Below are positions 1 through 64,000 of a stretch of DNA of 64,000 bases, in pieces. Under the pieces are notes generated by a model, which made no database searches, had not been told where the DNA came from, and worked only from the letters and a program-made list of their open reading frames with translations. Each line of letters opens with the position of its first letter. The stretch's first letter is position 1. A program made the position numbers and the translations under genes. The DNA comes from Alphaproteobacteria bacterium UBA6178. GTDB taxonomy: Bacteria; Pseudomonadota; Alphaproteobacteria; Rickettsiales; UBA3002. The stretch spans positions 9,522 through 73,521 of the forward strand of contig DITS01000034.1 of NCBI GenBank assembly GCA_002422205.1, read 5' to 3'.

Positions 1-403
1 CCTGCCAGTCAATCACCTCACCACTATGTACATGCCGCGCCTTGGTCAATTCGCCATGCATATAAATCAGCGAAAAATGCTCCCCGATATTCCGCGCCGC
101 AAGCGCCCGCCCATGCAAATCATCCACGTTCTGCGTCACCAGCATTACATCGCCCGCCCATTGCTCGGCTAAGTCCGCTAACGCCTCATGCGCAGCATTG
201 GGTTGCACCGTGGCAAGCTGCGCTCGTCGTATATTATAAAACTGCTGCACTAAATCCGGATCACGCGCAAAGGCTTCCGGCGTCGCCACATCTTCCACGC
301 GGTGATCGCACCACAGCCCGTCCGATGCACGAAATGTTTGCAGGCCCGATTCCGCCGAAATGCCCGCACCTGTGAGTATCACAATGGATTTGTCTTGACC
401 CAT
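1..403 (-). CDS. cobB: NAD-dependent protein deacylase (Sir2/CobB family), N-terminal part; 3' end lies beyond the window edge
   Basis: Hand translation of the reverse strand from ATG at 403..401 gives [54 protein letters not shown]..., which contains the sirtuin GAGISAESG motif. The frame is open to position 1, so it is absent from the ORF track. Confidence 0.8.
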
Positions 404-412
404 AACCGCACA

Positions 413-443
413 CTATTCATTCTATTCATTGTTGCCTATTCTT
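413..443. repeat. Three direct copies of CTATTC(A)TT in the 53-nt cobB/dadA divergent intergenic region; possible operator
   Basis: ctattcatt at 413..421, ctattcatt at 422..430 and ctattctt at 436..443, read directly from the sequence. Confidence 0.3.
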
Positions 444-456
444 TTGTGGAGTCATC

Positions 457-1704
457 ATGCATATCATTATTATGGGTTCCGGTGTGCTTGGAGTCATGTC
501 CGCTTATTTCCTCAGCCGCTCTGGTCATAGTGTCGAGGTTATCGACCGCCAGCCCGAAGCCGCGCGTGAGTGCTCCTTCGCCAATGGCTGCCAGCTCAGC
601 TACTCCCATGCCGAGCCATGGGCCAACCCTTATGTTTTCCCCAAGCTGCTCAAATGGGCCTTCGACGAAAACGCCCCCCTCGTCATGCGCTTTTCAACCG
701 ACCCCCACATGATCAAATGGGGCTTACGGTTTTTATGGAACTGCCGCAAATCCGCTGCTGATCGCCATGCGCTGGTGTTGCTTCGGCTGGGTCTGCATAG
801 CAAAGCCCAAATGGCCGAAGTCGTCAGCGAAACCGGCATCGAATTTCACAATGTCAAAAAAGGTATTCTGCACGTATTCAGCAACGAAAAAGAATTCATC
901 CATGCACAGCAACAGGCCGAATTCCAGCATACCCATGGTTGCGATGAAACCGTTCTCAGCTGGCAGCAATGCATGGAGATGGAACCCTCCCTCGCCCATT
1001 CCGCCAAAGTCATTTATGGCGGCATCCACGCCCCCATCGATGAGAGCGGCGATATCAACCTGTTTACGGTAAGTCTCGCCAATTATTGCCGTGAAAAATT
1101 CGGCACCATCTTCCATTTTGACACCGAAATTCTGGAGCTGAACGCCGAAAATAATCAAATCACCCATGTCGCCACCAATCGCGGCAATATGCGCGGCGAT
1201 GCGTATGTCATGGCCATGGGTGCCTACAGCCCCCTACAGCTGCGCCGCATCGGAATAGATGTACCGATTTACCCCATGAAGGGCTACAGCGTGACTTTTC
1301 CCGCCAACGAATGCTCCCCCACCATGAGCATCACCGACGACGCTTTGAAAATTGTCTATAGCCGCATCGGCGACCGCGTACGTGTGGCCGGCACCGCCGA
1401 ATTCGCTGGCTATAATACCGATGTCCGCGACAAACGCATCACCCCCATCATCAACGGTATCAAATCCTTATTCCCCAAAGCAAAATTGCAATTTCATGAT
1501 CATTGGGCCTGCCTGCGCCCCACCACACCCGATGGTCCGCCCATCATCGGCAAAACCCAATACCCCAATTTATTTATCAATAGCGGCCATGGCACACTAG
1601 GCTGGACGCAGGCCGCAGGCAGCGCTAATCTGCTCGCCGATATTATCAATAATAACACCACACAAATCCCACTCGAAGGCCTAACCAGTGACCGCTATAA
1701 TTGA
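457..1704 (+). CDS. dadA: D-amino-acid dehydrogenase (FAD-dependent)
   Basis: 415-aa ORF with an N-terminal FAD Rossmann motif (IIIMGSGVLGVMSAYFL). It is colinear with E. coli DadA as I remember it (YPMKGYSVT, LRPTTPDGPPIIG, NSGHGTLGWT). GGAG lies 8 nt upstream of the ATG. Confidence 0.85.
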   Translation: MHIIIMGSGVLGVMSAYFLSRSGHSVEVIDRQPEAARECSFANGCQLSYSHAEPWANPYVFPKLLKWAFDENAPLVMRFSTDPHMIKWGLRFLWNCRKSAADRHALVLLRLGLHSKAQMAEVVSETGIEFHNVKKGILHVFSNEKEFIHAQQQAEFQHTHGCDETVLSWQQCMEMEPSLAHSAKVIYGGIHAPIDESGDINLFTVSLANYCREKFGTIFHFDTEILELNAENNQITHVATNRGNMRGDAYVMAMGAYSPLQLRRIGIDVPIYPMKGYSVTFPANECSPTMSITDDALKIVYSRIGDRVRVAGTAEFAGYNTDVRDKRITPIINGIKSLFPKAKLQFHDHWACLRPTTPDGPPIIGKTQYPNLFINSGHGTLGWTQAAGSANLLADIINNNTTQIPLEGLTSDRYN

Positions 1705-2605
1705 TTATCGCCAAGCCTATTTCGCCGCTCCCAACTGGGAAAATGAAGGCCGCCATCAGCTGGCCTATCTCGATTGGGGCAACCCCGATAATGACAATGT
1801 GATTGTCTGCGTCCATGGCCTGACCCGCAATGCGCATGATTTTGACTATCTGGCCCGAGCCCTCGCCGCCGATTACCGCGTCATCGCCCTCGACATGGCA
1901 GGGCGTGGCAAAAGCGATGCTATCGCCGATAGCAGCCTCTATAATTATGTCAATTACATGCAGGACTGCATGGCCTTTATGGACAATTTCCACCTGCGCA
2001 AGGTCGATTGGATCGGCACCTCTATGGGTGGCATCATCGGTATGATGATCGCCGCTTTCAACCCCGCCCGCATCAAACGCCTGGTATTAAACGACATCGG
2101 TGCATTCATTCCCAAAGCCGCCATGAAACGCATCGTCGATTATGTCAGCGCCACGCCCGAATCCTTTGCCAGTCGCACCGAAGCAGAAGCGCATGTACAG
2201 CGTGTCTTGCAGTCATTCGGCATCACCAATCCCGAGCATTGGCAGCATTTCTATACTCACAGCATTACACAACACGTCGATGGCCACTTTACGCTGGCCT
2301 ACGACCCACATATCCTCGACCCCGTACGCACCGAAACCAACAATTTCGAAAAAATCGAAGACATTGACCTCAGCGCTATATGGGAGGCGGTCAAAACTCC
2401 AACCCTCATCCTGCGTGGCGAATTATCCGACGTGCTGGAGCGCGAAACCGTCAGCGCTATGCGTGCCAAGCACCTTAAATGCTTTTCCGAGGAAATTAAA
2501 GGCGTTGGCCACGCCCCCACACTGATGGATGACAATCAGATCGCCATCATTCAGCGTTGGTTGGCAACCACCAAACAGGCAAGTTTTGCCCCCAAAATAG
2601 CCTGA
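1688..2605 (+). CDS. alpha/beta-fold hydrolase
   Basis: 305-aa ORF with a GTG start overlapping the dadA end. It has HGLTRNAHDF and the nucleophile elbow GTSMGG. Confidence 0.7.
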   Translation: MTAIIDYRQAYFAAPNWENEGRHQLAYLDWGNPDNDNVIVCVHGLTRNAHDFDYLARALAADYRVIALDMAGRGKSDAIADSSLYNYVNYMQDCMAFMDNFHLRKVDWIGTSMGGIIGMMIAAFNPARIKRLVLNDIGAFIPKAAMKRIVDYVSATPESFASRTEAEAHVQRVLQSFGITNPEHWQHFYTHSITQHVDGHFTLAYDPHILDPVRTETNNFEKIEDIDLSAIWEAVKTPTLILRGELSDVLERETVSAMRAKHLKCFSEEIKGVGHAPTLMDDNQIAIIQRWLATTKQASFAPKIA

Positions 2606-2663
2606 TATTTTATGTGATTTTTGATACGGTTTTTGCTATAGTAAAAGCAATAAGGAGCACGCC

Positions 2664-2900
2664 ATGACGGATATTCGCACACTGATCGGCCATAACACCC
2701 CCGCCACCATTCCTGCCCGCACACAAGGCAAGGCCGAGCGTAGCGAGGCAACGGACAAGGCGCGCTATTACAAGCGCCGTGCCTCCCTCAATTTCATTCC
2801 CTCCCCTCACGAATTGCAGGCAATGATCGACAAAGCCCTCATCGCCCTCTCGCGCGGAGTATATTGGGATCGCGGCTCCATCATCAATATCGTATTATAA
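2664..2900 (+). CDS. small hypothetical protein (78 aa)
   Basis: ORF with AAGGAG 7 nt upstream of the ATG. No family recognised. Confidence 0.45.
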   Translation: MTDIRTLIGHNTPATIPARTQGKAERSEATDKARYYKRRASLNFIPSPHELQAMIDKALIALSRGVYWDRGSIINIVL

Positions 2901-2903
2901 CGC

Positions 2904-4088
2904 ATGTCGTCGTTCGCGTGGGATGATGCGCTACAGCTCACCGGCCAACTCACCGACGAAGAGCGACTGATTGATCAAACCGCCCGCGATTTTGCACGCG
3001 ATGTGCTGCAACCCACCATCCTCGACGCCAACCGGCACGAACGCTTTGATCCTGACCTGCTGCGGGAAATGGGCAAGCTCGGTCTGCTCGGCGCCACGAT
3101 CGACGGCTATGGTTGCTCCGGCGTCAGCCATGTCGCTTATGGCTTAATCGCCCGCGCCGTCGAAGCCGTCGATAGCGGCTATCGCTCCGCCTTATCCGTT
3201 CAATCCAGCCTTGTCATGCACCCCATTCACGCCTTCGCATCCGACGAGCTTAAACAACACTACCTGCCCAAACTCGCCACCGCCGAATGTATCGGATGTT
3301 TCGGGTTAACAGAGCCTGATCACGGCTCCGACCCCGGCGGCATGAAAACCCGCGCCACCAAAGTAGATGGCGGCTATCACCTCACCGGCTCCAAAACATG
3401 GATCACCAATTCCCCCATCGCCGATGTCATGATTATCTGGGCGAAAGTTTATGGCGATAGCGACACGCCCGACGGCACCATCACCGGCTTCATCCTCGAT
3501 CGCGGCACAGGCGTTGAAACCCCAAAGCTCGAAGGTAAATTAGCGCTCAAAGCATCCATCACCGGCATGATCATGCTTGATAACGCCTTCGTACCCGACA
3601 CGCATCGCCTGCATGTCAGCGGCCTTAAAGGCCCCTTCTCCTGCCTCAACAAAGCCCGCTACGGCATTGGTTGGGGCGCACTCGGCGCTGCTGAGGATTG
3701 CTACAAAACCGCCCGTAGCTACGTGTTAGAACGCCAACAATTTAACCGCCCCCTCGCCGCCAATCAGCTCATCCAGAAAAAACTCGCCGATATGCTGACC
3801 GATATCACCCTGGGCCTGCAAGCCTGCCTGCGCGTCGGACGGTTGATCGACGAAAATAACTACCAGCCAGAAATGATTTCCCTCATCAAACGTAACAGCT
3901 GCGGCAAAGCACTCGACATTGCCCGAACCGCCCGCGACATGCTGGGCGGCAACGGCATTTCCGATGAATATCACGTCATGCGTCACATGGTAAATCTCGA
4001 AGCCGTCAACACCTATGAAGGTACCCACGATATTCACGCGCTGATACTGGGCCGCGCCATCACCGGCATCGCTGCTTTTAGCGACTAA
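2904..4088 (+). CDS. gcdH: glutaryl-CoA dehydrogenase (acyl-CoA dehydrogenase family)
   Basis: 394 aa with [32 protein letters not shown] and [14 protein letters not shown], colinear with the GCDH type. Confidence 0.85.
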
Positions 4089-4127
4089 TCCTTGCCTATC
4101 GGGTGAAGCTGCGGCATTATCCGCGCC

Positions 4128-4913
4128 ATGTCGCTCACACCGGATATTATCAGCTTCGCCCACACCCTTGCCGATCAGGCAGGTGCCATCGCGCGCCGTT
4201 ACTATCGGCAACCCTACATGGTTGATTATAAAAGCGATAAAAGCCCCGTCACACTTGCCGATCACGAAATTGAAACCGCATTGCGCGAGGCCATCACCGA
4301 CCGCTTCAGCGACGCTTACGGTATTTTAGGCGAAGAATCAGGTGCAAGCCATCTCGATGCCGAATATGTATGGGTCATCGACCCCATCGACGGCACCCGC
4401 GCCTTCATTGCTGGCAAGCCCACCTTCACCACCCTCATTGCCTTATGCAAAAACGGCGTACCAGTTTTGGGATTAATTGACCAACCCATCATCGGCGACC
4501 GCTGGGTAGGGGTGCAGGGCTTTCCCTCCACCCGCAACGGCCAGCCCGTCACCACTCGCCCCTGTGATGATCTCACATTAGCCCTCATCAGCACCACCTC
4601 GCCGGAATATTTCTCTGCCATTGCGTCACCCTCTTTCCACGCCGTTCGCGCCGCCGCACGTGATATACTCTATGGCTGCGATGGCTACGCCTATGGCCTG
4701 CTCGCCAATGGCGGGGTCGATCTGGTAATCGAATCGGGGTTAAAGCCATACGATTACTGCGCCCTCGCCCCTGTCATCAGCGGAGCAGGCGGCATCATCA
4801 CCGATTGGCGCGGCGAATCACTCACCCTGCATAGCAACGGCGATGTGCTAGCCTGCGGCGACGAAGCGCTGCACGCAATCGCCATTAGCATGATCAAACC
4901 ACCCAAACATTGA
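4128..4913 (+). CDS. inositol-monophosphatase-family phosphatase, possibly HisN-type histidinol-phosphatase
   Basis: 261 aa with the IMPase motifs ILGEESG and WVIDPIDGTRAFIAG. The substrate cannot be decided from sequence alone. Confidence 0.6.
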   Translation: MSLTPDIISFAHTLADQAGAIARRYYRQPYMVDYKSDKSPVTLADHEIETALREAITDRFSDAYGILGEESGASHLDAEYVWVIDPIDGTRAFIAGKPTFTTLIALCKNGVPVLGLIDQPIIGDRWVGVQGFPSTRNGQPVTTRPCDDLTLALISTTSPEYFSAIASPSFHAVRAAARDILYGCDGYAYGLLANGGVDLVIESGLKPYDYCALAPVISGAGGIITDWRGESLTLHSNGDVLACGDEALHAIAISMIKPPKH

Positions 4914-4939
4914 CCAAACGTTCATTCAGGATAAATCGC

Positions 4940-5971
4940 ATGCCGCACAGAGGCTTAGAAAATGCAGTAAAAGATGGCGTCATCAATCAGAGCCAAGCTG
5001 AATTACTCAAAGATTACCTCACCGCCATTTCTGTTCAGGCTGCCATTGCAAACCCCGCGCGTGAAGAAACGGTCGATGCGATACGTGGATTCCACGATGT
5101 CTTTTTATCCATCGGCATCCTGTGTCTGGTAGTAGGAATCTATGCCCTCAACAGCTTCATCGGTTTATTTTTAGGGCCAATACTCATCTGGGGTATGGCC
5201 GAAGCCCTGCGCGGCTGGCACAGCACACGCTTACCCACCATCACACTTGCCTCATGCTTTGCAGGTGCCACAGCTTTTTGCGGCTTAATGCTGGCAGAAA
5301 CGTTAGACATGGCTGAGCCAGCAAAAGATTTTCAGGAAATGATCTGCTCCGCAGGCTTTGCCATAATAGGCACGCTGCTATTTTTAAAACGCTTTAAGAC
5401 CCCATTCGCATGGCTATTATTGGCAGCAAGTATCGTATTATTCATTTATGCACTCCTCGCCTTACAACTCGGCGAAGAAACAATTAAACATTACTGGCAT
5501 GTATTTTTTCTGTGCTGCGGTATCAGCATTTTCATAGCCGCCATGGGGTTCGATTCCCGCGATCCTTTACGCACAAAACCCCATAGCGACATTGCCTTTT
5601 GGCTGCATCTGGGTGCAGCGCCGCTGGTAGTCAATGGCGTCATGAACCTCAATGCCGATTACATCAGCAGCACTGTACCAGCCGCCTTAGTGACTATAGG
5701 GTTGGTGCTTTCACTCGCCTGCTTAGCCCTCATCGTTGACCGTCGGGCAATCTTAGTCTCAGCCCTCATCTATCTGGGCATATCCGTAGCAGACCTGACC
5801 GATTCATTAGCAACCGAACTGGACAGCTCCTTTGCCTTTGCACTCATCATCGTTGGCATGTTTGTTATTCTAGTTGCAAGCAGCTGGCAAACGGCACGTC
5901 AGAAAATCGTTAATCAACTGCCTCTTTGGCTTCATCCATATTTACCGCCTGTAAGGAAAAATCATGCCTGA
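4940..5971 (+). CDS. polytopic membrane protein, unknown function
   Basis: The ORF track gives 4910..5971 with a TTG start. The ATG at 4940 has AGGA 8 nt upstream. The rest of the protein contains multiple hydrophobic helices. Confidence 0.6.
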
Positions 5972-7310
5972 AACTCTACATATCATTGGTTCCGGCCTAG
6001 CCGGCAGCGAAGCCGCATGGCAGGCCGCTCAGCGTGGCGTAAACGTCACCATTCACGAAATGCGCCCCATCGTCAAAACCGACGCACATCACACCGACCA
6101 TTGCGCCGAGCTGGTCTGCTCAAACTCCTTCCGCTCCGACGATGCAGAGCGTTCTGCCATAGGCCTGCTGCACGAAGAAATGCGCCGCTGCGATTCGCTC
6201 ATCATGCGTTGCGCCGAAGCGCATAAAGTCCCCGCAGGTGGCGCACTGGCTGTCGATCGCGATGGTTTCAGCGCCGCCGTAACCGCCATGCTCGAAGCAC
6301 ACCCAAATATCACCTTCCAACGCGAAGAAATTAAAACACTGCCCAAATCCAGCGATGATTTATGGATCGTCGCCACCGGCCCACTCACATCAGCTGCACT
6401 GGCGGATAGTATTTTAAACGAAAGCGGCGAAGAATATTTAGCCTTCTTCGATGCCATCGCCCCCATCATCCACACCGAATCCATCGATATGACCAAAGCA
6501 TGGTTTCAGTCTCGTTATGACAAAGCAGGCCCCGCAGGCACCGGCGCTGATTATATCAACTGCCCCATGAGCGAAGCCCAATACCAAGCCTTCATCGACG
6601 CATTGCTCGAAGGTGGCAAAACCGAATTTAAAGAATGGGAAAAAAACACGCCCTATTTCAATGGCTGCCTGCCCATCGAAGTCATGGCAGAGCGTGGCCG
6701 CGAAACTTTACGCTTTGGCCCCATGAAACCGGTTGGCCTCACCAATCCCCACGCGCCGGAAAAACCATACGCCGTGGTACAGCTACGGCAGGATAACAAA
6801 CTCGGCACGCTTTATAATATGGTAGGCTTCCAAACCAAATTAAAATGGGGCGAGCAAACCCGCATTTTCAAAACCATTCCCGGCTTAGAAAATGCCGAAT
6901 TTGCAAGGCTGGGCGGCATCCACCGCAACACCTTCATCAACAGCCCCCGATTGCTCGATGCACAACTACGCTTAAAGTCTGCACCGCATCTGCGCTTTGC
7001 AGGGCAAGTGACAGGCGTTGAAGGCTATGTCGAAAGCGCCGCCTGCGGCCTGATGGCTGGCATTTTCGCTAGCGCCGAATTGCAGGGCGAGACCATCGTC
7101 ACCCCACCCGCCACCACGGCATTGGGCGCGCTCATGGCGCATATCACTGGCGGAGCCGACGCCAAAACATTCCAGCCAATGAATGTGAATTTCGGCCTAT
7201 TCCCACCGCTAACCCAGCGCATGAAAAAAGCCGATCGCCCACAAGGCTATACCCGCCGCGCCCTGTCCGATCTGGATCATTGGTTACACACGCAATCCCT
7301 AGCCGCGTAA
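5964..7310 (+). CDS. trmFO: methylenetetrahydrofolate--tRNA-(uracil-5-)-methyltransferase
   Basis: 448 aa with the FAD motif [16 protein letters not shown] and colinear with the TrmFO/Gid family. AAGGA lies upstream of the ATG. Confidence 0.9.
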
Positions 7311-8081
7311 CGACATAACCCACAACCGCAGCGGCAGCCATGGCAACCGCGCAGGCAGCGCCGATAGTTGATAATCCCGCTTGATCAGCAGCCCCATATA
7401 ACTTTGCGCCACCTTATCCATCAACCGGATAACCAGCGCGCCCTCAGCGCGGGGCAATAGCTGCACCCGCTCCACCATCGCCATCACATACGCGCGCAAC
7501 CGCTCAGTTTCATCGCCCCGCTCAACCGCCTCGGGCGACAAACCATGTTCCTGCAAGCATGCCAACGGCTGACGAATAACACCATGCTGCAAATGATATG
7601 GCATTGCACGCAACAATCCCGCCATGCCATAGCGCCGCGCGCAATCGCGCACATCGGTATCACTACCGCTCACCAGCGCCATCAACTGATGCAACGGCAC
7701 CACCGTAGCATCCAGATAAGCCAAAAAATCTTCCCATGACTGAATCCCTTGCTTCGATTCCAAATCCATCATCCGCCCCTCAAGCATCCGATCGAATAAA
7801 TCACGCGGCAAATCATGTGCGCCAATTGCAACAGCCAATGCCTGCACCACGATATGATTGCGTGGCGCGCTTCCGGCATATATTTCATCAAGCGCCTCGC
7901 GCCACCATGCCAGCCTGATATGCCCCAGCATCGGCTCGCTTACCTGCTCGGCAATCGGTGCAATCTCGCTGTTAAACGCAACCAACGCCATCAGATCCTC
8001 CTGCATCGTCCGCGGCGCGCACAGGCAACAGATATAACGATCATAATCGCGCTGGCGTATTTGCTGTATTATTGCAGACAT
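7299..8081 (-). CDS. squalene/phytoene-synthase-fold protein lacking the Asp-rich catalytic motifs (NDUFAF6-like)
   Basis: 260 aa with an isoprenoid-synthase-type helical pattern ([15 protein letters not shown]). I see no DxxxD motifs where PSY/HpnD carry them; for example, AMPYHLQHG replaces the second Asp box. Confidence 0.6.
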
Positions 8082-8152
8082 GCTATCCTTTCCATGTCAT
8101 AAAGCCGCATCCATAGCGCTTTTTAGGAGCATTGCAAAGGAGCAAAGCAACC

Positions 8153-9346
8153 ATGTCATGCGTGCATATCATCGGAGCAGGGCTGGCCGGACTGGCCGCC
8201 GCCATTGAGCTATCAGGCACCGACCGGCGCATCTGCCTCTATGAAGCCACCTCACAGGCCGGTGGCCGCTGCCGCTCCTACCACGATCCTGTGCTCAACC
8301 GCGAAATCGACAATGGCAACCACCTCATCCTCAAAGCCAATCACCACACCCGCGACTATATCCAGCGCATCGGCTCCACCGCACAATTCCATACCCCGCA
8401 AACCCATTACCCTTTCATCGATATCAAATATGGCTATCAATGGGAGTTAAAGCGCCCTTTCTACCTACCGCGCTTACCACTTATCGACTATATCCACCTG
8501 CTGCGCATCGGCCTGATGGGCGGCTGCGTCGGTAATTATGCCTCTCCCTACGATAATCTCCATCGCCGCTTCCTCGCGCCGCTTTGCACCTCCATCCTCA
8601 ACACCCCGCCCGAGCAGGCTTCCGCCATGCTCTTCGCTCGCACACTGCGCCAGATCATCGCCGAAAAAGGCGGAGCAGAGCCCCTATTACCGCTTCACAC
8701 ATTACACGCATCGCTAATTGCCCCCGCTCTAAAACGCTTGCTCGATCAGGGCTGCGATATCTATTATCAACAAAGCCTGAAACACATCACCCTTACCGAC
8801 AACCGCGCAACCGAGCTGCATTTCAGCCGCAATGTCATCCCCCTCGGCGCGGATGATATCGTCATTCTCGCCATCCCCGCCCATGGAATCGAAAAATTAC
8901 TTCCCGCCATCCCCGTCCCGCAAACCTATCACGCCATCGTCAACGGACATTTCATCACCGATCATAATCAGCCAAATGGCAGCTTCATCGGTGCCGTCGG
9001 TGGCGCGCTCGACTGGGTCTTTTTCAAAGACGGACTCATATCCACCACCACCAGCGCCGCAAATGCGCTGGCCGATATCGATCAGGATATCACCGCCACC
9101 ATGTTATGGCATGATGTTTGCCGTATTACCGGCGTGCGTAAACCTTTGCCGCCATATCGCATCGTTACCGAAAAACGCGCCACCTATGCCGCCACCCCCG
9201 AAAACCTTAAACGCCGCCCCACCACACAAACCGATTACAATAATGTGCTATTGGCAGGCGACTATGTGCGCAACGGCTTACCCGCCACTATCGAGGGGGC
9301 CATCAAGTCCGGCATGAAGGCTGCCTGTACGGTTTATGCCATCTAA
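8153..9346 (+). CDS. FAD-dependent amine-oxidase-fold oxidoreductase (HpnE-like)
   Basis: Motifs [24 protein letters not shown] and DNGNH. The ATG at 8153 has AAGGAG upstream; the ORF track starts earlier, at 8132. Confidence 0.6.
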
Positions 9347-9405
9347 GGCTTGCATCATGCTCTGAATGCACTACATCTATGCTTCAACTAAAAAAAGAGG
9401 CTCGT

Positions 9406-10137
9406 ATGATACACATAACGAGACGCACAATGACACAGGGCCTAATCGCAGCGGGAGCTGTGGCGGCCATCCGGCCATTTCCTGTGTTGGCGCAACATCA
9501 ACCAAATGAGGACACCATGGCATTTACCCTACCCGAACTCCCCTATGCAAAAAACGCACTTGAGCCGCATATTTCGGCTCAAACACTCGATTTCCATCAT
9601 GGCAAACACCATAACGCCTATGTTACCAACTTAAATAAGTTGATCGAAGGCACCGATCTGGCCAATGAGTCGCTCGAGGATATCATCTTAAAAACCGCCA
9701 AAGACGACTCGAAAGCAGGCATTTTCAACAACGCCGCACAAGTGTGGAACCACACTTTCTATTGGCACAGCATGAAGCCATCCGGCGGCGGCACCCCCTC
9801 CGGCGAATTAGCCGATAAAATCAATGCCGATTTCGGCAGCTTCGATAAATTCGCCGAAGCCTTTAAACAAGCCGGTGCCACACAATTTGGTAGCGGCTGG
9901 GCATGGCTGGTGCTGGGCAAAGACGGTAAACTCGAAGTCGTCAAAACCCCCAACGCTGTCGTCCCTTTCGTCAATGGTCAAACCCCGCTGCTGACCATGG
10001 ACGTATGGGAGCACGCCTATTATCTCGACTACCAGAACAAGCGCCCCGACTATATCGAGACGTTCTTAAGCAAACTGGTTAACTGGGAATTTGCCGCGTC
10101 CAATTACGCGCAAGCCAAACAAAAACAAGCCGCTTAA
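9406..10137 (+). CDS. sodB: Fe-type superoxide dismutase with an N-terminal twin-arginine (Tat) signal-like extension
   Basis: The mature part, [31 protein letters not shown]...[11 protein letters not shown], is canonical Fe/Mn-SOD. It is preceded in frame by [36 protein letters not shown] lies 6 nt before the ATG at 9406. A second ATG at 9517 has its own GAGGA. Confidence 0.85.
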
Positions 10138-10152
10138 ACACCGGCTGTGTCC

Positions 10153-10187
10153 TAGAGCGAGCCCGCAACGCAAGCGGGCTCGCTCTA
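10153..10187 (+). terminator. perfect 14-bp hairpin downstream of the SOD gene
   Basis: tagagcgagcccgc (10153..10166), a 7-nt loop, then gcgggctcgctcta (10174..10187). No clear T-tract follows. Confidence 0.5.
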
Positions 10188-10266
10188 ACAATTCATAAAA
10201 CTGTAACATTCACGCTGATCAATTTTTGCTAATCTGCAGGCTCAAAGTCAAAAAATGAGGAAGCAC

Positions 10267-10689
10267 ATGGTTAGTCTCGAATCCGATAAATCCTATCGCG
10301 AGTTGCGCCGCGAAGTCACCGACAAAGCCTTTAATGTAAATCTTGTTAACACCGTCACCACCATTTTGGCATTTGGTGCGGCTGGCCTTGGTCTTGCTGC
10401 ATTTTCCGGTGCCAGTATTGCGCTAGGGTTAGCCGCAGGCGGAGCCGCATTAGCAGCAGCTGTCGTGGGTGTTTTCAACTTTAAGCAAAGCCACGACCTA
10501 TCGCTCGATTATGAAGAGCTGGAAATGCAACGCCGCTCGGCCTATCTGGAAAAGCTGGTCGGCAAAGGGGCGGATAAAAGCACCGTGTTGATAGCCGATT
10601 CACAGCTAGATCAAAATAAGCGCAGCGACTGGTCAGAACGTGTGACGACCGGCGATCTGGCACGCGGCCAAAGCGCAATGGAAATCTAA
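10267..10689 (+). CDS. hypothetical membrane protein with a Gly/Ala-rich hairpin
   Basis: The ORF track gives 10255..10689. The ATG at 10267 is preceded by GAGGAAG. The protein has two Gly/Ala-rich hydrophobic segments. Confidence 0.45.
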   Translation: MVSLESDKSYRELRREVTDKAFNVNLVNTVTTILAFGAAGLGLAAFSGASIALGLAAGGAALAAAVVGVFNFKQSHDLSLDYEELEMQRRSAYLEKLVGKGADKSTVLIADSQLDQNKRSDWSERVTTGDLARGQSAMEI

Positions 10690-11042
10690 ATTGCGACCAA
10701 CGCCGCCACTACACGGCGAGACTCACTCATCAAGATATTAAATGTGCGGCACGCCGCACCCGTATCCATTGCATCAATCGATACCCCAAACATTTTAAAA
10801 TGCGCGCGCAATTCCGGCACAATAAATGCGCCCGTTTCACCACAGCCAATCAGCAAAATATCGATAGTGTCCTGCGCGCACGCTTGCAGCGATTCAGCTG
10901 AAATCACCCCATCCCACGGCACAACACGATCCGCAAACACCAGCACCGACCCCATCTGTTTTTCGCCGCTAATCGTAAAACCACCATCCCCATATTGGGT
11001 GATATGGTTCATCGATTCCGCAAATTGGGGAGTAATATCCAT
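10686..11042 (-). CDS. Mth938/DUF498-domain protein (NDUFAF3-like)
   Basis: 118 aa with ITQYGDGGFTISG...ILLIGCGETG...MDTGAACRTFN. Its start overlaps the secD stop in a TAATG junction. Confidence 0.7.
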   Translation of the reverse strand: MDITPQFAESMNHITQYGDGGFTISGEKQMGSVLVFADRVVPWDGVISAESLQACAQDTIDILLIGCGETGAFIVPELRAHFKMFGVSIDAMDTGAACRTFNILMSESRRVVAALVAI

Positions 11043-12607
11043 TAAATGGGCAGGCTCACACGCCGTTTTTTACCAAACCATAATACAATAATCAGCTTGG
11101 TCAGCATCACCGCCGTAAACATCGACGATAAAATCCCGATCGACAGCGTAACCGCAAAACCCTTCACAGTGCCTGAGCCAAAGTAAAACAGAATAAACGC
11201 TGCAATCAAGGTGGTGATATTCGAATCAAGAATGGTCCCAAATGCCGTTTTAAAGCCAGACTCAATCGAAGCCACGGCATTTTTCCCATTACGCAATTCC
11301 TCACGTATCCGCTCAAAAATCAGTGTATTCGCATCCACCGCCATCCCCACCGTCAGCACAATACCGGCAATACCCGGCAATGTAAGTGTTGCCTGAAACA
11401 GCGACAACGTGCCAAGGATAATGATAATATTCATCAATAACGCCATCACCGAGAAAACACCGAAAAGGCTATAAGCCAAGATCATATAGGCCATCACCGC
11501 AATCGTCGCGATAAGCACGGCCTTTTCTCCCGCCGCAACCGAATCCGCGCCAAGATTAGGCCCAACCGAGCGCTCTTCAATGATATTGAGCGGCGCGGGC
11601 AGCGCACCAGCGCGCAACAAAATCGCCAGCTCATTCGCTGATTCGACCGTAAAGTTACCCTCGATAATGCCTTTACCCCCCAAAATCGACGACCGAATGA
11701 CCGGAGCCGTAATCACCCTGCCATCCAGCACCACCGCAAAGCGTTTGCCGACATTTGCTTGCGTAATTTCCCCAAATTTACGTGCGCCTTGCGAGTTAAA
11801 TGTAAACTCAACCACCGGCTGTCCGTCACTAAAGGATGGGTTGGCATTGGTTAGCAATTCACCGCCCAGCGCAACAGTAGCAAAAATAGCCGTACGCCCC
11901 GAATCATTAGCAGATGGCAACACGCGCGTACCCGCTGGCGCAATTCCCTGCTCAGCCTGCAGTGGCGTCACCGCCTCATTTACCAGATGAAACGTCATTT
12001 TGGCCGTTTTACCCAGCAGCTGTTTCAACTGCTCAGGATTATCCATACCGGGCACTTGCACTAAAATCCGGTCATCCCCTTGCCGCTGAATCGTCGGCTC
12101 TTTCGTGCCAGTTTCATTGATACGACGATTGATAATTTCAATGGATTGCGACAAAAGCTGCTCTTGCTTAACACGTAACGCATTCGGGTTGAAGCGCACC
12201 ACATAACTGTCACCCTCAAGCTCTTCCACTTCGAGCTGATCATCCAGCTTGCGCACGCGATCAATAACAGAGGGGCCTTCCGGTATAGTTTCAGGGCGAA
12301 TACGGAAACTAACCGCATCTTCCGTCGCCTTCAAATCCAGATACCCAATGCCGTCTTTACGTAAATAATTACGAATCTCGTCGCGCACATTCTCAAAATG
12401 CTCTTTCAGATACGCATCAAAATCAATTTGCAGCCGCAAATGCGAACCACCACGCAAATCCAGCCCTAAATTCACCCGCTCTTTGGGCATAAAGCTCGGG
12501 AACGCATCGACAGTTTGTTGCGGTAAAAGATTAGGGAGCGCAGCAGCACAAAAAAACAGGCAGACCGCTACAATCGAAAAAAGTTTCCAGCGCGGAAGCC
12601 GCAGCAT
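11042..12607 (-). CDS. secD: protein translocase subunit SecD
   Basis: 521 aa with an N-terminal TM helix, a large periplasmic domain, and the C-terminal six-TM SecD/F module (LPGIAGIVLTVGMAVDANTLIFERIREE). Confidence 0.9.
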   Translation of the reverse strand: MLRLPRWKLFSIVAVCLFFCAAALPNLLPQQTVDAFPSFMPKERVNLGLDLRGGSHLRLQIDFDAYLKEHFENVRDEIRNYLRKDGIGYLDLKATEDAVSFRIRPETIPEGPSVIDRVRKLDDQLEVEELEGDSYVVRFNPNALRVKQEQLLSQSIEIINRRINETGTKEPTIQRQGDDRILVQVPGMDNPEQLKQLLGKTAKMTFHLVNEAVTPLQAEQGIAPAGTRVLPSANDSGRTAIFATVALGGELLTNANPSFSDGQPVVEFTFNSQGARKFGEITQANVGKRFAVVLDGRVITAPVIRSSILGGKGIIEGNFTVESANELAILLRAGALPAPLNIIEERSVGPNLGADSVAAGEKAVLIATIAVMAYMILAYSLFGVFSVMALLMNIIIILGTLSLFQATLTLPGIAGIVLTVGMAVDANTLIFERIREELRNGKNAVASIESGFKTAFGTILDSNITTLIAAFILFYFGSGTVKGFAVTLSIGILSSMFTAVMLTKLIIVLWFGKKRRVSLPI

Positions 12608-12967
12608 TTAGTTGTCATTCGACGGTTTGCCTTCCGTCCCTTTGGTCAGCACATTCGACAATGTCACTTTTTCGACCTGAATCTCGACGCCTTCTGCGAT
12701 TTGCACGCTAACAGTCGTGTCTTCAACTTTGGTAACCTTGCCATGAATACCACCACCGGTAACCACCTTATCACCGCGCTTAACCGCCGTAATCATCGCC
12801 TGATGCTGCTTATATTTCTTCTGCTGAGGACGAATCAGTAAAAAGTAAAACACCACAAATATGAAAACCAGTGGAAGCACACCCGTCAAAGGTGACGGGG
12901 CAGCGCCCGTGGCACCAGCAGCTGCCTCTTGCGCATGAGCAGCAGAAATCAGTAGAGTATTAAGCAT
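12608..12967 (-). CDS. yajC: preprotein translocase subunit YajC
   Basis: 119 aa containing FYFLLIRPQQKKYKQHQAMI..KGDKVVTGGGIHGKV. Confidence 0.85.
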   Translation of the reverse strand: MLNTLLISAAHAQEAAAGATGAAPSPLTGVLPLVFIFVVFYFLLIRPQQKKYKQHQAMITAVKRGDKVVTGGGIHGKVTKVEDTTVSVQIAEGVEIQVEKVTLSNVLTKGTEGKPSNDN

Positions 12968-13020
12968 GGAGAGCCTCTTTCATTGTGCGTGAACCAGATC
13001 AAACCAACAGGAAAACCCTG

Positions 13021-13188
13021 CTATTTAAGCTTGGTTTCTTTGAAATCCACATGCTTGCGAACAACCGGATCATATTTTTTAAATGCCAGCTTTTCCGTCT
13101 GCTTACGCGGATTACGCTTTTTTACATAGAAAAAGCCGGTGTCTGCCGTGCTTTCCAGCTTCACCAGAATTACATTTTTCTTAGCCAT
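13021..13188 (-). CDS. rpmG: 50S ribosomal protein L33
   Basis: [55 protein letters not shown]. The ORF-track entry 13021..13242 carries a spurious N-terminal extension. Confidence 0.9.
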
Positions 13189-13329
13189 AACTATTCCCTC
13201 AAAAGTAAGCGCGCAAGATACTGATATGGGGCTGAGTGTCAAGCTTTTTGCTCCTATTATTTTCTTGCCGCCTAACAGAATGAAGCTATGTTAGGCGCAA
13301 TCATCAAATTAATAAGGATATCTGCGGTT

Positions 13330-14217
13330 ATGACTCAACGAATTCGCAAAGCAGTATTTCCCGTCGGCGGGCTGGGCACTCGATTTCTGCCCGCAACCAA
13401 ATCCATGCCCAAAGAAATGCTCCCAATCGTCGATAAGCCATTGATTCACTACGCGTTTGATGAGGCAGTCGCCGCTGGAATTGAACAATTTATCTTTGTG
13501 ACTGGCCGTAATAAAAACGCCATTTCCAACCATTTTGACCATTCCTACGAGCTGCAGCGCATCCTGCAGGATAAGGATAAGCAACGCGAGCTGGAAATGA
13601 CCAAGGACTGGCTGCCCGATGCCGGCAATATCATCTTCACCCGCCAGATGGAGCCGCTGGGGCTGGGCCATGCCGTCTGGTGCGCCCGTCACTGGATACA
13701 AAACGAACCCTTCGCCGTCATTTTAGCTGACGATATGGTGCTGTCCAAAACCCCGTGCTTAAAACAAATGGTCGATGACTATGCCAAAGCCCCCGGCAAT
13801 ATGGCCGCCGTCATGAATGTCCCCAAAGACAAAACCAGCAGCTACGGTATTTTAGATGTCGCAAGCGATGATGGCCTCATCGTCAAAGCACAAGGTGTCG
13901 TCGAAAAACCCAAACCCGAAGACGCCCCCTCCACGCTTTCCATTATCGGACGTTATATATTACAGCCCAGTATTTTCACCCAACTCGAAAAACAAAAAAC
14001 CGGTGCTGGTGGCGAAATTCAACTCACAGACGCCATGAACGAATTAATCGGCACCACCGATTTTTATGGTTATCGCTTTGAAGGCACGCGCTATGACTGC
14101 GGCGAACAAGCCGGATTCATCGAAGCGAATGTCGCTTATGCCCTCTCCCGCCCCGAACTGGCCGACAAGGTGCGTGATAAATTAATGCCGCTGCTGAATA
14201 CCAAAGGAGCCGCCTGA
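13330..14217 (+). CDS. galU: UTP--glucose-1-phosphate uridylyltransferase
   Basis: Contains KAVFPVGGLGTRFLPATKSMPKEMLPIVDKPLI. Start placed at the MTQRIRK methionine. Confidence 0.9.
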   Translation: MTQRIRKAVFPVGGLGTRFLPATKSMPKEMLPIVDKPLIHYAFDEAVAAGIEQFIFVTGRNKNAISNHFDHSYELQRILQDKDKQRELEMTKDWLPDAGNIIFTRQMEPLGLGHAVWCARHWIQNEPFAVILADDMVLSKTPCLKQMVDDYAKAPGNMAAVMNVPKDKTSSYGILDVASDDGLIVKAQGVVEKPKPEDAPSTLSIIGRYILQPSIFTQLEKQKTGAGGEIQLTDAMNELIGTTDFYGYRFEGTRYDCGEQAGFIEANVAYALSRPELADKVRDKLMPLLNTKGAA

Positions 14218-15575
14218 TGCAAATTACCATCATCGGCGCAGGGTATGTAGGGCTGGTTTCCGGCGTATGTTTGGCCGAATTAGGCATGCATGTCACCTGT
14301 GTCGATAAAGACATCGACAAAATCCGCCGCCTGACCAAAGGCGAAGTGCCAATTTACGAACCCGGCCTCGACGCCCTCATTGCCAAAAATATGCAGGAGA
14401 ACCGCCTGCATTTCAGCATCGTCCTGTCCGAAGCGGTCAGTAATGCCGATGTGGTGCTAATCGCGGTTGGCACCCCGCCCTCGCCCAAAGATGGCAAGGC
14501 AGACCTCAGCTATGTCTATGCCTGCGCCGAAGAAATCGCACAGTCACTCACCCAAAAAACCGTCATCGTAACCAAATCCACCGTGCCAGTCGGCACCGGC
14601 CAACAAATCAAACAACGCATGACAGCGGCTAACCCCAGCGCCGAATTCACCATTGCCTCAAACCCCGAATTCCTGCGCGAAGGCTCCGCCATTGGCGATT
14701 TCATGAAACCCGATCGCATCGTCATCGGCACGCAAGACGCAGACACCGCTGCCATCATGTCTCAGCTTTATGCCCCACTAGCTGAGCAAGGCTATCGCCT
14801 ATTGCATACCGATGTCGAAACGGCGGAAATGATCAAATATGCTTCCAATAGCTTCCTCGCCACAAAAATCGCATTCATCAATGAAATGGCGGATATCTGC
14901 GAGCAAGTCGGCGCAAATGTAGAACTAGTCGCCAAAGGCATGGGCATGGATGAGCGCATCGGCGAGCGCTTCTTGCGCCCAGGCCCCGGCTTTGGCGGCT
15001 CATGCTTCCCCAAAGACGCGATGGCACTCGCCCGCCTCGCCAAAGAGCATGGCATCAAACCCAACATCGTCAACGCCGTCATCGATTATAATCTGGGCCG
15101 CCGCGAAAGTATGGTGGACCGAATCGTCACTGCCTGCGGCAGCGTGAAGGATAAAAGCATCGCCATACTCGGCCTCACCTTCAAAGCTAATACCGATGAT
15201 ATGCGTGAAAGCCCCAGCCTCTCCATCATCCCCAAACTCCATAAAATGGGCGCGCGACTTCGCTTATATGACCCTGAAGGGATGGAAAATGCCAAAAAAC
15301 ATTTTACCCAGTCCGGCATTACATGGTGTGAGTCGGTTGAAGATGCCGTCGATGCGGTCGATGCCGCCGTCATCGTCACCGAGTGGGATATCTTTCGTCA
15401 GATGGAGTTACCCACCATCCATGAGCAAATGTTCACCCCGCTGATCATCGACCTGCGAAATTTATTCATCCCCGATAGCATGGCAGAACAAGGCTTTGAT
15501 TATTATTCCATTGGCCGAAAACCGGCGCTAGGCGCACAACTTAAGCAGATGCCATCGCATGCTGCTTCCACTTGA
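14217..15575 (+). CDS. ugd: UDP-glucose 6-dehydrogenase
   Basis: 452 aa with IIGAGYVGLVSG and GFGGSCFPKD. There is an ATGA-type junction with galU. Confidence 0.9.
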   Translation: MQITIIGAGYVGLVSGVCLAELGMHVTCVDKDIDKIRRLTKGEVPIYEPGLDALIAKNMQENRLHFSIVLSEAVSNADVVLIAVGTPPSPKDGKADLSYVYACAEEIAQSLTQKTVIVTKSTVPVGTGQQIKQRMTAANPSAEFTIASNPEFLREGSAIGDFMKPDRIVIGTQDADTAAIMSQLYAPLAEQGYRLLHTDVETAEMIKYASNSFLATKIAFINEMADICEQVGANVELVAKGMGMDERIGERFLRPGPGFGGSCFPKDAMALARLAKEHGIKPNIVNAVIDYNLGRRESMVDRIVTACGSVKDKSIAILGLTFKANTDDMRESPSLSIIPKLHKMGARLRLYDPEGMENAKKHFTQSGITWCESVEDAVDAVDAAVIVTEWDIFRQMELPTIHEQMFTPLIIDLRNLFIPDSMAEQGFDYYSIGRKPALGAQLKQMPSHAAST

Positions 15576-16110
15576 TCGAGCAGCCAACGCTGGGGTTTTG
15601 CGGCTGCTGAGTAGACCCATCCAATGCAATATCGCGCATCGCATTGAGCAACTCCGGCTTCGGCGCGCTAATCACCTGCGACCACGACTCATCCAGCCGC
15701 CCGCGATATTGCAGCGTCAGCGACTTATTGAACCCGAAAAAGTCCGGCGTGCACACCGCGCTATAGGCACGCGCCACACCTTGCGACTCGTCATATAAAT
15801 AAGGAAAAGGAAAGCCCTTCTCCTGCGATAGTTTTTGCATATTCTCGAATGAATCATCCGGATACGCATCTGCATCATTGGCATTAATCGCAACCATGCC
15901 AATATCCAGCGCCTTCAGCTCATCCGCTAGTGCAATCATACGATCAAGCTGCTTTTGCACATAAGGGCAATGGTTGCAAATAAAGGCAATCAATAATCCG
16001 TTCTTGCCTGCTAATTGTTTGAGAGAATATGTTTTTCCGTCCGTTGCCGGTAAGGTAAAGTCGGGCGCGCTCCAGCCAATCAGTGCGCGCGGTGTTTCTA
16101 ATGCAGCCAT
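15541..16110 (-). CDS. thioredoxin-fold (AhpC/TSA-like) thiol oxidoreductase
   Basis: 189 aa with the CxxC motif in FICNHCPYV. The 3' end overlaps ugd convergently by 35 nt. Confidence 0.6.
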   Translation of the reverse strand: MAALETPRALIGWSAPDFTLPATDGKTYSLKQLAGKNGLLIAFICNHCPYVQKQLDRMIALADELKALDIGMVAINANDADAYPDDSFENMQKLSQEKGFPFPYLYDESQGVARAYSAVCTPDFFGFNKSLTLQYRGRLDESWSQVISAPKPELLNAMRDIALDGSTQQPQNPSVGCSIKWKQHAMASA

Positions 16111-16149
16111 AGCTTATCTCCTTCTTATTTTTCAGAATGATAATAACTA

Positions 16150-17040
16150 TTAATCAGGGCCGCAAGGATTCATTTTACCAATAGAATGCAGCCAGCGCAG
16201 CCCGATCACCGCACTCATTACCGTAATTGCAAACATTAACAAAGAGATAACCACCCCAAGCTCGCCATCCACCGAATTGCCGCTAATATGCGAAATCCAC
16301 TGCGCACCATAAAAAAACGTCAGTTCACGAATACCTAAGCCACCAATCGTAATCGGAATCATCCCCGCAATCGCCGCCAGCTGAAATAATAAAATATACT
16401 CTGCCAAATAGCCGTCTTGTGTCAAATTGGCCCATAATAACGTCATACACAGCACATTCAGCCCCTGCACTCCCACCGAATAAGGCAGCGCACTCCACTC
16501 AATCCGCGCAATATCCTTGAGTAATAAGCGCGACGCCACCACATAGCCTGCAACCGTCACCACTACTAATCCCACAACCAACAACAAAACCTGCGGGCGC
16601 GACAACGGCAAATCAATAAAGGGCAGCATCGCATAAGCCGATAACAGCAACACCAGCAAACCATTACCACGCGTTGCCAACTGAATGCGCACCCCTTCAC
16701 CAACCGGATAATCCTTCTGTCGCTTGAGCAGGTAAATTTTATACGCATCCCCGCCAATACCGCCTGGCAGCAAAATATTATACACCAGCCCCACATAATA
16801 CAGCTGCACATTATACCACCAGTGCAACGGCTTGCCCACTTTACGATAATACAAATTCATCCGCGCGGCACTCAAACATTGCGCTACCGTAAATAAGGCA
16901 AATACCAGCAACAAAATAACCAGCGGAATATTCTGGGCATAACCAACAATGGCGTGCCAATCAGCCTGCCGTAGCACAAAATATAAAATCAACAGCGCGA
17001 TGGGATATTTGGCAACTGCAATCCATTTTTTCTTAATCAT
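16150..17040 (-). CDS. flippase-like polytopic membrane protein (LPG-synthase TM-region type)
   Basis: Multi-TM ORF containing LPGGIGGDAYK. The ATG at 17040 is preferred over the TTG at 17067 used by the ORF track. Confidence 0.5.
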   Translation of the reverse strand: MIKKKWIAVAKYPIALLILYFVLRQADWHAIVGYAQNIPLVILLLVFALFTVAQCLSAARMNLYYRKVGKPLHWWYNVQLYYVGLVYNILLPGGIGGDAYKIYLLKRQKDYPVGEGVRIQLATRGNGLLVLLLSAYAMLPFIDLPLSRPQVLLLVVGLVVVTVAGYVVASRLLLKDIARIEWSALPYSVGVQGLNVLCMTLLWANLTQDGYLAEYILLFQLAAIAGMIPITIGGLGIRELTFFYGAQWISHISGNSVDGELGVVISLLMFAITVMSAVIGLRWLHSIGKMNPCGPD

Positions 17041-18469
17041 GTCGTCCCACTTGCTTAAACATTTCAATCGCTACCGCCTTCTCGCGCTGATGCTCCACAA
17101 TCGGCGCCGGATAGCCCGCATCACCAAACAAATCCTGCTTCGGCGCATGAAGTGCCTTATCACATAAATGCCGCAACTCCGGCACATACCGCCGAATATA
17201 ATCACCCGAAGGATCAAACCGCTCGCTTTGCAATTGCGGATTAAAAATACGGAAATAAGGCTGCGCATCGGTACCCACACTCGCCGCCCATTGCCAGCCT
17301 CCATTATTCGACGCCAGCTCATAATCCATCAAATACTGCGCAAAATGTGCTTCGCCCAGCCGCCAGTCCAAATGCAAATCTTTGGTCATAAAACTCGCCA
17401 CCACCATCCGCGCGCGGTTATGCATCCAGCCCGTCTCCAGCAATTGTCGCATCGCCGCATCGACAATCGGATAACCCGTCCGCCCCATACAAAACGCTTC
17501 AAAAAGCTTATCATCCTTATGCCAGCCCAACCCGCGATATTGCGGCTGAAACTCCATATTTACCACCTCAGGGTAATGATACAAAATCATCGCATAAAAC
17601 TCGCGCCAGATCAGTTCATTCAGCCAGCTATCGCTCCCCTTGCAAGGGGTTTGCGCCGCCAGCCGTGCACATTCCCGCACCGATACTAATCCAAATCGCA
17701 AATAAGGTGACAACTGGCTCGTACCTTCACGCGCCATAAAATCGCGCTGTTCCTTATAATCCGCCAACCGCATATCCATAAAATCCAGCAGGCGCTGTCG
17801 TGCCCCGTCCACTGGCCATGCGTCAAGCGGCACTGCCTCATATCCCACCGTGCGCAACATGGCCTCCACGCCTTGCGACGGGTCAATGCACTGCGCAGAC
17901 ATTGCAGCACACACAGCACCATAATCCGCCAGCCTGCCATCCAGCGTCACCACCTTCTCATCATACGAATCAGCCGTAAGCGCCGCTCGCCAAGCCTTGG
18001 CATAAGGAGTAAATACCCGATAGGCTGACCCATCCGGCTTAACCACCGCCTGTGGGTGATGAATCAAATGATCAACTACCCGCGTTAAGGGCACCCGCGC
18101 AGCCACCGCCTCATCCCGCTTGATTGTCTCCGGTTCAAAATCTTCCGCCACAAACAATCGTTGCGCGTTAATTTCTGCCATTAATCGCGGCATAATCTCC
18201 GCTGCACGCCCATGCAAAACCAACAGCCCTCCACCTTTAGTCCGCAACTCAGCATGAATGCTACACAGCGCATGCGCAATAAAGCTCAGCCGTCTGTCGC
18301 GCGGATTATCAAATCGCGCGAGAATATCTGTGTCAAAAATAAAAACCGGCTGCACCTCGCCACCCGCATCCAACGCAGCCTGCAGCGCCGCATGGTCATA
18401 CAGGCGCAAATCCCGTCGCAACCACACCAAAGAAAGAGGTTTAATTCTATCCGCATTTTTGTTAGCCAT
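17033..18469 (-). CDS. phrB: deoxyribodipyrimidine photolyase
   Basis: LVWLRRDLRLYDHAAL at the N-terminus and TGYPIVDAAMRQL..GWMHNRARMVVASF...GGWQW in the FAD domain. Start set at MANKNAD; the ORF track extends to 18568. Confidence 0.85.
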   Translation of the reverse strand: MANKNADRIKPLSLVWLRRDLRLYDHAALQAALDAGGEVQPVFIFDTDILARFDNPRDRRLSFIAHALCSIHAELRTKGGGLLVLHGRAAEIMPRLMAEINAQRLFVAEDFEPETIKRDEAVAARVPLTRVVDHLIHHPQAVVKPDGSAYRVFTPYAKAWRAALTADSYDEKVVTLDGRLADYGAVCAAMSAQCIDPSQGVEAMLRTVGYEAVPLDAWPVDGARQRLLDFMDMRLADYKEQRDFMAREGTSQLSPYLRFGLVSVRECARLAAQTPCKGSDSWLNELIWREFYAMILYHYPEVVNMEFQPQYRGLGWHKDDKLFEAFCMGRTGYPIVDAAMRQLLETGWMHNRARMVVASFMTKDLHLDWRLGEAHFAQYLMDYELASNNGGWQWAASVGTDAQPYFRIFNPQLQSERFDPSGDYIRRYVPELRHLCDKALHAPKQDLFGDAGYPAPIVEHQREKAVAIEMFKQVGRHD

Positions 18470-18493
18470 AGAGCCAGATTGTAAGGACATAAT

Positions 18494-19357
18494 ATGGATA
18501 AGCAAAGCGCTGAATGGCTGGAACGCATCGCCAACGCACTCGAAAGACTCGCCCCACCAGCCCCACAACCCGTGGATCTGGAAAGCGCCGACGCCTTCGT
18601 ATGGGACGGTATGCAGTTAAACCCCATCCAGCATGTCAGCCATGTCAGCTTGCAGCTATTGCAAGGCATCGATTATGTGCGCGATATTTTACTGCGCAAC
18701 ACCGAGCAATTCGCCGAAGGCCGCACTGCCAACAACTGCTTGCTCTGGGGCGCACGCGGCATGGGCAAAAGCTCGCTCGTCAAAGCCATCCACGCCGATA
18801 TCAACGCACGCACGCCGCACGCATTGGCGCTGGTCGAAATACACCGCGAAGATTTACCAACCCTAAGCGCCTTGCTCACGCTGCTACGAAACGCAAAACG
18901 CCTGTTTATTTTATTTTGCGATGATCTCTCATTCGACGGCAACGACGCCAGCTACAAATCACTCAAAACACTACTCGATGGTGGCATCGAAGGCCGCCCC
19001 GCCAATGTGTTGTTTTATGCCACCTCCAACCGACGCCACCTCATGCCGCGTGATATGGTCGAAAATGAACAATCCACCGCCATCCATCCCGCCGAGGCCA
19101 TTGAAGAAAAAGTATCCCTGTCTGATCGCTTCGGCCTGTGGCTGGGCTTTCACAGCAGCACACAAAGCATCTATCTCAGCATGGTGGAGCATTATATCGA
19201 CGCGATGGGGCTAGAAGTATCGCGCGCCGAATGGGAACCGCAAGCGCTGGAATGGGCACAAGCACGCGGCAGCCGCTCGGGCCGCGTCGCATGGCAATTC
19301 ATACAAGATTTAAACGGTCGGCTCGGCTCAATGACTCGAAGCGAAGCGGCGTGGTAA
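18494..19357 (+). CDS. DUF815-family AAA ATPase
   Basis: 287 aa with the Walker A motif LLWGARGMGKSSLVKA and the DUF815-type N-terminus (LERIANALERLAP). Confidence 0.7.
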   Translation: MDKQSAEWLERIANALERLAPPAPQPVDLESADAFVWDGMQLNPIQHVSHVSLQLLQGIDYVRDILLRNTEQFAEGRTANNCLLWGARGMGKSSLVKAIHADINARTPHALALVEIHREDLPTLSALLTLLRNAKRLFILFCDDLSFDGNDASYKSLKTLLDGGIEGRPANVLFYATSNRRHLMPRDMVENEQSTAIHPAEAIEEKVSLSDRFGLWLGFHSSTQSIYLSMVEHYIDAMGLEVSRAEWEPQALEWAQARGSRSGRVAWQFIQDLNGRLGSMTRSEAAW

Positions 19358-20221
19358 TAGCTCTTCAGGGTTCACCGCTTTTTTGCCCTCACGGATACCA
19401 AAATGCAGTTGCGGTTCGCTCACATTGCCCGTTGCACCCACATACCCAATCAAGTCGCCCTGCCCAACCTTATCACCTTTTTTAACAATCATATCGCTCG
19501 CATGCGCATAAGCCGTCATCCAGTTGTTTTCATGGCGAATAATGACCATATTGCCATAGCCTTTCAGTTCATTACCGGCATAGACCACTTCGCCCTTTGC
19601 CGCCGACCAGATCGGCTCACCTTCCGATGCTTCAATATTAATACCGTCATTCACTAGCCCGTTGCGCTTCACACCAAAACCAGAAATAATCTTGCCCTCA
19701 GCCGGCCAGATAAAATTGCTGCTACGCGTATTAATCGAATCCAGCGCAGGCGGCGCTTTATCCGCCACCACCTTTGCTGCCACATTCTCCTCATTTACTT
19801 CATCCATGGCTACCAACGGTGCCAACGCATCCGGCTGCAAATCCATAGCCACCGGTTCCAATGCGCTGTAAGACGCAGCAGCCGGAGTGGCGCTCAGCAT
19901 CGCCATTTGTGGCTCTGATTCCGGTAATTCACTCACACTAACAGGCATAGGCGGGGGCAAATCCTCTGCCGCCACTTCAACCGCAGGCACCGCCGCAGCT
20001 AAACCATACTGATGCGTATCACTTTGATATTTTGAGGCGATCTGATCATCCTGCTCCGCACGGAAACTATCGGAATAACGCGGCACTTCCTGCATCCCCA
20101 CATAGGTTGCGTCGCGGCCAAAAAACACATTGCCTTTATTGACCACATCCGCCGCATTTTGCTGCGCGCACGCGCACAAGGCAAGCAAAGGCATCCCAAT
20201 CATCATGGTGCGAGTAATCAT
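19328..20221 (-). CDS. M23 (LytM) peptidase lipoprotein, NlpD-like
   Basis: Signal/lipobox MMIGMPLLALCAC. The C-terminal M23 domain has HENNWMTAYAHAS and GYVGATGNVSEPQLHFGIR. GGAGGA lies 5 nt before the ATG at 20221. Confidence 0.8.
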   Translation of the reverse strand: MITRTMMIGMPLLALCACAQQNAADVVNKGNVFFGRDATYVGMQEVPRYSDSFRAEQDDQIASKYQSDTHQYGLAAAVPAVEVAAEDLPPPMPVSVSELPESEPQMAMLSATPAAASYSALEPVAMDLQPDALAPLVAMDEVNEENVAAKVVADKAPPALDSINTRSSNFIWPAEGKIISGFGVKRNGLVNDGINIEASEGEPIWSAAKGEVVYAGNELKGYGNMVIIRHENNWMTAYAHASDMIVKKGDKVGQGDLIGYVGATGNVSEPQLHFGIREGKKAVNPEELLPRRFASSH

Positions 20222-20305
20222 AGCATCCTCCGTCTGAGCGTCGGTTATTGTTGCCCCACTATAACCCATTTTTATTGTGGATAAAATAAAAATGATAAAA
20301 GCAAT

Positions 20306-20959
20306 TCAATCTTTTAATTCTTTTTCCTCAACCAAAGGTACGAACCGCACATCACTCAAGGGCGTCTTCACAAATGTCTCTCCTTCGCGCGTAATCCGAA
20401 ACAACTTCTGCACTCCCCCTTCCGCTCCAAGCGGCACCACCATAATCCCATCAGGTGCTAATTGCTCCAGCAACTTATCCGGCAAGCTCGCCGCCGCTGC
20501 CGTCACCATAATCCGGTCATACGGCGCAGCACGCGACCAGCCCTTACTCCCATCACCCAGATGCGTGGTAATATTGCGCAAACCCATTGCCTCAAATCGC
20601 GCGCATGCGGTTTTATACAACCCCTCATGCCGCTCAATCGTATGCACCCGCCGCGCCAGCTTGGCCAGTATCGCCGCCTGATAACCCGACCCCGTGCCAA
20701 TCTCCAGCACTGTATGGCGGTCATTCACCTGCAATTCACTGGTCATAATCGCCACAATCGTCGGCTGGCTGATCGTTTGATCATTCGCAATCGGCAATGG
20801 TCGGTCAGCATAGGCCTGATCAATAAAGGCATCACTCACAAACGCCTCACGCGGCACCGCTTCAATCGCCCCCAGCACCCGCGTATCCGTCACACCGTTG
20901 CGCCGCAACTGCATTACCAGTCGTATTTTATCTGCCTGTAATGCTGCATGCTCTATCAT
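20306..20959 (-). CDS. pcm: protein-L-isoaspartate O-methyltransferase
   Basis: 217 aa with QTISQP and VLEIGTGSGYQAAILA. Confidence 0.9.
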   Translation of the reverse strand: MIEHAALQADKIRLVMQLRRNGVTDTRVLGAIEAVPREAFVSDAFIDQAYADRPLPIANDQTISQPTIVAIMTSELQVNDRHTVLEIGTGSGYQAAILAKLARRVHTIERHEGLYKTACARFEAMGLRNITTHLGDGSKGWSRAAPYDRIMVTAAAASLPDKLLEQLAPDGIMVVPLGAEGGVQKLFRITREGETFVKTPLSDVRFVPLVEEKELKD

Positions 20960-21732
20960 GGCTCACACGTCGCACGCAGCGTATCCAGCGCACGGTAATC
21001 GGTCAAATCAAGGCTGAGCGGCGTCACCGTAATAAACCCAAGGTTAAGCTGCATATAATCCGCTGCCGGATGGTCATCATACGGCTCGTCCGATGGCCCA
21101 CCAATCCAAAAATATGGGCGCCCGCGCGGATCAATCCGCTTCTCAAGCTTTTCCCCAATTTTACGCCGCCCTTGCGGACACACCTTAATGCCCTTCACCA
21201 ACGGCTCAGGCAAACCCGGAAAATTCACATTAATCAGCACACCTTTCGGCCAGCCCGTTTGCACCAGCTTACGAATCAGATCAGGGCTGAAAATGCGCGG
21301 CACATTCCATTCCACCATCGTCGGATCAATCAGCCGCGTGCTGAATGCAATCGACGGAATATCCAGCAAAGTCCCCTCCATCGCCGCCGCAATCGTGCCC
21401 GAATAGGTCACATCTTCCGCCACATTCAACCCGCGATTAATGCCGGACAAAATCAAATCGGGCCGTTTGTCAGGGATAATCTGCAATATCGCCATCAGCA
21501 CACAATCCGTCGGCGTACCCAGCACAGCATAACGCCGGTCATCTATTTTGCGCATGCGCAGCGGCTCATGCATGGTCAGCGAATGGCCCGCGCCGCTTTG
21601 TTCCTGCTCGGGTGCAATCACCCACACATCATCGCTCAATGTGCGTGCAATCGCCTCCAACACACCAATACCATCGGCATTAATACCATCATCATTGGTC
21701 ACTAAAATCCGCTTACTTGCTATATCGCTCAT
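20956..21732 (-). CDS. surE: 5'/3'-nucleotidase SurE
   Basis: [22 protein letters not shown], with an ATGA overlap with the serS stop. The 344-aa ORF-track version is an upstream read-through. Confidence 0.9.
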
Positions 21733-23003
21733 GCCAAAATCACCTTCATCCCACCCATATAAGGCAGCAACACATCCGGTACACGAATGCTGCCATCTGC
21801 CTGCTGATAATTCTCCATCACCGCCACCAGCGCACGGCCCACCGCCACGCCAGAGCCATTCAACGTATGCACAAATTGCGGCTTTGCTTCTGCCGTCTCG
21901 CGGTAACGCGCATTCATACGCCGCGCCTGAAAATCCCCGCAATTCGAGCAGCTCGATATTTCGCGGTAGGTATTTTGCGCTGGCAACCAAACTTCCAGAT
22001 CATACGTTTTCTGCGCCCCAAACCCAGTATCACCACTACATAACAGCACCGTGCGATAAGGAAGCCCCAGCTTCTCGAGCACCGTTTGCGCGCATTTCAG
22101 CATCCGCTCATGCTCCGCTTTCGATTCCTCAGGACGTGTAATACACACCATTTCCACTTTGCTAAATTGATGCTGCCGTATCATGCCGCGCGTATCTTTG
22201 CCCGCAGAGCCCGCTTCAGACCTAAAGCATGGCGTGTGCGCGGTGTAGCGGCGCGGCAGCGTGTCATTGGCCACAATGGACTCCGCAACGATATTGGTTA
22301 GCGATACTTCCGAGGTCGGAATCAAATAATGCTCAGTTGTCGTTTTGAACAAATCTTCCTCAAACTTCGGCAGCTGCCCCGTGCCGAACAATGCATTGTC
22401 GCGCACCAGATAAGGTGGGTTCACCTCAATAAAGCCATGCGCGTCGGTATGCAAATCCAGCATAAACTGCGCCAAGGCCCGCTCCAGCCGTGCCAGCGCC
22501 CCCGATAATACGACAAAGCGCGAGCCGGACATTTTCGCCGCCGCTTCAAAATCCATCATTCCCAGCGCCTCACCTAGCGCCACATGGTCTTTCGGCTCAA
22601 ATCCCAGCTTGGTCGGCTCACCCCAAATATGCACTTGCACATTCGCGCTCTCATCCGCCCCATCAGGCACATCAGCTGCCAGTATATTCGGCAGCACAGC
22701 AAGTGCCGCAGCAACCGCATCCTCATCTTCTGCCTGCGCCTTAAACGCGGCGAGCTGCTCTTTAATTTCATTGGCTCGTTTCAGGCTCGCTTCCGCCTCC
22801 GCGTGTTTGCCTTGTCCTTTGAGCGCCCCAATCGACTTGGCCAGCGCATTACGCTCCTGTTCCATCACTTGCATAGTTTGTATGCTCTGGCGCTTGGCCT
22901 CATCCAACGCCAAAATCGCCGCCGACTGGCCAGCCAACCCGCGCCGCTGCATCGCTGCGTCAAACGCCTCGGGGTTTTCTCTAATCCATTTGATGTCGTG
23001 CAT
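21729..23003 (-). CDS. serS: seryl-tRNA synthetase
   Basis: 424 aa with an N-terminal coiled-coil arm and class II motifs ([34 protein letters not shown]). Confidence 0.95.
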
Positions 23004-23751
23004 GTTTTTTTTCCATCATTGCGCAAGTCAGAATCGATATCTCATAAAGACAATAAAGCGGTATGAAAAGGGCAATCTGGCTGATCACATCCGGCGGCGT
23101 CAAAATGGCTGCCGCTGTGATAATCATGACAACAGCATATTTGCGCCCGCGCCGCAAGGTGCGCACCCTCACCATCCCCATCCGCGCCATCAGCGTAAGC
23201 GCCACCGGCAGCTGAAACGCAAGCCCGAACGCAAATAACAGCTGTATCACCAGCGATAAATATTCTCCTACCTTGGCTTCCAGCTGAATCGGCAGCCCCA
23301 TAGTGCCACCATTGCTCTCAAAGCCAATAAAAAACTCCCACGCCATCGGAATCACCAAAAAATACGCCAGCGCGACACCAGTAAAAAATAACAGTGGCGC
23401 AATAATCAGATAGGGCAGCAGCACATATTTTTCATTTTTGTATAAGCCCGGCGCTAAAAACATATAAAACTGCGCCGCAATCACCGGAAACGCCACCGCC
23501 AGCGCCGCATACAGCGCCAGCTTTACATAGGTAAAAAACGTTTCGGTCAGGCTGGTATAAATCAGCCGCCGCTGCGATTCATGGTCAAATGAATTGGCCA
23601 ACGGCTCCACCAGCACGGCATAAATCACATCAACAAAATAATAGCAGCCGATAAATGCAATCAACCACGCCGCGCAGGCAATCATCACGCGTTTGCGCAG
23701 CTCGATCAGATGCGCGATCAAAGGCGCGCGACTGGCTTCCACCTCACTCAT
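22981..23751 (-). CDS. tatC: twin-arginine translocase subunit TatC
   Basis: 256 aa with six TM helices and [11 protein letters not shown] at the N-terminus. Confidence 0.9.
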
Positions 23752-24031
23752 CGCTTGGCTTTCCGTCCTTTTTCATCAATTCGCTGATGTCGTAAATCTC
23801 CTGATAGTCACCATTTTGGTCAATCAGATAGCGGGTTTCTTTTTTAAAATCGTCCACGCCCGACTCATTGACAATATCGTCCACGCTTTGGCGCACATCC
23901 TGCATCATGCCCTGCACCTGCTTAAACAGATTCATCACGGCGCGGATCACTTTGGGCAAATCCTGCGGGCCAATCACCACCAGCGCTACCACGCTGATAA
24001 GCAGCAATTCGGCGAAGGACAGATCAAACAT
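23744..24031 (-). CDS. tatB: twin-arginine translocase subunit TatB
   Basis: MFDLSFAELLLISVVALVVIGPQDLP. Confidence 0.85.
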   Translation of the reverse strand: MFDLSFAELLLISVVALVVIGPQDLPKVIRAVMNLFKQVQGMMQDVRQSVDDIVNESGVDDFKKETRYLIDQNGDYQEIYDISELMKKDGKPSDE

Positions 24032-24213
24032 TAGTCAGCTTTGGTTTTATCTTGGGTGATTTCTTTGCTCTCGGCCTCGTCGCCTTTCAGCCCGTCACGT
24101 AAGGAGCGCACGCCTTTGCCCACATCCCCCATTACACGTGGCAGTTTGCCTGCGCCAAAAATCACAAACACAATCACCAAAATCAGAACCAGCTGCCAGA
24201 TACCAATACTCAT
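24031..24213 (-). CDS. tatA: twin-arginine translocase subunit TatA
   Basis: MSIGIWQLVLILVIVFVIFGAGKLP. Confidence 0.9.
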   Translation of the reverse strand: MSIGIWQLVLILVIVFVIFGAGKLPRVMGDVGKGVRSLRDGLKGDEAESKEITQDKTKAD

Positions 24214-24273
24214 GTGAAACCTCTAATTACTATTTGCGGCACGCTAGCATAAAGCCATAGCCGCCACAATGCT

Positions 24274-25290
24274 TTACGCAGCGTACAGCTTCGGCATTAA
24301 CACGTCCAGTTCGGCCTCAAGCAATGCCATGTCCATTTGCGCCGGATAGGCTATCGTAGCAAATGCCCGCTTAACACGTGCCAGCCCTTGCGCTGACAAG
24401 GCTTGCGCCCCTGCCGCCACGCGTGACATTTCCGGCAAGTCGCCATTACAATGCAATACAACATCACAACCCGCCGCCAGCGCATGGGTCGACAACTCCG
24501 CCAAATCACCTTTCAACGCCTTCATCGAAATATCATCGCTCATCAGTAACCCGTCAAAGCCGATTTGCTCCCGAATCAATGCAATTGCGCGCGGAGACAG
24601 CGTCGCCGGCTGCTCTTCATCAATCGCGCTGTAACGAATATGCGCTGTCATCGCCATCGGCAAATCGGCCAGCTGCTTAAACGGCACAAAATCCGATTGC
24701 TCGAGCACTTCCAGTGCCTCGCCCACCACGGGCAGTTCAAAATGACTATCCGCCAGCGCTCGCCCATGACCGGGAATATGTTTCAATACCGGCATCACAC
24801 CGCCATCCATCAGCCCTTGCGCCTGCGCGCGTGCTAGCGGCACAACCTCCGCTGCACTCCGGCCAAAGGCGCGATCACCAATAATATCATGCGCTCCATC
24901 AAGCCTTAAATCAGCGCAAGGTGCACAGTTGGTATTAATCCCCAACGCACGCAAATCCGCCGCAATCAATCGCGCATTTAAATAACAAGCACGCAAGCCC
25001 TCATCGAGCGACGCGCGCGCCATATCCACAAAAGCCTCAGCCGCCGGATAAGCCCGCCAATGCGGCGGTTTCAGCCGCGCCACGCGCCCGCCTTCCTGAT
25101 CAATCAATATCGGTACATCGCGATGCGACACCGTCGATTTCAGCTCCGCCACCAATTCACGGATTTGATCGGGCGACGAACAATTACGCGCAAATAAAAT
25201 AAAGCCCAACGGTTGCTGATCAGCAAAAAACTGCATTTCTTCGGTGCTTAAATGCTCACCCTTACAGCCAAAAATTACTGCGCTCACCAT
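24274..25290 (-). CDS. nagZ: beta-N-acetylhexosaminidase
   Basis: GH3 motifs IDQEGGRV and KHIPGHG. Start set at MVSAVIFG. Confidence 0.85.
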   Translation of the reverse strand: MVSAVIFGCKGEHLSTEEMQFFADQQPLGFILFARNCSSPDQIRELVAELKSTVSHRDVPILIDQEGGRVARLKPPHWRAYPAAEAFVDMARASLDEGLRACYLNARLIAADLRALGINTNCAPCADLRLDGAHDIIGDRAFGRSAAEVVPLARAQAQGLMDGGVMPVLKHIPGHGRALADSHFELPVVGEALEVLEQSDFVPFKQLADLPMAMTAHIRYSAIDEEQPATLSPRAIALIREQIGFDGLLMSDDISMKALKGDLAELSTHALAAGCDVVLHCNGDLPEMSRVAAGAQALSAQGLARVKRAFATIAYPAQMDMALLEAELDVLMPKLYAA

Positions 25291-25292
25291 AA

Positions 25293-26096
25293 TTACTTCC
25301 CAACCGGAAAGCAGCCCTGATTTTGCGCACTCAATGCCGCACAAGCCGATTTTGCTGCATCATCCGACGCATAACCACCCACGCGCAAGCGATAATACAC
25401 GCCCTTAGCGCCCAAATCCGCACGGATAATTTCATGGGCTTTACCACTCAGCACGCTATGCGCCGCGCGTACCTTGTTCCAGGTTTGCTCGGCCTCGCCT
25501 TGCGAGCGAAAAGCCCCCAACTGAATTTTATAACCCGACATGCTGGCACTAGCGGGTGCCGCTTTAGGTGCAGCAGGCGACGGTTGCGCTAATGGCGCAA
25601 GCTTAGGGGCTTCCACAGGTTTAGGCTGTTCCTTAGGCGCTTCTACAGCAGGCGGCGTCACCTTGGGTACTTCTTTTGCAACCACAGGCTTATTTGCCTG
25701 TTGTGTTTCATTCGCCGCGTTTTGCAATATCGCTGCTATTTTCTCATCAGCGGCAGTCGGCTCTTTATCCATATCCTCAGGCAGCACCACTTCCTCTTCG
25801 CTATCCAGCACCACCGTATCACCACTCGGCTTAGCATCCGGATTCACGGCCTGATAAATGGTTTTTTCCTGATGCGGAAATTCCATTCCGCCCGGGTCTT
25901 CCGGCGCTTCTTTAATCGGGCTGCTATCGGCCTCAATCACCACCACATCACCGGTTTGCACACTTTTCGTGCCGGTATAATATGCATACCATGCCAGCGA
26001 AAAAAAGCCTGCCACCGCAAGCAACAGTACCACAATCGACATCCAGCGCATACTGGGATTTTCAGCGTCATCATAATCATCATAATCGGTCTGCAT
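25293..26096 (-). CDS. SPOR-domain membrane protein
   Basis: 267 aa with one N-terminal TM helix, a Pro/Ala/Lys-rich linker and a C-terminal SPOR-type fold (YKIQLGAFRSQGEAE...YYRLRVGGY). Confidence 0.75.
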   Translation of the reverse strand: MQTDYDDYDDAENPSMRWMSIVVLLLAVAGFFSLAWYAYYTGTKSVQTGDVVVIEADSSPIKEAPEDPGGMEFPHQEKTIYQAVNPDAKPSGDTVVLDSEEEVVLPEDMDKEPTAADEKIAAILQNAANETQQANKPVVAKEVPKVTPPAVEAPKEQPKPVEAPKLAPLAQPSPAAPKAAPASASMSGYKIQLGAFRSQGEAEQTWNKVRAAHSVLSGKAHEIIRADLGAKGVYYRLRVGGYASDDAAKSACAALSAQNQGCFPVGK

Positions 26097-27845
26097 CTAA
26101 AGCTCCTCTGCAGGTGTCACACCAAGCACGGTAAGCGCCGAGGCTACTACGACAGTAACCGCCCGGGCAAGACTTAATCGCGCCGCTGTGAGTTGCGGGT
26201 CATCACGAACCACAAAGCGTAATTCCTCCGCCCCGTTACCCATATTCCATAATCCATGAAAAGCAGCCGCCACCTCCTGCACATAAAAGGCAATGCGATG
26301 TGGCTCATAAGCCATCGCCGCCGCCTCCACCATGCGCGGATATTGCGCCAATAATTGAATAAGCCCCAACTCCGCAGGCGATGCCAAAAGCGCCAGCAAC
26401 GACGCATCTGGCTGCGCGGATTGCGCCAATGCTTCGGGCATTTCACCCCCCGCCAGCCGCAACAGCGATTTGGCCCGCGCATGCGCATATTGCACATAAA
26501 ATACCGGATTCTCTTTCGATTGTTCCTTCACCTTATCCAGATCAAAATCCATCACCATATCGCTTTTGCGCGTCAACATAATAAAACGCAAAATATCTTT
26601 GCCCACGGCCTCCAGCACATCGCGCGCCGTTTCAAAGTTGCCCGCCCGCTTCGACATTTTCACCGGCTCGCCATCTTTCAGCAAATTCACCATCTGACAC
26701 AGCTTAATATCGGTTGCCACCTTGCGGTCGCTCAGCGCGCTGATCGCCGCTTCCATCCGCTTACGATAGCCACCATGATCAGCACCCAGCATATACACCA
26801 GCGTATCAAACCCGCGTGCAATCTTATGCTGCGCATAGGCCAAATCGGCAGCAAAATAAGTGTAGCTCCCATCCGGCTTTTGCAATGCGCGGTCCACATC
26901 ATCCCCATAATCGGTAGATTTGAACAATAACTGCTCGCGCTCTTCCCAATCCGCTGGCTTCTTGCCTTTAGGCGGCTCCAGCACCCCACGGTAAATCAAT
27001 CCTTTGGCGGTAAGCAGGCCTATTGCCTCGGGAATTTTACCCCCCTCATACAACGATTTTTCCGATATAAACACATCATGCTGAATGCCAAGCGCTAGCA
27101 AATCATCCTTAATCATGGCCAGCATCGATTCAATCGCAAAAGCTTTCACATCTTCCAGCCATTCGCTCTCACCCTTGCCCAGCAAATCCGTGCCATGCAC
27201 CTGCTTAAGCGACTCGCCCACCGCAATTAAATACTCACCCGGATACAACCCCGCCGGAATGTCGATCGCTTCGCCGCACGCCTCGCGGTAGCGCAAATAA
27301 GCCGAACGCGCCAACACATCCACCTGCGCCCCAGCGTCATTAATGTAATATTCCTTGGTAACCTTGTAGCCCGCCTTCAGCAGCAAAAGCGCCAGCGCAT
27401 CGCCATAAACCGCCCCGCGCGTATGCCCCACATGCAGCGGCCCCGTCGGATTGGCCGATACATATTCCACATTAATATCGCGTCCCGCCCCAATAGCGGA
27501 ATTGCCATAACTGTTACCCGCACTCAAAATATCATATACCGCGCCTTGCCAAAAGGCAGGGGCAAAGCGCACATTAATAAAGCCCGGCCCTGCAATCTGC
27601 ACATCCGTTACATTATCCAGCAACCGCAATGCTTGCGCAATCGGCTCCGCCACCGCGCGCGGGTTCGATTTTGTTTGCCCAGCCAGCACCATCGCCGCAT
27701 TAGTGGCCATATCCCCATGCGACGCATCGCGCGGCGGCTCCACCGTCACCGCATCCAAAGACGCGTCGGCAGGCAGCGCCCCTTGCCCTTTCATTTCCTC
27801 AAGTATCACATAAAGTTTTTCTTTTAAGTCACTATATAAATTCAT
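26097..27845 (-). CDS. argS: arginyl-tRNA synthetase
   Basis: 582 aa with the HIGH-type motif ANPTGPLHVGH and the KMSKR-type motif MSKRAGN. Confidence 0.95.
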   Translation of the reverse strand: MNLYSDLKEKLYVILEEMKGQGALPADASLDAVTVEPPRDASHGDMATNAAMVLAGQTKSNPRAVAEPIAQALRLLDNVTDVQIAGPGFINVRFAPAFWQGAVYDILSAGNSYGNSAIGAGRDINVEYVSANPTGPLHVGHTRGAVYGDALALLLLKAGYKVTKEYYINDAGAQVDVLARSAYLRYREACGEAIDIPAGLYPGEYLIAVGESLKQVHGTDLLGKGESEWLEDVKAFAIESMLAMIKDDLLALGIQHDVFISEKSLYEGGKIPEAIGLLTAKGLIYRGVLEPPKGKKPADWEEREQLLFKSTDYGDDVDRALQKPDGSYTYFAADLAYAQHKIARGFDTLVYMLGADHGGYRKRMEAAISALSDRKVATDIKLCQMVNLLKDGEPVKMSKRAGNFETARDVLEAVGKDILRFIMLTRKSDMVMDFDLDKVKEQSKENPVFYVQYAHARAKSLLRLAGGEMPEALAQSAQPDASLLALLASPAELGLIQLLAQYPRMVEAAAMAYEPHRIAFYVQEVAAAFHGLWNMGNGAEELRFVVRDDPQLTAARLSLARAVTVVVASALTVLGVTPAEEL

Positions 27846-27850
27846 ATTAA

Positions 27851-29011
27851 TTATATTCTTGTTGTAGGGTCAAACACGCGGGCATATTCTTCTAACGCGA
27901 AGCGGTCAGTCATACCAGCGATAAAATCGCACACCGCCTCCGCTGTTTGCTGGCTTTGAGGCTCACCCGTTAGCGCAAACCATGTGGGCGGCAAACAATC
28001 AGGCTCCGACAGATAAAAACGAAACAACTCCTGAATCACCCGTCTCGCCTTACTCGTCATCCGATTCACTTTAAAATGCCGGTACATCCTATTCTTTAAA
28101 AAGCTTTTTATAGCTTTGTTAACCACTTGCATCTCATCCGAAAAATGCACCACCGGCTGCCCCAGCTGGCGAATATCCTCTACACTGGCAATCGGATGCG
28201 CCGCAATATTCTGTTTGGTTTGTTCAATCAAATCCGCCACCATGCGGTTAATCAACCGCCGTATCACTTCATGCGTGCGCCGGTGATTATCAAGCCCAGC
28301 ATGATGCGCATCCACCTCCGCCACAATATTACCCACCAATGGTAGCTCCGCCAACTCCGCCAGCGTAAAGAAATTCGCACGCAAACCATCTTCAATATCA
28401 TGGTTATTATACGCAATATCATCCGCGAGTGATGCCAGCTGCGCCTCAGCGCTCGCATGCGTATGAATTTCCAAATCATGTTGCTGCAGATATTCCGCCA
28501 TCGCCCGTGGTACATCATGTACCGGGCCATTATGCTTGGCCAAACCTTCAAGGGTTTCCCATGTCAGGTTGAGGCCATTAAATCCCGCGTAGCGCGCTTC
28601 CAGCTGCGTCAATATCCGCAATGTCTGTGCATTATGGTCAAACCCGCCAAAGGGTGCCATTGCCGCGTTCAGCCCGTCTTCGCCCGCATGGCCAAAAGGC
28701 GTATGCCCCAAATCATGCGCCAGCGCCAGCGCCTCGCCCAAATCCTCATTCAGCCCCAGCACCCGACACATCGAACGCGATAATTGGGACACTTCAAGGC
28801 TATGTGTCAATCGGGTGCGGTAATGATCACCCTCATGATTGACAAAAACTTGTGTTTTATATTCCAGCCGCCGAAACGCCGCCGAGTGAATAATCCGGTC
28901 ACGATCCCGCTGATACGGCGTGCGCATGCCGCATTCATCCTCCGCATGCAACCGCCCGCGTGACGCATCGGGCAAGCAAGCATAAGGTGCAAATGATTGA
29001 GTATATTCCAT
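27851..29011 (-). CDS. dgt: dGTP triphosphohydrolase-like HD-domain protein
   Basis: 386 aa with FQRDRDRIIHS..FRRL..KTQV and the HD motif AHDLGHTPFGH. Confidence 0.85.
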   Translation of the reverse strand: MEYTQSFAPYACLPDASRGRLHAEDECGMRTPYQRDRDRIIHSAAFRRLEYKTQVFVNHEGDHYRTRLTHSLEVSQLSRSMCRVLGLNEDLGEALALAHDLGHTPFGHAGEDGLNAAMAPFGGFDHNAQTLRILTQLEARYAGFNGLNLTWETLEGLAKHNGPVHDVPRAMAEYLQQHDLEIHTHASAEAQLASLADDIAYNNHDIEDGLRANFFTLAELAELPLVGNIVAEVDAHHAGLDNHRRTHEVIRRLINRMVADLIEQTKQNIAAHPIASVEDIRQLGQPVVHFSDEMQVVNKAIKSFLKNRMYRHFKVNRMTSKARRVIQELFRFYLSEPDCLPPTWFALTGEPQSQQTAEAVCDFIAGMTDRFALEEYARVFDPTTRI

Positions 29012-29102
29012 AGCCCGTTGCTACAATGCTTTCACAGCCGAGTCCAGAGCGGAGTGCCTATCAGCCCTTGTTTTTGCCAGCAAATAGCCATACATTAAAA
29101 GT

Positions 29103-29441
29103 ATGAGTACACCTATACTGCATATATCCGATTCAGCCGCCACGCGCATCGCCCATTTGCTGGGCACCGAGCCCGAGGGCAGCAAGCTGCGCGTCTCGGT
29201 TTTGGGTGGCGGCTGTTCCGGCTTCCAGTATCATTTCGAATTTGATCCCAAACCACTCGCCGAGGACGATAAAATATTCGAAAAATCCGGCGCGCAAGTC
29301 GTGGTAGACGATACATCCTTAGAGCTGCTCAATGAATCAATGATCGATTACATCGAAACATTGGGTGCCGCCGCATTCGAAATCAAAAACCCGCAAGCCA
29401 CCGCTTCCTGCGGCTGCGGCAATTCATTTTCCGTCGCCTGA
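29103..29441 (+). CDS. erpA: iron-sulfur cluster insertion protein (ErpA/IscA type)
   Basis: 112 aa with GGGCSGFQY and a C-terminal CGCGNSF. Confidence 0.85.
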   Translation: MSTPILHISDSAATRIAHLLGTEPEGSKLRVSVLGGGCSGFQYHFEFDPKPLAEDDKIFEKSGAQVVVDDTSLELLNESMIDYIETLGAAAFEIKNPQATASCGCGNSFSVA

Positions 29442-30226
29442 TGCTCTCCGTCGCGACCTGGAACGTTAATTCCATCAAGGCCCGCCTCGAGCATGTCACC
29501 ACATGGCTACGCGATGCCCAGCCCGATATTGCCCTGCTGCAAGAGCTAAAATCCGAAGAAGCCACCCTTCCCACACAAGAAATCGAAGATTTAGGCTATA
29601 ATATCGCCGCACTGGGTCAAAAAACCTATAATGGCGTGGCAATCCTGTCCAAATACCCCATCGACGAGGTGATAAAAGGTCTTCCCACTTATCCCCAAGA
29701 CGAACAAGCCCGCTATATCGAGGCGATCATCAGCACATCGGCAGGTGCAGTGCGCGTCGCCTCCGTCTATGTCCCCAACGGGCAATCGGTCGATTCGGAT
29801 AAATTCCACTATAAAATGCTGTTTTTCGAGCGTTTGCGTAGCCACATGCAAAGCTTATTAGCCTATGAAGAACCCATCATCATCGGCGGCGATTATAACG
29901 TCGCCCCCGCACCTATTGATGTCTATGATCCAGCACGCCTCGATGGTACCATCTGCTATCACCCCGCCGAACGCGCGCATTTTCGCAGCCTGTGCAACAT
30001 GGGCTATTACGACGCCTACCGTATCAAACAACCCGATACCCAACAATTCAGCTGGTGGGATTATCGCGGTGGTGCCTACAGCCGCGGCCATGGCTTCCGC
30101 ATCGATCATTTATTGTTAAACGCCATCGCCACCGACCAACTAACTGGTTGTCACATCGACGAAGCCCCACGTCAGCAGGATAAACCTTCTGATCACACAC
30201 CGGTTATTGCGGTATTCAAAGATTAG
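29441..30226 (+). CDS. xthA: exodeoxyribonuclease III
   Basis: 261 aa with TWNVNSI, LQELK and SDHTP. Confidence 0.9.
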   Translation: MLSVATWNVNSIKARLEHVTTWLRDAQPDIALLQELKSEEATLPTQEIEDLGYNIAALGQKTYNGVAILSKYPIDEVIKGLPTYPQDEQARYIEAIISTSAGAVRVASVYVPNGQSVDSDKFHYKMLFFERLRSHMQSLLAYEEPIIIGGDYNVAPAPIDVYDPARLDGTICYHPAERAHFRSLCNMGYYDAYRIKQPDTQQFSWWDYRGGAYSRGHGFRIDHLLLNAIATDQLTGCHIDEAPRQQDKPSDHTPVIAVFKD

Positions 30227-31881
30227 AACGTGCCTTCCGGCTCATCATCAATGGGAGAATTCCCACCAGCAGCCTGCTTTTGGGGCCGCTCCACATTATA
30301 AACAACGGGCTTATGCTCAGGGTTCGGCACCAGAACCGTGGGAGCAGTAGTCGTAGCCGTTACCCTTGCCGGACGATAATGCAATTCCGGCGCCCCAACA
30401 GGTGTTGCCGCAGGCTCCACTTCATCATGGGTGTTAAGTTTCTTCTCAATTACCTCAAAGCCAGCAGAAGCCGGTGCTTGCTGCACAGCCACGGGTGCAG
30501 GCGCGGGCATACCACCCGGACGCGGGCACACCTGATTACGCCCCGTATTCTTAGCCTCATACAAAGCTGTATCCGCACGCTTCAAAAGCTTTTGTCCGTC
30601 ATCCACCGCAGGGTTTAGCGACGCCACACCAATACTCACCGTTTTATTCAGCTGCCCTACTTCATGGCTCACCTTAAACGGCGTCGATTCAATTTTCCGC
30701 CGCATCCGGTCTGCCACTTCATAGGCACTGTCAAAATCCGTTTCTGGCATCAGCACTACAAATTCTTCGCCGCCATAACGCGCGGCCAAATCCGCACTAC
30801 GGGTTGATCCAATAATCACTTGTGCCAATTGTTTCAAAATCTCATCACCCACATCATGCCCATAGGTATCATTAACCGACTTAAAATGGTCCATATCCAT
30901 AATCAGAAGCGACATCGCCTTGCCATTTTCCAACGATGATTTCGCCAGATTCGCAAGGTGAGTATCAAGATAGTGACGGTTATACAGGCGTGTCAGACCG
31001 TCCGTAATCGCCATCGACACGCTTTCCTGATAGTTCGATTTCAACGCATCCTGAAACCGTTTGCGACGAATCTGGGTTTTTACCCGCGCCAGCATTTCGT
31101 TATAATCCACCGGCACAATCAAATAATCATTCACGCCCAGCTCCAGCGCCTTCAGCATCAGCGATTGATCATCCTCATCCATCAACATGATCACCGGCAC
31201 ATGGCGCAACAACTCAATCGCCTTAAACTGCGTAGCCAGTCGTAACCCATCGATATCCGCGAGCATGGTACTCACAATAATCAGATCAACGGGGTTTTGA
31301 CGCAAATACTCCAGCGCCGCCTGATGATCGCTATAAACCTTAACCTCATACGTCTCAGACAACCGCTCCATAATACGGCGTGACTGCACCGCATCATCAT
31401 CAATAACGACCACCCGCGCGCCCTTAAAATCGTTACCCGCCTTCAAGACTTCGTTGATCACGCCCATCTCCGAGCCCGATTGGTCACGCAAACGCAACTC
31501 GTCAATCAGCACCTTAATGCGGATAAGCGAGCGCACACGGGCAAAAAGCGCCATATCATTAATCGGCTTGGTAATAAAATCATCGGCACCGGCTTCCAGC
31601 CCCTGCACACGATCCGACGGCTCGCTAAGCGCCGTCACCATCACCACCGGAATATGCGAAACCTCAGGATCAGCCTTAATCTGACGGCAGGCTTCAAACC
31701 CGTCCATCCCCGGCATCATCACATCAAGCAAAATCAAATCGGGCTTATGCTGCTTGGCCATTTTAATGGCTTCAAACCCGTCACGCCCTGTGACCACGTC
31801 ATAATATTCGCCACTCAGCTTGGCTTCCAGCAGTTTCACATTCGCCGGCACATCATCCACAACCAGTATGAGTCCGGTCAT
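30223..31881 (-). CDS. pleD: PleD-type response regulator diguanylate cyclase (REC-REC-GGDEF) with a long Pro/Ala-rich C-terminal tail
   Basis: REC1 has LILLDVMMPGMDG, followed by a second receiver-like domain. The GGDEF domain has the I-site RSAD five residues before GGEEF. About 100 extra residues follow NTGRNQV. Confidence 0.85.
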   Translation of the reverse strand: MTGLILVVDDVPANVKLLEAKLSGEYYDVVTGRDGFEAIKMAKQHKPDLILLDVMMPGMDGFEACRQIKADPEVSHIPVVMVTALSEPSDRVQGLEAGADDFITKPINDMALFARVRSLIRIKVLIDELRLRDQSGSEMGVINEVLKAGNDFKGARVVVIDDDAVQSRRIMERLSETYEVKVYSDHQAALEYLRQNPVDLIIVSTMLADIDGLRLATQFKAIELLRHVPVIMLMDEDDQSLMLKALELGVNDYLIVPVDYNEMLARVKTQIRRKRFQDALKSNYQESVSMAITDGLTRLYNRHYLDTHLANLAKSSLENGKAMSLLIMDMDHFKSVNDTYGHDVGDEILKQLAQVIIGSTRSADLAARYGGEEFVVLMPETDFDSAYEVADRMRRKIESTPFKVSHEVGQLNKTVSIGVASLNPAVDDGQKLLKRADTALYEAKNTGRNQVCPRPGGMPAPAPVAVQQAPASAGFEVIEKKLNTHDEVEPAATPVGAPELHYRPARVTATTTAPTVLVPNPEHKPVVYNVERPQKQAAGGNSPIDDEPEGTF

Positions 31882-31884
31882 GAT

Positions 31885-32265
31885 TTATGCCTCCACAGAT
31901 TCATTCAAAAATTTGCGGATGGTTTGCAAAAAATGTTCAATAGAAATCGGCTTGGAAATGTAAGCTTCGCAACCGGCACGAAGAATTTTTTCTTCGTCAT
32001 CTTTCATGGCAAAAGCGGTCACGGCAATAATGGGAATATCGCGGATAGACTCATCGGATTTAATGCGTTTGGTGACATCCAGCCCCGAAATTTCCGGCAG
32101 CTGAATATCCATCAAAATCAAATCGGGGCGCAAATTACGGGTAAGGCTAATCGCCTCCAACCCTTCTTTGGTTTCAATCGTTTCATAACCATTTGCCCCT
32201 AGCAAATCACGAAAAAGCTTAAGGTTCAAATCGTTATCTTCAACTATCAATATACGTTTAGCCAT
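31885..32265 (-). CDS. divK: single-domain response regulator DivK
   Basis: [34 protein letters not shown], immediately upstream of pleD. Confidence 0.85.
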
Positions 32266-32347
32266 AAACCGACTACTTCTCCCTGTGCGCTGCACTTATT
32301 ATTTTTCTTTATATTTCTGTACATATACCGTTTTAGCACGGAAAGCG

Positions 32348-32362
32348 TTAAATTTCCGTTAC
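32348..32362. promoter_or_regulatory. CtrA-box-like element TTAA-N7-TTAC upstream of divK
   Basis: ttaa atttccg ttac, with one mismatch to TTAA-N7-TTAAC. It lies about 85-95 nt upstream of the divK ATG and inside a 7-bp hairpin (32338..32359). Confidence 0.25.
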
Positions 32363-32386
32363 CATCAGCGCAATTATCCCACTACA

Positions 32387-34327
32387 TCACTGATTGCGCC
32401 TATTATCAATCAATTCTTGGACTATCTCCGGATTAAGCAAAGTAGAGATATCGCCCAATTGCCCAAAATCATTCTCTGCAATTTTCCGCAATATCCGGCG
32501 CATAATTTTGCCCGAGCGGGTTTTGGGTAAGCCGCTGACAATATGGATATGATCCGGCGTCGCAATCGGCCCAATGATTTTACGCACAATCGCCACCAGC
32601 TCTTTATCCATAGTTGCGTGTGCCTGCGCACCCTCATTCAAAATCACATAAGCATAAATGCCCTGCCCCTTAATATCATGTGGATAACCCACCACCGCCG
32701 ATTCCACCACTTGCTCATGTTCGTTCAGCGCCGCCTCAATCTCTGCCGTGCCCAGCCGATGGCCCGATATATTAATCACATCGTCAATCCGCCCTGTAAT
32801 CCGGTAAAAACCATTTTCATCTCTCAGCGCGCCGTCACCGGTAAAATATTTACCTTTCACCATCGAAAAATACGTATCAATGAACCGCTGATGATCACCA
32901 TAAATGCTGCGCGCCTGCCCCGGCCACGAATCCGCAATGCACAGCATCCCTTCTTTTGCACCTTCCAGCACCGTACCATCAGCCTCACATAGTTCTGGCT
33001 GTATTCCAAAGAACGGCAAGCTCGCATAACCCGGTTTCAACGGCGTCACCCCCGCCAGCGGCGTAATCATATGGCCACCCGTCTCGGTCTGCCACCAGGT
33101 GTCAATCACCAGACAGCGCTTATCGCCCACCACCTCATAATACCACAGCCACGCCTCAGGGTTAATCGGCTCCCCCACCGATGCCAGAACACGCAGTGAC
33201 GAACGTTTCGTTTTCGTCACAAAGCTATCCCCCATTGCCATCAGCGCCCGTATTGCCGTCGGCGCCGTATAAAAAACAGACACCCTATGCTTATCCACCA
33301 CCTGCCAGAAGCGCGACGCATCGGGATAGGTTGGCACTCCCTCAAACATTAATGTAGTCGCTCCATTCAATAACGGTCCATACACCAAATACGAATGCCC
33401 CGTCACCCAGCCCACATCCGCCGTGCACCAATACACATCCCCCGCGCGCAAATTGAACGTATGATACGTCGTCAGCGCCGCCCATACCATATAGCCAGCC
33501 GTGCTATGTACAATGCCCTTAGGGCTCCCCGTCGAGCCCGAAGTATATAAAATAAACAGCGGGTCTTCTGCATCCATCGAGGCAGGCAAACATTCATCCG
33601 GCTGCAGCGACACCAGCGCGGCATAATCCACATCACGCCCCTCCTGCATCATCGTCTCAGCGCCCGTATTCGCAAAGCACAGCACATGCCGAACCATCTC
33701 CAGCGGCACAATCGCCTCGTCCACATTGGCTTTCAGCGGCACCGTTTTGCCGCCCCGCCGCCCCCCATCCGCCGTAATAATGACCTCGCTGCCGCAATCC
33801 ACAATCCGGCTGCGAAGCGCATCGGGCGAAAACCCGCCAAACACCACCGAATGCACCGCTCCTATCCGTGCACATGCCAGCATTGCGTATGCAGCTTGCA
33901 CAATCATCGGCATATAAATTGTCACCCGATCACCTTTATGCACACCCAGCGATTTAAGTGCATTAGCTAAGCGGCACACCTCATCATGCAGTTGCTGATA
34001 GGTAATATGCGCATCCTGCGTCGGGTCATCGCCTTCCCAGATAAACGCCACCTGATCCGCCCGCTTCGACAAATGGCGATCAATACAGTTTTGGGTGATA
34101 TTCAGCCGCGCGCCCTCAAACCAACGAATCGAGACCTCGCCGGTAAACTGACAATTTTTAACCCGATGCCACCGCTTCATCCATTGGAATTGCTCCGCCA
34201 CATCGGCCCAAAAATTTTCCGGGTCATGAACAGATTGATGGTAAAGCGCCTGATACTGCTTGAAATCGATATGCGCATCGGCCTGCCATTCCGGCTGCAG
34301 CGGCATAAGGTGAGATAGCTCCTGCAT
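32387..34327 (-). CDS. acs: acetyl-CoA synthetase
   Basis: 646 aa with [18 protein letters not shown] and the C-terminal SGKIMRR. Confidence 0.95.
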
Positions 34328-34386
34328 AAGAGTCCTCCGTTTCGGCTTCGAATATAACAGAAACCAGCACCAAAGTCATGAAAACG

Positions 34387-34695
34387 CTATTCACCCTCGT
34401 CAAATTTATTATTCACCAAAAGCTCCAGCGCATCAAGCACTGCGTCTTTCTGCATGCCATCGGCCACTAGCTCCAGCTCCACACCGGGCTCGGCAGCCAG
34501 CATCATCAGCCCCAATATCGAACGCCCCGATACGGTCCAGCCCAACGCCTCATCGGCCAGCGACTCCGGCGGGTTGCCCAGCCGTGTCACCTGCACCTGA
34601 GCATCAAATGCAGAGGTCGTTTTTACAAATTTTGCTGCCGCTCTCGCATGCAGCCCTTTTTTATTCTGAATAGTCACAACCCGCGCCGCTGACAT
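34387..34695 (-). CDS. ptsH: HPr/NPr phosphocarrier protein
   Basis: 102 aa with the active-site His in KKGLHARAAAKF and a regulatory Ser region (GRSILGLMML). Confidence 0.85.
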   Translation of the reverse strand: MSAARVVTIQNKKGLHARAAAKFVKTTSAFDAQVQVTRLGNPPESLADEALGWTVSGRSILGLMMLAAEPGVELELVADGMQKDAVLDALELLVNNKFDEGE

Positions 34696-34696
34696 A

Positions 34697-35101
34697 TTAT
34701 GCGCGTCGTTTTAAAAGATTGCTGGCAACGTTAATGTATTTGCGCCCAGAATCCTGCGCGCTCAGCACCGCCTCTGCCAATGGCAAGGTAGTGCGCACAC
34801 TAATCAGCTTGATCAGCATCGGCAAATTCAGACCCGCAATCACTTCAATCGCACCGCAACCCATCACCGAAATGGCCAGATTCGAAGGGGTGCCACCGAA
34901 CATATCGGTCAATACCACCACCCCCTCACCCTGATCGGCAAGCTTCACTGCCTTGATAATATCTTCACGCCGCACATCGGCTTTATCATCCGCAGCGATA
35001 CAGATGGGGATAAGATGGGGTTGCTTTCCGACAATATGCTCGGCAATGCCGATAAATTCGCGTGCCAGATTCCCATGCGTAACAAGGACTATTCCTAACA
35101 T
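34697..35101 (-). CDS. PTS EIIA, mannose family
   Basis: 134 aa with MLGIVLVTHGNLA (active-site His) and LTDMFGGTP. Confidence 0.8.
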   Translation of the reverse strand: MLGIVLVTHGNLAREFIGIAEHIVGKQPHLIPICIAADDKADVRREDIIKAVKLADQGEGVVVLTDMFGGTPSNLAISVMGCGAIEVIAGLNLPMLIKLISVRTTLPLAEAVLSAQDSGRKYINVASNLLKRRA

Positions 35102-35117
35102 GAGATGTTATCTATGC

Positions 35118-35564
35118 CTAATCCGCCGCGGTTGCAACCCTTGACTGCTTTAGACTTTGAATATGGAATATAATTTGTGCCGCCAATGGCACAGATGTCG
35201 CATCCACGTCCCATTGGGGCAAAAACGCACCGCATAATGGCACCATCACCGGCTCATTGGCACGCTGGGCAATAAAAGGCCGCATCCGGCAATGATACCA
35301 CGCCACCAACGACGTGTGGGCAACCACGGGCACCGGCACCACACCAAAAGGATAAAGCTCCAATTTGCCTTTAATCCCCGATGGGCAGGAAGCAATCAGC
35401 TTGCCATCAGCCGGATCAATCATCACTTGATCATCCGCTACCAACTGCGCACCTAATACCATTAACTGTGTAGCGAGGCTGCTTTTGCCACTCCCCGAAT
35501 CACCCGTAATCAGCACACCAGCCCCGCCAATATCCACACAGCTGGCATGTAACTGATCGCGCAT
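35118..35564 (-). CDS. hprK: HPr kinase/phosphorylase, short form (C-terminal catalytic domain only)
   Basis: 148 aa with the P-loop GDSGSGKSSLA. The length matches the truncated alphaproteobacterial HprK. Its start overlaps the ptsN stop (TAATG). Confidence 0.8.
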   Translation of the reverse strand: MRDQLHASCVDIGGAGVLITGDSGSGKSSLATQLMVLGAQLVADDQVMIDPADGKLIASCPSGIKGKLELYPFGVVPVPVVAHTSLVAWYHCRMRPFIAQRANEPVMVPLCGAFLPQWDVDATSVPLAAQIIFHIQSLKQSRVATAAD

Positions 35565-36016
35565 TAGGTATCTTCCGAGGTAAGCACAGCAAGAATCACA
35601 TTCTTGTCCCCATTTTGGCGCAGCACCCGCTGGTTATCCGGCGAGCGCATCACCCGTGCAATGCGCGACAATGCTTTTAAATGATCGGCATTGGCATCCT
35701 GTGGTGCCAAAAGCACAAACATCAGATCCACCGATTTATTATCCAACGCGTCCATATCAATGGACGAACGCAACCGCACGAAGAAGCCGCAGGCTTTGCC
35801 CAACCCTTCAAAGCGCGCATGCGGAATCGAAATACCATCCCCCACACCGGTAGTACCCAAACGCTCGCGCTCTTGCAACGCATCCATGACCGCACGCTTA
35901 TCAAGCCCCACCGTGGCCGCTGCCACATCGGCAACCACGCGAAAAGCCTGTTTGCTACAGGATACGTCTACATCCAGCAATACCCTGTCCGCTGACAGAA
36001 GGTCTGCTATATCCAT
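35564..36016 (-). CDS. ptsN: PTS-Ntr EIIA
   Basis: 150 aa with GDGISIPHARF (phospho-His). Confidence 0.85.
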   Translation of the reverse strand: MDIADLLSADRVLLDVDVSCSKQAFRVVADVAAATVGLDKRAVMDALQERERLGTTGVGDGISIPHARFEGLGKACGFFVRLRSSIDMDALDNKSVDLMFVLLAPQDANADHLKALSRIARVMRSPDNQRVLRQNGDKNVILAVLTSEDT

Positions 36017-36051
36017 GACTGTGCTCTCTCTTTTTTATTCAAACAGCAGGC

Positions 36052-36636
36052 TTACGCCGCTTGCTCCTGCGGGTCAACCCAGGAAATGTTACCATCTTCA
36101 CGACGGTAAACAATATTCACACGCCCATGCGCCGAATTGTAGAACATCAAAGCAGGCAAATGTGCCAAATCCATTTTCATCACCGCCTCGCTAACGGTCA
36201 GCGTCTCGATATCGGTCGCCTTCTCGGCGATTACCACCGGCGTGCCGACTTCGTCCAGCTCTTCATTATCCTGCTCGGCAGCCAGTGTATATTTTTTGGC
36301 CTGACCTGCATAAGCCTTAGGCGCATCAATGTTCTTATGGTGATTGGTAAGGCGGCGCTTATAACGGCGCAATTGCTTCTCAATTTTCCCCAGCGCCACA
36401 TCAAATGCTGCATACACGTCATCCGCATCGGCGCGGCTTTTCACCACCACCTGCGAATGGGTACCCGTATTACCATGAATATCCACACGGCATTGGTGCC
36501 CTTCCTTGGTCACCACCACATCCATCAGATTCACACGGTCTATATATTTTGCCACACCTTCTGCCAACCGGCCCTCTACATGGGTTTGAAATGCGCTACC
36601 GAGCTCAATGTGTTTACCGGAAATATTAATTTGCAT
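36052..36636 (-). CDS. hpf: ribosome hibernation promoting factor, long form
   Basis: 194 aa with MQINISGKHIELG at the N-terminus and a C-terminal dimerisation extension. Confidence 0.85.
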   Translation of the reverse strand: MQINISGKHIELGSAFQTHVEGRLAEGVAKYIDRVNLMDVVVTKEGHQCRVDIHGNTGTHSQVVVKSRADADDVYAAFDVALGKIEKQLRRYKRRLTNHHKNIDAPKAYAGQAKKYTLAAEQDNEELDEVGTPVVIAEKATDIETLTVSEAVMKMDLAHLPALMFYNSAHGRVNIVYRREDGNISWVDPQEQAA

Positions 36637-36759
36637 GGTATTCCTCTTGCAGAAATGGGTTATATGCGAAAAGTCATTATGAAAAAACAGGTTAAGGCGT
36701 GATCGCCTATCAATGTTTAATATAGTGCGGTTAAGATAAAAAAGCCACCTTTTTCGGCT

Positions 36760-37992
36760 CTACATCTTGGGAAGCTTGACCCCAAGGCAGCGTGCCAGAC
36801 GGTCTTGCTCGCCATAATAAGCCACACGGCGTAAAAAGCGCGGCATAATACCGGTCCACTGAAAATTCCCTTTCAACCGGCCATCCGCATCCTCACCCGT
36901 AGGCTGGAACACAAACAAATCCTGCATGGTGATTACATCACCCTCCATGCCCACAATTTCCGATACATAGGTCACGCGGCGGTGCCCGTCACGCATCCGG
37001 CTAATCTGAATAATCAAATTGATAGCCGATGAAATCTGCTGCCTGATCGAATTGGTCGGCAAGCCCAAATCGGCCATATTAATCATATTTTCCAAGCGCG
37101 ACAGCGCATCACGCGGATGGTTCGCGTGGATCGTGGTCAGCGAGCCTTCATGGCCCGTATTCATCGCCTGCATCATATCGAAGGCTTCCGAGCCGCGCAC
37201 CTCACCCACAATAATACGGTCAGGCCGCATACGCAGCGCATTTTTCACCAAATCACGAATGGTCACTTCCTCTTCACGGCGCTTATCAAATGTCACCGGT
37301 TTGGTCTCCAGCCGCACCACATGCGGCTGCTGCAGCTTTAATTCCGCCGCATCCTCAATCGTAATCACCCGTTCATCCATATCAATGAACTGCGATACCG
37401 CATTGAGTAACGTCGTTTTACCCGAGCCGGTACCACCGGATATAATCACATTCAGGCGGCATTTACCCAAAATTTTCAAAAACTCCGCCAGCCCTTCCGA
37501 CATATTCCCCTGATCTTTCATTTTATCGAGGGTAATAACCTGCTTGGCAAATTTACGAATCGAAATCGCCGTCCCGTCAACCGCCAATGGCGGCGCAATA
37601 ATATTCACACGGCTACCATCAAGCAAACGTGCATCCACCAAAGGCCGCGACGGATTAAGCCGGCGTCCTACCGCCTTCACAATCTTTTCTGCCACCTGCA
37701 CCACAGATGCATCACTATCAAAGGTAATATCGGTCGGAAACAATTTGCCGCGCCGCTCCACATAAATCTGGCGGTGGCCGTTAATCAGAATATCATTCAC
37801 CTCCTCATCCGCCAGCAAGGGCTGGATAGGGCCAAGATTTTGCAATTCATGCACAAGCTCATCCGTCAGTTTGCTCACATATTCATCTTCTTCCACTTCC
37901 GTTTCACCGCCCAACACATGCTGCACCGTAGCGCTGAGTAATGCAATTTGCTGTTCAAGTGACGCGATTTTTAGTTCCAGGTCTTGCGACAT
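36760..37992 (-). CDS. CpaF/TadA-family secretion ATPase, paralog 1
   Basis: 410 aa with Walker [51 protein letters not shown] and ISIRKF. AGGAG lies before the ATG. Confidence 0.85.
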   Translation of the reverse strand: MSQDLELKIASLEQQIALLSATVQHVLGGETEVEEDEYVSKLTDELVHELQNLGPIQPLLADEEVNDILINGHRQIYVERRGKLFPTDITFDSDASVVQVAEKIVKAVGRRLNPSRPLVDARLLDGSRVNIIAPPLAVDGTAISIRKFAKQVITLDKMKDQGNMSEGLAEFLKILGKCRLNVIISGGTGSGKTTLLNAVSQFIDMDERVITIEDAAELKLQQPHVVRLETKPVTFDKRREEEVTIRDLVKNALRMRPDRIIVGEVRGSEAFDMMQAMNTGHEGSLTTIHANHPRDALSRLENMINMADLGLPTNSIRQQISSAINLIIQISRMRDGHRRVTYVSEIVGMEGDVITMQDLFVFQPTGEDADGRLKGNFQWTGIMPRFLRRVAYYGEQDRLARCLGVKLPKM

Positions 37993-38063
37993 GCGGCTCC
38001 TATAAAATTATGATAGTTGAAAGGAATGTAACAAAGACAGGAATGAATGCAACACAATAGCAA

Positions 38064-39293
38064 TCAGCGCATCGCCTTAAGCAGGCCGCATTGATACATC
38101 ACAGCTGTCAAATCTTTATGGCGCGGCACAATATTGCACCATTCAAAGCGCCCTTGGATTTTGCCGTCCGCATCTTCTCCCGTCGCTTTAAAAACAAACA
38201 AATCCTGCATCGTAATCACATCATGCTCCATCCCGATAATTTCGCTGATATGGGTGATACGACGCGTACCATCTTTAAAGCGGTTGATCTGGATAATCAG
38301 ATTCACCGCCGACGTCATTTGCTGACGAATAAATTTCTGGGTCAGGTTTTGCCCCATCCCAATCATATTTTCCAGTCGCGCCAACGCATCACGCGGGGTA
38401 TTGGCATGTAATGTGGTCATCGAGCCTTCATGGCCCGTATTCATGGCCTGCATCATATCAAACGCTTCCGGCCCGCGCACCTCGCCCACAATAATACGGT
38501 CAGGCCGCATCCGCAGCGCATTAATCACCAAATCCCGAATCGTCACTTCCTCGGCTCTGTCACCCTCTCGTTGCGGGCGCTTAGACTCCAGCCGCACCAC
38601 ATGCGGCTGATACAACCGCAGCTCCGCCGAATCCTCAATCGTAATAATCCGCTCTTTGGGGCTGATAGATTGAGATAGCGCATTCAGCATGGTAGTTTTA
38701 CCAGCACCCGTCCCACCTGAAATCAAAACATTGAGCCGGTATTTTCCGCATGCCTCCAAAAAAGCGCGCATCTCGGGGGTAATCATACCCCTCTCAGCCA
38801 TAGCATCCAGCGCCACCCTACGATCAGGGAATTTACGAATGGAAATAGCCGTGCCATCAATCGCCATCGGCGGCATAATAATATTCACGCGGCTGCCATC
38901 CGGCAATCGCGCATCCACTAACGGGCGGCGATCATCAATCTTACGGCCCAGACTTGCCAAAATACTATGCGCGAGCGCATCCACCTCCTCGATGCTCGAA
39001 AAACGGTAGTCCGAAGGCTCTAATATCCCGTTACGTTCAATATAAATAGTATCGGTTCCGCTGATCAAAATATCATTGATGCTATTGTCTTTAAGCAACT
39101 CGGTAATCGGGCCATAATTAATATCGGCACTGAAGACCGACGCCCTCTCAGGCTCAGCCTCGCGTGCCGCAACATCTAGGGCATTATTATCCCGCATCAT
39201 GGACGCGCCACGCGCCATCACCTGCTCAATTACATGCTTTCCGGTGTGTTTCGCCGTGCCTGACGCCGCTTTAGCCGAAGCATCATCAATCAT
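38064..39293 (-). CDS. CpaF/TadA-family secretion ATPase, paralog 2
   Basis: 409 aa with Walker [51 protein letters not shown] and ISIRKF. Confidence 0.85.
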
Positions 39294-39381
39294 AATTCAT
39301 GTACCCTCATAATTCACTCGCACCATAGCGCCATACTATGACAGCTTTATGACGAAATACACTTAAAAGGGTAAATAGAGG

Positions 39382-40872
39382 CTAACTAATTACACTATTT
39401 TTCAACTTGCGGCGCGCAACCGACGAAGGAATATTGAGCAGCTCCCGATATTTAGCCACCGTCCGGCGGGCAATATCAATATTTTTATCTTTCAATAGAG
39501 TAACAAGGGTATCATCGGATAAAATAGCATCCGCCGATTCATTATCAATCAGCTGCTTGATAAAATACATCACGGTTTTACTCGATATATCCTCTGAACC
39601 AGACGAAGAGCCCACCGAAGAGGTAAAGAAATATTTTAACTCAAAAATCCCGCGCGGCGTCGCCATAAACTTATTGGTCGTCACACGGCTCACCGTGCTT
39701 TCATGCAAATCAACCTGCAAGGCAATGTCTTTTAATGTTAAAGGCTTCAAAAACTGAATGCCATAGAGCAAAAAATTCTCCTGCTGTTTCACCAGTTCCG
39801 TGCTCACCTTCAAAATCGTCTGCGCACGCTGATCCAGTGCCTTCACCAGCCAATTCGCCTGTGATAGCTGTTCCGATAAATATTTTTTTTCCGCCTTATC
39901 GCGGGTTTTCGTATCTAGCTCCTGAAAATAATGTTGATCGAGCAATACGCGCGGCAATGCGTCATGATTCAGTTCAATCTGCCACTGCCCGCCCTTGCCG
40001 CCGCGCACAAACACATCCGGTATCACCGGCTGCGCCAGATCATGAATAAACTCCCGCGCCGGATAAGGGTTCAGCGTGCGGATTTGTTTCAGCATATCAT
40101 GAAAATCCTCGGCACTGGCCCCACACCTCGCCTGCAATCCCTGCAAATCGCCTTTTTCCATCAAATGAATATGCTCGATCATGCTTTGCATCATCGGGTC
40201 AAACCAGTCCCGCTCCTTAAGCTGAATGCTCAAGCACTCCTTTAAATTCCGTGCAAAAATGCCGCTAGGGTCAAATTGCTGTAACCTTGCAATCGTTGCT
40301 TCAATCAATGCCGCATCGGCTCCCAACTGCTCAGCAAGCGCTGATGTCTCCTCACGTAAATACCCGCCCTCGTCCAGCAAATCGAGCAGTTGCACTGCCA
40401 CCAACCGCATTTTCGGCTCTTCAATATCCACCTGCAACTGGCTCAGCAAATGCTCTCTAAGCGTTACATCTGACGATAACGTCTGCTCCAGCGAGGCCTG
40501 CTCACCATCATAGCCCGAGGCGTGCGGGCTGCGCTCATGCCGGTCAACGCTCACCCGCGATGAGCTATAATCACTGCCTTCTTCATTGCTCTGCCAGCCA
40601 TCGCCATAATTGCTGTCGAGCTCCGTGTCCGAGCTGTTATTATCCACCCTGTCCGCATCGGCAGGGCTGGCAAAGGATTCGGTCATTTCAGGCTGTGGCT
40701 CCGGCGGGGCAGTCTCTTCTGCCGCAAGCAACGGATTGCGCTCGATTTCTTCCTCGACAAATGCCGACAGCTCCAATGCCGATAATTGCAACAGCTTAAT
40801 AGACTGCTGCAATTGCTGCGTCATCACGAGCGACTGACCCTGCCGTAATTCAAGCCTTTGCGATGGTTTCAT
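39382..40872 (-). CDS. rpoN: RNA polymerase sigma-54 factor
   Basis: 496 aa with region I (LELRQGQSLVMTQQLQQSIKLLQL), an acidic linker and a C-terminal RpoN box (ARRTVAKYR). Confidence 0.95.
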   Translation of the reverse strand: MKPSQRLELRQGQSLVMTQQLQQSIKLLQLSALELSAFVEEEIERNPLLAAEETAPPEPQPEMTESFASPADADRVDNNSSDTELDSNYGDGWQSNEEGSDYSSSRVSVDRHERSPHASGYDGEQASLEQTLSSDVTLREHLLSQLQVDIEEPKMRLVAVQLLDLLDEGGYLREETSALAEQLGADAALIEATIARLQQFDPSGIFARNLKECLSIQLKERDWFDPMMQSMIEHIHLMEKGDLQGLQARCGASAEDFHDMLKQIRTLNPYPAREFIHDLAQPVIPDVFVRGGKGGQWQIELNHDALPRVLLDQHYFQELDTKTRDKAEKKYLSEQLSQANWLVKALDQRAQTILKVSTELVKQQENFLLYGIQFLKPLTLKDIALQVDLHESTVSRVTTNKFMATPRGIFELKYFFTSSVGSSSGSEDISSKTVMYFIKQLIDNESADAILSDDTLVTLLKDKNIDIARRTVAKYRELLNIPSSVARRKLKNSVIS

Positions 40873-40920
40873 GCAAGGATTGTACCATAACTATTGTGAA
40901 GGTCACGCAATGATTAATAA

Positions 40921-41751
40921 TTAAACGCTAAAGCTTTCACCCAAATACACGCGGCGCACCTCGCGGTTATTCACAATCTCCGCAGGCGTGCCTTCCATTA
41001 GCACGGTACCATCATGAATAATATAGCTACGGTCAATAATATCGAGCGTCTCGCGCACATTATGGTCGGTAATCAATACCCCAATGCCACGATCTTTTAA
41101 ATGCGACACCAAATCACGCACCTCGCCAATCGCAATCGGGTCAATCCCTGCCAGCGGCTCATCGAGCAGAATAAACGAGGGCCGACTAGCCAGCGCCCGC
41201 GCAATTTCCACCCGCCGACGCTCGCCACCTGATAAGGCAATCGCTGGCGACAACCGTAAATGCGTAATCGAAAATTCGGCCAATAATTCATCCAGCAATA
41301 ATTGTCGGCGTTGTGGCTCCGACTCGCAGACCTCCAGCACCGCCATAATATTCTGCTCCACCGTCATCCCCCGAAAGATCGAGGCTTCCTGTGGTAAATA
41401 CCCAATGCCTAGCCGCGCCCGCCGATACATCGGCAACGCCGTAATATCCGTACCATCCAAACTAATGGTCCCATAATCGGGCTGCACCAAACCGGTAATC
41501 ATATAAAAACAGGTGGTTTTCCCTGCGCCGTTTGGCCCCAAAAGCCCCACCGCTTCCCCACGGTTCAGCTTCAGACTGACATTGCGCACCACGGGCCGCT
41601 TGGCATATTGTTTGCCAATATTGGCAATGCTCAGGCCCGATTGCGTCTCGATTAATGTCGGCATATCACCTTTTTGTGGCTGCAACTCAATCGGCGGCTT
41701 CTGACGAAGGTCGCGTCTATGGCTAGGCTGCGCCCATGGCCACCAGCTCAT
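40921..41751 (-). CDS. lptB: LPS export ABC transporter ATP-binding protein
   Basis: Motifs GLLGPNGAGKTT, LSGGERRR and ILLDEP. The start is uncertain: the ATG at 41751 has AAGGA upstream, and an alternative ATG lies at 41664. Confidence 0.85.
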   Translation of the reverse strand: MSWWPWAQPSHRRDLRQKPPIELQPQKGDMPTLIETQSGLSIANIGKQYAKRPVVRNVSLKLNRGEAVGLLGPNGAGKTTCFYMITGLVQPDYGTISLDGTDITALPMYRRARLGIGYLPQEASIFRGMTVEQNIMAVLEVCESEPQRRQLLLDELLAEFSITHLRLSPAIALSGGERRRVEIARALASRPSFILLDEPLAGIDPIAIGEVRDLVSHLKDRGIGVLITDHNVRETLDIIDRSYIIHDGTVLMEGTPAEIVNNREVRRVYLGESFSV

Positions 41752-41752
41752 A

Positions 41753-42286
41753 CTAATTTCCTTCTTTTTTGGGAACAAACAGCCCTCTCACGCGGCCACT
41801 CCCCGTTGTGGTGCCATCCGTAGACAACGCCGAACCCGACAAAACGCTTTTACCGGATTTGAGATTATAGGTGAGTTGCGTCCCTTTGAGAATGTTTTTC
41901 TCCCGCGTCAGCACCACATCGCCTTGCATATTAATCTGCTCGCGTCCCACATCATACACCGCGCGCTCACCACGCGCCGTTTCATCAGGGCTGGCAAAAA
42001 ACACCCCACCATCCGCTTCAATGCTCGATATACCTTGCGCCACGCTCCCCGCGCCCGCCGATTCATTCCCACCTTTATAATGCACAATCATCCGTGCGGA
42101 TTTCATATTGATATTACCCTGCACCGCCTGCACATTACCCACAAAAATCGCTTTCTGCTCCTGCTGATACACTTCCAGCGTATCCGCTGTAATCTCAATC
42201 GGCTGGTCGCTATCGGCCTGCAGGCTTTGCGCCCACACCGGCGACGCCACCGCCCATATCATCACCATCAAAACACTCAGCCGCAT
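41753..42286 (-). CDS. lptA: LPS transport periplasmic protein LptA (OstA-like)
   Basis: Signal peptide MRLSVLMVMIWAVASPVWA followed by OstA-type beta-jellyroll repeats. The position between lptC and lptB fits. Confidence 0.8.
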   Translation of the reverse strand: MRLSVLMVMIWAVASPVWAQSLQADSDQPIEITADTLEVYQQEQKAIFVGNVQAVQGNINMKSARMIVHYKGGNESAGAGSVAQGISSIEADGGVFFASPDETARGERAVYDVGREQINMQGDVVLTREKNILKGTQLTYNLKSGKSVLSGSALSTDGTTTGSGRVRGLFVPKKEGN

Positions 42287-42287
42287 A

Positions 42288-42947
42288 TTATCCCCCCACA
42301 TTCACAATCAACTTCACCCCGCCGGTAAAGCGCAGCACTTTTTCATTATTCTGCCAGTCAAACGCCTGCGCATGGATTTGCCCCATCGGTCCCTGCCCGT
42401 TAATCGGCTGCATGCCGCTGGCCACGCGCCTGCTCATATCAATATCGATCGACTCGGTCACAAACTCATATCCCTGATCATGAAACAACGTCACATTACC
42501 ATTCAGCGTCATAAATTTTTTCTCGGTCTCCAGTTTGCCCTGCTTCGACGTCATCGAAAGCCAGGTGCCTTCATGCGTAAAAATATCGGCTTGCACATTT
42601 GCCAGCACAATGGTTTTTTCATCTTCCTGCATCGCCGAATCCGCCGTCACCGTATAAGGCTGGTTATTATCATCCACCCCCTGAAAACGCGGATTGGTCA
42701 TTACTGGTAGCGCGTCACTTCTATCGCCCAGCGTCGTAAAGGCAATCCGCAATCCCGCATTATCCGCCTCCAGCGCCGGAATCACAATAATGGTCAGCAT
42801 CAATATCAGCGACACCACACCCAGCCCGATTTTGCTAAACGCCACAAAACGCGTATACCGCCCGATCGACGAAAGTAGTTTGCTGGTATCACGGTTAATC
42901 CAGCGCGAATGATGCTTGCCGGTAATCGGCTTATGGATCGTCGCCAT
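42288..42947 (-). CDS. lptC: LPS export system protein LptC
   Basis: 219 aa with a single N-terminal TM helix. The position between kpsF and lptA fits. Confidence 0.7.
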   Translation of the reverse strand: MATIHKPITGKHHSRWINRDTSKLLSSIGRYTRFVAFSKIGLGVVSLILMLTIIVIPALEADNAGLRIAFTTLGDRSDALPVMTNPRFQGVDDNNQPYTVTADSAMQEDEKTIVLANVQADIFTHEGTWLSMTSKQGKLETEKKFMTLNGNVTLFHDQGYEFVTESIDIDMSRRVASGMQPINGQGPMGQIHAQAFDWQNNEKVLRFTGGVKLIVNVGG

Positions 42948-43925
42948 TTACATCACCCCCGCACGCAGGCAATCATGGATATGTAAAATTCCGATAGGAT
43001 GATTCGCCTCATCGACAACAAACAAACAAGTAATCGATTTCTGGTTCATGATACCCAGCGCTTCCGCTGCCAGATGGTGAGGCCGTATTGTCACCGGATG
43101 CGCATTCATCACCGCACTCGCCTGCTTTTTCAGCAACCCGTCCCCCATGTGCCGGCGCAAATCCCCGTCGGTAATCACTCCCTGCAATACCTTGTCGGCC
43201 ACCACGCCTAAACACCCGAATCGCTTGGCTGTCATTTCGATGAGCGCTTGCTCCATTATCATATCACTTGCCACGAGTGGCAGCTCCTGCGTGCCATGCA
43301 TCAGATTCTCCACACGCAAAAAAGCCTTGCCCAGTTTGCCCCCCGGATGAAACACATTAAAATCCTCTGGTGTAAAACCTTTGCGTTCCAGCAGCGCCAT
43401 CGCCAGCGCATCGCCATAAGCCAGCATCATCACCGTCGAGGTGGTCGGCGCGCCGGTAGGCGACGCTTCAGGCACTTCCGGCAATATAATCGCATGATCT
43501 GCCGATTCCACCAATGTAGAGCTGCTCCTACGTACCAGCGCAATCAATGGAATACTGAAACGTCGAGTATAGGCAATCATATCCTGCAACTCGGCAGTCT
43601 CACCCGAATTCGACAACAGCATCACCGCATCATCTGTGGTAATCATCCCCAGATCGCCATGGCTGGCCTCCGCAGGGTGCACAAACTGCGCCGGTGTACC
43701 CGTCGATGCCAAAGTCGCCACAATCTTGCGCGCAATATGCCCGCTTTTACCCATCCCACTGACAATCAGACGGCCTTTCAGCTGCGCCACGCATTCCACT
43801 ACCGCCACAAAGCCCGCATCCAACGCGCCAGATAACGCTTCAAGACCCGCAATCTCCTGCGCAATAACCGCTTGTGCGCAACGGATATCCTTCTCAGCCT
43901 GCGATATATTAGATTGGCGTAACAT
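42948..43925 (-). CDS. kpsF: arabinose-5-phosphate isomerase (KpsF/GutQ; SIS + CBS pair)
   Basis: 325 aa with GMGKSGHIARKIVATLASTG, SNSGET and C-terminal tandem CBS domains. Confidence 0.85.
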   Translation of the reverse strand: MLRQSNISQAEKDIRCAQAVIAQEIAGLEALSGALDAGFVAVVECVAQLKGRLIVSGMGKSGHIARKIVATLASTGTPAQFVHPAEASHGDLGMITTDDAVMLLSNSGETAELQDMIAYTRRFSIPLIALVRRSSSTLVESADHAIILPEVPEASPTGAPTTSTVMMLAYGDALAMALLERKGFTPEDFNVFHPGGKLGKAFLRVENLMHGTQELPLVASDMIMEQALIEMTAKRFGCLGVVADKVLQGVITDGDLRRHMGDGLLKKQASAVMNAHPVTIRPHHLAAEALGIMNQKSITCLFVVDEANHPIGILHIHDCLRAGVM

Positions 43926-43969
43926 AGAACCTCTGCGGGTTATACGGCCTCCGGTGCCGCAATCCTTTT

Positions 43970-44614
43970 TTAGCTGTGCGCAAAAATATCAATTTCAGCC
44001 CAGCCTGCCAGATCAAGCTCGGCGCGTACCGGCAAGCACGCCATCGTCAGCAACGCAAGCTCCATACGATCCTCACGCGCTAAACGAACATTCAGCGCAT
44101 CGCGCAGCTGATGCAGATATAATACATCCGCCGCCGCATAATCAAGCTGCTCGGGCAATAATTCCTCAGCACCCCAATCCGACGATTGCTGCATCTTCGA
44201 AATATCCTGCCCGATCAATTCTTTGCATATCTCTTTAAATCCATGCCGCTCGGTATAGGTACGGCACAAGCGCGACGCAATTTTGGTGCAATAAACCGGC
44301 GCCACCTGAATTCCCAGATAATGCTTCAATATCGCCAAATCAAATCGCGCAAAATGAAAAAGCTTAGTACGCTCAGCATCTTCCAGCAGCGCTTTCAGGT
44401 TGGGTGCATCCGTTTGCCCCTTTGTAATCTGAACAATATGCACATCGCCTTGACCATCCGTAAGCTGCACCACGCACAGCCGGTCACGATTGGTTTGCAG
44501 CCCCATGGCCTCCGTATCAACAGCAATATCCCCCACAAAGGTTAATCCCGTTGGCAAATCGCCTTTATGCAGATGGTTAGGAATAATCGCCTCCCGATTC
44601 ATTAATACATACAC
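43970..44614 (-). CDS. RNase D-like 3'-5' exonuclease (short form)
   Basis: 214 aa with DEDD motifs (AVDTEAMGL, FHFARFDL, YAAADVLYL). Confidence 0.75.
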   Translation of the reverse strand: MYVLMNREAIIPNHLHKGDLPTGLTFVGDIAVDTEAMGLQTNRDRLCVVQLTDGQGDVHIVQITKGQTDAPNLKALLEDAERTKLFHFARFDLAILKHYLGIQVAPVYCTKIASRLCRTYTERHGFKEICKELIGQDISKMQQSSDWGAEELLPEQLDYAAADVLYLHQLRDALNVRLAREDRMELALLTMACLPVRAELDLAGWAEIDIFAHS

Positions 44615-44690
44615 ACTTTAATGTCAGAAATGGCACATATCCCCCTACCAGACAAGGTTTTTGTTCATAAACCCTGTATGTATAGGACAT

Positions 44691-44722
44691 AAAAAAAGCC
44701 CCGCACCAAGGCGGGGCTTTTT
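44691..44722 (-). terminator. rho-independent terminator after the phasin gene (bidirectional architecture)
   Basis: aaaaaaa gccccgc accaag gcggggc ttttt: a 7-bp GC stem flanked by an A-tract and a T-tract. Confidence 0.75.
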
Positions 44723-44744
44723 AAAAATACATAGTAAGGAAGCG

Positions 44745-45407
44745 TTACGCAGCTTCCGACAATGTTTTGCTCAAACGCTGAGCGGTAGCGCTCGCGCATT
44801 CATTCAGCGGCTCCGAAACATGCGAAGCACAGTTAAACATCATCTCAGACATTTTAACCGATTCACTGAAGAAATTATCCAGATTGGTTTTCATCAGCTT
44901 GCTTTGCAGGTCGAACATATCGTTCAGAGTGCGGCAGCCAAACAGCTCTTTCGACAGCTCAACATTTTGCGAGAAAGATTTGTTAGCATAACTGAACAAT
45001 TCAGCACCCATCGTTTTAGAAGCATTCACAGCAATGCCGCTTGCTTCAACACAAGCATCCACATTGTCTTTGCCCAGCGAAAAGATTTCATTCAGCGAGC
45101 GGCTGGCCGCATCGGCCTGCTTCGACAATTGTGCCGTGCTTTGTTGACCCATGCCCATAAACTTCGAAGCATCAATCGGCGAGCCTGCAAACATTTGCTT
45201 CATCGCATTGGTGCTCAAGCTCATCACATCATCTGCAACGCTTACGCTACGCTTAACATTCGCTGCTGCGGTACGCGTCGTCGCTTGCGCTTGATTCTTA
45301 GCTACGGTGGTAGCGCGTTTAGCGGTACGGTTTACTTTTTTAGCGGTGGCATTGCGAGCAGATTTGGGTTTGCTGCGAGCCGATGATTTCTTAGCTGTCT
45401 TAGCCAT
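44745..45407 (-). CDS. phasin-family (Phasin_2-like) protein with a Lys/Ala/Thr-rich basic N-terminal tail
   Basis: 220 aa. The first ~60 residues are MAKTAKKSSARSKPKSARNATAKKVNRTAKRATTVAKNQAQ.... The remainder is helical with a phasin-like pattern (GKDNVDACVEASGIAVNASKTMGAELFSYANKSF...LQSKLMKTNLDNF). Confidence 0.65.
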   Translation of the reverse strand: MAKTAKKSSARSKPKSARNATAKKVNRTAKRATTVAKNQAQATTRTAAANVKRSVSVADDVMSLSTNAMKQMFAGSPIDASKFMGMGQQSTAQLSKQADAASRSLNEIFSLGKDNVDACVEASGIAVNASKTMGAELFSYANKSFSQNVELSKELFGCRTLNDMFDLQSKLMKTNLDNFFSESVKMSEMMFNCASHVSEPLNECASATAQRLSKTLSEAA

Positions 45408-45440
45408 AAATATTCTCCTAAGTAAGATCTAAACATATAT

Positions 45441-45481
45441 TGCAATGCAGCGAATATAGTAAGAACAACTTTAAGTGTCAA
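45441..45481 (-). promoter_or_regulatory. sigma70 promoter of the phasin gene with an overlapping TGC-N3-GCA operator
   Basis: On the minus strand: TTGACA (45481..45476), a 17-nt spacer, TATATT (45458..45453). The palindrome TGCATTGCA within 45441..45450 follows immediately downstream. Confidence 0.65.
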
Positions 45482-45512
45482 GTCTAGGTCTCTCACTAAA
45501 TTTGATTTTTTG

Positions 45513-45522
45513 TGCATTGCAG
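45513..45522. promoter_or_regulatory. second TGC-N3-GCA palindrome upstream of the phasin promoter
   Basis: tgcattgcag, which is the reverse complement of the core of the box at 45441..45450. Confidence 0.45.
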
Positions 45523-45600
45523 CAATAAAGCCACACTTTATATAAAAAAGCAATAAAAGATGTTTTCAATTCAGCAGCGAATGATTAAGTTACGCGCACC

Positions 45601-45990
45601 ATGAAAGAAACAACCATACACCCCATTAAAAGCACGGAAACCAAGGCCCATTCGCTGGCGTCTTTACAAGAGCTTTTGGGCATGGATGCAAGCAACGATG
45701 AATGCAGCTATACAGACCTGCACCACAACATTGTGACCCTCCTGCAACTGCACGATACGTTACAGCGCAAATCCGACATCGACAGCCGCGATATTGATCG
45801 CCTGATGAGCTACATCGACAAGCTCGAACATGATATCAATGCCGTGCAACATTCACTGGCATGGCGGGTGGGATATCGTGTCGTCACCCTCGCCAAAAAG
45901 CTGCTCGGTCGCGGCAGCAATAAGCACGCATTCGAGCACATGAACCAAACCTTCACCATCTATCATCATTGGAAAAAAGCGCGTGGCTAA
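45601..45990 (+). CDS. hypothetical coiled-coil protein preceding the glycosyltransferase
   Basis: 129-aa ORF with no clear SD sequence. The heptad-like region is followed by SLAWRVGYRVVTLAKKLLGR. It overlaps the next gene by 8 nt. Confidence 0.4.
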   Translation: MKETTIHPIKSTETKAHSLASLQELLGMDASNDECSYTDLHHNIVTLLQLHDTLQRKSDIDSRDIDRLMSYIDKLEHDINAVQHSLAWRVGYRVVTLAKKLLGRGSNKHAFEHMNQTFTIYHHWKKARG

Positions 45991-47998
45991 AAAACCGATT
46001 CTCTATCCTATTTCGCAGCCTAGCCTGTGCGTCGTCATCTGCGTCCATAACGCACCCGACTATGTTGCCATTTGCATCGAGTCCGTACTCAAACACACCA
46101 GCGGCGATTATGATTTGGTTCTGGTCAATGACGGCTCCGCCGCGCAAACCACTAATATATTGAAAGCCTATCAGCGCGACTATCCACATATCCGCATGGT
46201 GCATCACGCACAGGCCAAAGGCTACACCAAAGCCGCCAACGCCGGACTGCACGCCTCTAATGCCGACTATACCATCCTGCTCAACAGCGACACCATCGTC
46301 AGCCCACACTGGGCCGAACGCATTATAGCTTGCGGCGAAAGCGACAAAACCATCGGCATCATTGGCCCGCTCTCCAACGCCGCCACCTACCAATCCGTCC
46401 CCTTCGTTTTCGACGATCGCGGGCACTGGAAACAAAACGAACTGCAAGGCGATGTCACCGTCGCCTCTTATGCAGAAGCGATCAACCGCGTCGCATTAAA
46501 ATCCTATCCCCGCGTACCCGTTGCAAACGGGTTTTGCTTCGCCGTTAAACGCAAAACCATCGACGCGATCGGTTACCTCGACGAGGAAACTTTCCCGCGC
46601 GGCTACGGCGAAGAAAATGACTATTGCCTGCGCGCCGCCGATGCCGGATTCGAAATCGCCATCGCCGACAATGCCTATGTCTATCACGCCACATCGAAAA
46701 GCTTTGGCGTCAAAAGCCGCGAAGAGCTCACCCGCAGCGCCCACCACGCCATCCGGTCCAAATACAGCGAATCACGACTCAACGAAATCGACACCGCCCT
46801 GCGCAATCATCCGCAAATGGATCAGGTGCGCCAGCGCGTGCATGATTATGTGCATAATTGCCTCGCCCTCACCACCAAGGTCAATGCCGATTTCAGCAAA
46901 CCAAACCAACACATGGCGGTGCTGTTTTTACTGCCCGATTGCAGTGCCAAATCCGGCGGCACGCAAGTCATTGTCGAAACCGCGCGCGGCTTAAACGCCA
47001 TCGGCGTGCATGTGCGCATCGCCGCCAAAGAATCCATCCGCAAAGAATACGAACAATTCTTTCCTGCCGACACGCATTTATTTCTTTATTACCGCAAACC
47101 ATCCGAGCTGCTCACTGCCGCCCACGCTTTCGATGTGGCGATTGCGACCATCTTTCATTCCGCCGCGATTCTGCAAGACATCATCAAAATTTACCCGCAT
47201 ATCATGCCCGCCTATTACGTGCAGGATTACGAACCCTTCTTCCTCGATGCACACCCCAAATTGCAGCAACAGGCAGTCGAAAGCTACACGCTGATCGCCC
47301 ATAATAATCTCTTTGCGCTCAGCCCATGGGTGGTGCAAACCCTCAAAGATAAACATCAATCGCAGGTCCATAAAATATGGGGCAGCCTCGACCAGTCGTT
47401 ATTCTTCCCTGATTATGCACCACGCAACAGCGCCAAAACAACCATCAGCGCCATGGTCCGCCCCGATACGCATTGGCGCGGCCCCGAACAAACCATGCGC
47501 GTGCTCAAAAAACTGCACGACAAATACGGCGATACCATCGCCATCCGCATCTTCGGCTGCGATAATAGCCAACTCGATTTATACAATCTCGATAGCAATT
47601 TTGAATTCAGCAATTACGGTGTTTTAGGCCGCTACGACGTTGCCGCCTGCCTGCGCAGCAGCGATATATTCCTCGACCTCTCCACCTTTCAGGCCTTTGG
47701 CCGCACCGCGCTTGAGGCCATGGCCTGCGGCTGCGCCGTCATCGCCCCCATCGAAGGTGGCGTCCATGATTTTGGTGAGCATGGTGAAAATATTCTGCAA
47801 GTTGACACCGCCGATGAAAGCGCCTGCCTAAACGCAGCCAGCGAGCTAATCGAGGATACCGCCCTGCGCCAGCACTTACGCGAGCGCGCCATTGCCAAAG
47901 GCATGGAATATTCCATCCATCGCAGCACCCTGTCATTCCTGCAACTCATGTATCAGCTCAAAAGCGAGCATAAGGCTAAGCGCCAAAACGCCGCTTAG
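45983..47998 (+). CDS. two-domain glycosyltransferase (N-terminal GT2 GT-A fold + C-terminal GT4-like GT-B fold)
   Basis: 671 aa. The N-terminal part has LCVVICVHNAPDYV...LVNDGS...LNSDT. The C-terminal part has FGRTALEAMACGCAVIAP. The start is GTG, so it is uncertain. Confidence 0.75.
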   Translation: MAKKPILYPISQPSLCVVICVHNAPDYVAICIESVLKHTSGDYDLVLVNDGSAAQTTNILKAYQRDYPHIRMVHHAQAKGYTKAANAGLHASNADYTILLNSDTIVSPHWAERIIACGESDKTIGIIGPLSNAATYQSVPFVFDDRGHWKQNELQGDVTVASYAEAINRVALKSYPRVPVANGFCFAVKRKTIDAIGYLDEETFPRGYGEENDYCLRAADAGFEIAIADNAYVYHATSKSFGVKSREELTRSAHHAIRSKYSESRLNEIDTALRNHPQMDQVRQRVHDYVHNCLALTTKVNADFSKPNQHMAVLFLLPDCSAKSGGTQVIVETARGLNAIGVHVRIAAKESIRKEYEQFFPADTHLFLYYRKPSELLTAAHAFDVAIATIFHSAAILQDIIKIYPHIMPAYYVQDYEPFFLDAHPKLQQQAVESYTLIAHNNLFALSPWVVQTLKDKHQSQVHKIWGSLDQSLFFPDYAPRNSAKTTISAMVRPDTHWRGPEQTMRVLKKLHDKYGDTIAIRIFGCDNSQLDLYNLDSNFEFSNYGVLGRYDVAACLRSSDIFLDLSTFQAFGRTALEAMACGCAVIAPIEGGVHDFGEHGENILQVDTADESACLNAASELIEDTALRQHLRERAIAKGMEYSIHRSTLSFLQLMYQLKSEHKAKRQNAA

Positions 47999-49029
47999 CT
48001 CCCAAACACATGCACCCGGTCCGCCGCCACACACACCCCCACATTATCATTCATCCGAAAATGATGGTCATGCGCCACGCACGCACGTAATGCGTCGCCA
48101 CTTTCAAGCCGCAAGGTAATGTAATCCTGCGCCCCCGCACACAGCACATGCTCCACCGTCGCTATAACACCGCCGCCTTGCGCGTCCAGCTTGCAATCCT
48201 GTGGCCGCACCGCCATCAGCACCGCACCGGACTGATTGGAATCCACCGCAAATACGCCCAGCGGCGAACTCACTTTCCCCTGATCGCATTGCGCGGTTAC
48301 AAAATTCATATCCCCTAATGCCAGCGCCGCATACCGATCCACCGGATGGTGGTAAATATCATGCGCCGTACCGCTTTGGCGCACATGGCCACTATCATCC
48401 AGCAGCACCAGTTGATCTCCCATCATCATCGCCTCTTCGGGGTCATGCGTCACCATCACACACGTCACCCCCTCTTCCTTCACCAGCCGCAAAGTGTCTC
48501 CCCGCAATTGCGTGCGCAGTGCCGTATCCAGATGTGCAAACGGCTCATCAAGCAATAATAATTTCGGCTTGGGCGCCAGCGCACGTGCCAATGCCACGCG
48601 GTGCTGCTGCCCGCCGGAAAGCTGATGCGGATAACGCATTGCATAATCCGCTAACCCCACATGCTGCAACAGGTCCTTCACCCGCATATCCCGCACCACG
48701 GCAGATTGCGCGCGCAAGCCAAATGCTACATTGTCCGCCACGGTAAGCATCGGAAACAGCGTCGGTTGCTGAAAAACCATCCCCACATGGCGCTGATGCG
48801 GCGGGATATGGGTTTGCTCATCCGACAAGATCACCTGCTCCAGCAATACCCGCCCGCGTTGCACTTTCTCAAGCCCCGCAATCAGCCGCAACAGCGTGGT
48901 TTTGCCGCTGCCCGAGGGTCCTAACAAACACACAAAATCCCCCTGATGAACGGTCAAAGACAAACGCGGCAAAATCATCTGTTTGCCATAGCCATATTCC
49001 AGCGCGTTGATTTCCAGAAAATACATCAA
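47995..49029 (-). CDS. ABC transporter ATP-binding protein, Fe(3+)/polyamine importer type
   Basis: 344 aa with LLGPSGSGKTTLL, LSGGQQHRVALARAL and LLLDEP, plus a C-terminal TOBE-like region. Confidence 0.8.
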   Translation of the reverse strand: MMYFLEINALEYGYGKQMILPRLSLTVHQGDFVCLLGPSGSGKTTLLRLIAGLEKVQRGRVLLEQVILSDEQTHIPPHQRHVGMVFQQPTLFPMLTVADNVAFGLRAQSAVVRDMRVKDLLQHVGLADYAMRYPHQLSGGQQHRVALARALAPKPKLLLLDEPFAHLDTALRTQLRGDTLRLVKEEGVTCVMVTHDPEEAMMMGDQLVLLDDSGHVRQSGTAHDIYHHPVDRYAALALGDMNFVTAQCDQGKVSSPLGVFAVDSNQSGAVLMAVRPQDCKLDAQGGGVIATVEHVLCAGAQDYITLRLESGDALRACVAHDHHFRMNDNVGVCVAADRVHVFGS

Positions 49030-50672
49030 TGAATATCCTGTGCCTTAAGCGAATGCGTGCTCAGCCATAGCACAGCCAGCAAGCTGATGCCAATAAGGAA
49101 CAAAGCAGGCACCGACGCCTGCACCAGCCGCCCGTCCCCCGCTAGCTCAAACGTGCGGATCGCCAGCGTATCCACATTAAAGGGTCGCAGCAATAATGTC
49201 GCAGGCAATTCCTTCACCGTATCAGTAAAGACCATAAAGCCCGCAAACATCACGCCGACTTTGATATGCGGTACATGCAACAACCGCACAATACGTCCAT
49301 AACGCGCTCCCAGCAGCCGTGCCGAATCATCCGTCGCCACCGCAATCTGCTGCAAAGCCGATTCCATGCCGCCATACGCCACCGCCAAAAACCGGATAGA
49401 ACAGGCAATTACAATTGCCGCAATACTTCCCGTCAGCAGCAATGGTGGCCGCACCCCTTGCGAGGTTTCAATCCAATGTGCCACCGACTTATCCAGTAAT
49501 AGCAATGGTACAAACACCCCCACCGCAATCACCGACCCGGGAATCGCATAGCCCAGCGTTGCCAGCTGCACCCACAAAGCAGGCAACAACCGCAAGCGAA
49601 TAGCATAAGCAAAGCTCATCGCAATCATCACCGCCACCACCGCACAAGCCCCCGCAATCATCAGCGAATGCTTCAGCGCATTCCAATGCAAATGATCCTG
49701 CCAGTATGACACCTCATGCAAGCTCCACCCCACCAACACCAGCACCGGAACCACAAACCCCACCGCGCACGGAATCAAGCATAGCAAACAAATCAGCCAG
49801 CCACTCATGCGCCGTGGCACCAGCCGTGTCATTTTGCGCGGCTGCATGCCTTGCGTATGATAACGCAAATGCCTGCGTGAATAGCGCTCGGCAATAATCG
49901 CAAACAGCACAAACCCCAGCAGCCAGCAAGCCAGCTTTGCTGCCGCCACCGGATCGCCCATACCATACCACGCGCGATAAATGCCGGTGGTAAAACTCTC
50001 CACGCCAAACAATGCCACCGTTCCATAATCGGCAAGCGCTTCCATCACCACCAGCGCCGCACCTGCCATGAGTGCGGGGCGCGCAACCGGCACGGCAATA
50101 TGCCAAAACCACCGCCGATGCCCCATCCCCAGCAAATGCGCACTCTCAAACAAGCTCGCACACTGGCTGGCAAACGCAATCCGCGCCAGCATATACACAT
50201 AAGGATACAGCGCAAAGGCCAGCACCAGCACCGCACCGCCAGTCGAGCGGATAGTGGGAAACCAGTATTCACCAAATGCCAGCCCTGTCATCTCGCGCAA
50301 GCTCATTTGCACCGGCCCCGCCACATCCAGCAAATGGCCATACACCATCGCCAGCACATAGGAAGGCACCGCCAGCGGCATCAGCAACAGCCATTGCAGC
50401 ACCCGCCGCCCGGGAAACTGATACATGCTCACAAGCCATGCCGTGCAGGTACCAATCAGCATGGCCAACCCGCCCACGCCCACAAATAAATAAGCAGAAT
50501 TTGTAATATAGCGCGGCAATGTCGTCGCCGCTAAATGCGACAGCGACCCCTGATCGGGAAAACACGCAATAACGCCAACCGCTACCAGTGGCGCCATACA
50601 TAACGCCACCAGCAGCCAGTTTATCCCTGTAAAGGCCAGCGCCCCGACATTAAGGCCAATTTGCCTCATCAA
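49026..50672 (-). CDS. iron(III)-type ABC transporter permease (duplicated 6-TM module)
   Basis: 548 aa with about twelve hydrophobic helices. It overlaps both neighbouring genes, which indicates an operon. Confidence 0.75.
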   Translation of the reverse strand: MMRQIGLNVGALAFTGINWLLVALCMAPLVAVGVIACFPDQGSLSHLAATTLPRYITNSAYLFVGVGGLAMLIGTCTAWLVSMYQFPGRRVLQWLLLMPLAVPSYVLAMVYGHLLDVAGPVQMSLREMTGLAFGEYWFPTIRSTGGAVLVLAFALYPYVYMLARIAFASQCASLFESAHLLGMGHRRWFWHIAVPVARPALMAGAALVVMEALADYGTVALFGVESFTTGIYRAWYGMGDPVAAAKLACWLLGFVLFAIIAERYSRRHLRYHTQGMQPRKMTRLVPRRMSGWLICLLCLIPCAVGFVVPVLVLVGWSLHEVSYWQDHLHWNALKHSLMIAGACAVVAVMIAMSFAYAIRLRLLPALWVQLATLGYAIPGSVIAVGVFVPLLLLDKSVAHWIETSQGVRPPLLLTGSIAAIVIACSIRFLAVAYGGMESALQQIAVATDDSARLLGARYGRIVRLLHVPHIKVGVMFAGFMVFTDTVKELPATLLLRPFNVDTLAIRTFELAGDGRLVQASVPALFLIGISLLAVLWLSTHSLKAQDIH

Positions 50673-51672
50673 ATACCTTTATCGCTTCCGCGTTTAATCC
50701 ACCGATTTTATCCAATGCGGTCTGATCAAACGCTGGCTCGCCCCAGGATGCAACTTCTTTTGCCACTTCCACCGAAGGATTCGCCGGATATTCAAAATTA
50801 TGTTGCGCCAGAATTTCCTGCGCCTTCTCGCTGGTCAGATATTCCAGCAGTTTTATCGCAAGCTCAGGATGTTTGGAATAAGTCGTCACCGCCCCGCCGC
50901 GAATATTCACATGCGCCCCACGCCCATCCTGATTCGGGAAAATCATTTCGATTTTTTTTGCATATTCACGATCCGCCGGATCTTCGCTGTTGCTCAGCAA
51001 TCCATAATAATAGGTGTTGGCAATCGCAATACGCCCCTGCCCTGCGGCCAAAGCGCGCAACTGATCACGGTCAGCGCCTTGTGGCGCACGCGCAAAATTC
51101 GCCACCACGCCCCTCGCCCATGCCAGCGCCGCCTCGCGCCCCTCATGTGCAATAATCGACGCTAACAACGAAATATTATATTCATTGCTCGAGCTACGCA
51201 CCAAAATCGCATTCTTCCATTTCGGGTCGGCCAGCTCAGCATAGCTGCTAATAGCGACATCATCATCTTTACGCACAAACAACACGCGGGCACGCTTACC
51301 AATCGCATACCAATAGCCCTCTGCACTGCGCAGCGATTCAGGCACATTGGCATTCAACACATCCGATTGCACCGCCTTCAACATGCCCGCTTGCTGCAGC
51401 TTATGCATATTCCCCACATTCACTGTCAACACCACATCAGCAGGTGTATCCTTGCCTTCCATCGTCAGGCGTGCCGTCATCGGGTCGGGGTCAAGCGTCG
51501 TAATATTCACTTTGATGCCTGTATCCTTAGTAAAGGAATCCAGTAACGGACGAATCAAATGCTCTTGCTGCGCCGAGTAAAGATTGACTTCGCCTTTAGT
51601 CTCCTGCGCCTGTGCGTTCGAAAGTGATAAAGCCAACGCCGCCAACATAGGCAGCACAAAACGGATAATCAT
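50650..51672 (-). CDS. Fe(3+) ABC transporter periplasmic substrate-binding protein
   Basis: Signal peptide MIIRFVLPMLAALALSLSNAQA followed by a FutA/FbpA-like body. AAGGAG lies before the ATG at 51672. The ORF-track extension to 51720 translates the Fur box. Confidence 0.75.
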   Translation of the reverse strand: MIIRFVLPMLAALALSLSNAQAQETKGEVNLYSAQQEHLIRPLLDSFTKDTGIKVNITTLDPDPMTARLTMEGKDTPADVVLTVNVGNMHKLQQAGMLKAVQSDVLNANVPESLRSAEGYWYAIGKRARVLFVRKDDDVAISSYAELADPKWKNAILVRSSSNEYNISLLASIIAHEGREAALAWARGVVANFARAPQGADRDQLRALAAGQGRIAIANTYYYGLLSNSEDPADREYAKKIEMIFPNQDGRGAHVNIRGGAVTTYSKHPELAIKLLEYLTSEKAQEILAQHNFEYPANPSVEVAKEVASWGEPAFDQTALDKIGGLNAEAIKVFDEANWP

Positions 51673-51699
51673 GAAGGTCTCCTTATGGAAATAACGGAT

Positions 51700-51718
51700 G
51701 ATAATAATTATCATTTTC
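51700..51718 (-). promoter_or_regulatory. Fur-box-like operator upstream of the iron ABC transporter operon
   Basis: gataataattatcattttc matches GATAATGATAATCATTATC at 16 of 19 positions and lies 28 nt upstream of the substrate-binding-protein ATG. Confidence 0.6.
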
Positions 51719-51755
51719 ACCTGTGTGATAGCCCCGCCATCCCCCTATGTCCAGC

Positions 51756-51786
51756 AAAAAATAAGGCCGCGCAAAGGCGGCCTTAT
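51756..51786 (-). terminator. rho-independent terminator downstream of metE
   Basis: ataaggccgc (51761..51770), a 6-nt loop, then gcggccttat (51777..51786). The A-run at 51756..51760 provides the U-tract on the minus strand. Confidence 0.7.
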
Positions 51787-51827
51787 TATAACTTTGTCAT
51801 GCCGTCGCATGACGGCATCCGGTCTTA

Positions 51828-54137
51828 TCAGCCGGCCTTCTTAAACTTTCCCGATTCGATGCCCTCGCGCATCGCCTTCGCAGCGGCCACCATTGCTTTC
51901 AGTGCGGGCTCCACTTCCTTCCAGCCACGGGTTTTTAAACCGCAATCCGGATTCACCCAGATTTGCTGGGCATCCAGTACATCAAGCGCTTTGGTAAGCA
52001 GCGTTTCCATCTCCTGCTGATTCGGCACGCGCGGGCTGTGAATATCATACACACCCGGCCCAATCTGGTTTGGATATTTGAAATTCACAAACGCTTCGAG
52101 CAATTCCATCGCCGAACGCGACGTTTCGATCGAAATTACATCCGCATCCATCGCGGCGACTGCCTCGATAATGTCATTGAATTCCGAGTAACACATGTGT
52201 GTGTGAATTTGCGTCGAATCCTGAACGCCAGATGCACTCACACGGAACGCATCCACCGCCCAGTTCAGATAAGATTTCCAATCGGCTTTACGCAGTGGCA
52301 GCCCTTCACGCAACGCCGCCTCATCAATCTGAATAATTTTGATACCGGCTTTTTCAAGGTCAACCACCTCGTCACGAATCGCCAGACCAATCTGCTTACA
52401 GGTTTCCGAGCGCGGCTGATCGTCACGCACAAAGGACCACTGCAAAATGGTCACAGGGCCGGTCAGCATGCCTTTCATCGGCAATTTGGTTTTGCTTTGC
52501 GCAAACTCCGCCCATTCCACCGTCATCGGCTTCGGACGTGACACATCACCAAAAATCACCGGTGGTTTTACACAGCGCGAGCCATAGCTTTGCACCCAAC
52601 CATTCTGGCTAAAGGTAAAACCATTCAGCTGCTCACCAAAATATTCCACCATGTCATTACGCTCAAACTCGCCATGCACCAACACGTCAATGCCCGCATC
52701 TTCTTGATAGCGGATGCATTCTTCGGTCTTGCTTTGTAAGAATTTGTTGTAATCCGCAGCATTCAGCATGCCCGCTTTAAATTGCGCACGTGCCTGACGA
52801 ATCTCCTGCGTTTGCGGGAAGGAACCAATCGTCGTCGTCGGCAGCAATGGCAGCTTTAAATTATCATTTTGTGCGGCAATACGTTTAGCAAAGGCACTTT
52901 GACGCTCCATCATCGCAGCGCTCACACTACCCGCACGCTTTTTCACCTCATCATTATGAATGCGTTTGCTGGTTTTGCGCAGCTCAATCGCTTTGCTGTT
53001 ATCAGCAAGCTCAGTCTTCACCGCATCCTTGCCATCATTCAGTGCACGCGTCAGCACCGACAGCTCATTCAGCTTCTGCGTCGCAAATGCCATCCACTGT
53101 TTAATCTCACCGTCCAGCTTCACTTCATTCGCCAGATCAACCGGCGTATGCAACAAAGAGCAGCTCGGCGCCACCATCAAACGATCACCACCCAGCTTGG
53201 CGGCTGCTTTCTCCAGCTTCGTCAGTGCTACTGCAAAATCGGTTTTCCAGATATTACGTCCATCAATCACACCGCATGACAACATCTGCCCATCTTTTAC
53301 CAGACCCAGCACATGATCGAGCTGATCCGCTGCACGCACCAAATCCACATGCACCGCAGCAACCGGCAGGCTAAAGGTCAGCTCCGCATTATCACGTAAG
53401 CCTTCAAAATAACTGGTAAGGCAGATTTTCAGCTTCGATGCGGCTCCCAATTGCGCATACGCATCCTTAATGCCGCTTTTCATGCCATCGCAAATATCCA
53501 GCGCCAGACACGGCTCGTCCATTTGCACCCACTCAGCACCGGCTGCTTCCAGCTCCGCAAACAGTTGAGTATAGCAAGGCATCAGCTTGTTATACAATGT
53601 GCTCCATTCGGTATGGTCGCGCACTTTACCAATGCTCAAAAATGTCACCGGCCCAATCACCACAGGCCGCGTCGTAATGCCCAGTGCCTTAGCTTCTTTG
53701 AACTGGCTGATAATTTTATCGCTGTTCAGCGCAAACTCGGTCTTCGCATCAAATTCCGGCACGATATAGTGATAGTTAGTGTCAAACCATTTGGTCATCT
53801 CCATCGCCACCACATCGACACCATCGGCCTGACGGCCACGCGCCATGGCAAAATACAAATTCAGCGCATCGCCGCCTTTAAGCGATTCGTAGCGCTTTGG
53901 GATCGCGCCAAACATCACAATATGATCGAGCACCTGATCGTAAAACGAAAAATCATTCGACGGGATATGCGCAATGCCATTCGATTGCTGCAATTTCCAA
54001 TTCTGCTCGCGGATATCTTTGGCCACGCCTTGCAAATCAGCCGCCGGAATTTCACCTTTCCAGAATGATTCCAGCGCTTTTTTTAACTCGCGATGCGCTC
54101 CGATGCGGGGAAACCCCAGATTTGCGGCAATAGCCAT
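51828..54137 (-). CDS. metE: cobalamin-independent methionine synthase
   Basis: 769 aa starting MAIAANLGFPRIGAHRELKKALE. It has a duplicated (beta/alpha)8 architecture and the C-terminal Zn site (HMCYSEF, PDCGLKTR). AAGGAG lies before the ATG at 54137. Confidence 0.95.
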   Translation of the reverse strand: MAIAANLGFPRIGAHRELKKALESFWKGEIPAADLQGVAKDIREQNWKLQQSNGIAHIPSNDFSFYDQVLDHIVMFGAIPKRYESLKGGDALNLYFAMARGRQADGVDVVAMEMTKWFDTNYHYIVPEFDAKTEFALNSDKIISQFKEAKALGITTRPVVIGPVTFLSIGKVRDHTEWSTLYNKLMPCYTQLFAELEAAGAEWVQMDEPCLALDICDGMKSGIKDAYAQLGAASKLKICLTSYFEGLRDNAELTFSLPVAAVHVDLVRAADQLDHVLGLVKDGQMLSCGVIDGRNIWKTDFAVALTKLEKAAAKLGGDRLMVAPSCSLLHTPVDLANEVKLDGEIKQWMAFATQKLNELSVLTRALNDGKDAVKTELADNSKAIELRKTSKRIHNDEVKKRAGSVSAAMMERQSAFAKRIAAQNDNLKLPLLPTTTIGSFPQTQEIRQARAQFKAGMLNAADYNKFLQSKTEECIRYQEDAGIDVLVHGEFERNDMVEYFGEQLNGFTFSQNGWVQSYGSRCVKPPVIFGDVSRPKPMTVEWAEFAQSKTKLPMKGMLTGPVTILQWSFVRDDQPRSETCKQIGLAIRDEVVDLEKAGIKIIQIDEAALREGLPLRKADWKSYLNWAVDAFRVSASGVQDSTQIHTHMCYSEFNDIIEAVAAMDADVISIETSRSAMELLEAFVNFKYPNQIGPGVYDIHSPRVPNQQEMETLLTKALDVLDAQQIWVNPDCGLKTRGWKEVEPALKAMVAAAKAMREGIESGKFKKAG

Positions 54138-54343
54138 AGTCCTGCTCCTTATATCCAAATGAAATGCAATAGTCGGTTATAGATGGAAAAGTGTCGGGAG
54201 CAAGCGATTTTTACATGAATAATCCAAGCTTTTTCATAGCAATGACAGCCCAGCGCGCCCACCCCGCCGCATTTCATGCTGCATTGCGAGACAACTTCCT
54301 GAGAATTAAATGAATTGTTAATAGTTTGTGCTATACTTTAATC

Positions 54344-55075
54344 ATGACCACACAAGCATTGCTGACCCAACATTATTATGGCCTGTGCGAACGCACCTCC
54401 GATGCTTTTCTCTCCGAGCCGCTCAACGCTATTTCCAATCTATCCTTCATCCTCGTCGCCATCATGATTTACCGCACCTACCGCGACCATCAGGATCTCA
54501 AAGGCAAATGGATATGGGATTTACACATCCTCACAATCCTGATTTTCAGCATCGGGCTTTTTAGTTTTATCTATCACATCTACCCCACCCCCTACACCGA
54601 AACCATGGATGTGATTCCCATCGTTGCCTTTATCAATATCTTTTTCTTCAGCATCATCGTACGCATCGGACATACCAATGCATTTCAGACCGTTGTGTGT
54701 TTTCTGGCCTTTGTCGGTAGCACCCATATATTAGTCAGCCAGTTTCCAAACGCCATGAACGACTCCATCGGCTACCTCTCCAGCATGGTGGCGCTTGTCG
54801 TCATCGCCATTTACCTGCACATGATGCGCCGCCCGTCCTCACACCAATTCTTGCTCGCGTCGCTCATCGGGGTGATTTCGCTCTTTTTCCGCGCCATCGA
54901 TAACGCCGTATGCGACACTATACCCATCGGCACGCATTTTCTCTGGCATTCACTCAATGCGCTGCTACTGTACATCCTCATGAAACAGGTCATCCGCAAT
55001 GTTAACCGCGATGCGCGCTTGCGCCGCATGGCGATGATGAAAGCAACAGGACGGCATAAATGGTCGATGAAATAA
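54344..55075 (+). CDS. ceramidase-family 7-TM protein, copy 1
   Basis: N-terminal YYGLCERTSDAFLSEPLNAISNLSFIL, seven hydrophobic helices and a C-terminal HFLWHSLNA. Confidence 0.6.
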   Translation: MTTQALLTQHYYGLCERTSDAFLSEPLNAISNLSFILVAIMIYRTYRDHQDLKGKWIWDLHILTILIFSIGLFSFIYHIYPTPYTETMDVIPIVAFINIFFFSIIVRIGHTNAFQTVVCFLAFVGSTHILVSQFPNAMNDSIGYLSSMVALVVIAIYLHMMRRPSSHQFLLASLIGVISLFFRAIDNAVCDTIPIGTHFLWHSLNALLLYILMKQVIRNVNRDARLRRMAMMKATGRHKWSMK

Positions 55076-55752
55076 ACACCGCATCCACTCTTACCTATCT
55101 TGACGCCTATTGCGAACGCTCGGGCGATGCATCTTTTTGGGGTGAACCCTTGAACGCCATCACTAATCTGGCCTTCATTTTATGCGCCCTCATGGCCTAT
55201 CGCCTGATTAAATCAATACCTGACAAGCGCTTTAAAAGCATGGGCGACATCTGGACATTGATCTTCTGCATGTTCGCAATCGGCATTGGCAGTGGCCTGT
55301 GGCATACGCATACTCGCCCATGGACGGTCATTGCCGATATTATCCCTATCTATATTTTCATTAACGTTACCATTTTCAGCCTCACCATGCGGCTATTGCA
55401 ATTCAGTTGGTGGCAAGCGCTCGTCATCTGGCTTGGCTTTATCATGCTCACCATCGCATTCGAAACCGGCGCCCCGCGCGATCTGCTCAATGGCTCCGTC
55501 ATGTATCTGCCCACCTATTTAATGCTGGGCTTTATTATCGCCTTGCTATCCCTCAAAAAGCATTACAAAGCCTGGCGCGACCTCACCGCTATATTGCTGG
55601 TCTTCACCGCCTCATTGTTTTTCCGCACCATCGATATGGAAGTTTGCGCGCAAATTCCTACGGGCACCCACTTCCTGTGGCACATGCTCAACGCTTGGGT
55701 ACTCTATAGCATCGTGAAATTAATAGCCGACAGCAAACGGGCTATTGTCTAA
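55060..55752 (+). CDS. ceramidase-family 7-TM protein, copy 2
   Basis: DAYCERSGDASFWGEPLNAITNLAFIL, LWHTH and THFLWHMLNA. It overlaps copy 1 by 16 nt. Confidence 0.6.
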   Translation: MVDEINTASTLTYLDAYCERSGDASFWGEPLNAITNLAFILCALMAYRLIKSIPDKRFKSMGDIWTLIFCMFAIGIGSGLWHTHTRPWTVIADIIPIYIFINVTIFSLTMRLLQFSWWQALVIWLGFIMLTIAFETGAPRDLLNGSVMYLPTYLMLGFIIALLSLKKHYKAWRDLTAILLVFTASLFFRTIDMEVCAQIPTGTHFLWHMLNAWVLYSIVKLIADSKRAIV

Positions 55753-56380
55753 ATTGCCCATGCTGCAAAAAATGCGCGGTCTCTGCTATCACATTGCGGC
55801 TCAGCGGAAAAAATGTATGGCTTACCGGTAGCGTTTTATAATCCGTCATCCCCTCGCATTGGCTACTTTCAACCGATACCTTGCCGTCATTTGGCCCTTT
55901 AATCAAGTAATAGCTGATAGGATCAATGGTGCATGTACCACCCAGACAGCCCACTTCATAATAAGGCACCCCGCGTAAATCATCGCAAGCCGTATTATGC
56001 GTGGTTAATTGCTGACCGGCTGGCCCAAAAATCCATTGATACAACCTCCAGCTTTGCATAAAATCCGCCACTTCACTGCCCTTATTAGGCGATGCCAGCA
56101 ATACCACCCGCCCCACATTCGCAGGCCGGTAGCGATTCAGCATCACCCGCACCAGCTGCCCTCCCATCGAAAACCCGACAAAATGCACCACCGGCTGCTT
56201 GCCCACATCCTCACCAATCTGCGCCCATATCTGATCAACCAATGCAGACCAGTCATAACGGGTGGATGGGTAGCTTATCGCCACCGCATCAAACCCTTGC
56301 TTACATAAACTATTGATTACACGTCGCATCTGTATGGCTGGCAGTAAAATACCATGCAGCACATACACGCGCGGCTTCAT
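55742..56380 (-). CDS. alpha/beta hydrolase (lipase/esterase-like)
   Basis: 212 aa with VYVLHGI and the nucleophile elbow GFSMGG. Confidence 0.65.
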   Translation of the reverse strand: MKPRVYVLHGILLPAIQMRRVINSLCKQGFDAVAISYPSTRYDWSALVDQIWAQIGEDVGKQPVVHFVGFSMGGQLVRVMLNRYRPANVGRVVLLASPNKGSEVADFMQSWRLYQWIFGPAGQQLTTHNTACDDLRGVPYYEVGCLGGTCTIDPISYYLIKGPNDGKVSVESSQCEGMTDYKTLPVSHTFFPLSRNVIAETAHFLQHGQFRQ

Positions 56381-56383
56381 CTC

Positions 56384-57088
56384 TTAGCCGCCATTCACAT
56401 GCAAATGCGCGCTACCGGTATAAAAATACCATCCCAGCCCGATGGTAAAAACAAAGCACCCGAAAAGCGCATGCTCCAGCCAAACCAGCGGCAAGGAACG
56501 GGTACGCGCATAAGTATCGGCAAAAATCAATCCGCCAATAATGCTCATAAAATACGCCACCCAGTTATTAAACATAAAATGCGCATGCCCGAAGGCAAAG
56601 GCACTGGCAAAAATCATATGGCGCTGATTCACAAATAATGTCGCATACCGGTCAAAGAAAAACACACGATAAATAATTTCCTGCGGAAACACCGATAGAA
56701 TCGGATATAACAGCATAATCATCATCCATAATTTTGGCTTCTCAATCGGTAGCTGCAATAAGCGCCCTTCATCATGGGTGGCCGTAAACAACGCCATGCC
56801 CGCCGCGCAACATGCAAAGCGCAGTAACATCGGCTTCCATCTTTCTTTAGAAAAATGATGAAACGCGACCAGCGATTTTAGCGAGCCACCCGTTTGTTTA
56901 ACCCACACAATCAGGCAGCCAATCGCCAGTAACCACAGCGTAACAAACAGCACGCCCTTTAAGCTGAAATAAGACAAAACCACCGGTAGAACAGCAAATA
57001 AAAGCAGCAACTCTGCCACTAACCAAATCTTGTGATGCCAGATAGCACGATGGGTCATCCCCCCTATATAACGCACTCCCCATATCAT
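56384..57088 (-). CDS. CPBP (CAAX/Abi) family intramembrane metalloprotease
   Basis: 234 aa, multi-TM, with QEIIYRVFFF and FAFGHAHF. Confidence 0.7.
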   Translation of the reverse strand: MIWGVRYIGGMTHRAIWHHKIWLVAELLLLFAVLPVVLSYFSLKGVLFVTLWLLAIGCLIVWVKQTGGSLKSLVAFHHFSKERWKPMLLRFACCAAGMALFTATHDEGRLLQLPIEKPKLWMMIMLLYPILSVFPQEIIYRVFFFDRYATLFVNQRHMIFASAFAFGHAHFMFNNWVAYFMSIIGGLIFADTYARTRSLPLVWLEHALFGCFVFTIGLGWYFYTGSAHLHVNGG

Positions 57089-57120
57089 ACAACGTCAATT
57101 ATCCCATCAGTATTCCCTTC

Positions 57121-57350
57121 CGTCATACTGGTGCTCGACACCAGTATCTCTTACCACCACCCTACTCCATCCACCCGTCATTTTCGCGAAAGCGCGAATC
57201 CAGCCTGATCTTTCTTCAAGTGGATCCCCAGGATCGGCTACGGCGCCCCGAGGATGACGATATCGTGGCAGCTTGTCACCCCTCGCTCAGCCGGAGACCC
57301 GACTTCCTTCTCCCTCTCCCTCAGGGAGAGGGTCGGGGTAAGGGTCCCCT
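57121..57350. repeat. cluster of short palindromic (REP/MITE-like) modules upstream of rimO
   Basis: Hairpins: atactggtg/caccagtat (57125..57147), ttcgcg/cgcgaa (57183..57198) and ccctctccc/gggagaggg (57312..57332). There is also a degenerate inverted GTCAT module at about 57221..57262. Confidence 0.6.
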
Positions 57351-57406
57351 TACTTAAAATGTCGCATATTGCTTGCTTTTGCCCTGAACGCGCGTATAGA
57401 AGCACC

Positions 57407-58747
57407 ATGGACACCGCAACCACACCCACATCAAAATCATCGCCACGCGTCGGCATGGTCAGCCTTGGCTGCGCCAAAGCACTGGTTGATTCCGAGCGAA
57501 TCATGACCCAGCTGCGCGCCGAGGGCTACGATTTCGCCCCCGATTACACCGATGCCGATGTGGTCATCGTCAACACTTGCGGCTTCATCGATTCCGCGCG
57601 TGACGAATCGCTCGACGCCATCGGCGAAGCCATGGCCGAAAACGGCAAAGTTATCGTCACGGGCTGCCTCGGTGCCGAGCCCGACGTTATCATGCAACAA
57701 TATCCGCAAGTCTTCGCCATCACCGGCCCGCACCAATATGAAAGCGTTATGAAAGCCGTGCACGAAGCGTCGCCCCCGCCGCACGACCCGCTGCTCGATC
57801 TCATCCCTCCCCAAGGCATCAAACTCACCCCGCGCCACTATGCCTATTTAAAAATCTCTGAAGGCTGCAACAACCGTTGCTCATTCTGCATCATCCCCAA
57901 GCTGCGCGGTGATCTCGACAGCCGCCCGCTCGATGATGTGATGCGCGAAGCCGAAGCCCTCAAACAATCCGGCGTCAAAGAGCTATTAGTGATCTCGCAA
58001 GACACCAGCGCATACGGACTCGACATCAAATACCAAAAAGTGCAATGGAATGGCCGCGAACGCGAAACCCGCTTCTATGATTTATGCGAAGCGCTGGGCG
58101 AGCTGGGCATTTGGGTACGCCTGCATTACGTCTACCCCTACCCGCATGTGGATAAAGCCATCGCCATGATGGCCGAGGGCAAAATCCTGCCCTATCTCGA
58201 TATTCCCTTCCAGCACGCCAGTCCCAACGTGCTCAAAGCCATGAAACGCCCCGCGCATCAGGCCAAAACACTCGATCGTATCCGCGCATGGCGCGAGCAA
58301 TGCCCCGATCTGACCATCCGCTCCACCTTCATCGTCGGCTTCCCCGGCGAAACCGAGGAAGACTTCCAATATCTGCTCGATTGGCTCTCCGACGCACAAC
58401 TCGACCGCGTCGGTTGCTTCAAATACGAAGCCGTGCAAGGCGCCGACGCCAACGCGCTGGGTAATGCCGTGCCGGAAGACGTCAAGGAGCAGCGCTGGCA
58501 CCGCCTGATGCAGGCGCAGCAAGCCATCAGCGAACAGCGCCTCAAACGTCATATCGGCAAAACCATGCCCATCCTCATCGATAGCATCAGCAATGGCGAA
58601 ATCATCGGTCGCTCTTACGCCGACGCCCCCGATATCGACGGTATCGTGCACCTGACCAGTAAACGCCGCCATCTACCCGGCGATATCGTGCAGGCCGAAA
58701 TAAACAGGACCGATGCGTACGACCTGTTCGGCACCATTATTTCATAG
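57407..58747 (+). CDS. rimO: ribosomal protein S12 methylthiotransferase
   Basis: MDTATT...[16 protein letters not shown], a radical-SAM CxxxCxxC motif ([10 protein letters not shown]) and a C-terminal TRAM domain. The ORF-track start at 57254 reads through the repeat cluster. Confidence 0.9.
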
Positions 58748-58771
58748 CATAACGGCCCACCCTATCATTTC

Positions 58772-58792
58772 TGCCTATTATAGGCATTTTTT
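58772..58792 (+). terminator. rho-independent terminator after rimO
   Basis: tgccta tta taggca followed by tttttt. Confidence 0.6.
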
Positions 58793-58859
58793 GCCTACAT
58801 TGCGGATATTCTTGCCGCAACGCAAAAAATATAACCCTTATTAATCAATATTCAAAAAC

Positions 58860-58875
58860 TGGCCCGCTAATTGCA
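58860..58875 (+). promoter_or_regulatory. sigma54-type -24/-12 element (TGGCCC-N5-TTGCA) upstream of the 69-codon ORF; overlaps an extended -10 (TGCTATATT)
   Basis: tggcccgctaattgca has GG and GC in the canonical positions with canonical spacing. A TGnTATATT element at 58878..58886 offers a sigma70 alternative. Confidence 0.4.
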
Positions 58876-58929
58876 TTGCTATATTTTAGGCAAGAAATGC
58901 CGATACAACAATAAAAACGGAGCCTAAGC

Positions 58930-59139
58930 ATGACGCAACAACAAGAAGTACAATACGCCATTGACTCCCTCGCCGTTGAACAAGTCCTTTTCCTCAAAAA
59001 CCGATACAAAATGCTACCCCACGAAATCGTCCGCCTCTATACCGGCGAAGATGTCGGGCGCGCCACCTATGATGACGCAATTGCCAGCATCACGCGTTTC
59101 AACGTTCAAAACGCTCGCAAAAACGGCTTTATTGCCTAA
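58930..59139 (+). CDS. small hypothetical protein (69 aa)
   Basis: ORF with GGAG 8 nt upstream. No family recognised. The 3' end overlaps hisI convergently by 4 nt. Confidence 0.45.
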   Translation: MTQQQEVQYAIDSLAVEQVLFLKNRYKMLPHEIVRLYTGEDVGRATYDDAIASITRFNVQNARKNGFIA

Positions 59140-59618
59140 AGAATCGTCGGATTAGGTGCATCCCCATACACTTCTTTAGGGTCAAAGCTTTTTTCCGATT
59201 CGCGGTAAACCAACTCCATCTCCGGCGTCGGCACAGCGCCCGTCGGAATCGAGCGGTAAAAACAGCTGCGATAGCCAACATGGCAGCTCGCATCACCCGG
59301 AATTTCCACACTCAACCATACCGCATCCTGATCATCATCAATCCGCATATCGGTCACTTTTTGCACCAGACCGGACGTTGCGCCCTTATGCCACATCACC
59401 TTGCGCGAGCGGCTGTAATAATGCGCCTCGCCCGTTTCAATGGTTTTAATCAACGCCTCACGGTTCATATAACCCAGCATCAGCACTTCGCCGCTACCCG
59501 CCGCCGTGGTAACGCAAGGCAACAAGCCATGCTCATCAAATTTAGGGGCCAAATCATGGCCCTCCTCCACTTGCTCAATGGTCAAGCGCTGCGCAAAAAC
59601 AGAATCTGTATCAGACAT
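59136..59618 (-). CDS. hisI: phosphoribosyl-AMP cyclohydrolase (monofunctional)
   Basis: 160 aa with LPCVTTAAGSGEVLMLGYMNREAL..TGEAHYYSRSR..WHKGATSG..DDDQDAV and CHVGYRSCFY. Confidence 0.85.
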   Translation of the reverse strand: MSDTDSVFAQRLTIEQVEEGHDLAPKFDEHGLLPCVTTAAGSGEVLMLGYMNREALIKTIETGEAHYYSRSRKVMWHKGATSGLVQKVTDMRIDDDQDAVWLSVEIPGDASCHVGYRSCFYRSIPTGAVPTPEMELVYRESEKSFDPKEVYGDAPNPTIL

Positions 59619-59685
59619 TAGGGTTATCCTTAAGTTAGCTGATGCTTAAGTAATGAGATGCAGATGGAATTGCAAGCACAACTGG

Positions 59686-60474
59686 CTATTGGAAGCGGTC
59701 CCAAAAGCTTTTCTTCGGCTCCGGAATCGGGGTTTGCTGCCGTGCTTCGTTATAGACACAGGCCACATAAGCGCCGCGCCGCAGCGTAAATACCGACGCC
59801 ACGCGCTCAACCACCAGATAATTATCGCGCATACGGAAGTTGATCAGCTCCTCATTTCCCTGCGCATCCACATAAAACACCGCAGGAATATCTGCATTTT
59901 TATCGCGAAACTCAAAATAAGTGAATTCCCCATCATCAAAAATACGCAACGGGCTGATAAGGTCAGGCCCCTGAATGGTATAGTTAAAATTAAAGCGCTC
60001 CGGCTCCGACATAAAATCAGGCACCGTATCCATACCATAGCCCATACTGGCCATGTCGTCTTCCGGATACACAAACCGCATCACAAAAATCATATCCCTG
60101 TCATCGATGCTCTCTGTCTCGCGCGCATGCAACTCAAAGTGATAGGTGTGTTTGTCGGTAATCACCGTCATATTAGTCATCGCATCCTGCTCGATTGGCT
60201 TGATAAATAACCGGTCCTTCGACGGATCAACCAACCATGCAATCGAATCCCCGATCGACACCGTCTGAATGGTTTCATCCGCCGCAAATTCGATACTCGA
60301 CTGATAGCCATAATGGCCTAAAAACTTATACACTTCATTCGGGCTGAAACGCACCGTACGAATACGGTTATCCGTGGCAACGGGGCGCGGCTCCTGTAAC
60401 GCGTAAGCCGTATCAGATAGACCCGCAATCAGCAAACATCCGGTTAAACACATCAATCGTAATACACTTCGCAT
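59686..60474 (-). CDS. virB9: type IV secretion system protein VirB9 (TrbG/CagX family)
   Basis: Signal peptide ending AYA. The N-terminal domain reads IRTVRFSPNEVYKFLGHYGYQSSIEFAADETIQTVSIGDSIAWLV...LFIKP...TNMTVITDKHTYHFEL. The C-terminal domain reads PLRIFDDGEFTYFEF...VVERV...TLRRG. Confidence 0.85.
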   Translation of the reverse strand: MRSVLRLMCLTGCLLIAGLSDTAYALQEPRPVATDNRIRTVRFSPNEVYKFLGHYGYQSSIEFAADETIQTVSIGDSIAWLVDPSKDRLFIKPIEQDAMTNMTVITDKHTYHFELHARETESIDDRDMIFVMRFVYPEDDMASMGYGMDTVPDFMSEPERFNFNYTIQGPDLISPLRIFDDGEFTYFEFRDKNADIPAVFYVDAQGNEELINFRMRDNYLVVERVASVFTLRRGAYVACVYNEARQQTPIPEPKKSFWDRFQ

Positions 60475-60484
60475 CTTGCGTTCC

Positions 60485-61222
60485 CTATTTTATCACTACC
60501 GGAGCCAGCCGCTCCGTCACATCATACGACACCACCTGAAAAGACGGCTCGTCGTATTCCAGTGCTATCTCACCAGTTTTAGGGTCGATCACATCACGTT
60601 CTACCAAATCTGTATAGAAAAAATTGATAGTTGCCATCCAGTTTGTTGCCTCCGACGAGGTGGGACCCACTTCCTCGGTGGTAAAATACACCGTCCCCTT
60701 ATAAGGCTGAGCACTTCGATCAAACGTAATATGCTTCACCTGAACTTTTAAATCAGTAAAGCTGCCATACCGACGAATAGGGCTACGTGGATTATCCGGA
60801 TGGGTAATACGGTTATACTCATTAAACACCGACGGGTCGCTATACACCTTCACAAACTCGCGCCGAAGCAAAAATTTATCCTCGCTATACGACTCCCGCA
60901 TCTCGGCATAAACTTTCAGGTAATAACGGATAAGAGCAGGGTTCGTGCTTTCCTTAGATGCCCTTAAGCGGGTAATAACCGGAATTTCTTTGGCTATATT
61001 TTTAGCGCTATAAATAAAAGGCACCCGAGGTGAAATGGGCAACAGGTAAATCAGCGCCATCACACCGAATATAAAAATCACACCGGATGTGATCGTCAGA
61101 ATAACAAAAAATATCCGCTCCGATATCGGGCTCAGATACATCACGTTATACCATTGACGCGCCTCTTTATAATAGCTGCCGTCTTCAAGTTTTTCGGCAA
61201 TTATTTCATGAGAAGATTTCAC
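60485..61222 (-). CDS. virB8: type IV secretion system protein VirB8-like
   Basis: 245 aa with a GTG start, a short cytoplasmic N-terminus, a single TM helix (IFFVILTITSGVIFIFGVMALIYLL) and an NTF2-like periplasmic part (NWMATINFFY). It lies directly upstream of virB9. Confidence 0.65.
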   Translation of the reverse strand: MKSSHEIIAEKLEDGSYYKEARQWYNVMYLSPISERIFFVILTITSGVIFIFGVMALIYLLPISPRVPFIYSAKNIAKEIPVITRLRASKESTNPALIRYYLKVYAEMRESYSEDKFLLRREFVKVYSDPSVFNEYNRITHPDNPRSPIRRYGSFTDLKVQVKHITFDRSAQPYKGTVYFTTEEVGPTSSEATNWMATINFFYTDLVERDVIDPKTGEIALEYDEPSFQVVSYDVTERLAPVVIK

Positions 61223-61376
61223 CCGCCTATCATAGCTCCCTGCACATCATTCCAGCGGCCAGATTACTAGCATAAATCGATATTGTCATCAAATTGAAAC
61301 ATTATTGTGTTAATGTGGTTGAAACTAAAAACATAGCTTAATATGCTAGAGCACATTGTGATCGGGGTTAATAACT

Positions 61377-64000
61377 ATGCGCTTGCGCTTTCATCCATCT
61401 TTTTTGCCAGTATTTTTTGCGTTCGCGGTCATAGTCACCACTATCCCCCATTCACACCCCCACGCACAGGAAACCCTCAATTGCGATGCCGACGACCCGC
61501 TAAATAATACCATTTACGGTGCCTGCCCCAAAAAACCGGTGCAGCGCCTAAGTACCGTGTGTCAACCCATCATCGGCAAAATGAGCGACGCGCTGTTCGT
61601 GCCTATCATGCACCCTGATGATCCCACCGTGCCCTATCAGTGCAAATCGGTAGCTGGCGAGTTTAATATTGGCCTCGGCAACGCAAACAGCGCCTATTGC
61701 GGCCAACGCGAGCAAGGCGACGACGATACCGACACCGGAAAGCTCAACGGGCGCGTCAATGCCTGCCCCAAAATATTTGATAAAGGCAAAGACCCTTGCA
61801 AATGGCACCTCGAATACAGCATGTGCGGCGCCAGCTGCGTGCTGGCTGCCAGCGCCAACCCCACCACCGTAGGCATGCCAAAAATGCCGTTGGGCACCGC
61901 CGATTTATTATGCGAAAAACTAGAAAAAGTCGTGCCACACTCGCCACGCCCCTATAGTGACCCCCAAATCACCTCAGCCGTGGTATGGGATTTCGACCCC
62001 TACGATCCCGCTAACGAGCCATCCATGCTGGCAAAACTCTTTGGCATCAATAGCGCCAACGCCCAGCTAAGCTTTGGTTTCAAACCACCCAAATTAATCA
62101 ACTCGGCAGGCGGCTTCCTGCAACAAGTGTCGCGCCAGTTCCAGCCTTCCACCGCTGGCATCCCCGGCTTCAGCGGCGACGCTTCAAAATTTCTCGGCTC
62201 CATGCTCGATAGTTTTTATGGTGGTGGCGGTTTCCAGATACGCAGTAAAGACCTCACCGATATTCTGGGCAACCGCATCGGCGATCCAAAAATCGGCAGT
62301 CGCTTCCAAACCGTCACAGGCTTCGCCAAAAAACACGTCTATGACCGCGATTTCAAAACCGGCTACCGTATTTTCGCCGCCATGCAGACCGAACCTTACG
62401 GCACCTACGACCCGTCCAAATTCAAACCCGGACAGGAATTAAAAATGGCGCTCGATTTATACGAAAAAACGCCGGAAGAAATCATGCAAGCCAAACGCTC
62501 CGGCAACCCGCTGGTCAAAAGCGCCTACGCCTTTGTGCCCGCCGGCTCAATGGGTGACCTGATGAAACGAGTGCTCCCCTTCTCTCACCAATTCGGCACC
62601 AACGACAAAGTCCTGCGCTATTTTACCGGCAGCGAAATGTCACTGGCCTCTTACGGGCTAGGCCAATTCAAAGGACTAAAATTACAGGATGCATTTCCCA
62701 AGCCGTTACAGCAATTTATCCAGCCTGCTATGGATGTAGGTGATCTGAAACTCACCCCTTACGCGCAGGTCATGGACCCGACAAGCTTATTCTCCCCCTT
62801 CGAAAAAGTCCGTAAATTCCCGCTGAATGATCATTACAGCAGTTGCACCAGCAATCAGGCCTGCAAAGTCACCGAAGATTATATCCCCTACAGTATCGGT
62901 GCAGCTTATCATAATAATAAGCTAGATGCAGTGCGCGCCTCCGGCACGCTGCAAAAAGTCATTCGCACCAACATCACCACTGGCCGTTACCGCGAAACCA
63001 ATGCGCACATGCTGCATCGCATTACCTATAACCGCTTATGCCGTGCGGAGCAGGTTGGCATTTATAAACCATGCCACCCACTCATACCCTGCTGGTCCAT
63101 GAAATGCTGGGGTGTTCCCATTTCAGCTGAAACACCACCCTGTGCTACTCGCCACGATCCCCTGCATGACGTAGGCTTTCCACGCTTTTGCTACGGCCCT
63201 TTGGTCAAAATGGCGTTAAAAAGCTGGATGCTGTCCACTGGCGCCAAAGTTGATCTCGGTGTCAAACCCAAAAGAGCCGACGACGTCATGCATCAAACCG
63301 CCAAATGCATGCCGCTGATCAATAAAATCAACACCGTCGACGTGGTGCAAATGGCCAATGCTGGCATGACAGGCCGCGAGGGCGCCGTATTCCGCCAGTT
63401 CTTCGGCAATGACCGCCCCTACGCCTGTAAAGACGAAACCGGCAAAGAACATGGCCAGTCCATCGGTGGCCGTCCCAATTATTTCTCTGACATCGGCGCA
63501 AATATTGCCCTCTCCTATGGCCAGCAAATGCAGGACTATGTCAAACTCGCTTCCAAACAATCGGTGCCAGAGCTGGCAATCAAAGATGACGGCAGCTTCG
63601 GCATTGTCAGCAGCGCCAATGCAGCCATGCCCACAGCAAACAGTGGCGGCGGTGCAGGCCCGTGCTATGGGGGTCTCGGCGGCGCATGTCCCGGTGACAA
63701 AATCAGCCCGCATGCAAGCATGACAGAAGTCATGCGCTCCCAATGCCGCACCGCGCAAATGTTCGGACTCAATTGTATCCCCAAAGTCGAACGCACCTAT
63801 AGCGGCTTAATGCCCGAACAAATGTTCCTCAAAGCGCTAGGACCGACCGTTGAAAGACTGATTGATCGTGGCGACGGCGATTACGGCGTGCGTTCACTTC
63901 CCCTCCCCCTCATGTTCCGTGGCTTTATGGCTTCGTCCAATGCAGCGGAGCGCTTCCCCTATGGCGGCGGCTGCCCCGCCAATGTAGAAACTGGCCTCAA
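61377..64000 (+). CDS. large secreted cysteine-rich protein of unknown function; 874 codons and still open at the window end
   Basis: I translated 61377..64000 codon by codon and found no in-frame stop. An in-frame TGA at 61359 precedes the ATG. Signal peptide: MRLRFHPSFLPVFFAFAVIVTTIPHSHPHA/QE. I counted about 25 Cys in two clusters and saw no hydrophobic TM segment. The ORF is absent from the track because it has no stop in the window. Confidence 0.75.
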   Translation, partial: MRLRFHPSFLPVFFAFAVIVTTIPHSHPHAQETLNCDADDPLNNTIYGACPKKPVQRLSTVCQPIIGKMSDALFVPIMHPDDPTVPYQCKSVAGEFNIGLGNANSAYCGQREQGDDDTDTGKLNGRVNACPKIFDKGKDPCKWHLEYSMCGASCVLAASANPTTVGMPKMPLGTADLLCEKLEKVVPHSPRPYSDPQITSAVVWDFDPYDPANEPSMLAKLFGINSANAQLSFGFKPPKLINSAGGFLQQVSRQFQPSTAGIPGFSGDASKFLGSMLDSFYGGGGFQIRSKDLTDILGNRIGDPKIGSRFQTVTGFAKKHVYDRDFKTGYRIFAAMQTEPYGTYDPSKFKPGQELKMALDLYEKTPEEIMQAKRSGNPLVKSAYAFVPAGSMGDLMKRVLPFSHQFGTNDKVLRYFTGSEMSLASYGLGQFKGLKLQDAFPKPLQQFIQPAMDVGDLKLTPYAQVMDPTSLFSPFEKVRKFPLNDHYSSCTSNQACKVTEDYIPYSIGAAYHNNKLDAVRASGTLQKVIRTNITTGRYRETNAHMLHRITYNRLCRAEQVGIYKPCHPLIPCWSMKCWGVPISAETPPCATRHDPLHDVGFPRFCYGPLVKMALKSWMLSTGAKVDLGVKPKRADDVMHQTAKCMPLINKINTVDVVQMANAGMTGREGAVFRQFFGNDRPYACKDETGKEHGQSIGGRPNYFSDIGANIALSYGQQMQDYVKLASKQSVPELAIKDDGSFGIVSSANAAMPTANSGGGAGPCYGGLGGACPGDKISPHASMTEVMRSQCRTAQMFGLNCIPKVERTYSGLMPEQMFLKALGPTVERLIDRGDGDYGVRSLPLPLMFRGFMASSNAAERFPYGGGCPANVETGL

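Follow-up and report, generated by a model that had tools for sequence, protein, structure and literature searches.

A CpaF-family ATPase gene pair between rpoN and hpf, apart from tad loci, in uncultured Rickettsiales-like Alphaproteobacteria

In the window (that is, the whole 64-kb stretch of DNA that was analysed), two ATPase genes lie in tandem between the gene for sigma-54 (rpoN) and that for the hibernation-promoting factor (hpf), within a string of genes on the same strand that includes kpsF-lptC-lptA-lptB upstream and a PTS-Ntr set (34387..36016) downstream. From the upstream to the downstream end of that string, the features of the locus are the following.

40921..43925 (-): kpsF-lptC-lptA-lptB, upstream of rpoN (SIS/CBS, LptC, LptD_N and ABC_tran matches)
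39382..40872 (-): rpoN (sigma-54), directly upstream of B (Sigma54_AID, Sigma54_CBD and Sigma54_DBD domains)
38064..39293 (-): ATPase B, the rpoN-proximal copy, 409 aa (PF00437 T2SSE, E 8e-60)
38691..38717 (-): Walker A of B, GGTGAGKTT, residues 193-201
38544..38582 (-): extended pore loop of B, residues 238-250, likewise longer and non-canonical (same alignment as for A)
38007..38034 (-): sigma-70-like promoter match TTGTTA-16-CATAAT in the B-A spacer (consensus match only)
36760..37992 (-): ATPase A, the hpf-proximal copy, 410 aa (PF00437 T2SSE, E 2e-62)
37411..37437 (-): Walker A of A, GGTGSGKTT, residues 186-194
37264..37302 (-): extended pore loop of A (KPVTFDKRREEEV), residues 231-243 (alignment with 64 tad-context CpaFs)
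36741..36761 (-): terminator-like hairpin and T-run over the stop codon of A (consensus match only)
36052..36636 (-): hpf, long-form hibernation-promoting factor, directly downstream of A (PF02482 and PF16321)
35564-36016 (-): ptsN, PTS-Ntr part of the string
35118-35564 (-): short hprK, PTS-Ntr part of the string
34697-35101 (-): EIIA-Man, PTS-Ntr part of the string
34387-34695 (-): NPr, PTS-Ntr part of the string

The coordinates, strand and spacers (88, 71 and 123 nt) given in the initial annotation agree with the sequence, and domain matches bear out the flanking genes that it had named, namely rpoN, long-form hpf, ptsN and short hprK, together with kpsF-lptC-lptA-lptB, EIIA-Man and NPr. 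Its description of both proteins as complete CpaF/TadA-type cores likewise stands, in that both match PF00437 and the motifs that it quoted are found in the translations. The hairpin at the end of A has a counterpart in one of the lineages compared below (L007), where a similar GGTGGCTTTTTTAT lies 3' of the ATPase orthologue. No sigma-54 -24/-12 promoter was found in any rpoN-ATPase, B-A or A-hpf spacer of any clade locus, and an Rfam search of the window returned no match.

Each protein carries a T2SSE domain with the Walker A Lys and Thr, the Asp-box Glu, the Walker B Glu and the His box, and the closest relative in both sequence and fold is an experimentally defined CpaF. A phmmer search of A against the PDB gave E 3e-125 to Caulobacter crescentus CpaF (8rkd/9e24), and over 348 core columns A is 53% and B 48% identical to that protein. 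The model for TadA-family conjugal-transfer-associated ATPases (TIGR03819) scored 313.0 bits for A and 313.6 for B, below its curated cut-off of 373; the VirB11 model (240 and 227 bits, curated cut-off 250) and the TrbB model (216 and 198 bits, curated cut-off 305) also fell short, and the PilB, PilT and GspE models, at 47-63 bits, did not reach cut-offs of 319-676. Expressed as E values, matches to pilT_fam (1e-16) and PilB (2e-14) compare with 2e-93 for the TadA-type model. Pfam scans of large ORFs found no virB or trb gene in the 64-kb window. Many A-type proteins also show a weak or faint precomputed match to PF27713 (UCP018868).

The AlphaFold2 model of A (pLDDT 79.5) has CpaF 8rjf as its best structural match (E 1e-49); the top Foldseek matches were 8rjf, 8rkd and 9e24, followed by archaeal GspE, FlaI and VirB11 at 1e-38 or worse. 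Helices are predicted at residues 3-27, 33-51 and 54-61, ahead of the N-terminal domain (NTD), with pLDDT of 46-54 across residues 21-50. For B, the NTD and the ATPase domain are modelled confidently, and residues 1-53, of low-complexity sequence, fall below a pLDDT of 50 with one low-confidence helix, as do residues 227-240 in the region of the pore loop. The initial annotation had called the two N-termini unrelated, which they are, and about 100 residues long, which they are not: about 51 and 58 residues were measured. A T2SSE protein fused to a cNMP-binding domain (E 7e-15) occupies the same slot in one sister lineage, and neither A nor B of the window contains such a domain. The idea that the long N-termini of B-type proteins are degenerate cNMP-binding domains was rejected, these being Pro/Ala/Glu/Gln-rich low-complexity segments instead.

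A neighbour-joining tree of 273 sequences and 355 columns places all 191 sequences of the rpoN-linked group in one clade (bootstrap 83/84), to the exclusion of 64 tad-context CpaFs, 14 CpaFs of other contexts and C. crescentus CpaF. On this comparison the rpoN/hpf-linked proteins form a monophyletic subfamily, apart from the CpaFs of tad loci, of which A is the conserved member; B belongs to a faster-evolving lineage of upstream copies, for whose single origin the tree gives support of only 23/84.

The surroundings of these genes were compared in ten independent lineages of uncultured Alphaproteobacteria, the window included, one of which (L001) is a single-contig 1.86 Mb MAG of GTDB f__UBA3002, described as "basal free-living Rickettsiales". 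The ATPase gene lies just upstream of hpf in nine of the ten (in L011 with a pilin-like gene between the two, in the order ATPase-pilin-like gene-hpf) and downstream of rpoN in eight. The order rpoN-ATPase(s)-hpf is found in L001, L003 (TARA), L006, L007, L091, L093 and the window, and is kept in L095 with one intervening gene; in L099 an ATPase pair lies between rpoZ and greA. Five of the lineages carry a pair, with the divergent copy upstream in every case, four carry a single gene, and one carries a single gene with the N-terminal cNMP-binding domain. Throughout the clade loci the genes share a strand and are separated by -11 to 192 nt; in L001 the ATPase gene overlaps rpoN. Among the matches listed, all loci at least 68% identical to A have hpf, and those at most 62% identical mostly show the Pfam-confirmed order cpaA-cpaB-cpaC-cpaD-cpaE-cpaF-tadB-tadC-tadD (canonical in 64 of the 79 lower-identity loci among those matches). 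Canonical loci of this kind supplied the comparison set and are not counted as members of the clade.

The arrangement is consequently no peculiarity of one genome, as had first been supposed: its presence in nine of ten lineages, and a GC and GC3 of A and B equal to those of the adjoining genes, indicate an ancient and vertically inherited feature. From these sequence comparisons, the gene or pair beside hpf belongs to an uncultured, free-living, basal Rickettsiales-like clade. The earlier wording that the genes were "inserted between rpoN and hpf" is true on a deep evolutionary scale; it does not hold as a local insertion, since the arrangement is common to many lineages. Whether the order might be both widespread and already characterised in relatives had also been raised, and it is widespread, with no publication describing or characterising the rpoN-ATPase-hpf arrangement found in a literature search. 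Between genomes with RpoN proteins 51-58% and PtsN proteins 38-51% identical, A-type orthologues keep 70-75% identity, which points to strong constraint on the A-type protein.

Residues were compared across the 64 tad-context CpaFs (among the matches listed), 172 A-type and 14 B-type sequences, with catalytic and trans-acting arginine-finger roles, and a role of the pore loop in contacting CpaG/CpaH, taken from PMC12019362. In that alignment no group departs from K287, T288, E312, E357, R217, R223, R347, D215 and G284; the equivalents of K287, T288, E312 and E357 are present in A and B and unchanged in all 172 A-type and 14 B-type sequences, and both proteins have D215 and the arginine fingers R217, R223 and R347, which act in trans. 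With every residue for ATP binding, hydrolysis and arginine-finger function kept, A and B are both expected to form active hexamers. The initial annotation had judged neither copy to be decaying, and had named beforehand a loss of catalytic residues in one of them (a pseudo-ATPase) as telling against its view; no such loss is seen, all nine residues being retained in A and B.

The predicted contacts with the TadB/TadC platform behave differently from the catalytic core, the yardstick for that interface being an AlphaFold3 prediction (PMC12019362) and not an experimental structure. R206, D208, E331 and G334 are each present in 63-64 of the 64 tad-context CpaFs and replaced or variable in the subfamily; E331 (64/64) and G334 (63/64) are found in none of its members, whose pore loop is variable, two residues longer than that of tad-linked CpaF, and lacks the E-G-x-G tip. 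At eight sites conservation reaches 95% or more in tad-linked CpaF and stays below 60% in A-type proteins, and four of these sites belong to the predicted platform interface (Fisher p=0.005). Of the contacts in loop 8 and the pore loop only G204 and R205, both in loop 8, are kept, and these are still invariant; together with a conserved acidic base of the pore loop, they suggest that some platform-type contact may persist. New conserved sites specific to the subfamily have arisen in the C-terminal tail, including W472, R479 and Y486/Y487. By alignment, then, near-invariant pore-loop and loop-8 residues with a predicted platform-gripping role are replaced across the subfamily.

Pfam scans of the large ORFs of the window found housekeeping genes only and no tad or pilus gene in 64 kb, and HMMs for TadB/C, CpaE/TadZ, CpaC, CpaB, CpaA, TadE, TadD, CpaD and TadG, built from the 64 canonical loci, matched none of the window's ORFs of at least 70 aa beyond one cross-match, so that the earlier observation of no pilus or secretion partners in 64 kb is upheld. 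That single cross-match was between the receiver domain of the CpaE model and PleD/DivK. No tad or type IV pilus machine gene occurs within about 10 kb in any of the ten lineages, and tadB/tadC (T2SSF), cpaE/tadZ, a secretin and flp were found neither in the window nor in the flanks of the ten. Flp or type IV prepilin motifs, sought in all clade loci and the window, were found in L011 only, where a gene for a 308-aa type IV prepilin-like protein adjoins the ATPase; its family is large, occurs in "Rickettsiales bacterium" MAGs and is scattered away from machine genes, two of its contexts (a mobile-element/restriction island and a housekeeping/flagellar region) having none.

The reading that we prefer, and to which we assign about an even chance of being right, is that A and B are this genome's version of an ancient two-gene set of ring ATPases from the CpaF family that has come off the canonical Tad platform and is co-expressed with sigma-54, HPF and the PTS-Ntr system. 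The initial annotation had proposed either that the pair drives a distant machine or that it serves some purpose other than pili; both readings are live, and replacement of the TadB/C-contacting pore loop makes the data lean towards a changed partner. The ATPase would no longer drive a Tad platform of the canonical kind and would act on a different partner, in a working form that could be a homo-hexamer of A, a mixed A/B ring or two rings with opposed roles. It would be expressed together with the sigma-54/HPF/PTS-Ntr nutrient-stress module, as the shared strand, the short spacers and the rpoN overlap in one lineage suggest; co-transcription of rpoN, the ATPases and hpf is proposed from spacing, against which stand the terminator-like hairpin after A and the sigma-70-like match before it. 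Its activity may be gated by a signal, given the cNMP-binding fusion in one lineage and the disordered upstream-copy N-terminus in the paired ones, and that fast-evolving N-terminus may resemble the type that modulates pilus activity in C. crescentus CpaF.

Taken further, the pair might represent a CpaF-derived ring ATPase, ancestrally of two paralogues, that has been detached from the Tad pilus to serve a cytoplasmic, signal-gated role in a nutrient-stress module; that module would link RNA polymerase accessory factors (sigma-54, and in one lineage omega and GreA), HPF-mediated ribosome hibernation and PTS-Ntr in the basal free-living Rickettsiales. We advance this extension tentatively, as possible and somewhat short of probable. 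Several observations weigh against a changed partner: A still shares 53-57% identity with a genuine pilus motor, we know of no non-pilus function for any CpaF-family protein, G204/R205 and the acidic pore-loop base are retained, and the interface used as yardstick is itself predicted. A preprint, moreover, assigns "type IV motility pili" to basal Rickettsiales families, and one member has a prepilin-like gene beside its ATPase.

In a different account, a Tad or other type IV filament machine, with its platform, pilin, peptidase and secretin encoded elsewhere in the genome, would use A and B for extension and/or retraction; the two motor genes would have moved into the rpoN operon, and the altered pore loop would have co-evolved with a divergent platform. 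Sigma-54 frequently controls surface appendages, which fits such a move, and two paralogous motors would parallel PilB/PilT. C. crescentus CpaF is matched at E 3e-125, CpaF also heads the structural matches, catalytic core and G204/R205 are retained, and pilus assembly is the only known role of the family (PMC12019362, PMC11300603); type IV pili in basal Rickettsiales families and the prepilin-like neighbour in L011 point the same way. Against this, machine genes are absent within about 10 kb in ten lineages and across the 64 kb of the window; the E331/G334 tip, near-invariant in 64 tad-linked CpaFs, is lost and the loop has become variable, which suggests relaxed rather than co-evolving constraint; and among the canonical CpaFs sampled none sits away from tadB/tadC with so long-lived an alternative synteny. 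A relocated motor is accordingly a serious contender that we nevertheless hold to be rather less than an even prospect.

The genes could also be an ordinary cpaF caught in the housekeeping gene order of small genomes and functionally unconnected with rpoN, hpf or PTS-Ntr. The spacers devoid of a sigma-54 promoter, the terminator-like hairpin between A and hpf in the window, and the lineage with its pair elsewhere, between rpoZ and greA, would all suit such chance synteny. We consider it unlikely, however, since adjacency to hpf persists across lineages whose RpoN proteins are only about 50% identical, the ATPase gene overlaps rpoN in L001, and the sole alternative site also adjoins RNA-polymerase-associated genes.

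The relationship between A and B speaks to the age of the pair. The initial annotation had the cores as paralogous and over half identical, and an alignment of 334 residues puts their identity at 64% (E 7e-155). It had also claimed a high nucleotide similarity that made antisense shadow ORFs read alike, and here the measurement disagrees: nucleotide identity is only 65%, and the alike ORFs have no extra meaning. With third codon positions 48% identical and a longest common run of 26 nt, the duplication appears old. Gene conversion between A and B was considered and rejected, there being no conversion tract. Homologues of A in MAGs are 66-89% identical to it, and the contigs that carry the closest A-type proteins also encode B-type orthologues (P0122-P0135), which are 59-73% identical to B. 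A recent acquisition or local tandem duplication, with a young insertion and a B that is decaying or a pseudo-enzyme, would be favoured by the faster evolution of B (orthologues 59-73% identical, versus 73-89% for A) and its lack of a confidently folded N-terminal helical bundle in the AlphaFold2 model, yet it is highly improbable given the low third-position identity without a conversion tract, the GC and GC3 shared with neighbouring genes, the separate and well-supported clade of B-type orthologues (83/84), the pair in the same order in at least five lineages, and catalytic residues of B that are all kept and invariant over 14 B-type sequences.

The usual view of CpaF/TadA is that of a motor devoted to the pilus, with its gene always accompanied by those for the platform. 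What is described here is a deeply conserved and constrained CpaF subfamily that has lost the tad neighbourhood and the platform-contact loop and gained a fixed place in rpoN-hpf-ptsN, along with a cNMP sensor or a second paralogue in some of the lineages. A cytoplasmic nutrient-stress role, if true, would give the CpaF family its first function outside filaments; a new partner would widen the functional range of PilT/VirB11-like ATPases and add a further player to the sigma-54/hibernation/PTS-Ntr stress module. A relocated pilus motor would mean an unusual wiring of surface appendages to nutrient signalling in free-living relatives of the Rickettsiales, organisms that are used to reconstruct the origin of intracellular life. 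Either way, metabolic reconstructions that follow the current database label "pilus assembly protein CpaF" probably count these genomes as piliated without good reason.

Among known systems, the nearest is CpaF/TadA, the bifunctional motor of the Tad (Flp, type IVc) pilus (PDB 8rkd, 8rjf, 9e24), with which A and B have the PF00437 core in common. The Walker A, Asp box, Walker B, His-box region, three arginine fingers and D215 are identical to those of C. crescentus CpaF, and the fold of NTD and C-terminal ATPase domain is common to both, with N-terminal helices predicted in A, partly at low confidence, where the minimal CpaF architecture has a three-helix bundle ahead of the NTD and ATPase domain. 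The subfamily differs in never lying beside tadB/tadC, cpaE, cpaC or flp and in being fixed beside hpf and rpoN; in a pore loop with two additional residues and without E331/G334; in unconserved R206 and D208 of loop 8; in the motif ALRMRPDRI where C. crescentus CpaF has CLRMRPERI, and another, subfamily-specific motif in place of its FDLLQAMNTGHDGS; and in the new conserved C-terminal tail (W472, R479, YY486-7) and the occurrence of tandem-pair or cNMP-binding fusion forms.

PilB/PilT (PilU) of type IVa pili are likewise two paralogous PilT/VirB11-like ring ATPases encoded together, a likeness that would allow the pairing of A and B to give opposed or cooperative activities; their sequences are distant, however, and no PilC, PilM-Q or pilin operon lies near A and B. 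ATPases of the MshE/PilB type carry an N-terminal c-di-GMP sensor (MshEN-gated motors; PMC5013675, PMC4624772), and the same-slot ATPase of one sister lineage, with its cNMP sensor, follows an analogous logic, although sensor fold and ligand class (c-di-GMP versus cNMP) differ. The canonical lptCAB-rpoN-hpf-ptsN-(rapZ)-npr cluster of Proteobacteria, finally, is represented here by all of its standard members on the same strand. A survey of sigma-54 gene context (PMC3162934) gives yhbJ, lptABC, kdsCD, PTS-Ntr and yhbH/hpf as the conserved neighbours and lists no secretion-type ATPase, whereas in the present clade one or two such ATPase genes separate rpoN from hpf.

The rpoN-hpf interval lies within a stretch of the window (34.4-43.9 kb) in which every gene is read in the same direction, and in which two CpaF/TadA-type ATPase genes (B, proximal to rpoN, and A, proximal to hpf) are placed as follows:

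Upstream of rpoN, minus strand: kpsF, lptC, lptA and lptB, in that order
39382-40872, minus strand: rpoN, directly upstream of ATPase B
38064-39293, minus strand: ATPase B, 409 residues (PF00437, E 8e-60)
36760-37992, minus strand: ATPase A, 410 residues (PF00437, E 2e-62)
36052-36636, minus strand: long-form hpf, directly downstream of ATPase A
Downstream of hpf, minus strand: ptsN, a short hprK, EIIA-Man and NPr, in that order

The genes acs, divK and pleD come after NPr, and the spacers reported in the initial annotation (88, 71 and 123 nt for rpoN-B, B-A and A-hpf) were reproduced. Among related loci (designated by L numbers), some carry a rapZ-like gene between hprK and EIIA-Man (L091:13390-14265 and L093:14525-15373) that is missing from the window (34697-35564 compared), L001 and L003. 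Elsewhere in the window, two tandem genes for ceramidase-like (PF05875) membrane proteins were found at 54326-55752 (plus strand; weak to moderate matches, E 3e-9 and 3e-6), and a 353-residue ORF with no Pfam match at E <= 1e-5 was found at 4910-5971 (plus strand), flanked by genes of the inositol monophosphatase and GIDA (trmFO/gidA-type) families. An Rfam scan of positions 1-64000 returned no family at gathering score, tRNA included.

The TadA-type model TIGR03819 was the top NCBIfam match for both ATPases (313 bits; the curated cut-off is 373), with stepwise lower scores for the VirB11, TrbB, FlaI, PilT, PilB and GspE models. Their proposed paralogy was borne out by 64% identity across 334 residues, the unalignable part being confined to the N-terminal 51 and 58 residues. 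Because the two genes share 65% of their DNA sequence and 48% of third codon positions, with no gene conversion tract detected between them, the duplication is old; and because their GC and GC3 values equal those of rpoN, hpf, lptB, ptsN and acs, both copies are compositionally native.

The earlier statement that no pilus partners are encoded within the 64 kb was examined using 79 loci, among the matches listed in a metagenome scan, most of which display the order cpaA-cpaB-cpaC-(cpaD)-cpaE-cpaF-tadB-tadC-tadD. Their ORFs were clustered into families, Pfam analysis of one member per family confirmed T2SSF, Secretin, RcpC, Peptidase_A24, TadE, Pilus_CpaD, TPR and Tad domains, and the resulting HMMs were run against all ORFs of at least 70 residues in the window and in L001-L011. 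The statement held for the window, where no genuine match was found (CpaE-model matches to PleD and DivK being receiver-domain cross-matches), and the other loci yielded nothing beyond one marginal TadE-model match in L011 (E 0.0017). A search of the window for Flp or type IV prepilin leader motifs was negative, and Pfam scans assigned its large ORFs ordinary housekeeping functions. Another kind of detached CpaF was encountered on contigs reaching 1.2 Mb, in L043, L044, L063 and L085: canonical-type homologues (positions of about 7500-9080 in all four) with 53-54% identity to A and a retained EGxG pore loop adjoin an EamA-family transporter, without tad neighbours.

The arrangement is conserved rather than unique to the window. 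Protein-collection homologues of A (66-89% identity, annotated as CpaF family) derive without exception from metagenomes or from MAGs carrying the label 'Rickettsiales bacterium' or 'Alphaproteobacteria bacterium'. Gene context was examined for ten independent lineages, the window included:

Window (= L009/L010): rpoN-B-A-hpf
L007/L008: rpoN-B-A-hpf (A 89%, B 73% identity)
L006 (MAG STL-PRO43): two ATPases in the rpoN-hpf interval
L093/L094: 498- and 420-residue ATPases between rpoN and hpf
L001/L002: single ATPase, its start overlapping the end of rpoN by 11 nt
L003-L005 (TARA): single ATPase
L091/L092: single ATPase, fused at its N-terminus to a cNMP-binding domain
L095/L096: rpoN-(STAS-like gene, opposite strand)-ATPase-hpf
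L011: prfC ... ATPase-(type IV prepilin-like gene, opposite strand)-hpf
L099:4545-7257: ATPase pair, led by the divergent copy, located between rpoZ (encoding RNA polymerase omega) and greA

The ATPase is thus linked to hpf in nine lineages and to rpoN in eight, and is paired in five, with the divergent copy upstream in every pair. The rpoZ-pair-greA arrangement, found on seven contigs, is the sole alternative location encountered; that its neighbours again belong to the transcription machinery is suggestive, although this is a single case. The gene after rpoZ in most Alphaproteobacteria is spoT/rsh. The split by context is clean: hpf occurs in all loci with 68% or more identity to A, and in none of those listed at or below 62%. 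Identities between the window and L001, L003 and L006 (LptB 81-84%, A-type ATPase 70-75%, Hpf 59-65%, RpoN 51-58%, PtsN 38-51%, HprK 31-37%) indicate that, of the genes in the cluster, only lptB is more constrained than the ATPase. L001 corresponds to UWPOB_ALPHA2, a single-contig MAG of 1.86 Mb (98.9% complete, 50.8% GC) classified by GTDB as o__UBA998; f__UBA3002 (PMC8103865); UBA3002, UBA998 and SXRF01 have been treated as basal, free-living, flagellated Rickettsiales families (preprint, bioRxiv 10.1101/2023.01.31.526412).

In a neighbor-joining tree (273 sequences, 355 core columns), all 191 rpoN/hpf-linked sequences formed one clade, outside of which fell 64 tad-context CpaFs, 14 with other or too-short context, and C. 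crescentus CpaF. Bootstrapping of a 132-taxon subsample (84 replicates) recovered the whole clade in 83, the A-type group in 71, the window-B group in 83 and the P0162 group in 84. Since all upstream copies grouped together in only 23 replicates, either one ancient duplication with later losses or several independent duplications is possible; an old two-gene unit is favoured by the divergent-copy-first order, which persists even where the pair has moved, in L099.

Cryo-EM analysis of C. crescentus CpaF (whose numbering is used here) assigned roles to K287 and T288 (Walker A), E312 (Asp box), E357 (Walker B), D215 and the arginine fingers R217, R223 and R347, while AlphaFold3 predicted that helix alpha5, loop 8 (conserved G204, R205, R206 and D208) and an extended pore loop (conserved E331 and G334) contact the T2SSF domains of the CpaG/CpaH (TadB/C) platform (PMC12019362). 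All nine catalytic or finger residues, G284 among them, proved invariant across tad-linked, A-type, B-type and P0162-type sequences, A and B included; B is therefore not a pseudo-ATPase, in agreement with the initial view that neither copy is decaying. At the predicted platform interface, E331 and G334 (present in 64/64 and 63/64 tad-linked CpaFs) are both replaced throughout the subfamily, and its pore loop is variable and two residues longer (KPVTFDKRREEE in A, a distinct 13-residue version in B, and KPVSFDRGVRNEE, KPITSGISQREE and QPLKVGGDPNEE in other members); within loop 8, R206 becomes K/R/S and D208 becomes N/D/H, with G204 and R205 kept. Of the 108 sites whose conservation reaches 95% or more in tad-linked CpaF, eight (133, 147, 152, 188, 206, 208, 331 and 332) fall below 60% in the A-type group, and four of these belong to the predicted platform contacts (one-sided Fisher p=0.005, odds ratio 11.5). 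The variable pore loop is not a sign of general decay, because the subfamily is more conserved overall than the tad set (mean pairwise identity 70% versus 59%); newly conserved positions include W472, R479 and Y486/Y487, all within the C-terminal tail, and signature motifs comprise ALRMRPDRI and a second, 14-residue motif.

An AF2 model of A (67 sequences; pLDDT 79.5, pTM 0.72) places helices 3-27, 33-51 and 54-61 ahead of a well-predicted NTD and ATPase domain, and its closest Foldseek matches were CpaF structures 8rjf, 8rkd and 9e24 (E 1e-49 to 5e-46), followed by FlaI, archaeal GspE and VirB11. The model of B (pLDDT 78) falls below 50 at residues 1-53 and in the pore loop (227-240). N-termini of B-type orthologues (40-195 residues, Pro/Ala/Glu/Gln-rich) show no match to the cNMP domain found in the fused proteins, and that identity was rejected; they resemble the disordered N-terminus of alphaproteobacterial class II CpaF, whose truncation in C. 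crescentus reduces pilus activity without lowering ATPase activity (PMC12019362). Seven B-type proteins (P0125, P0126, P0128, P0130, P0131, P0134 and P0135) share an MF(A/S)x(K/R)K start, absent from the window's B, ahead of otherwise unrelated disordered N-termini.

Across lineages, spacers measure -11 to 136 nt from rpoN to the first ATPase, 10-75 nt between copies and 39-192 nt from ATPase to hpf, and none of the three contains a sigma-54 -24/-12 match. Co-transcription of the ATPases with rpoN is plausible; read-through from A into hpf is uncertain. In the window, a terminator-like hairpin with its T-run overlaps the stop codon of A, and the B-A spacer holds a sigma-70-like match; like the spacer lengths, these signals are weak evidence. 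The L095 ATPase-hpf spacer (11219-11382) is filled with short repeats of the GACTAGT/GCCACTAGCCAC type, which together make an imperfect palindrome.

Collectively, these analyses demonstrate an ancient, vertically inherited CpaF subfamily whose catalytic residues are intact, whose synteny is fixed outside tad loci and whose platform-contact loop has been replaced. The main rival account, possible but on the whole somewhat doubtful, is that it drives a type IV filament machine whose genes lie elsewhere in the genome, the motor genes having been relocated. A is highly identical to a real pilus motor, the subfamily retains G204 and R205, and type IV pili are mentioned for basal Rickettsiales families (preprint, bioRxiv 10.1101/2023.01.31.526412). 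In one basal member (L011), moreover, the clade ATPase and hpf are separated by a gene (3633-4559, minus strand) whose 308-residue product begins with a type IV prepilin leader of the classical kind (…NGFTLIEMAIVLVIIGLIVAG) and belongs to a large family (2406 matches, several copies per contig) present in 'Rickettsiales bacterium' MAGs; copies are scattered, and in the two contexts inspected (L097 and L098) no pilus machine genes lay beside them. The reading that we prefer, at roughly even chances, is that the subfamily forms homo- or hetero-hexamers whose partner is not the canonical TadB/C platform, as part of the sigma-54/HPF/PTS-Ntr expression unit and with its activity under signal control; the signal would enter through the cNMP fusion in one lineage and through the disordered N-terminus of the upstream copy in others.

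No secretion-type ATPase in the rpoN-hpf slot was found described in full-text literature searches, a survey of sigma-54 genome contexts included (PMC3162934), nor were cNMP-fused CpaF proteins, and databases label these ATPases simply as 'pilus assembly protein CpaF'. Relative to known systems, the motor is clearly CpaF-derived, its genomic setting is both new and conserved, and its functional setting is probably new as well.
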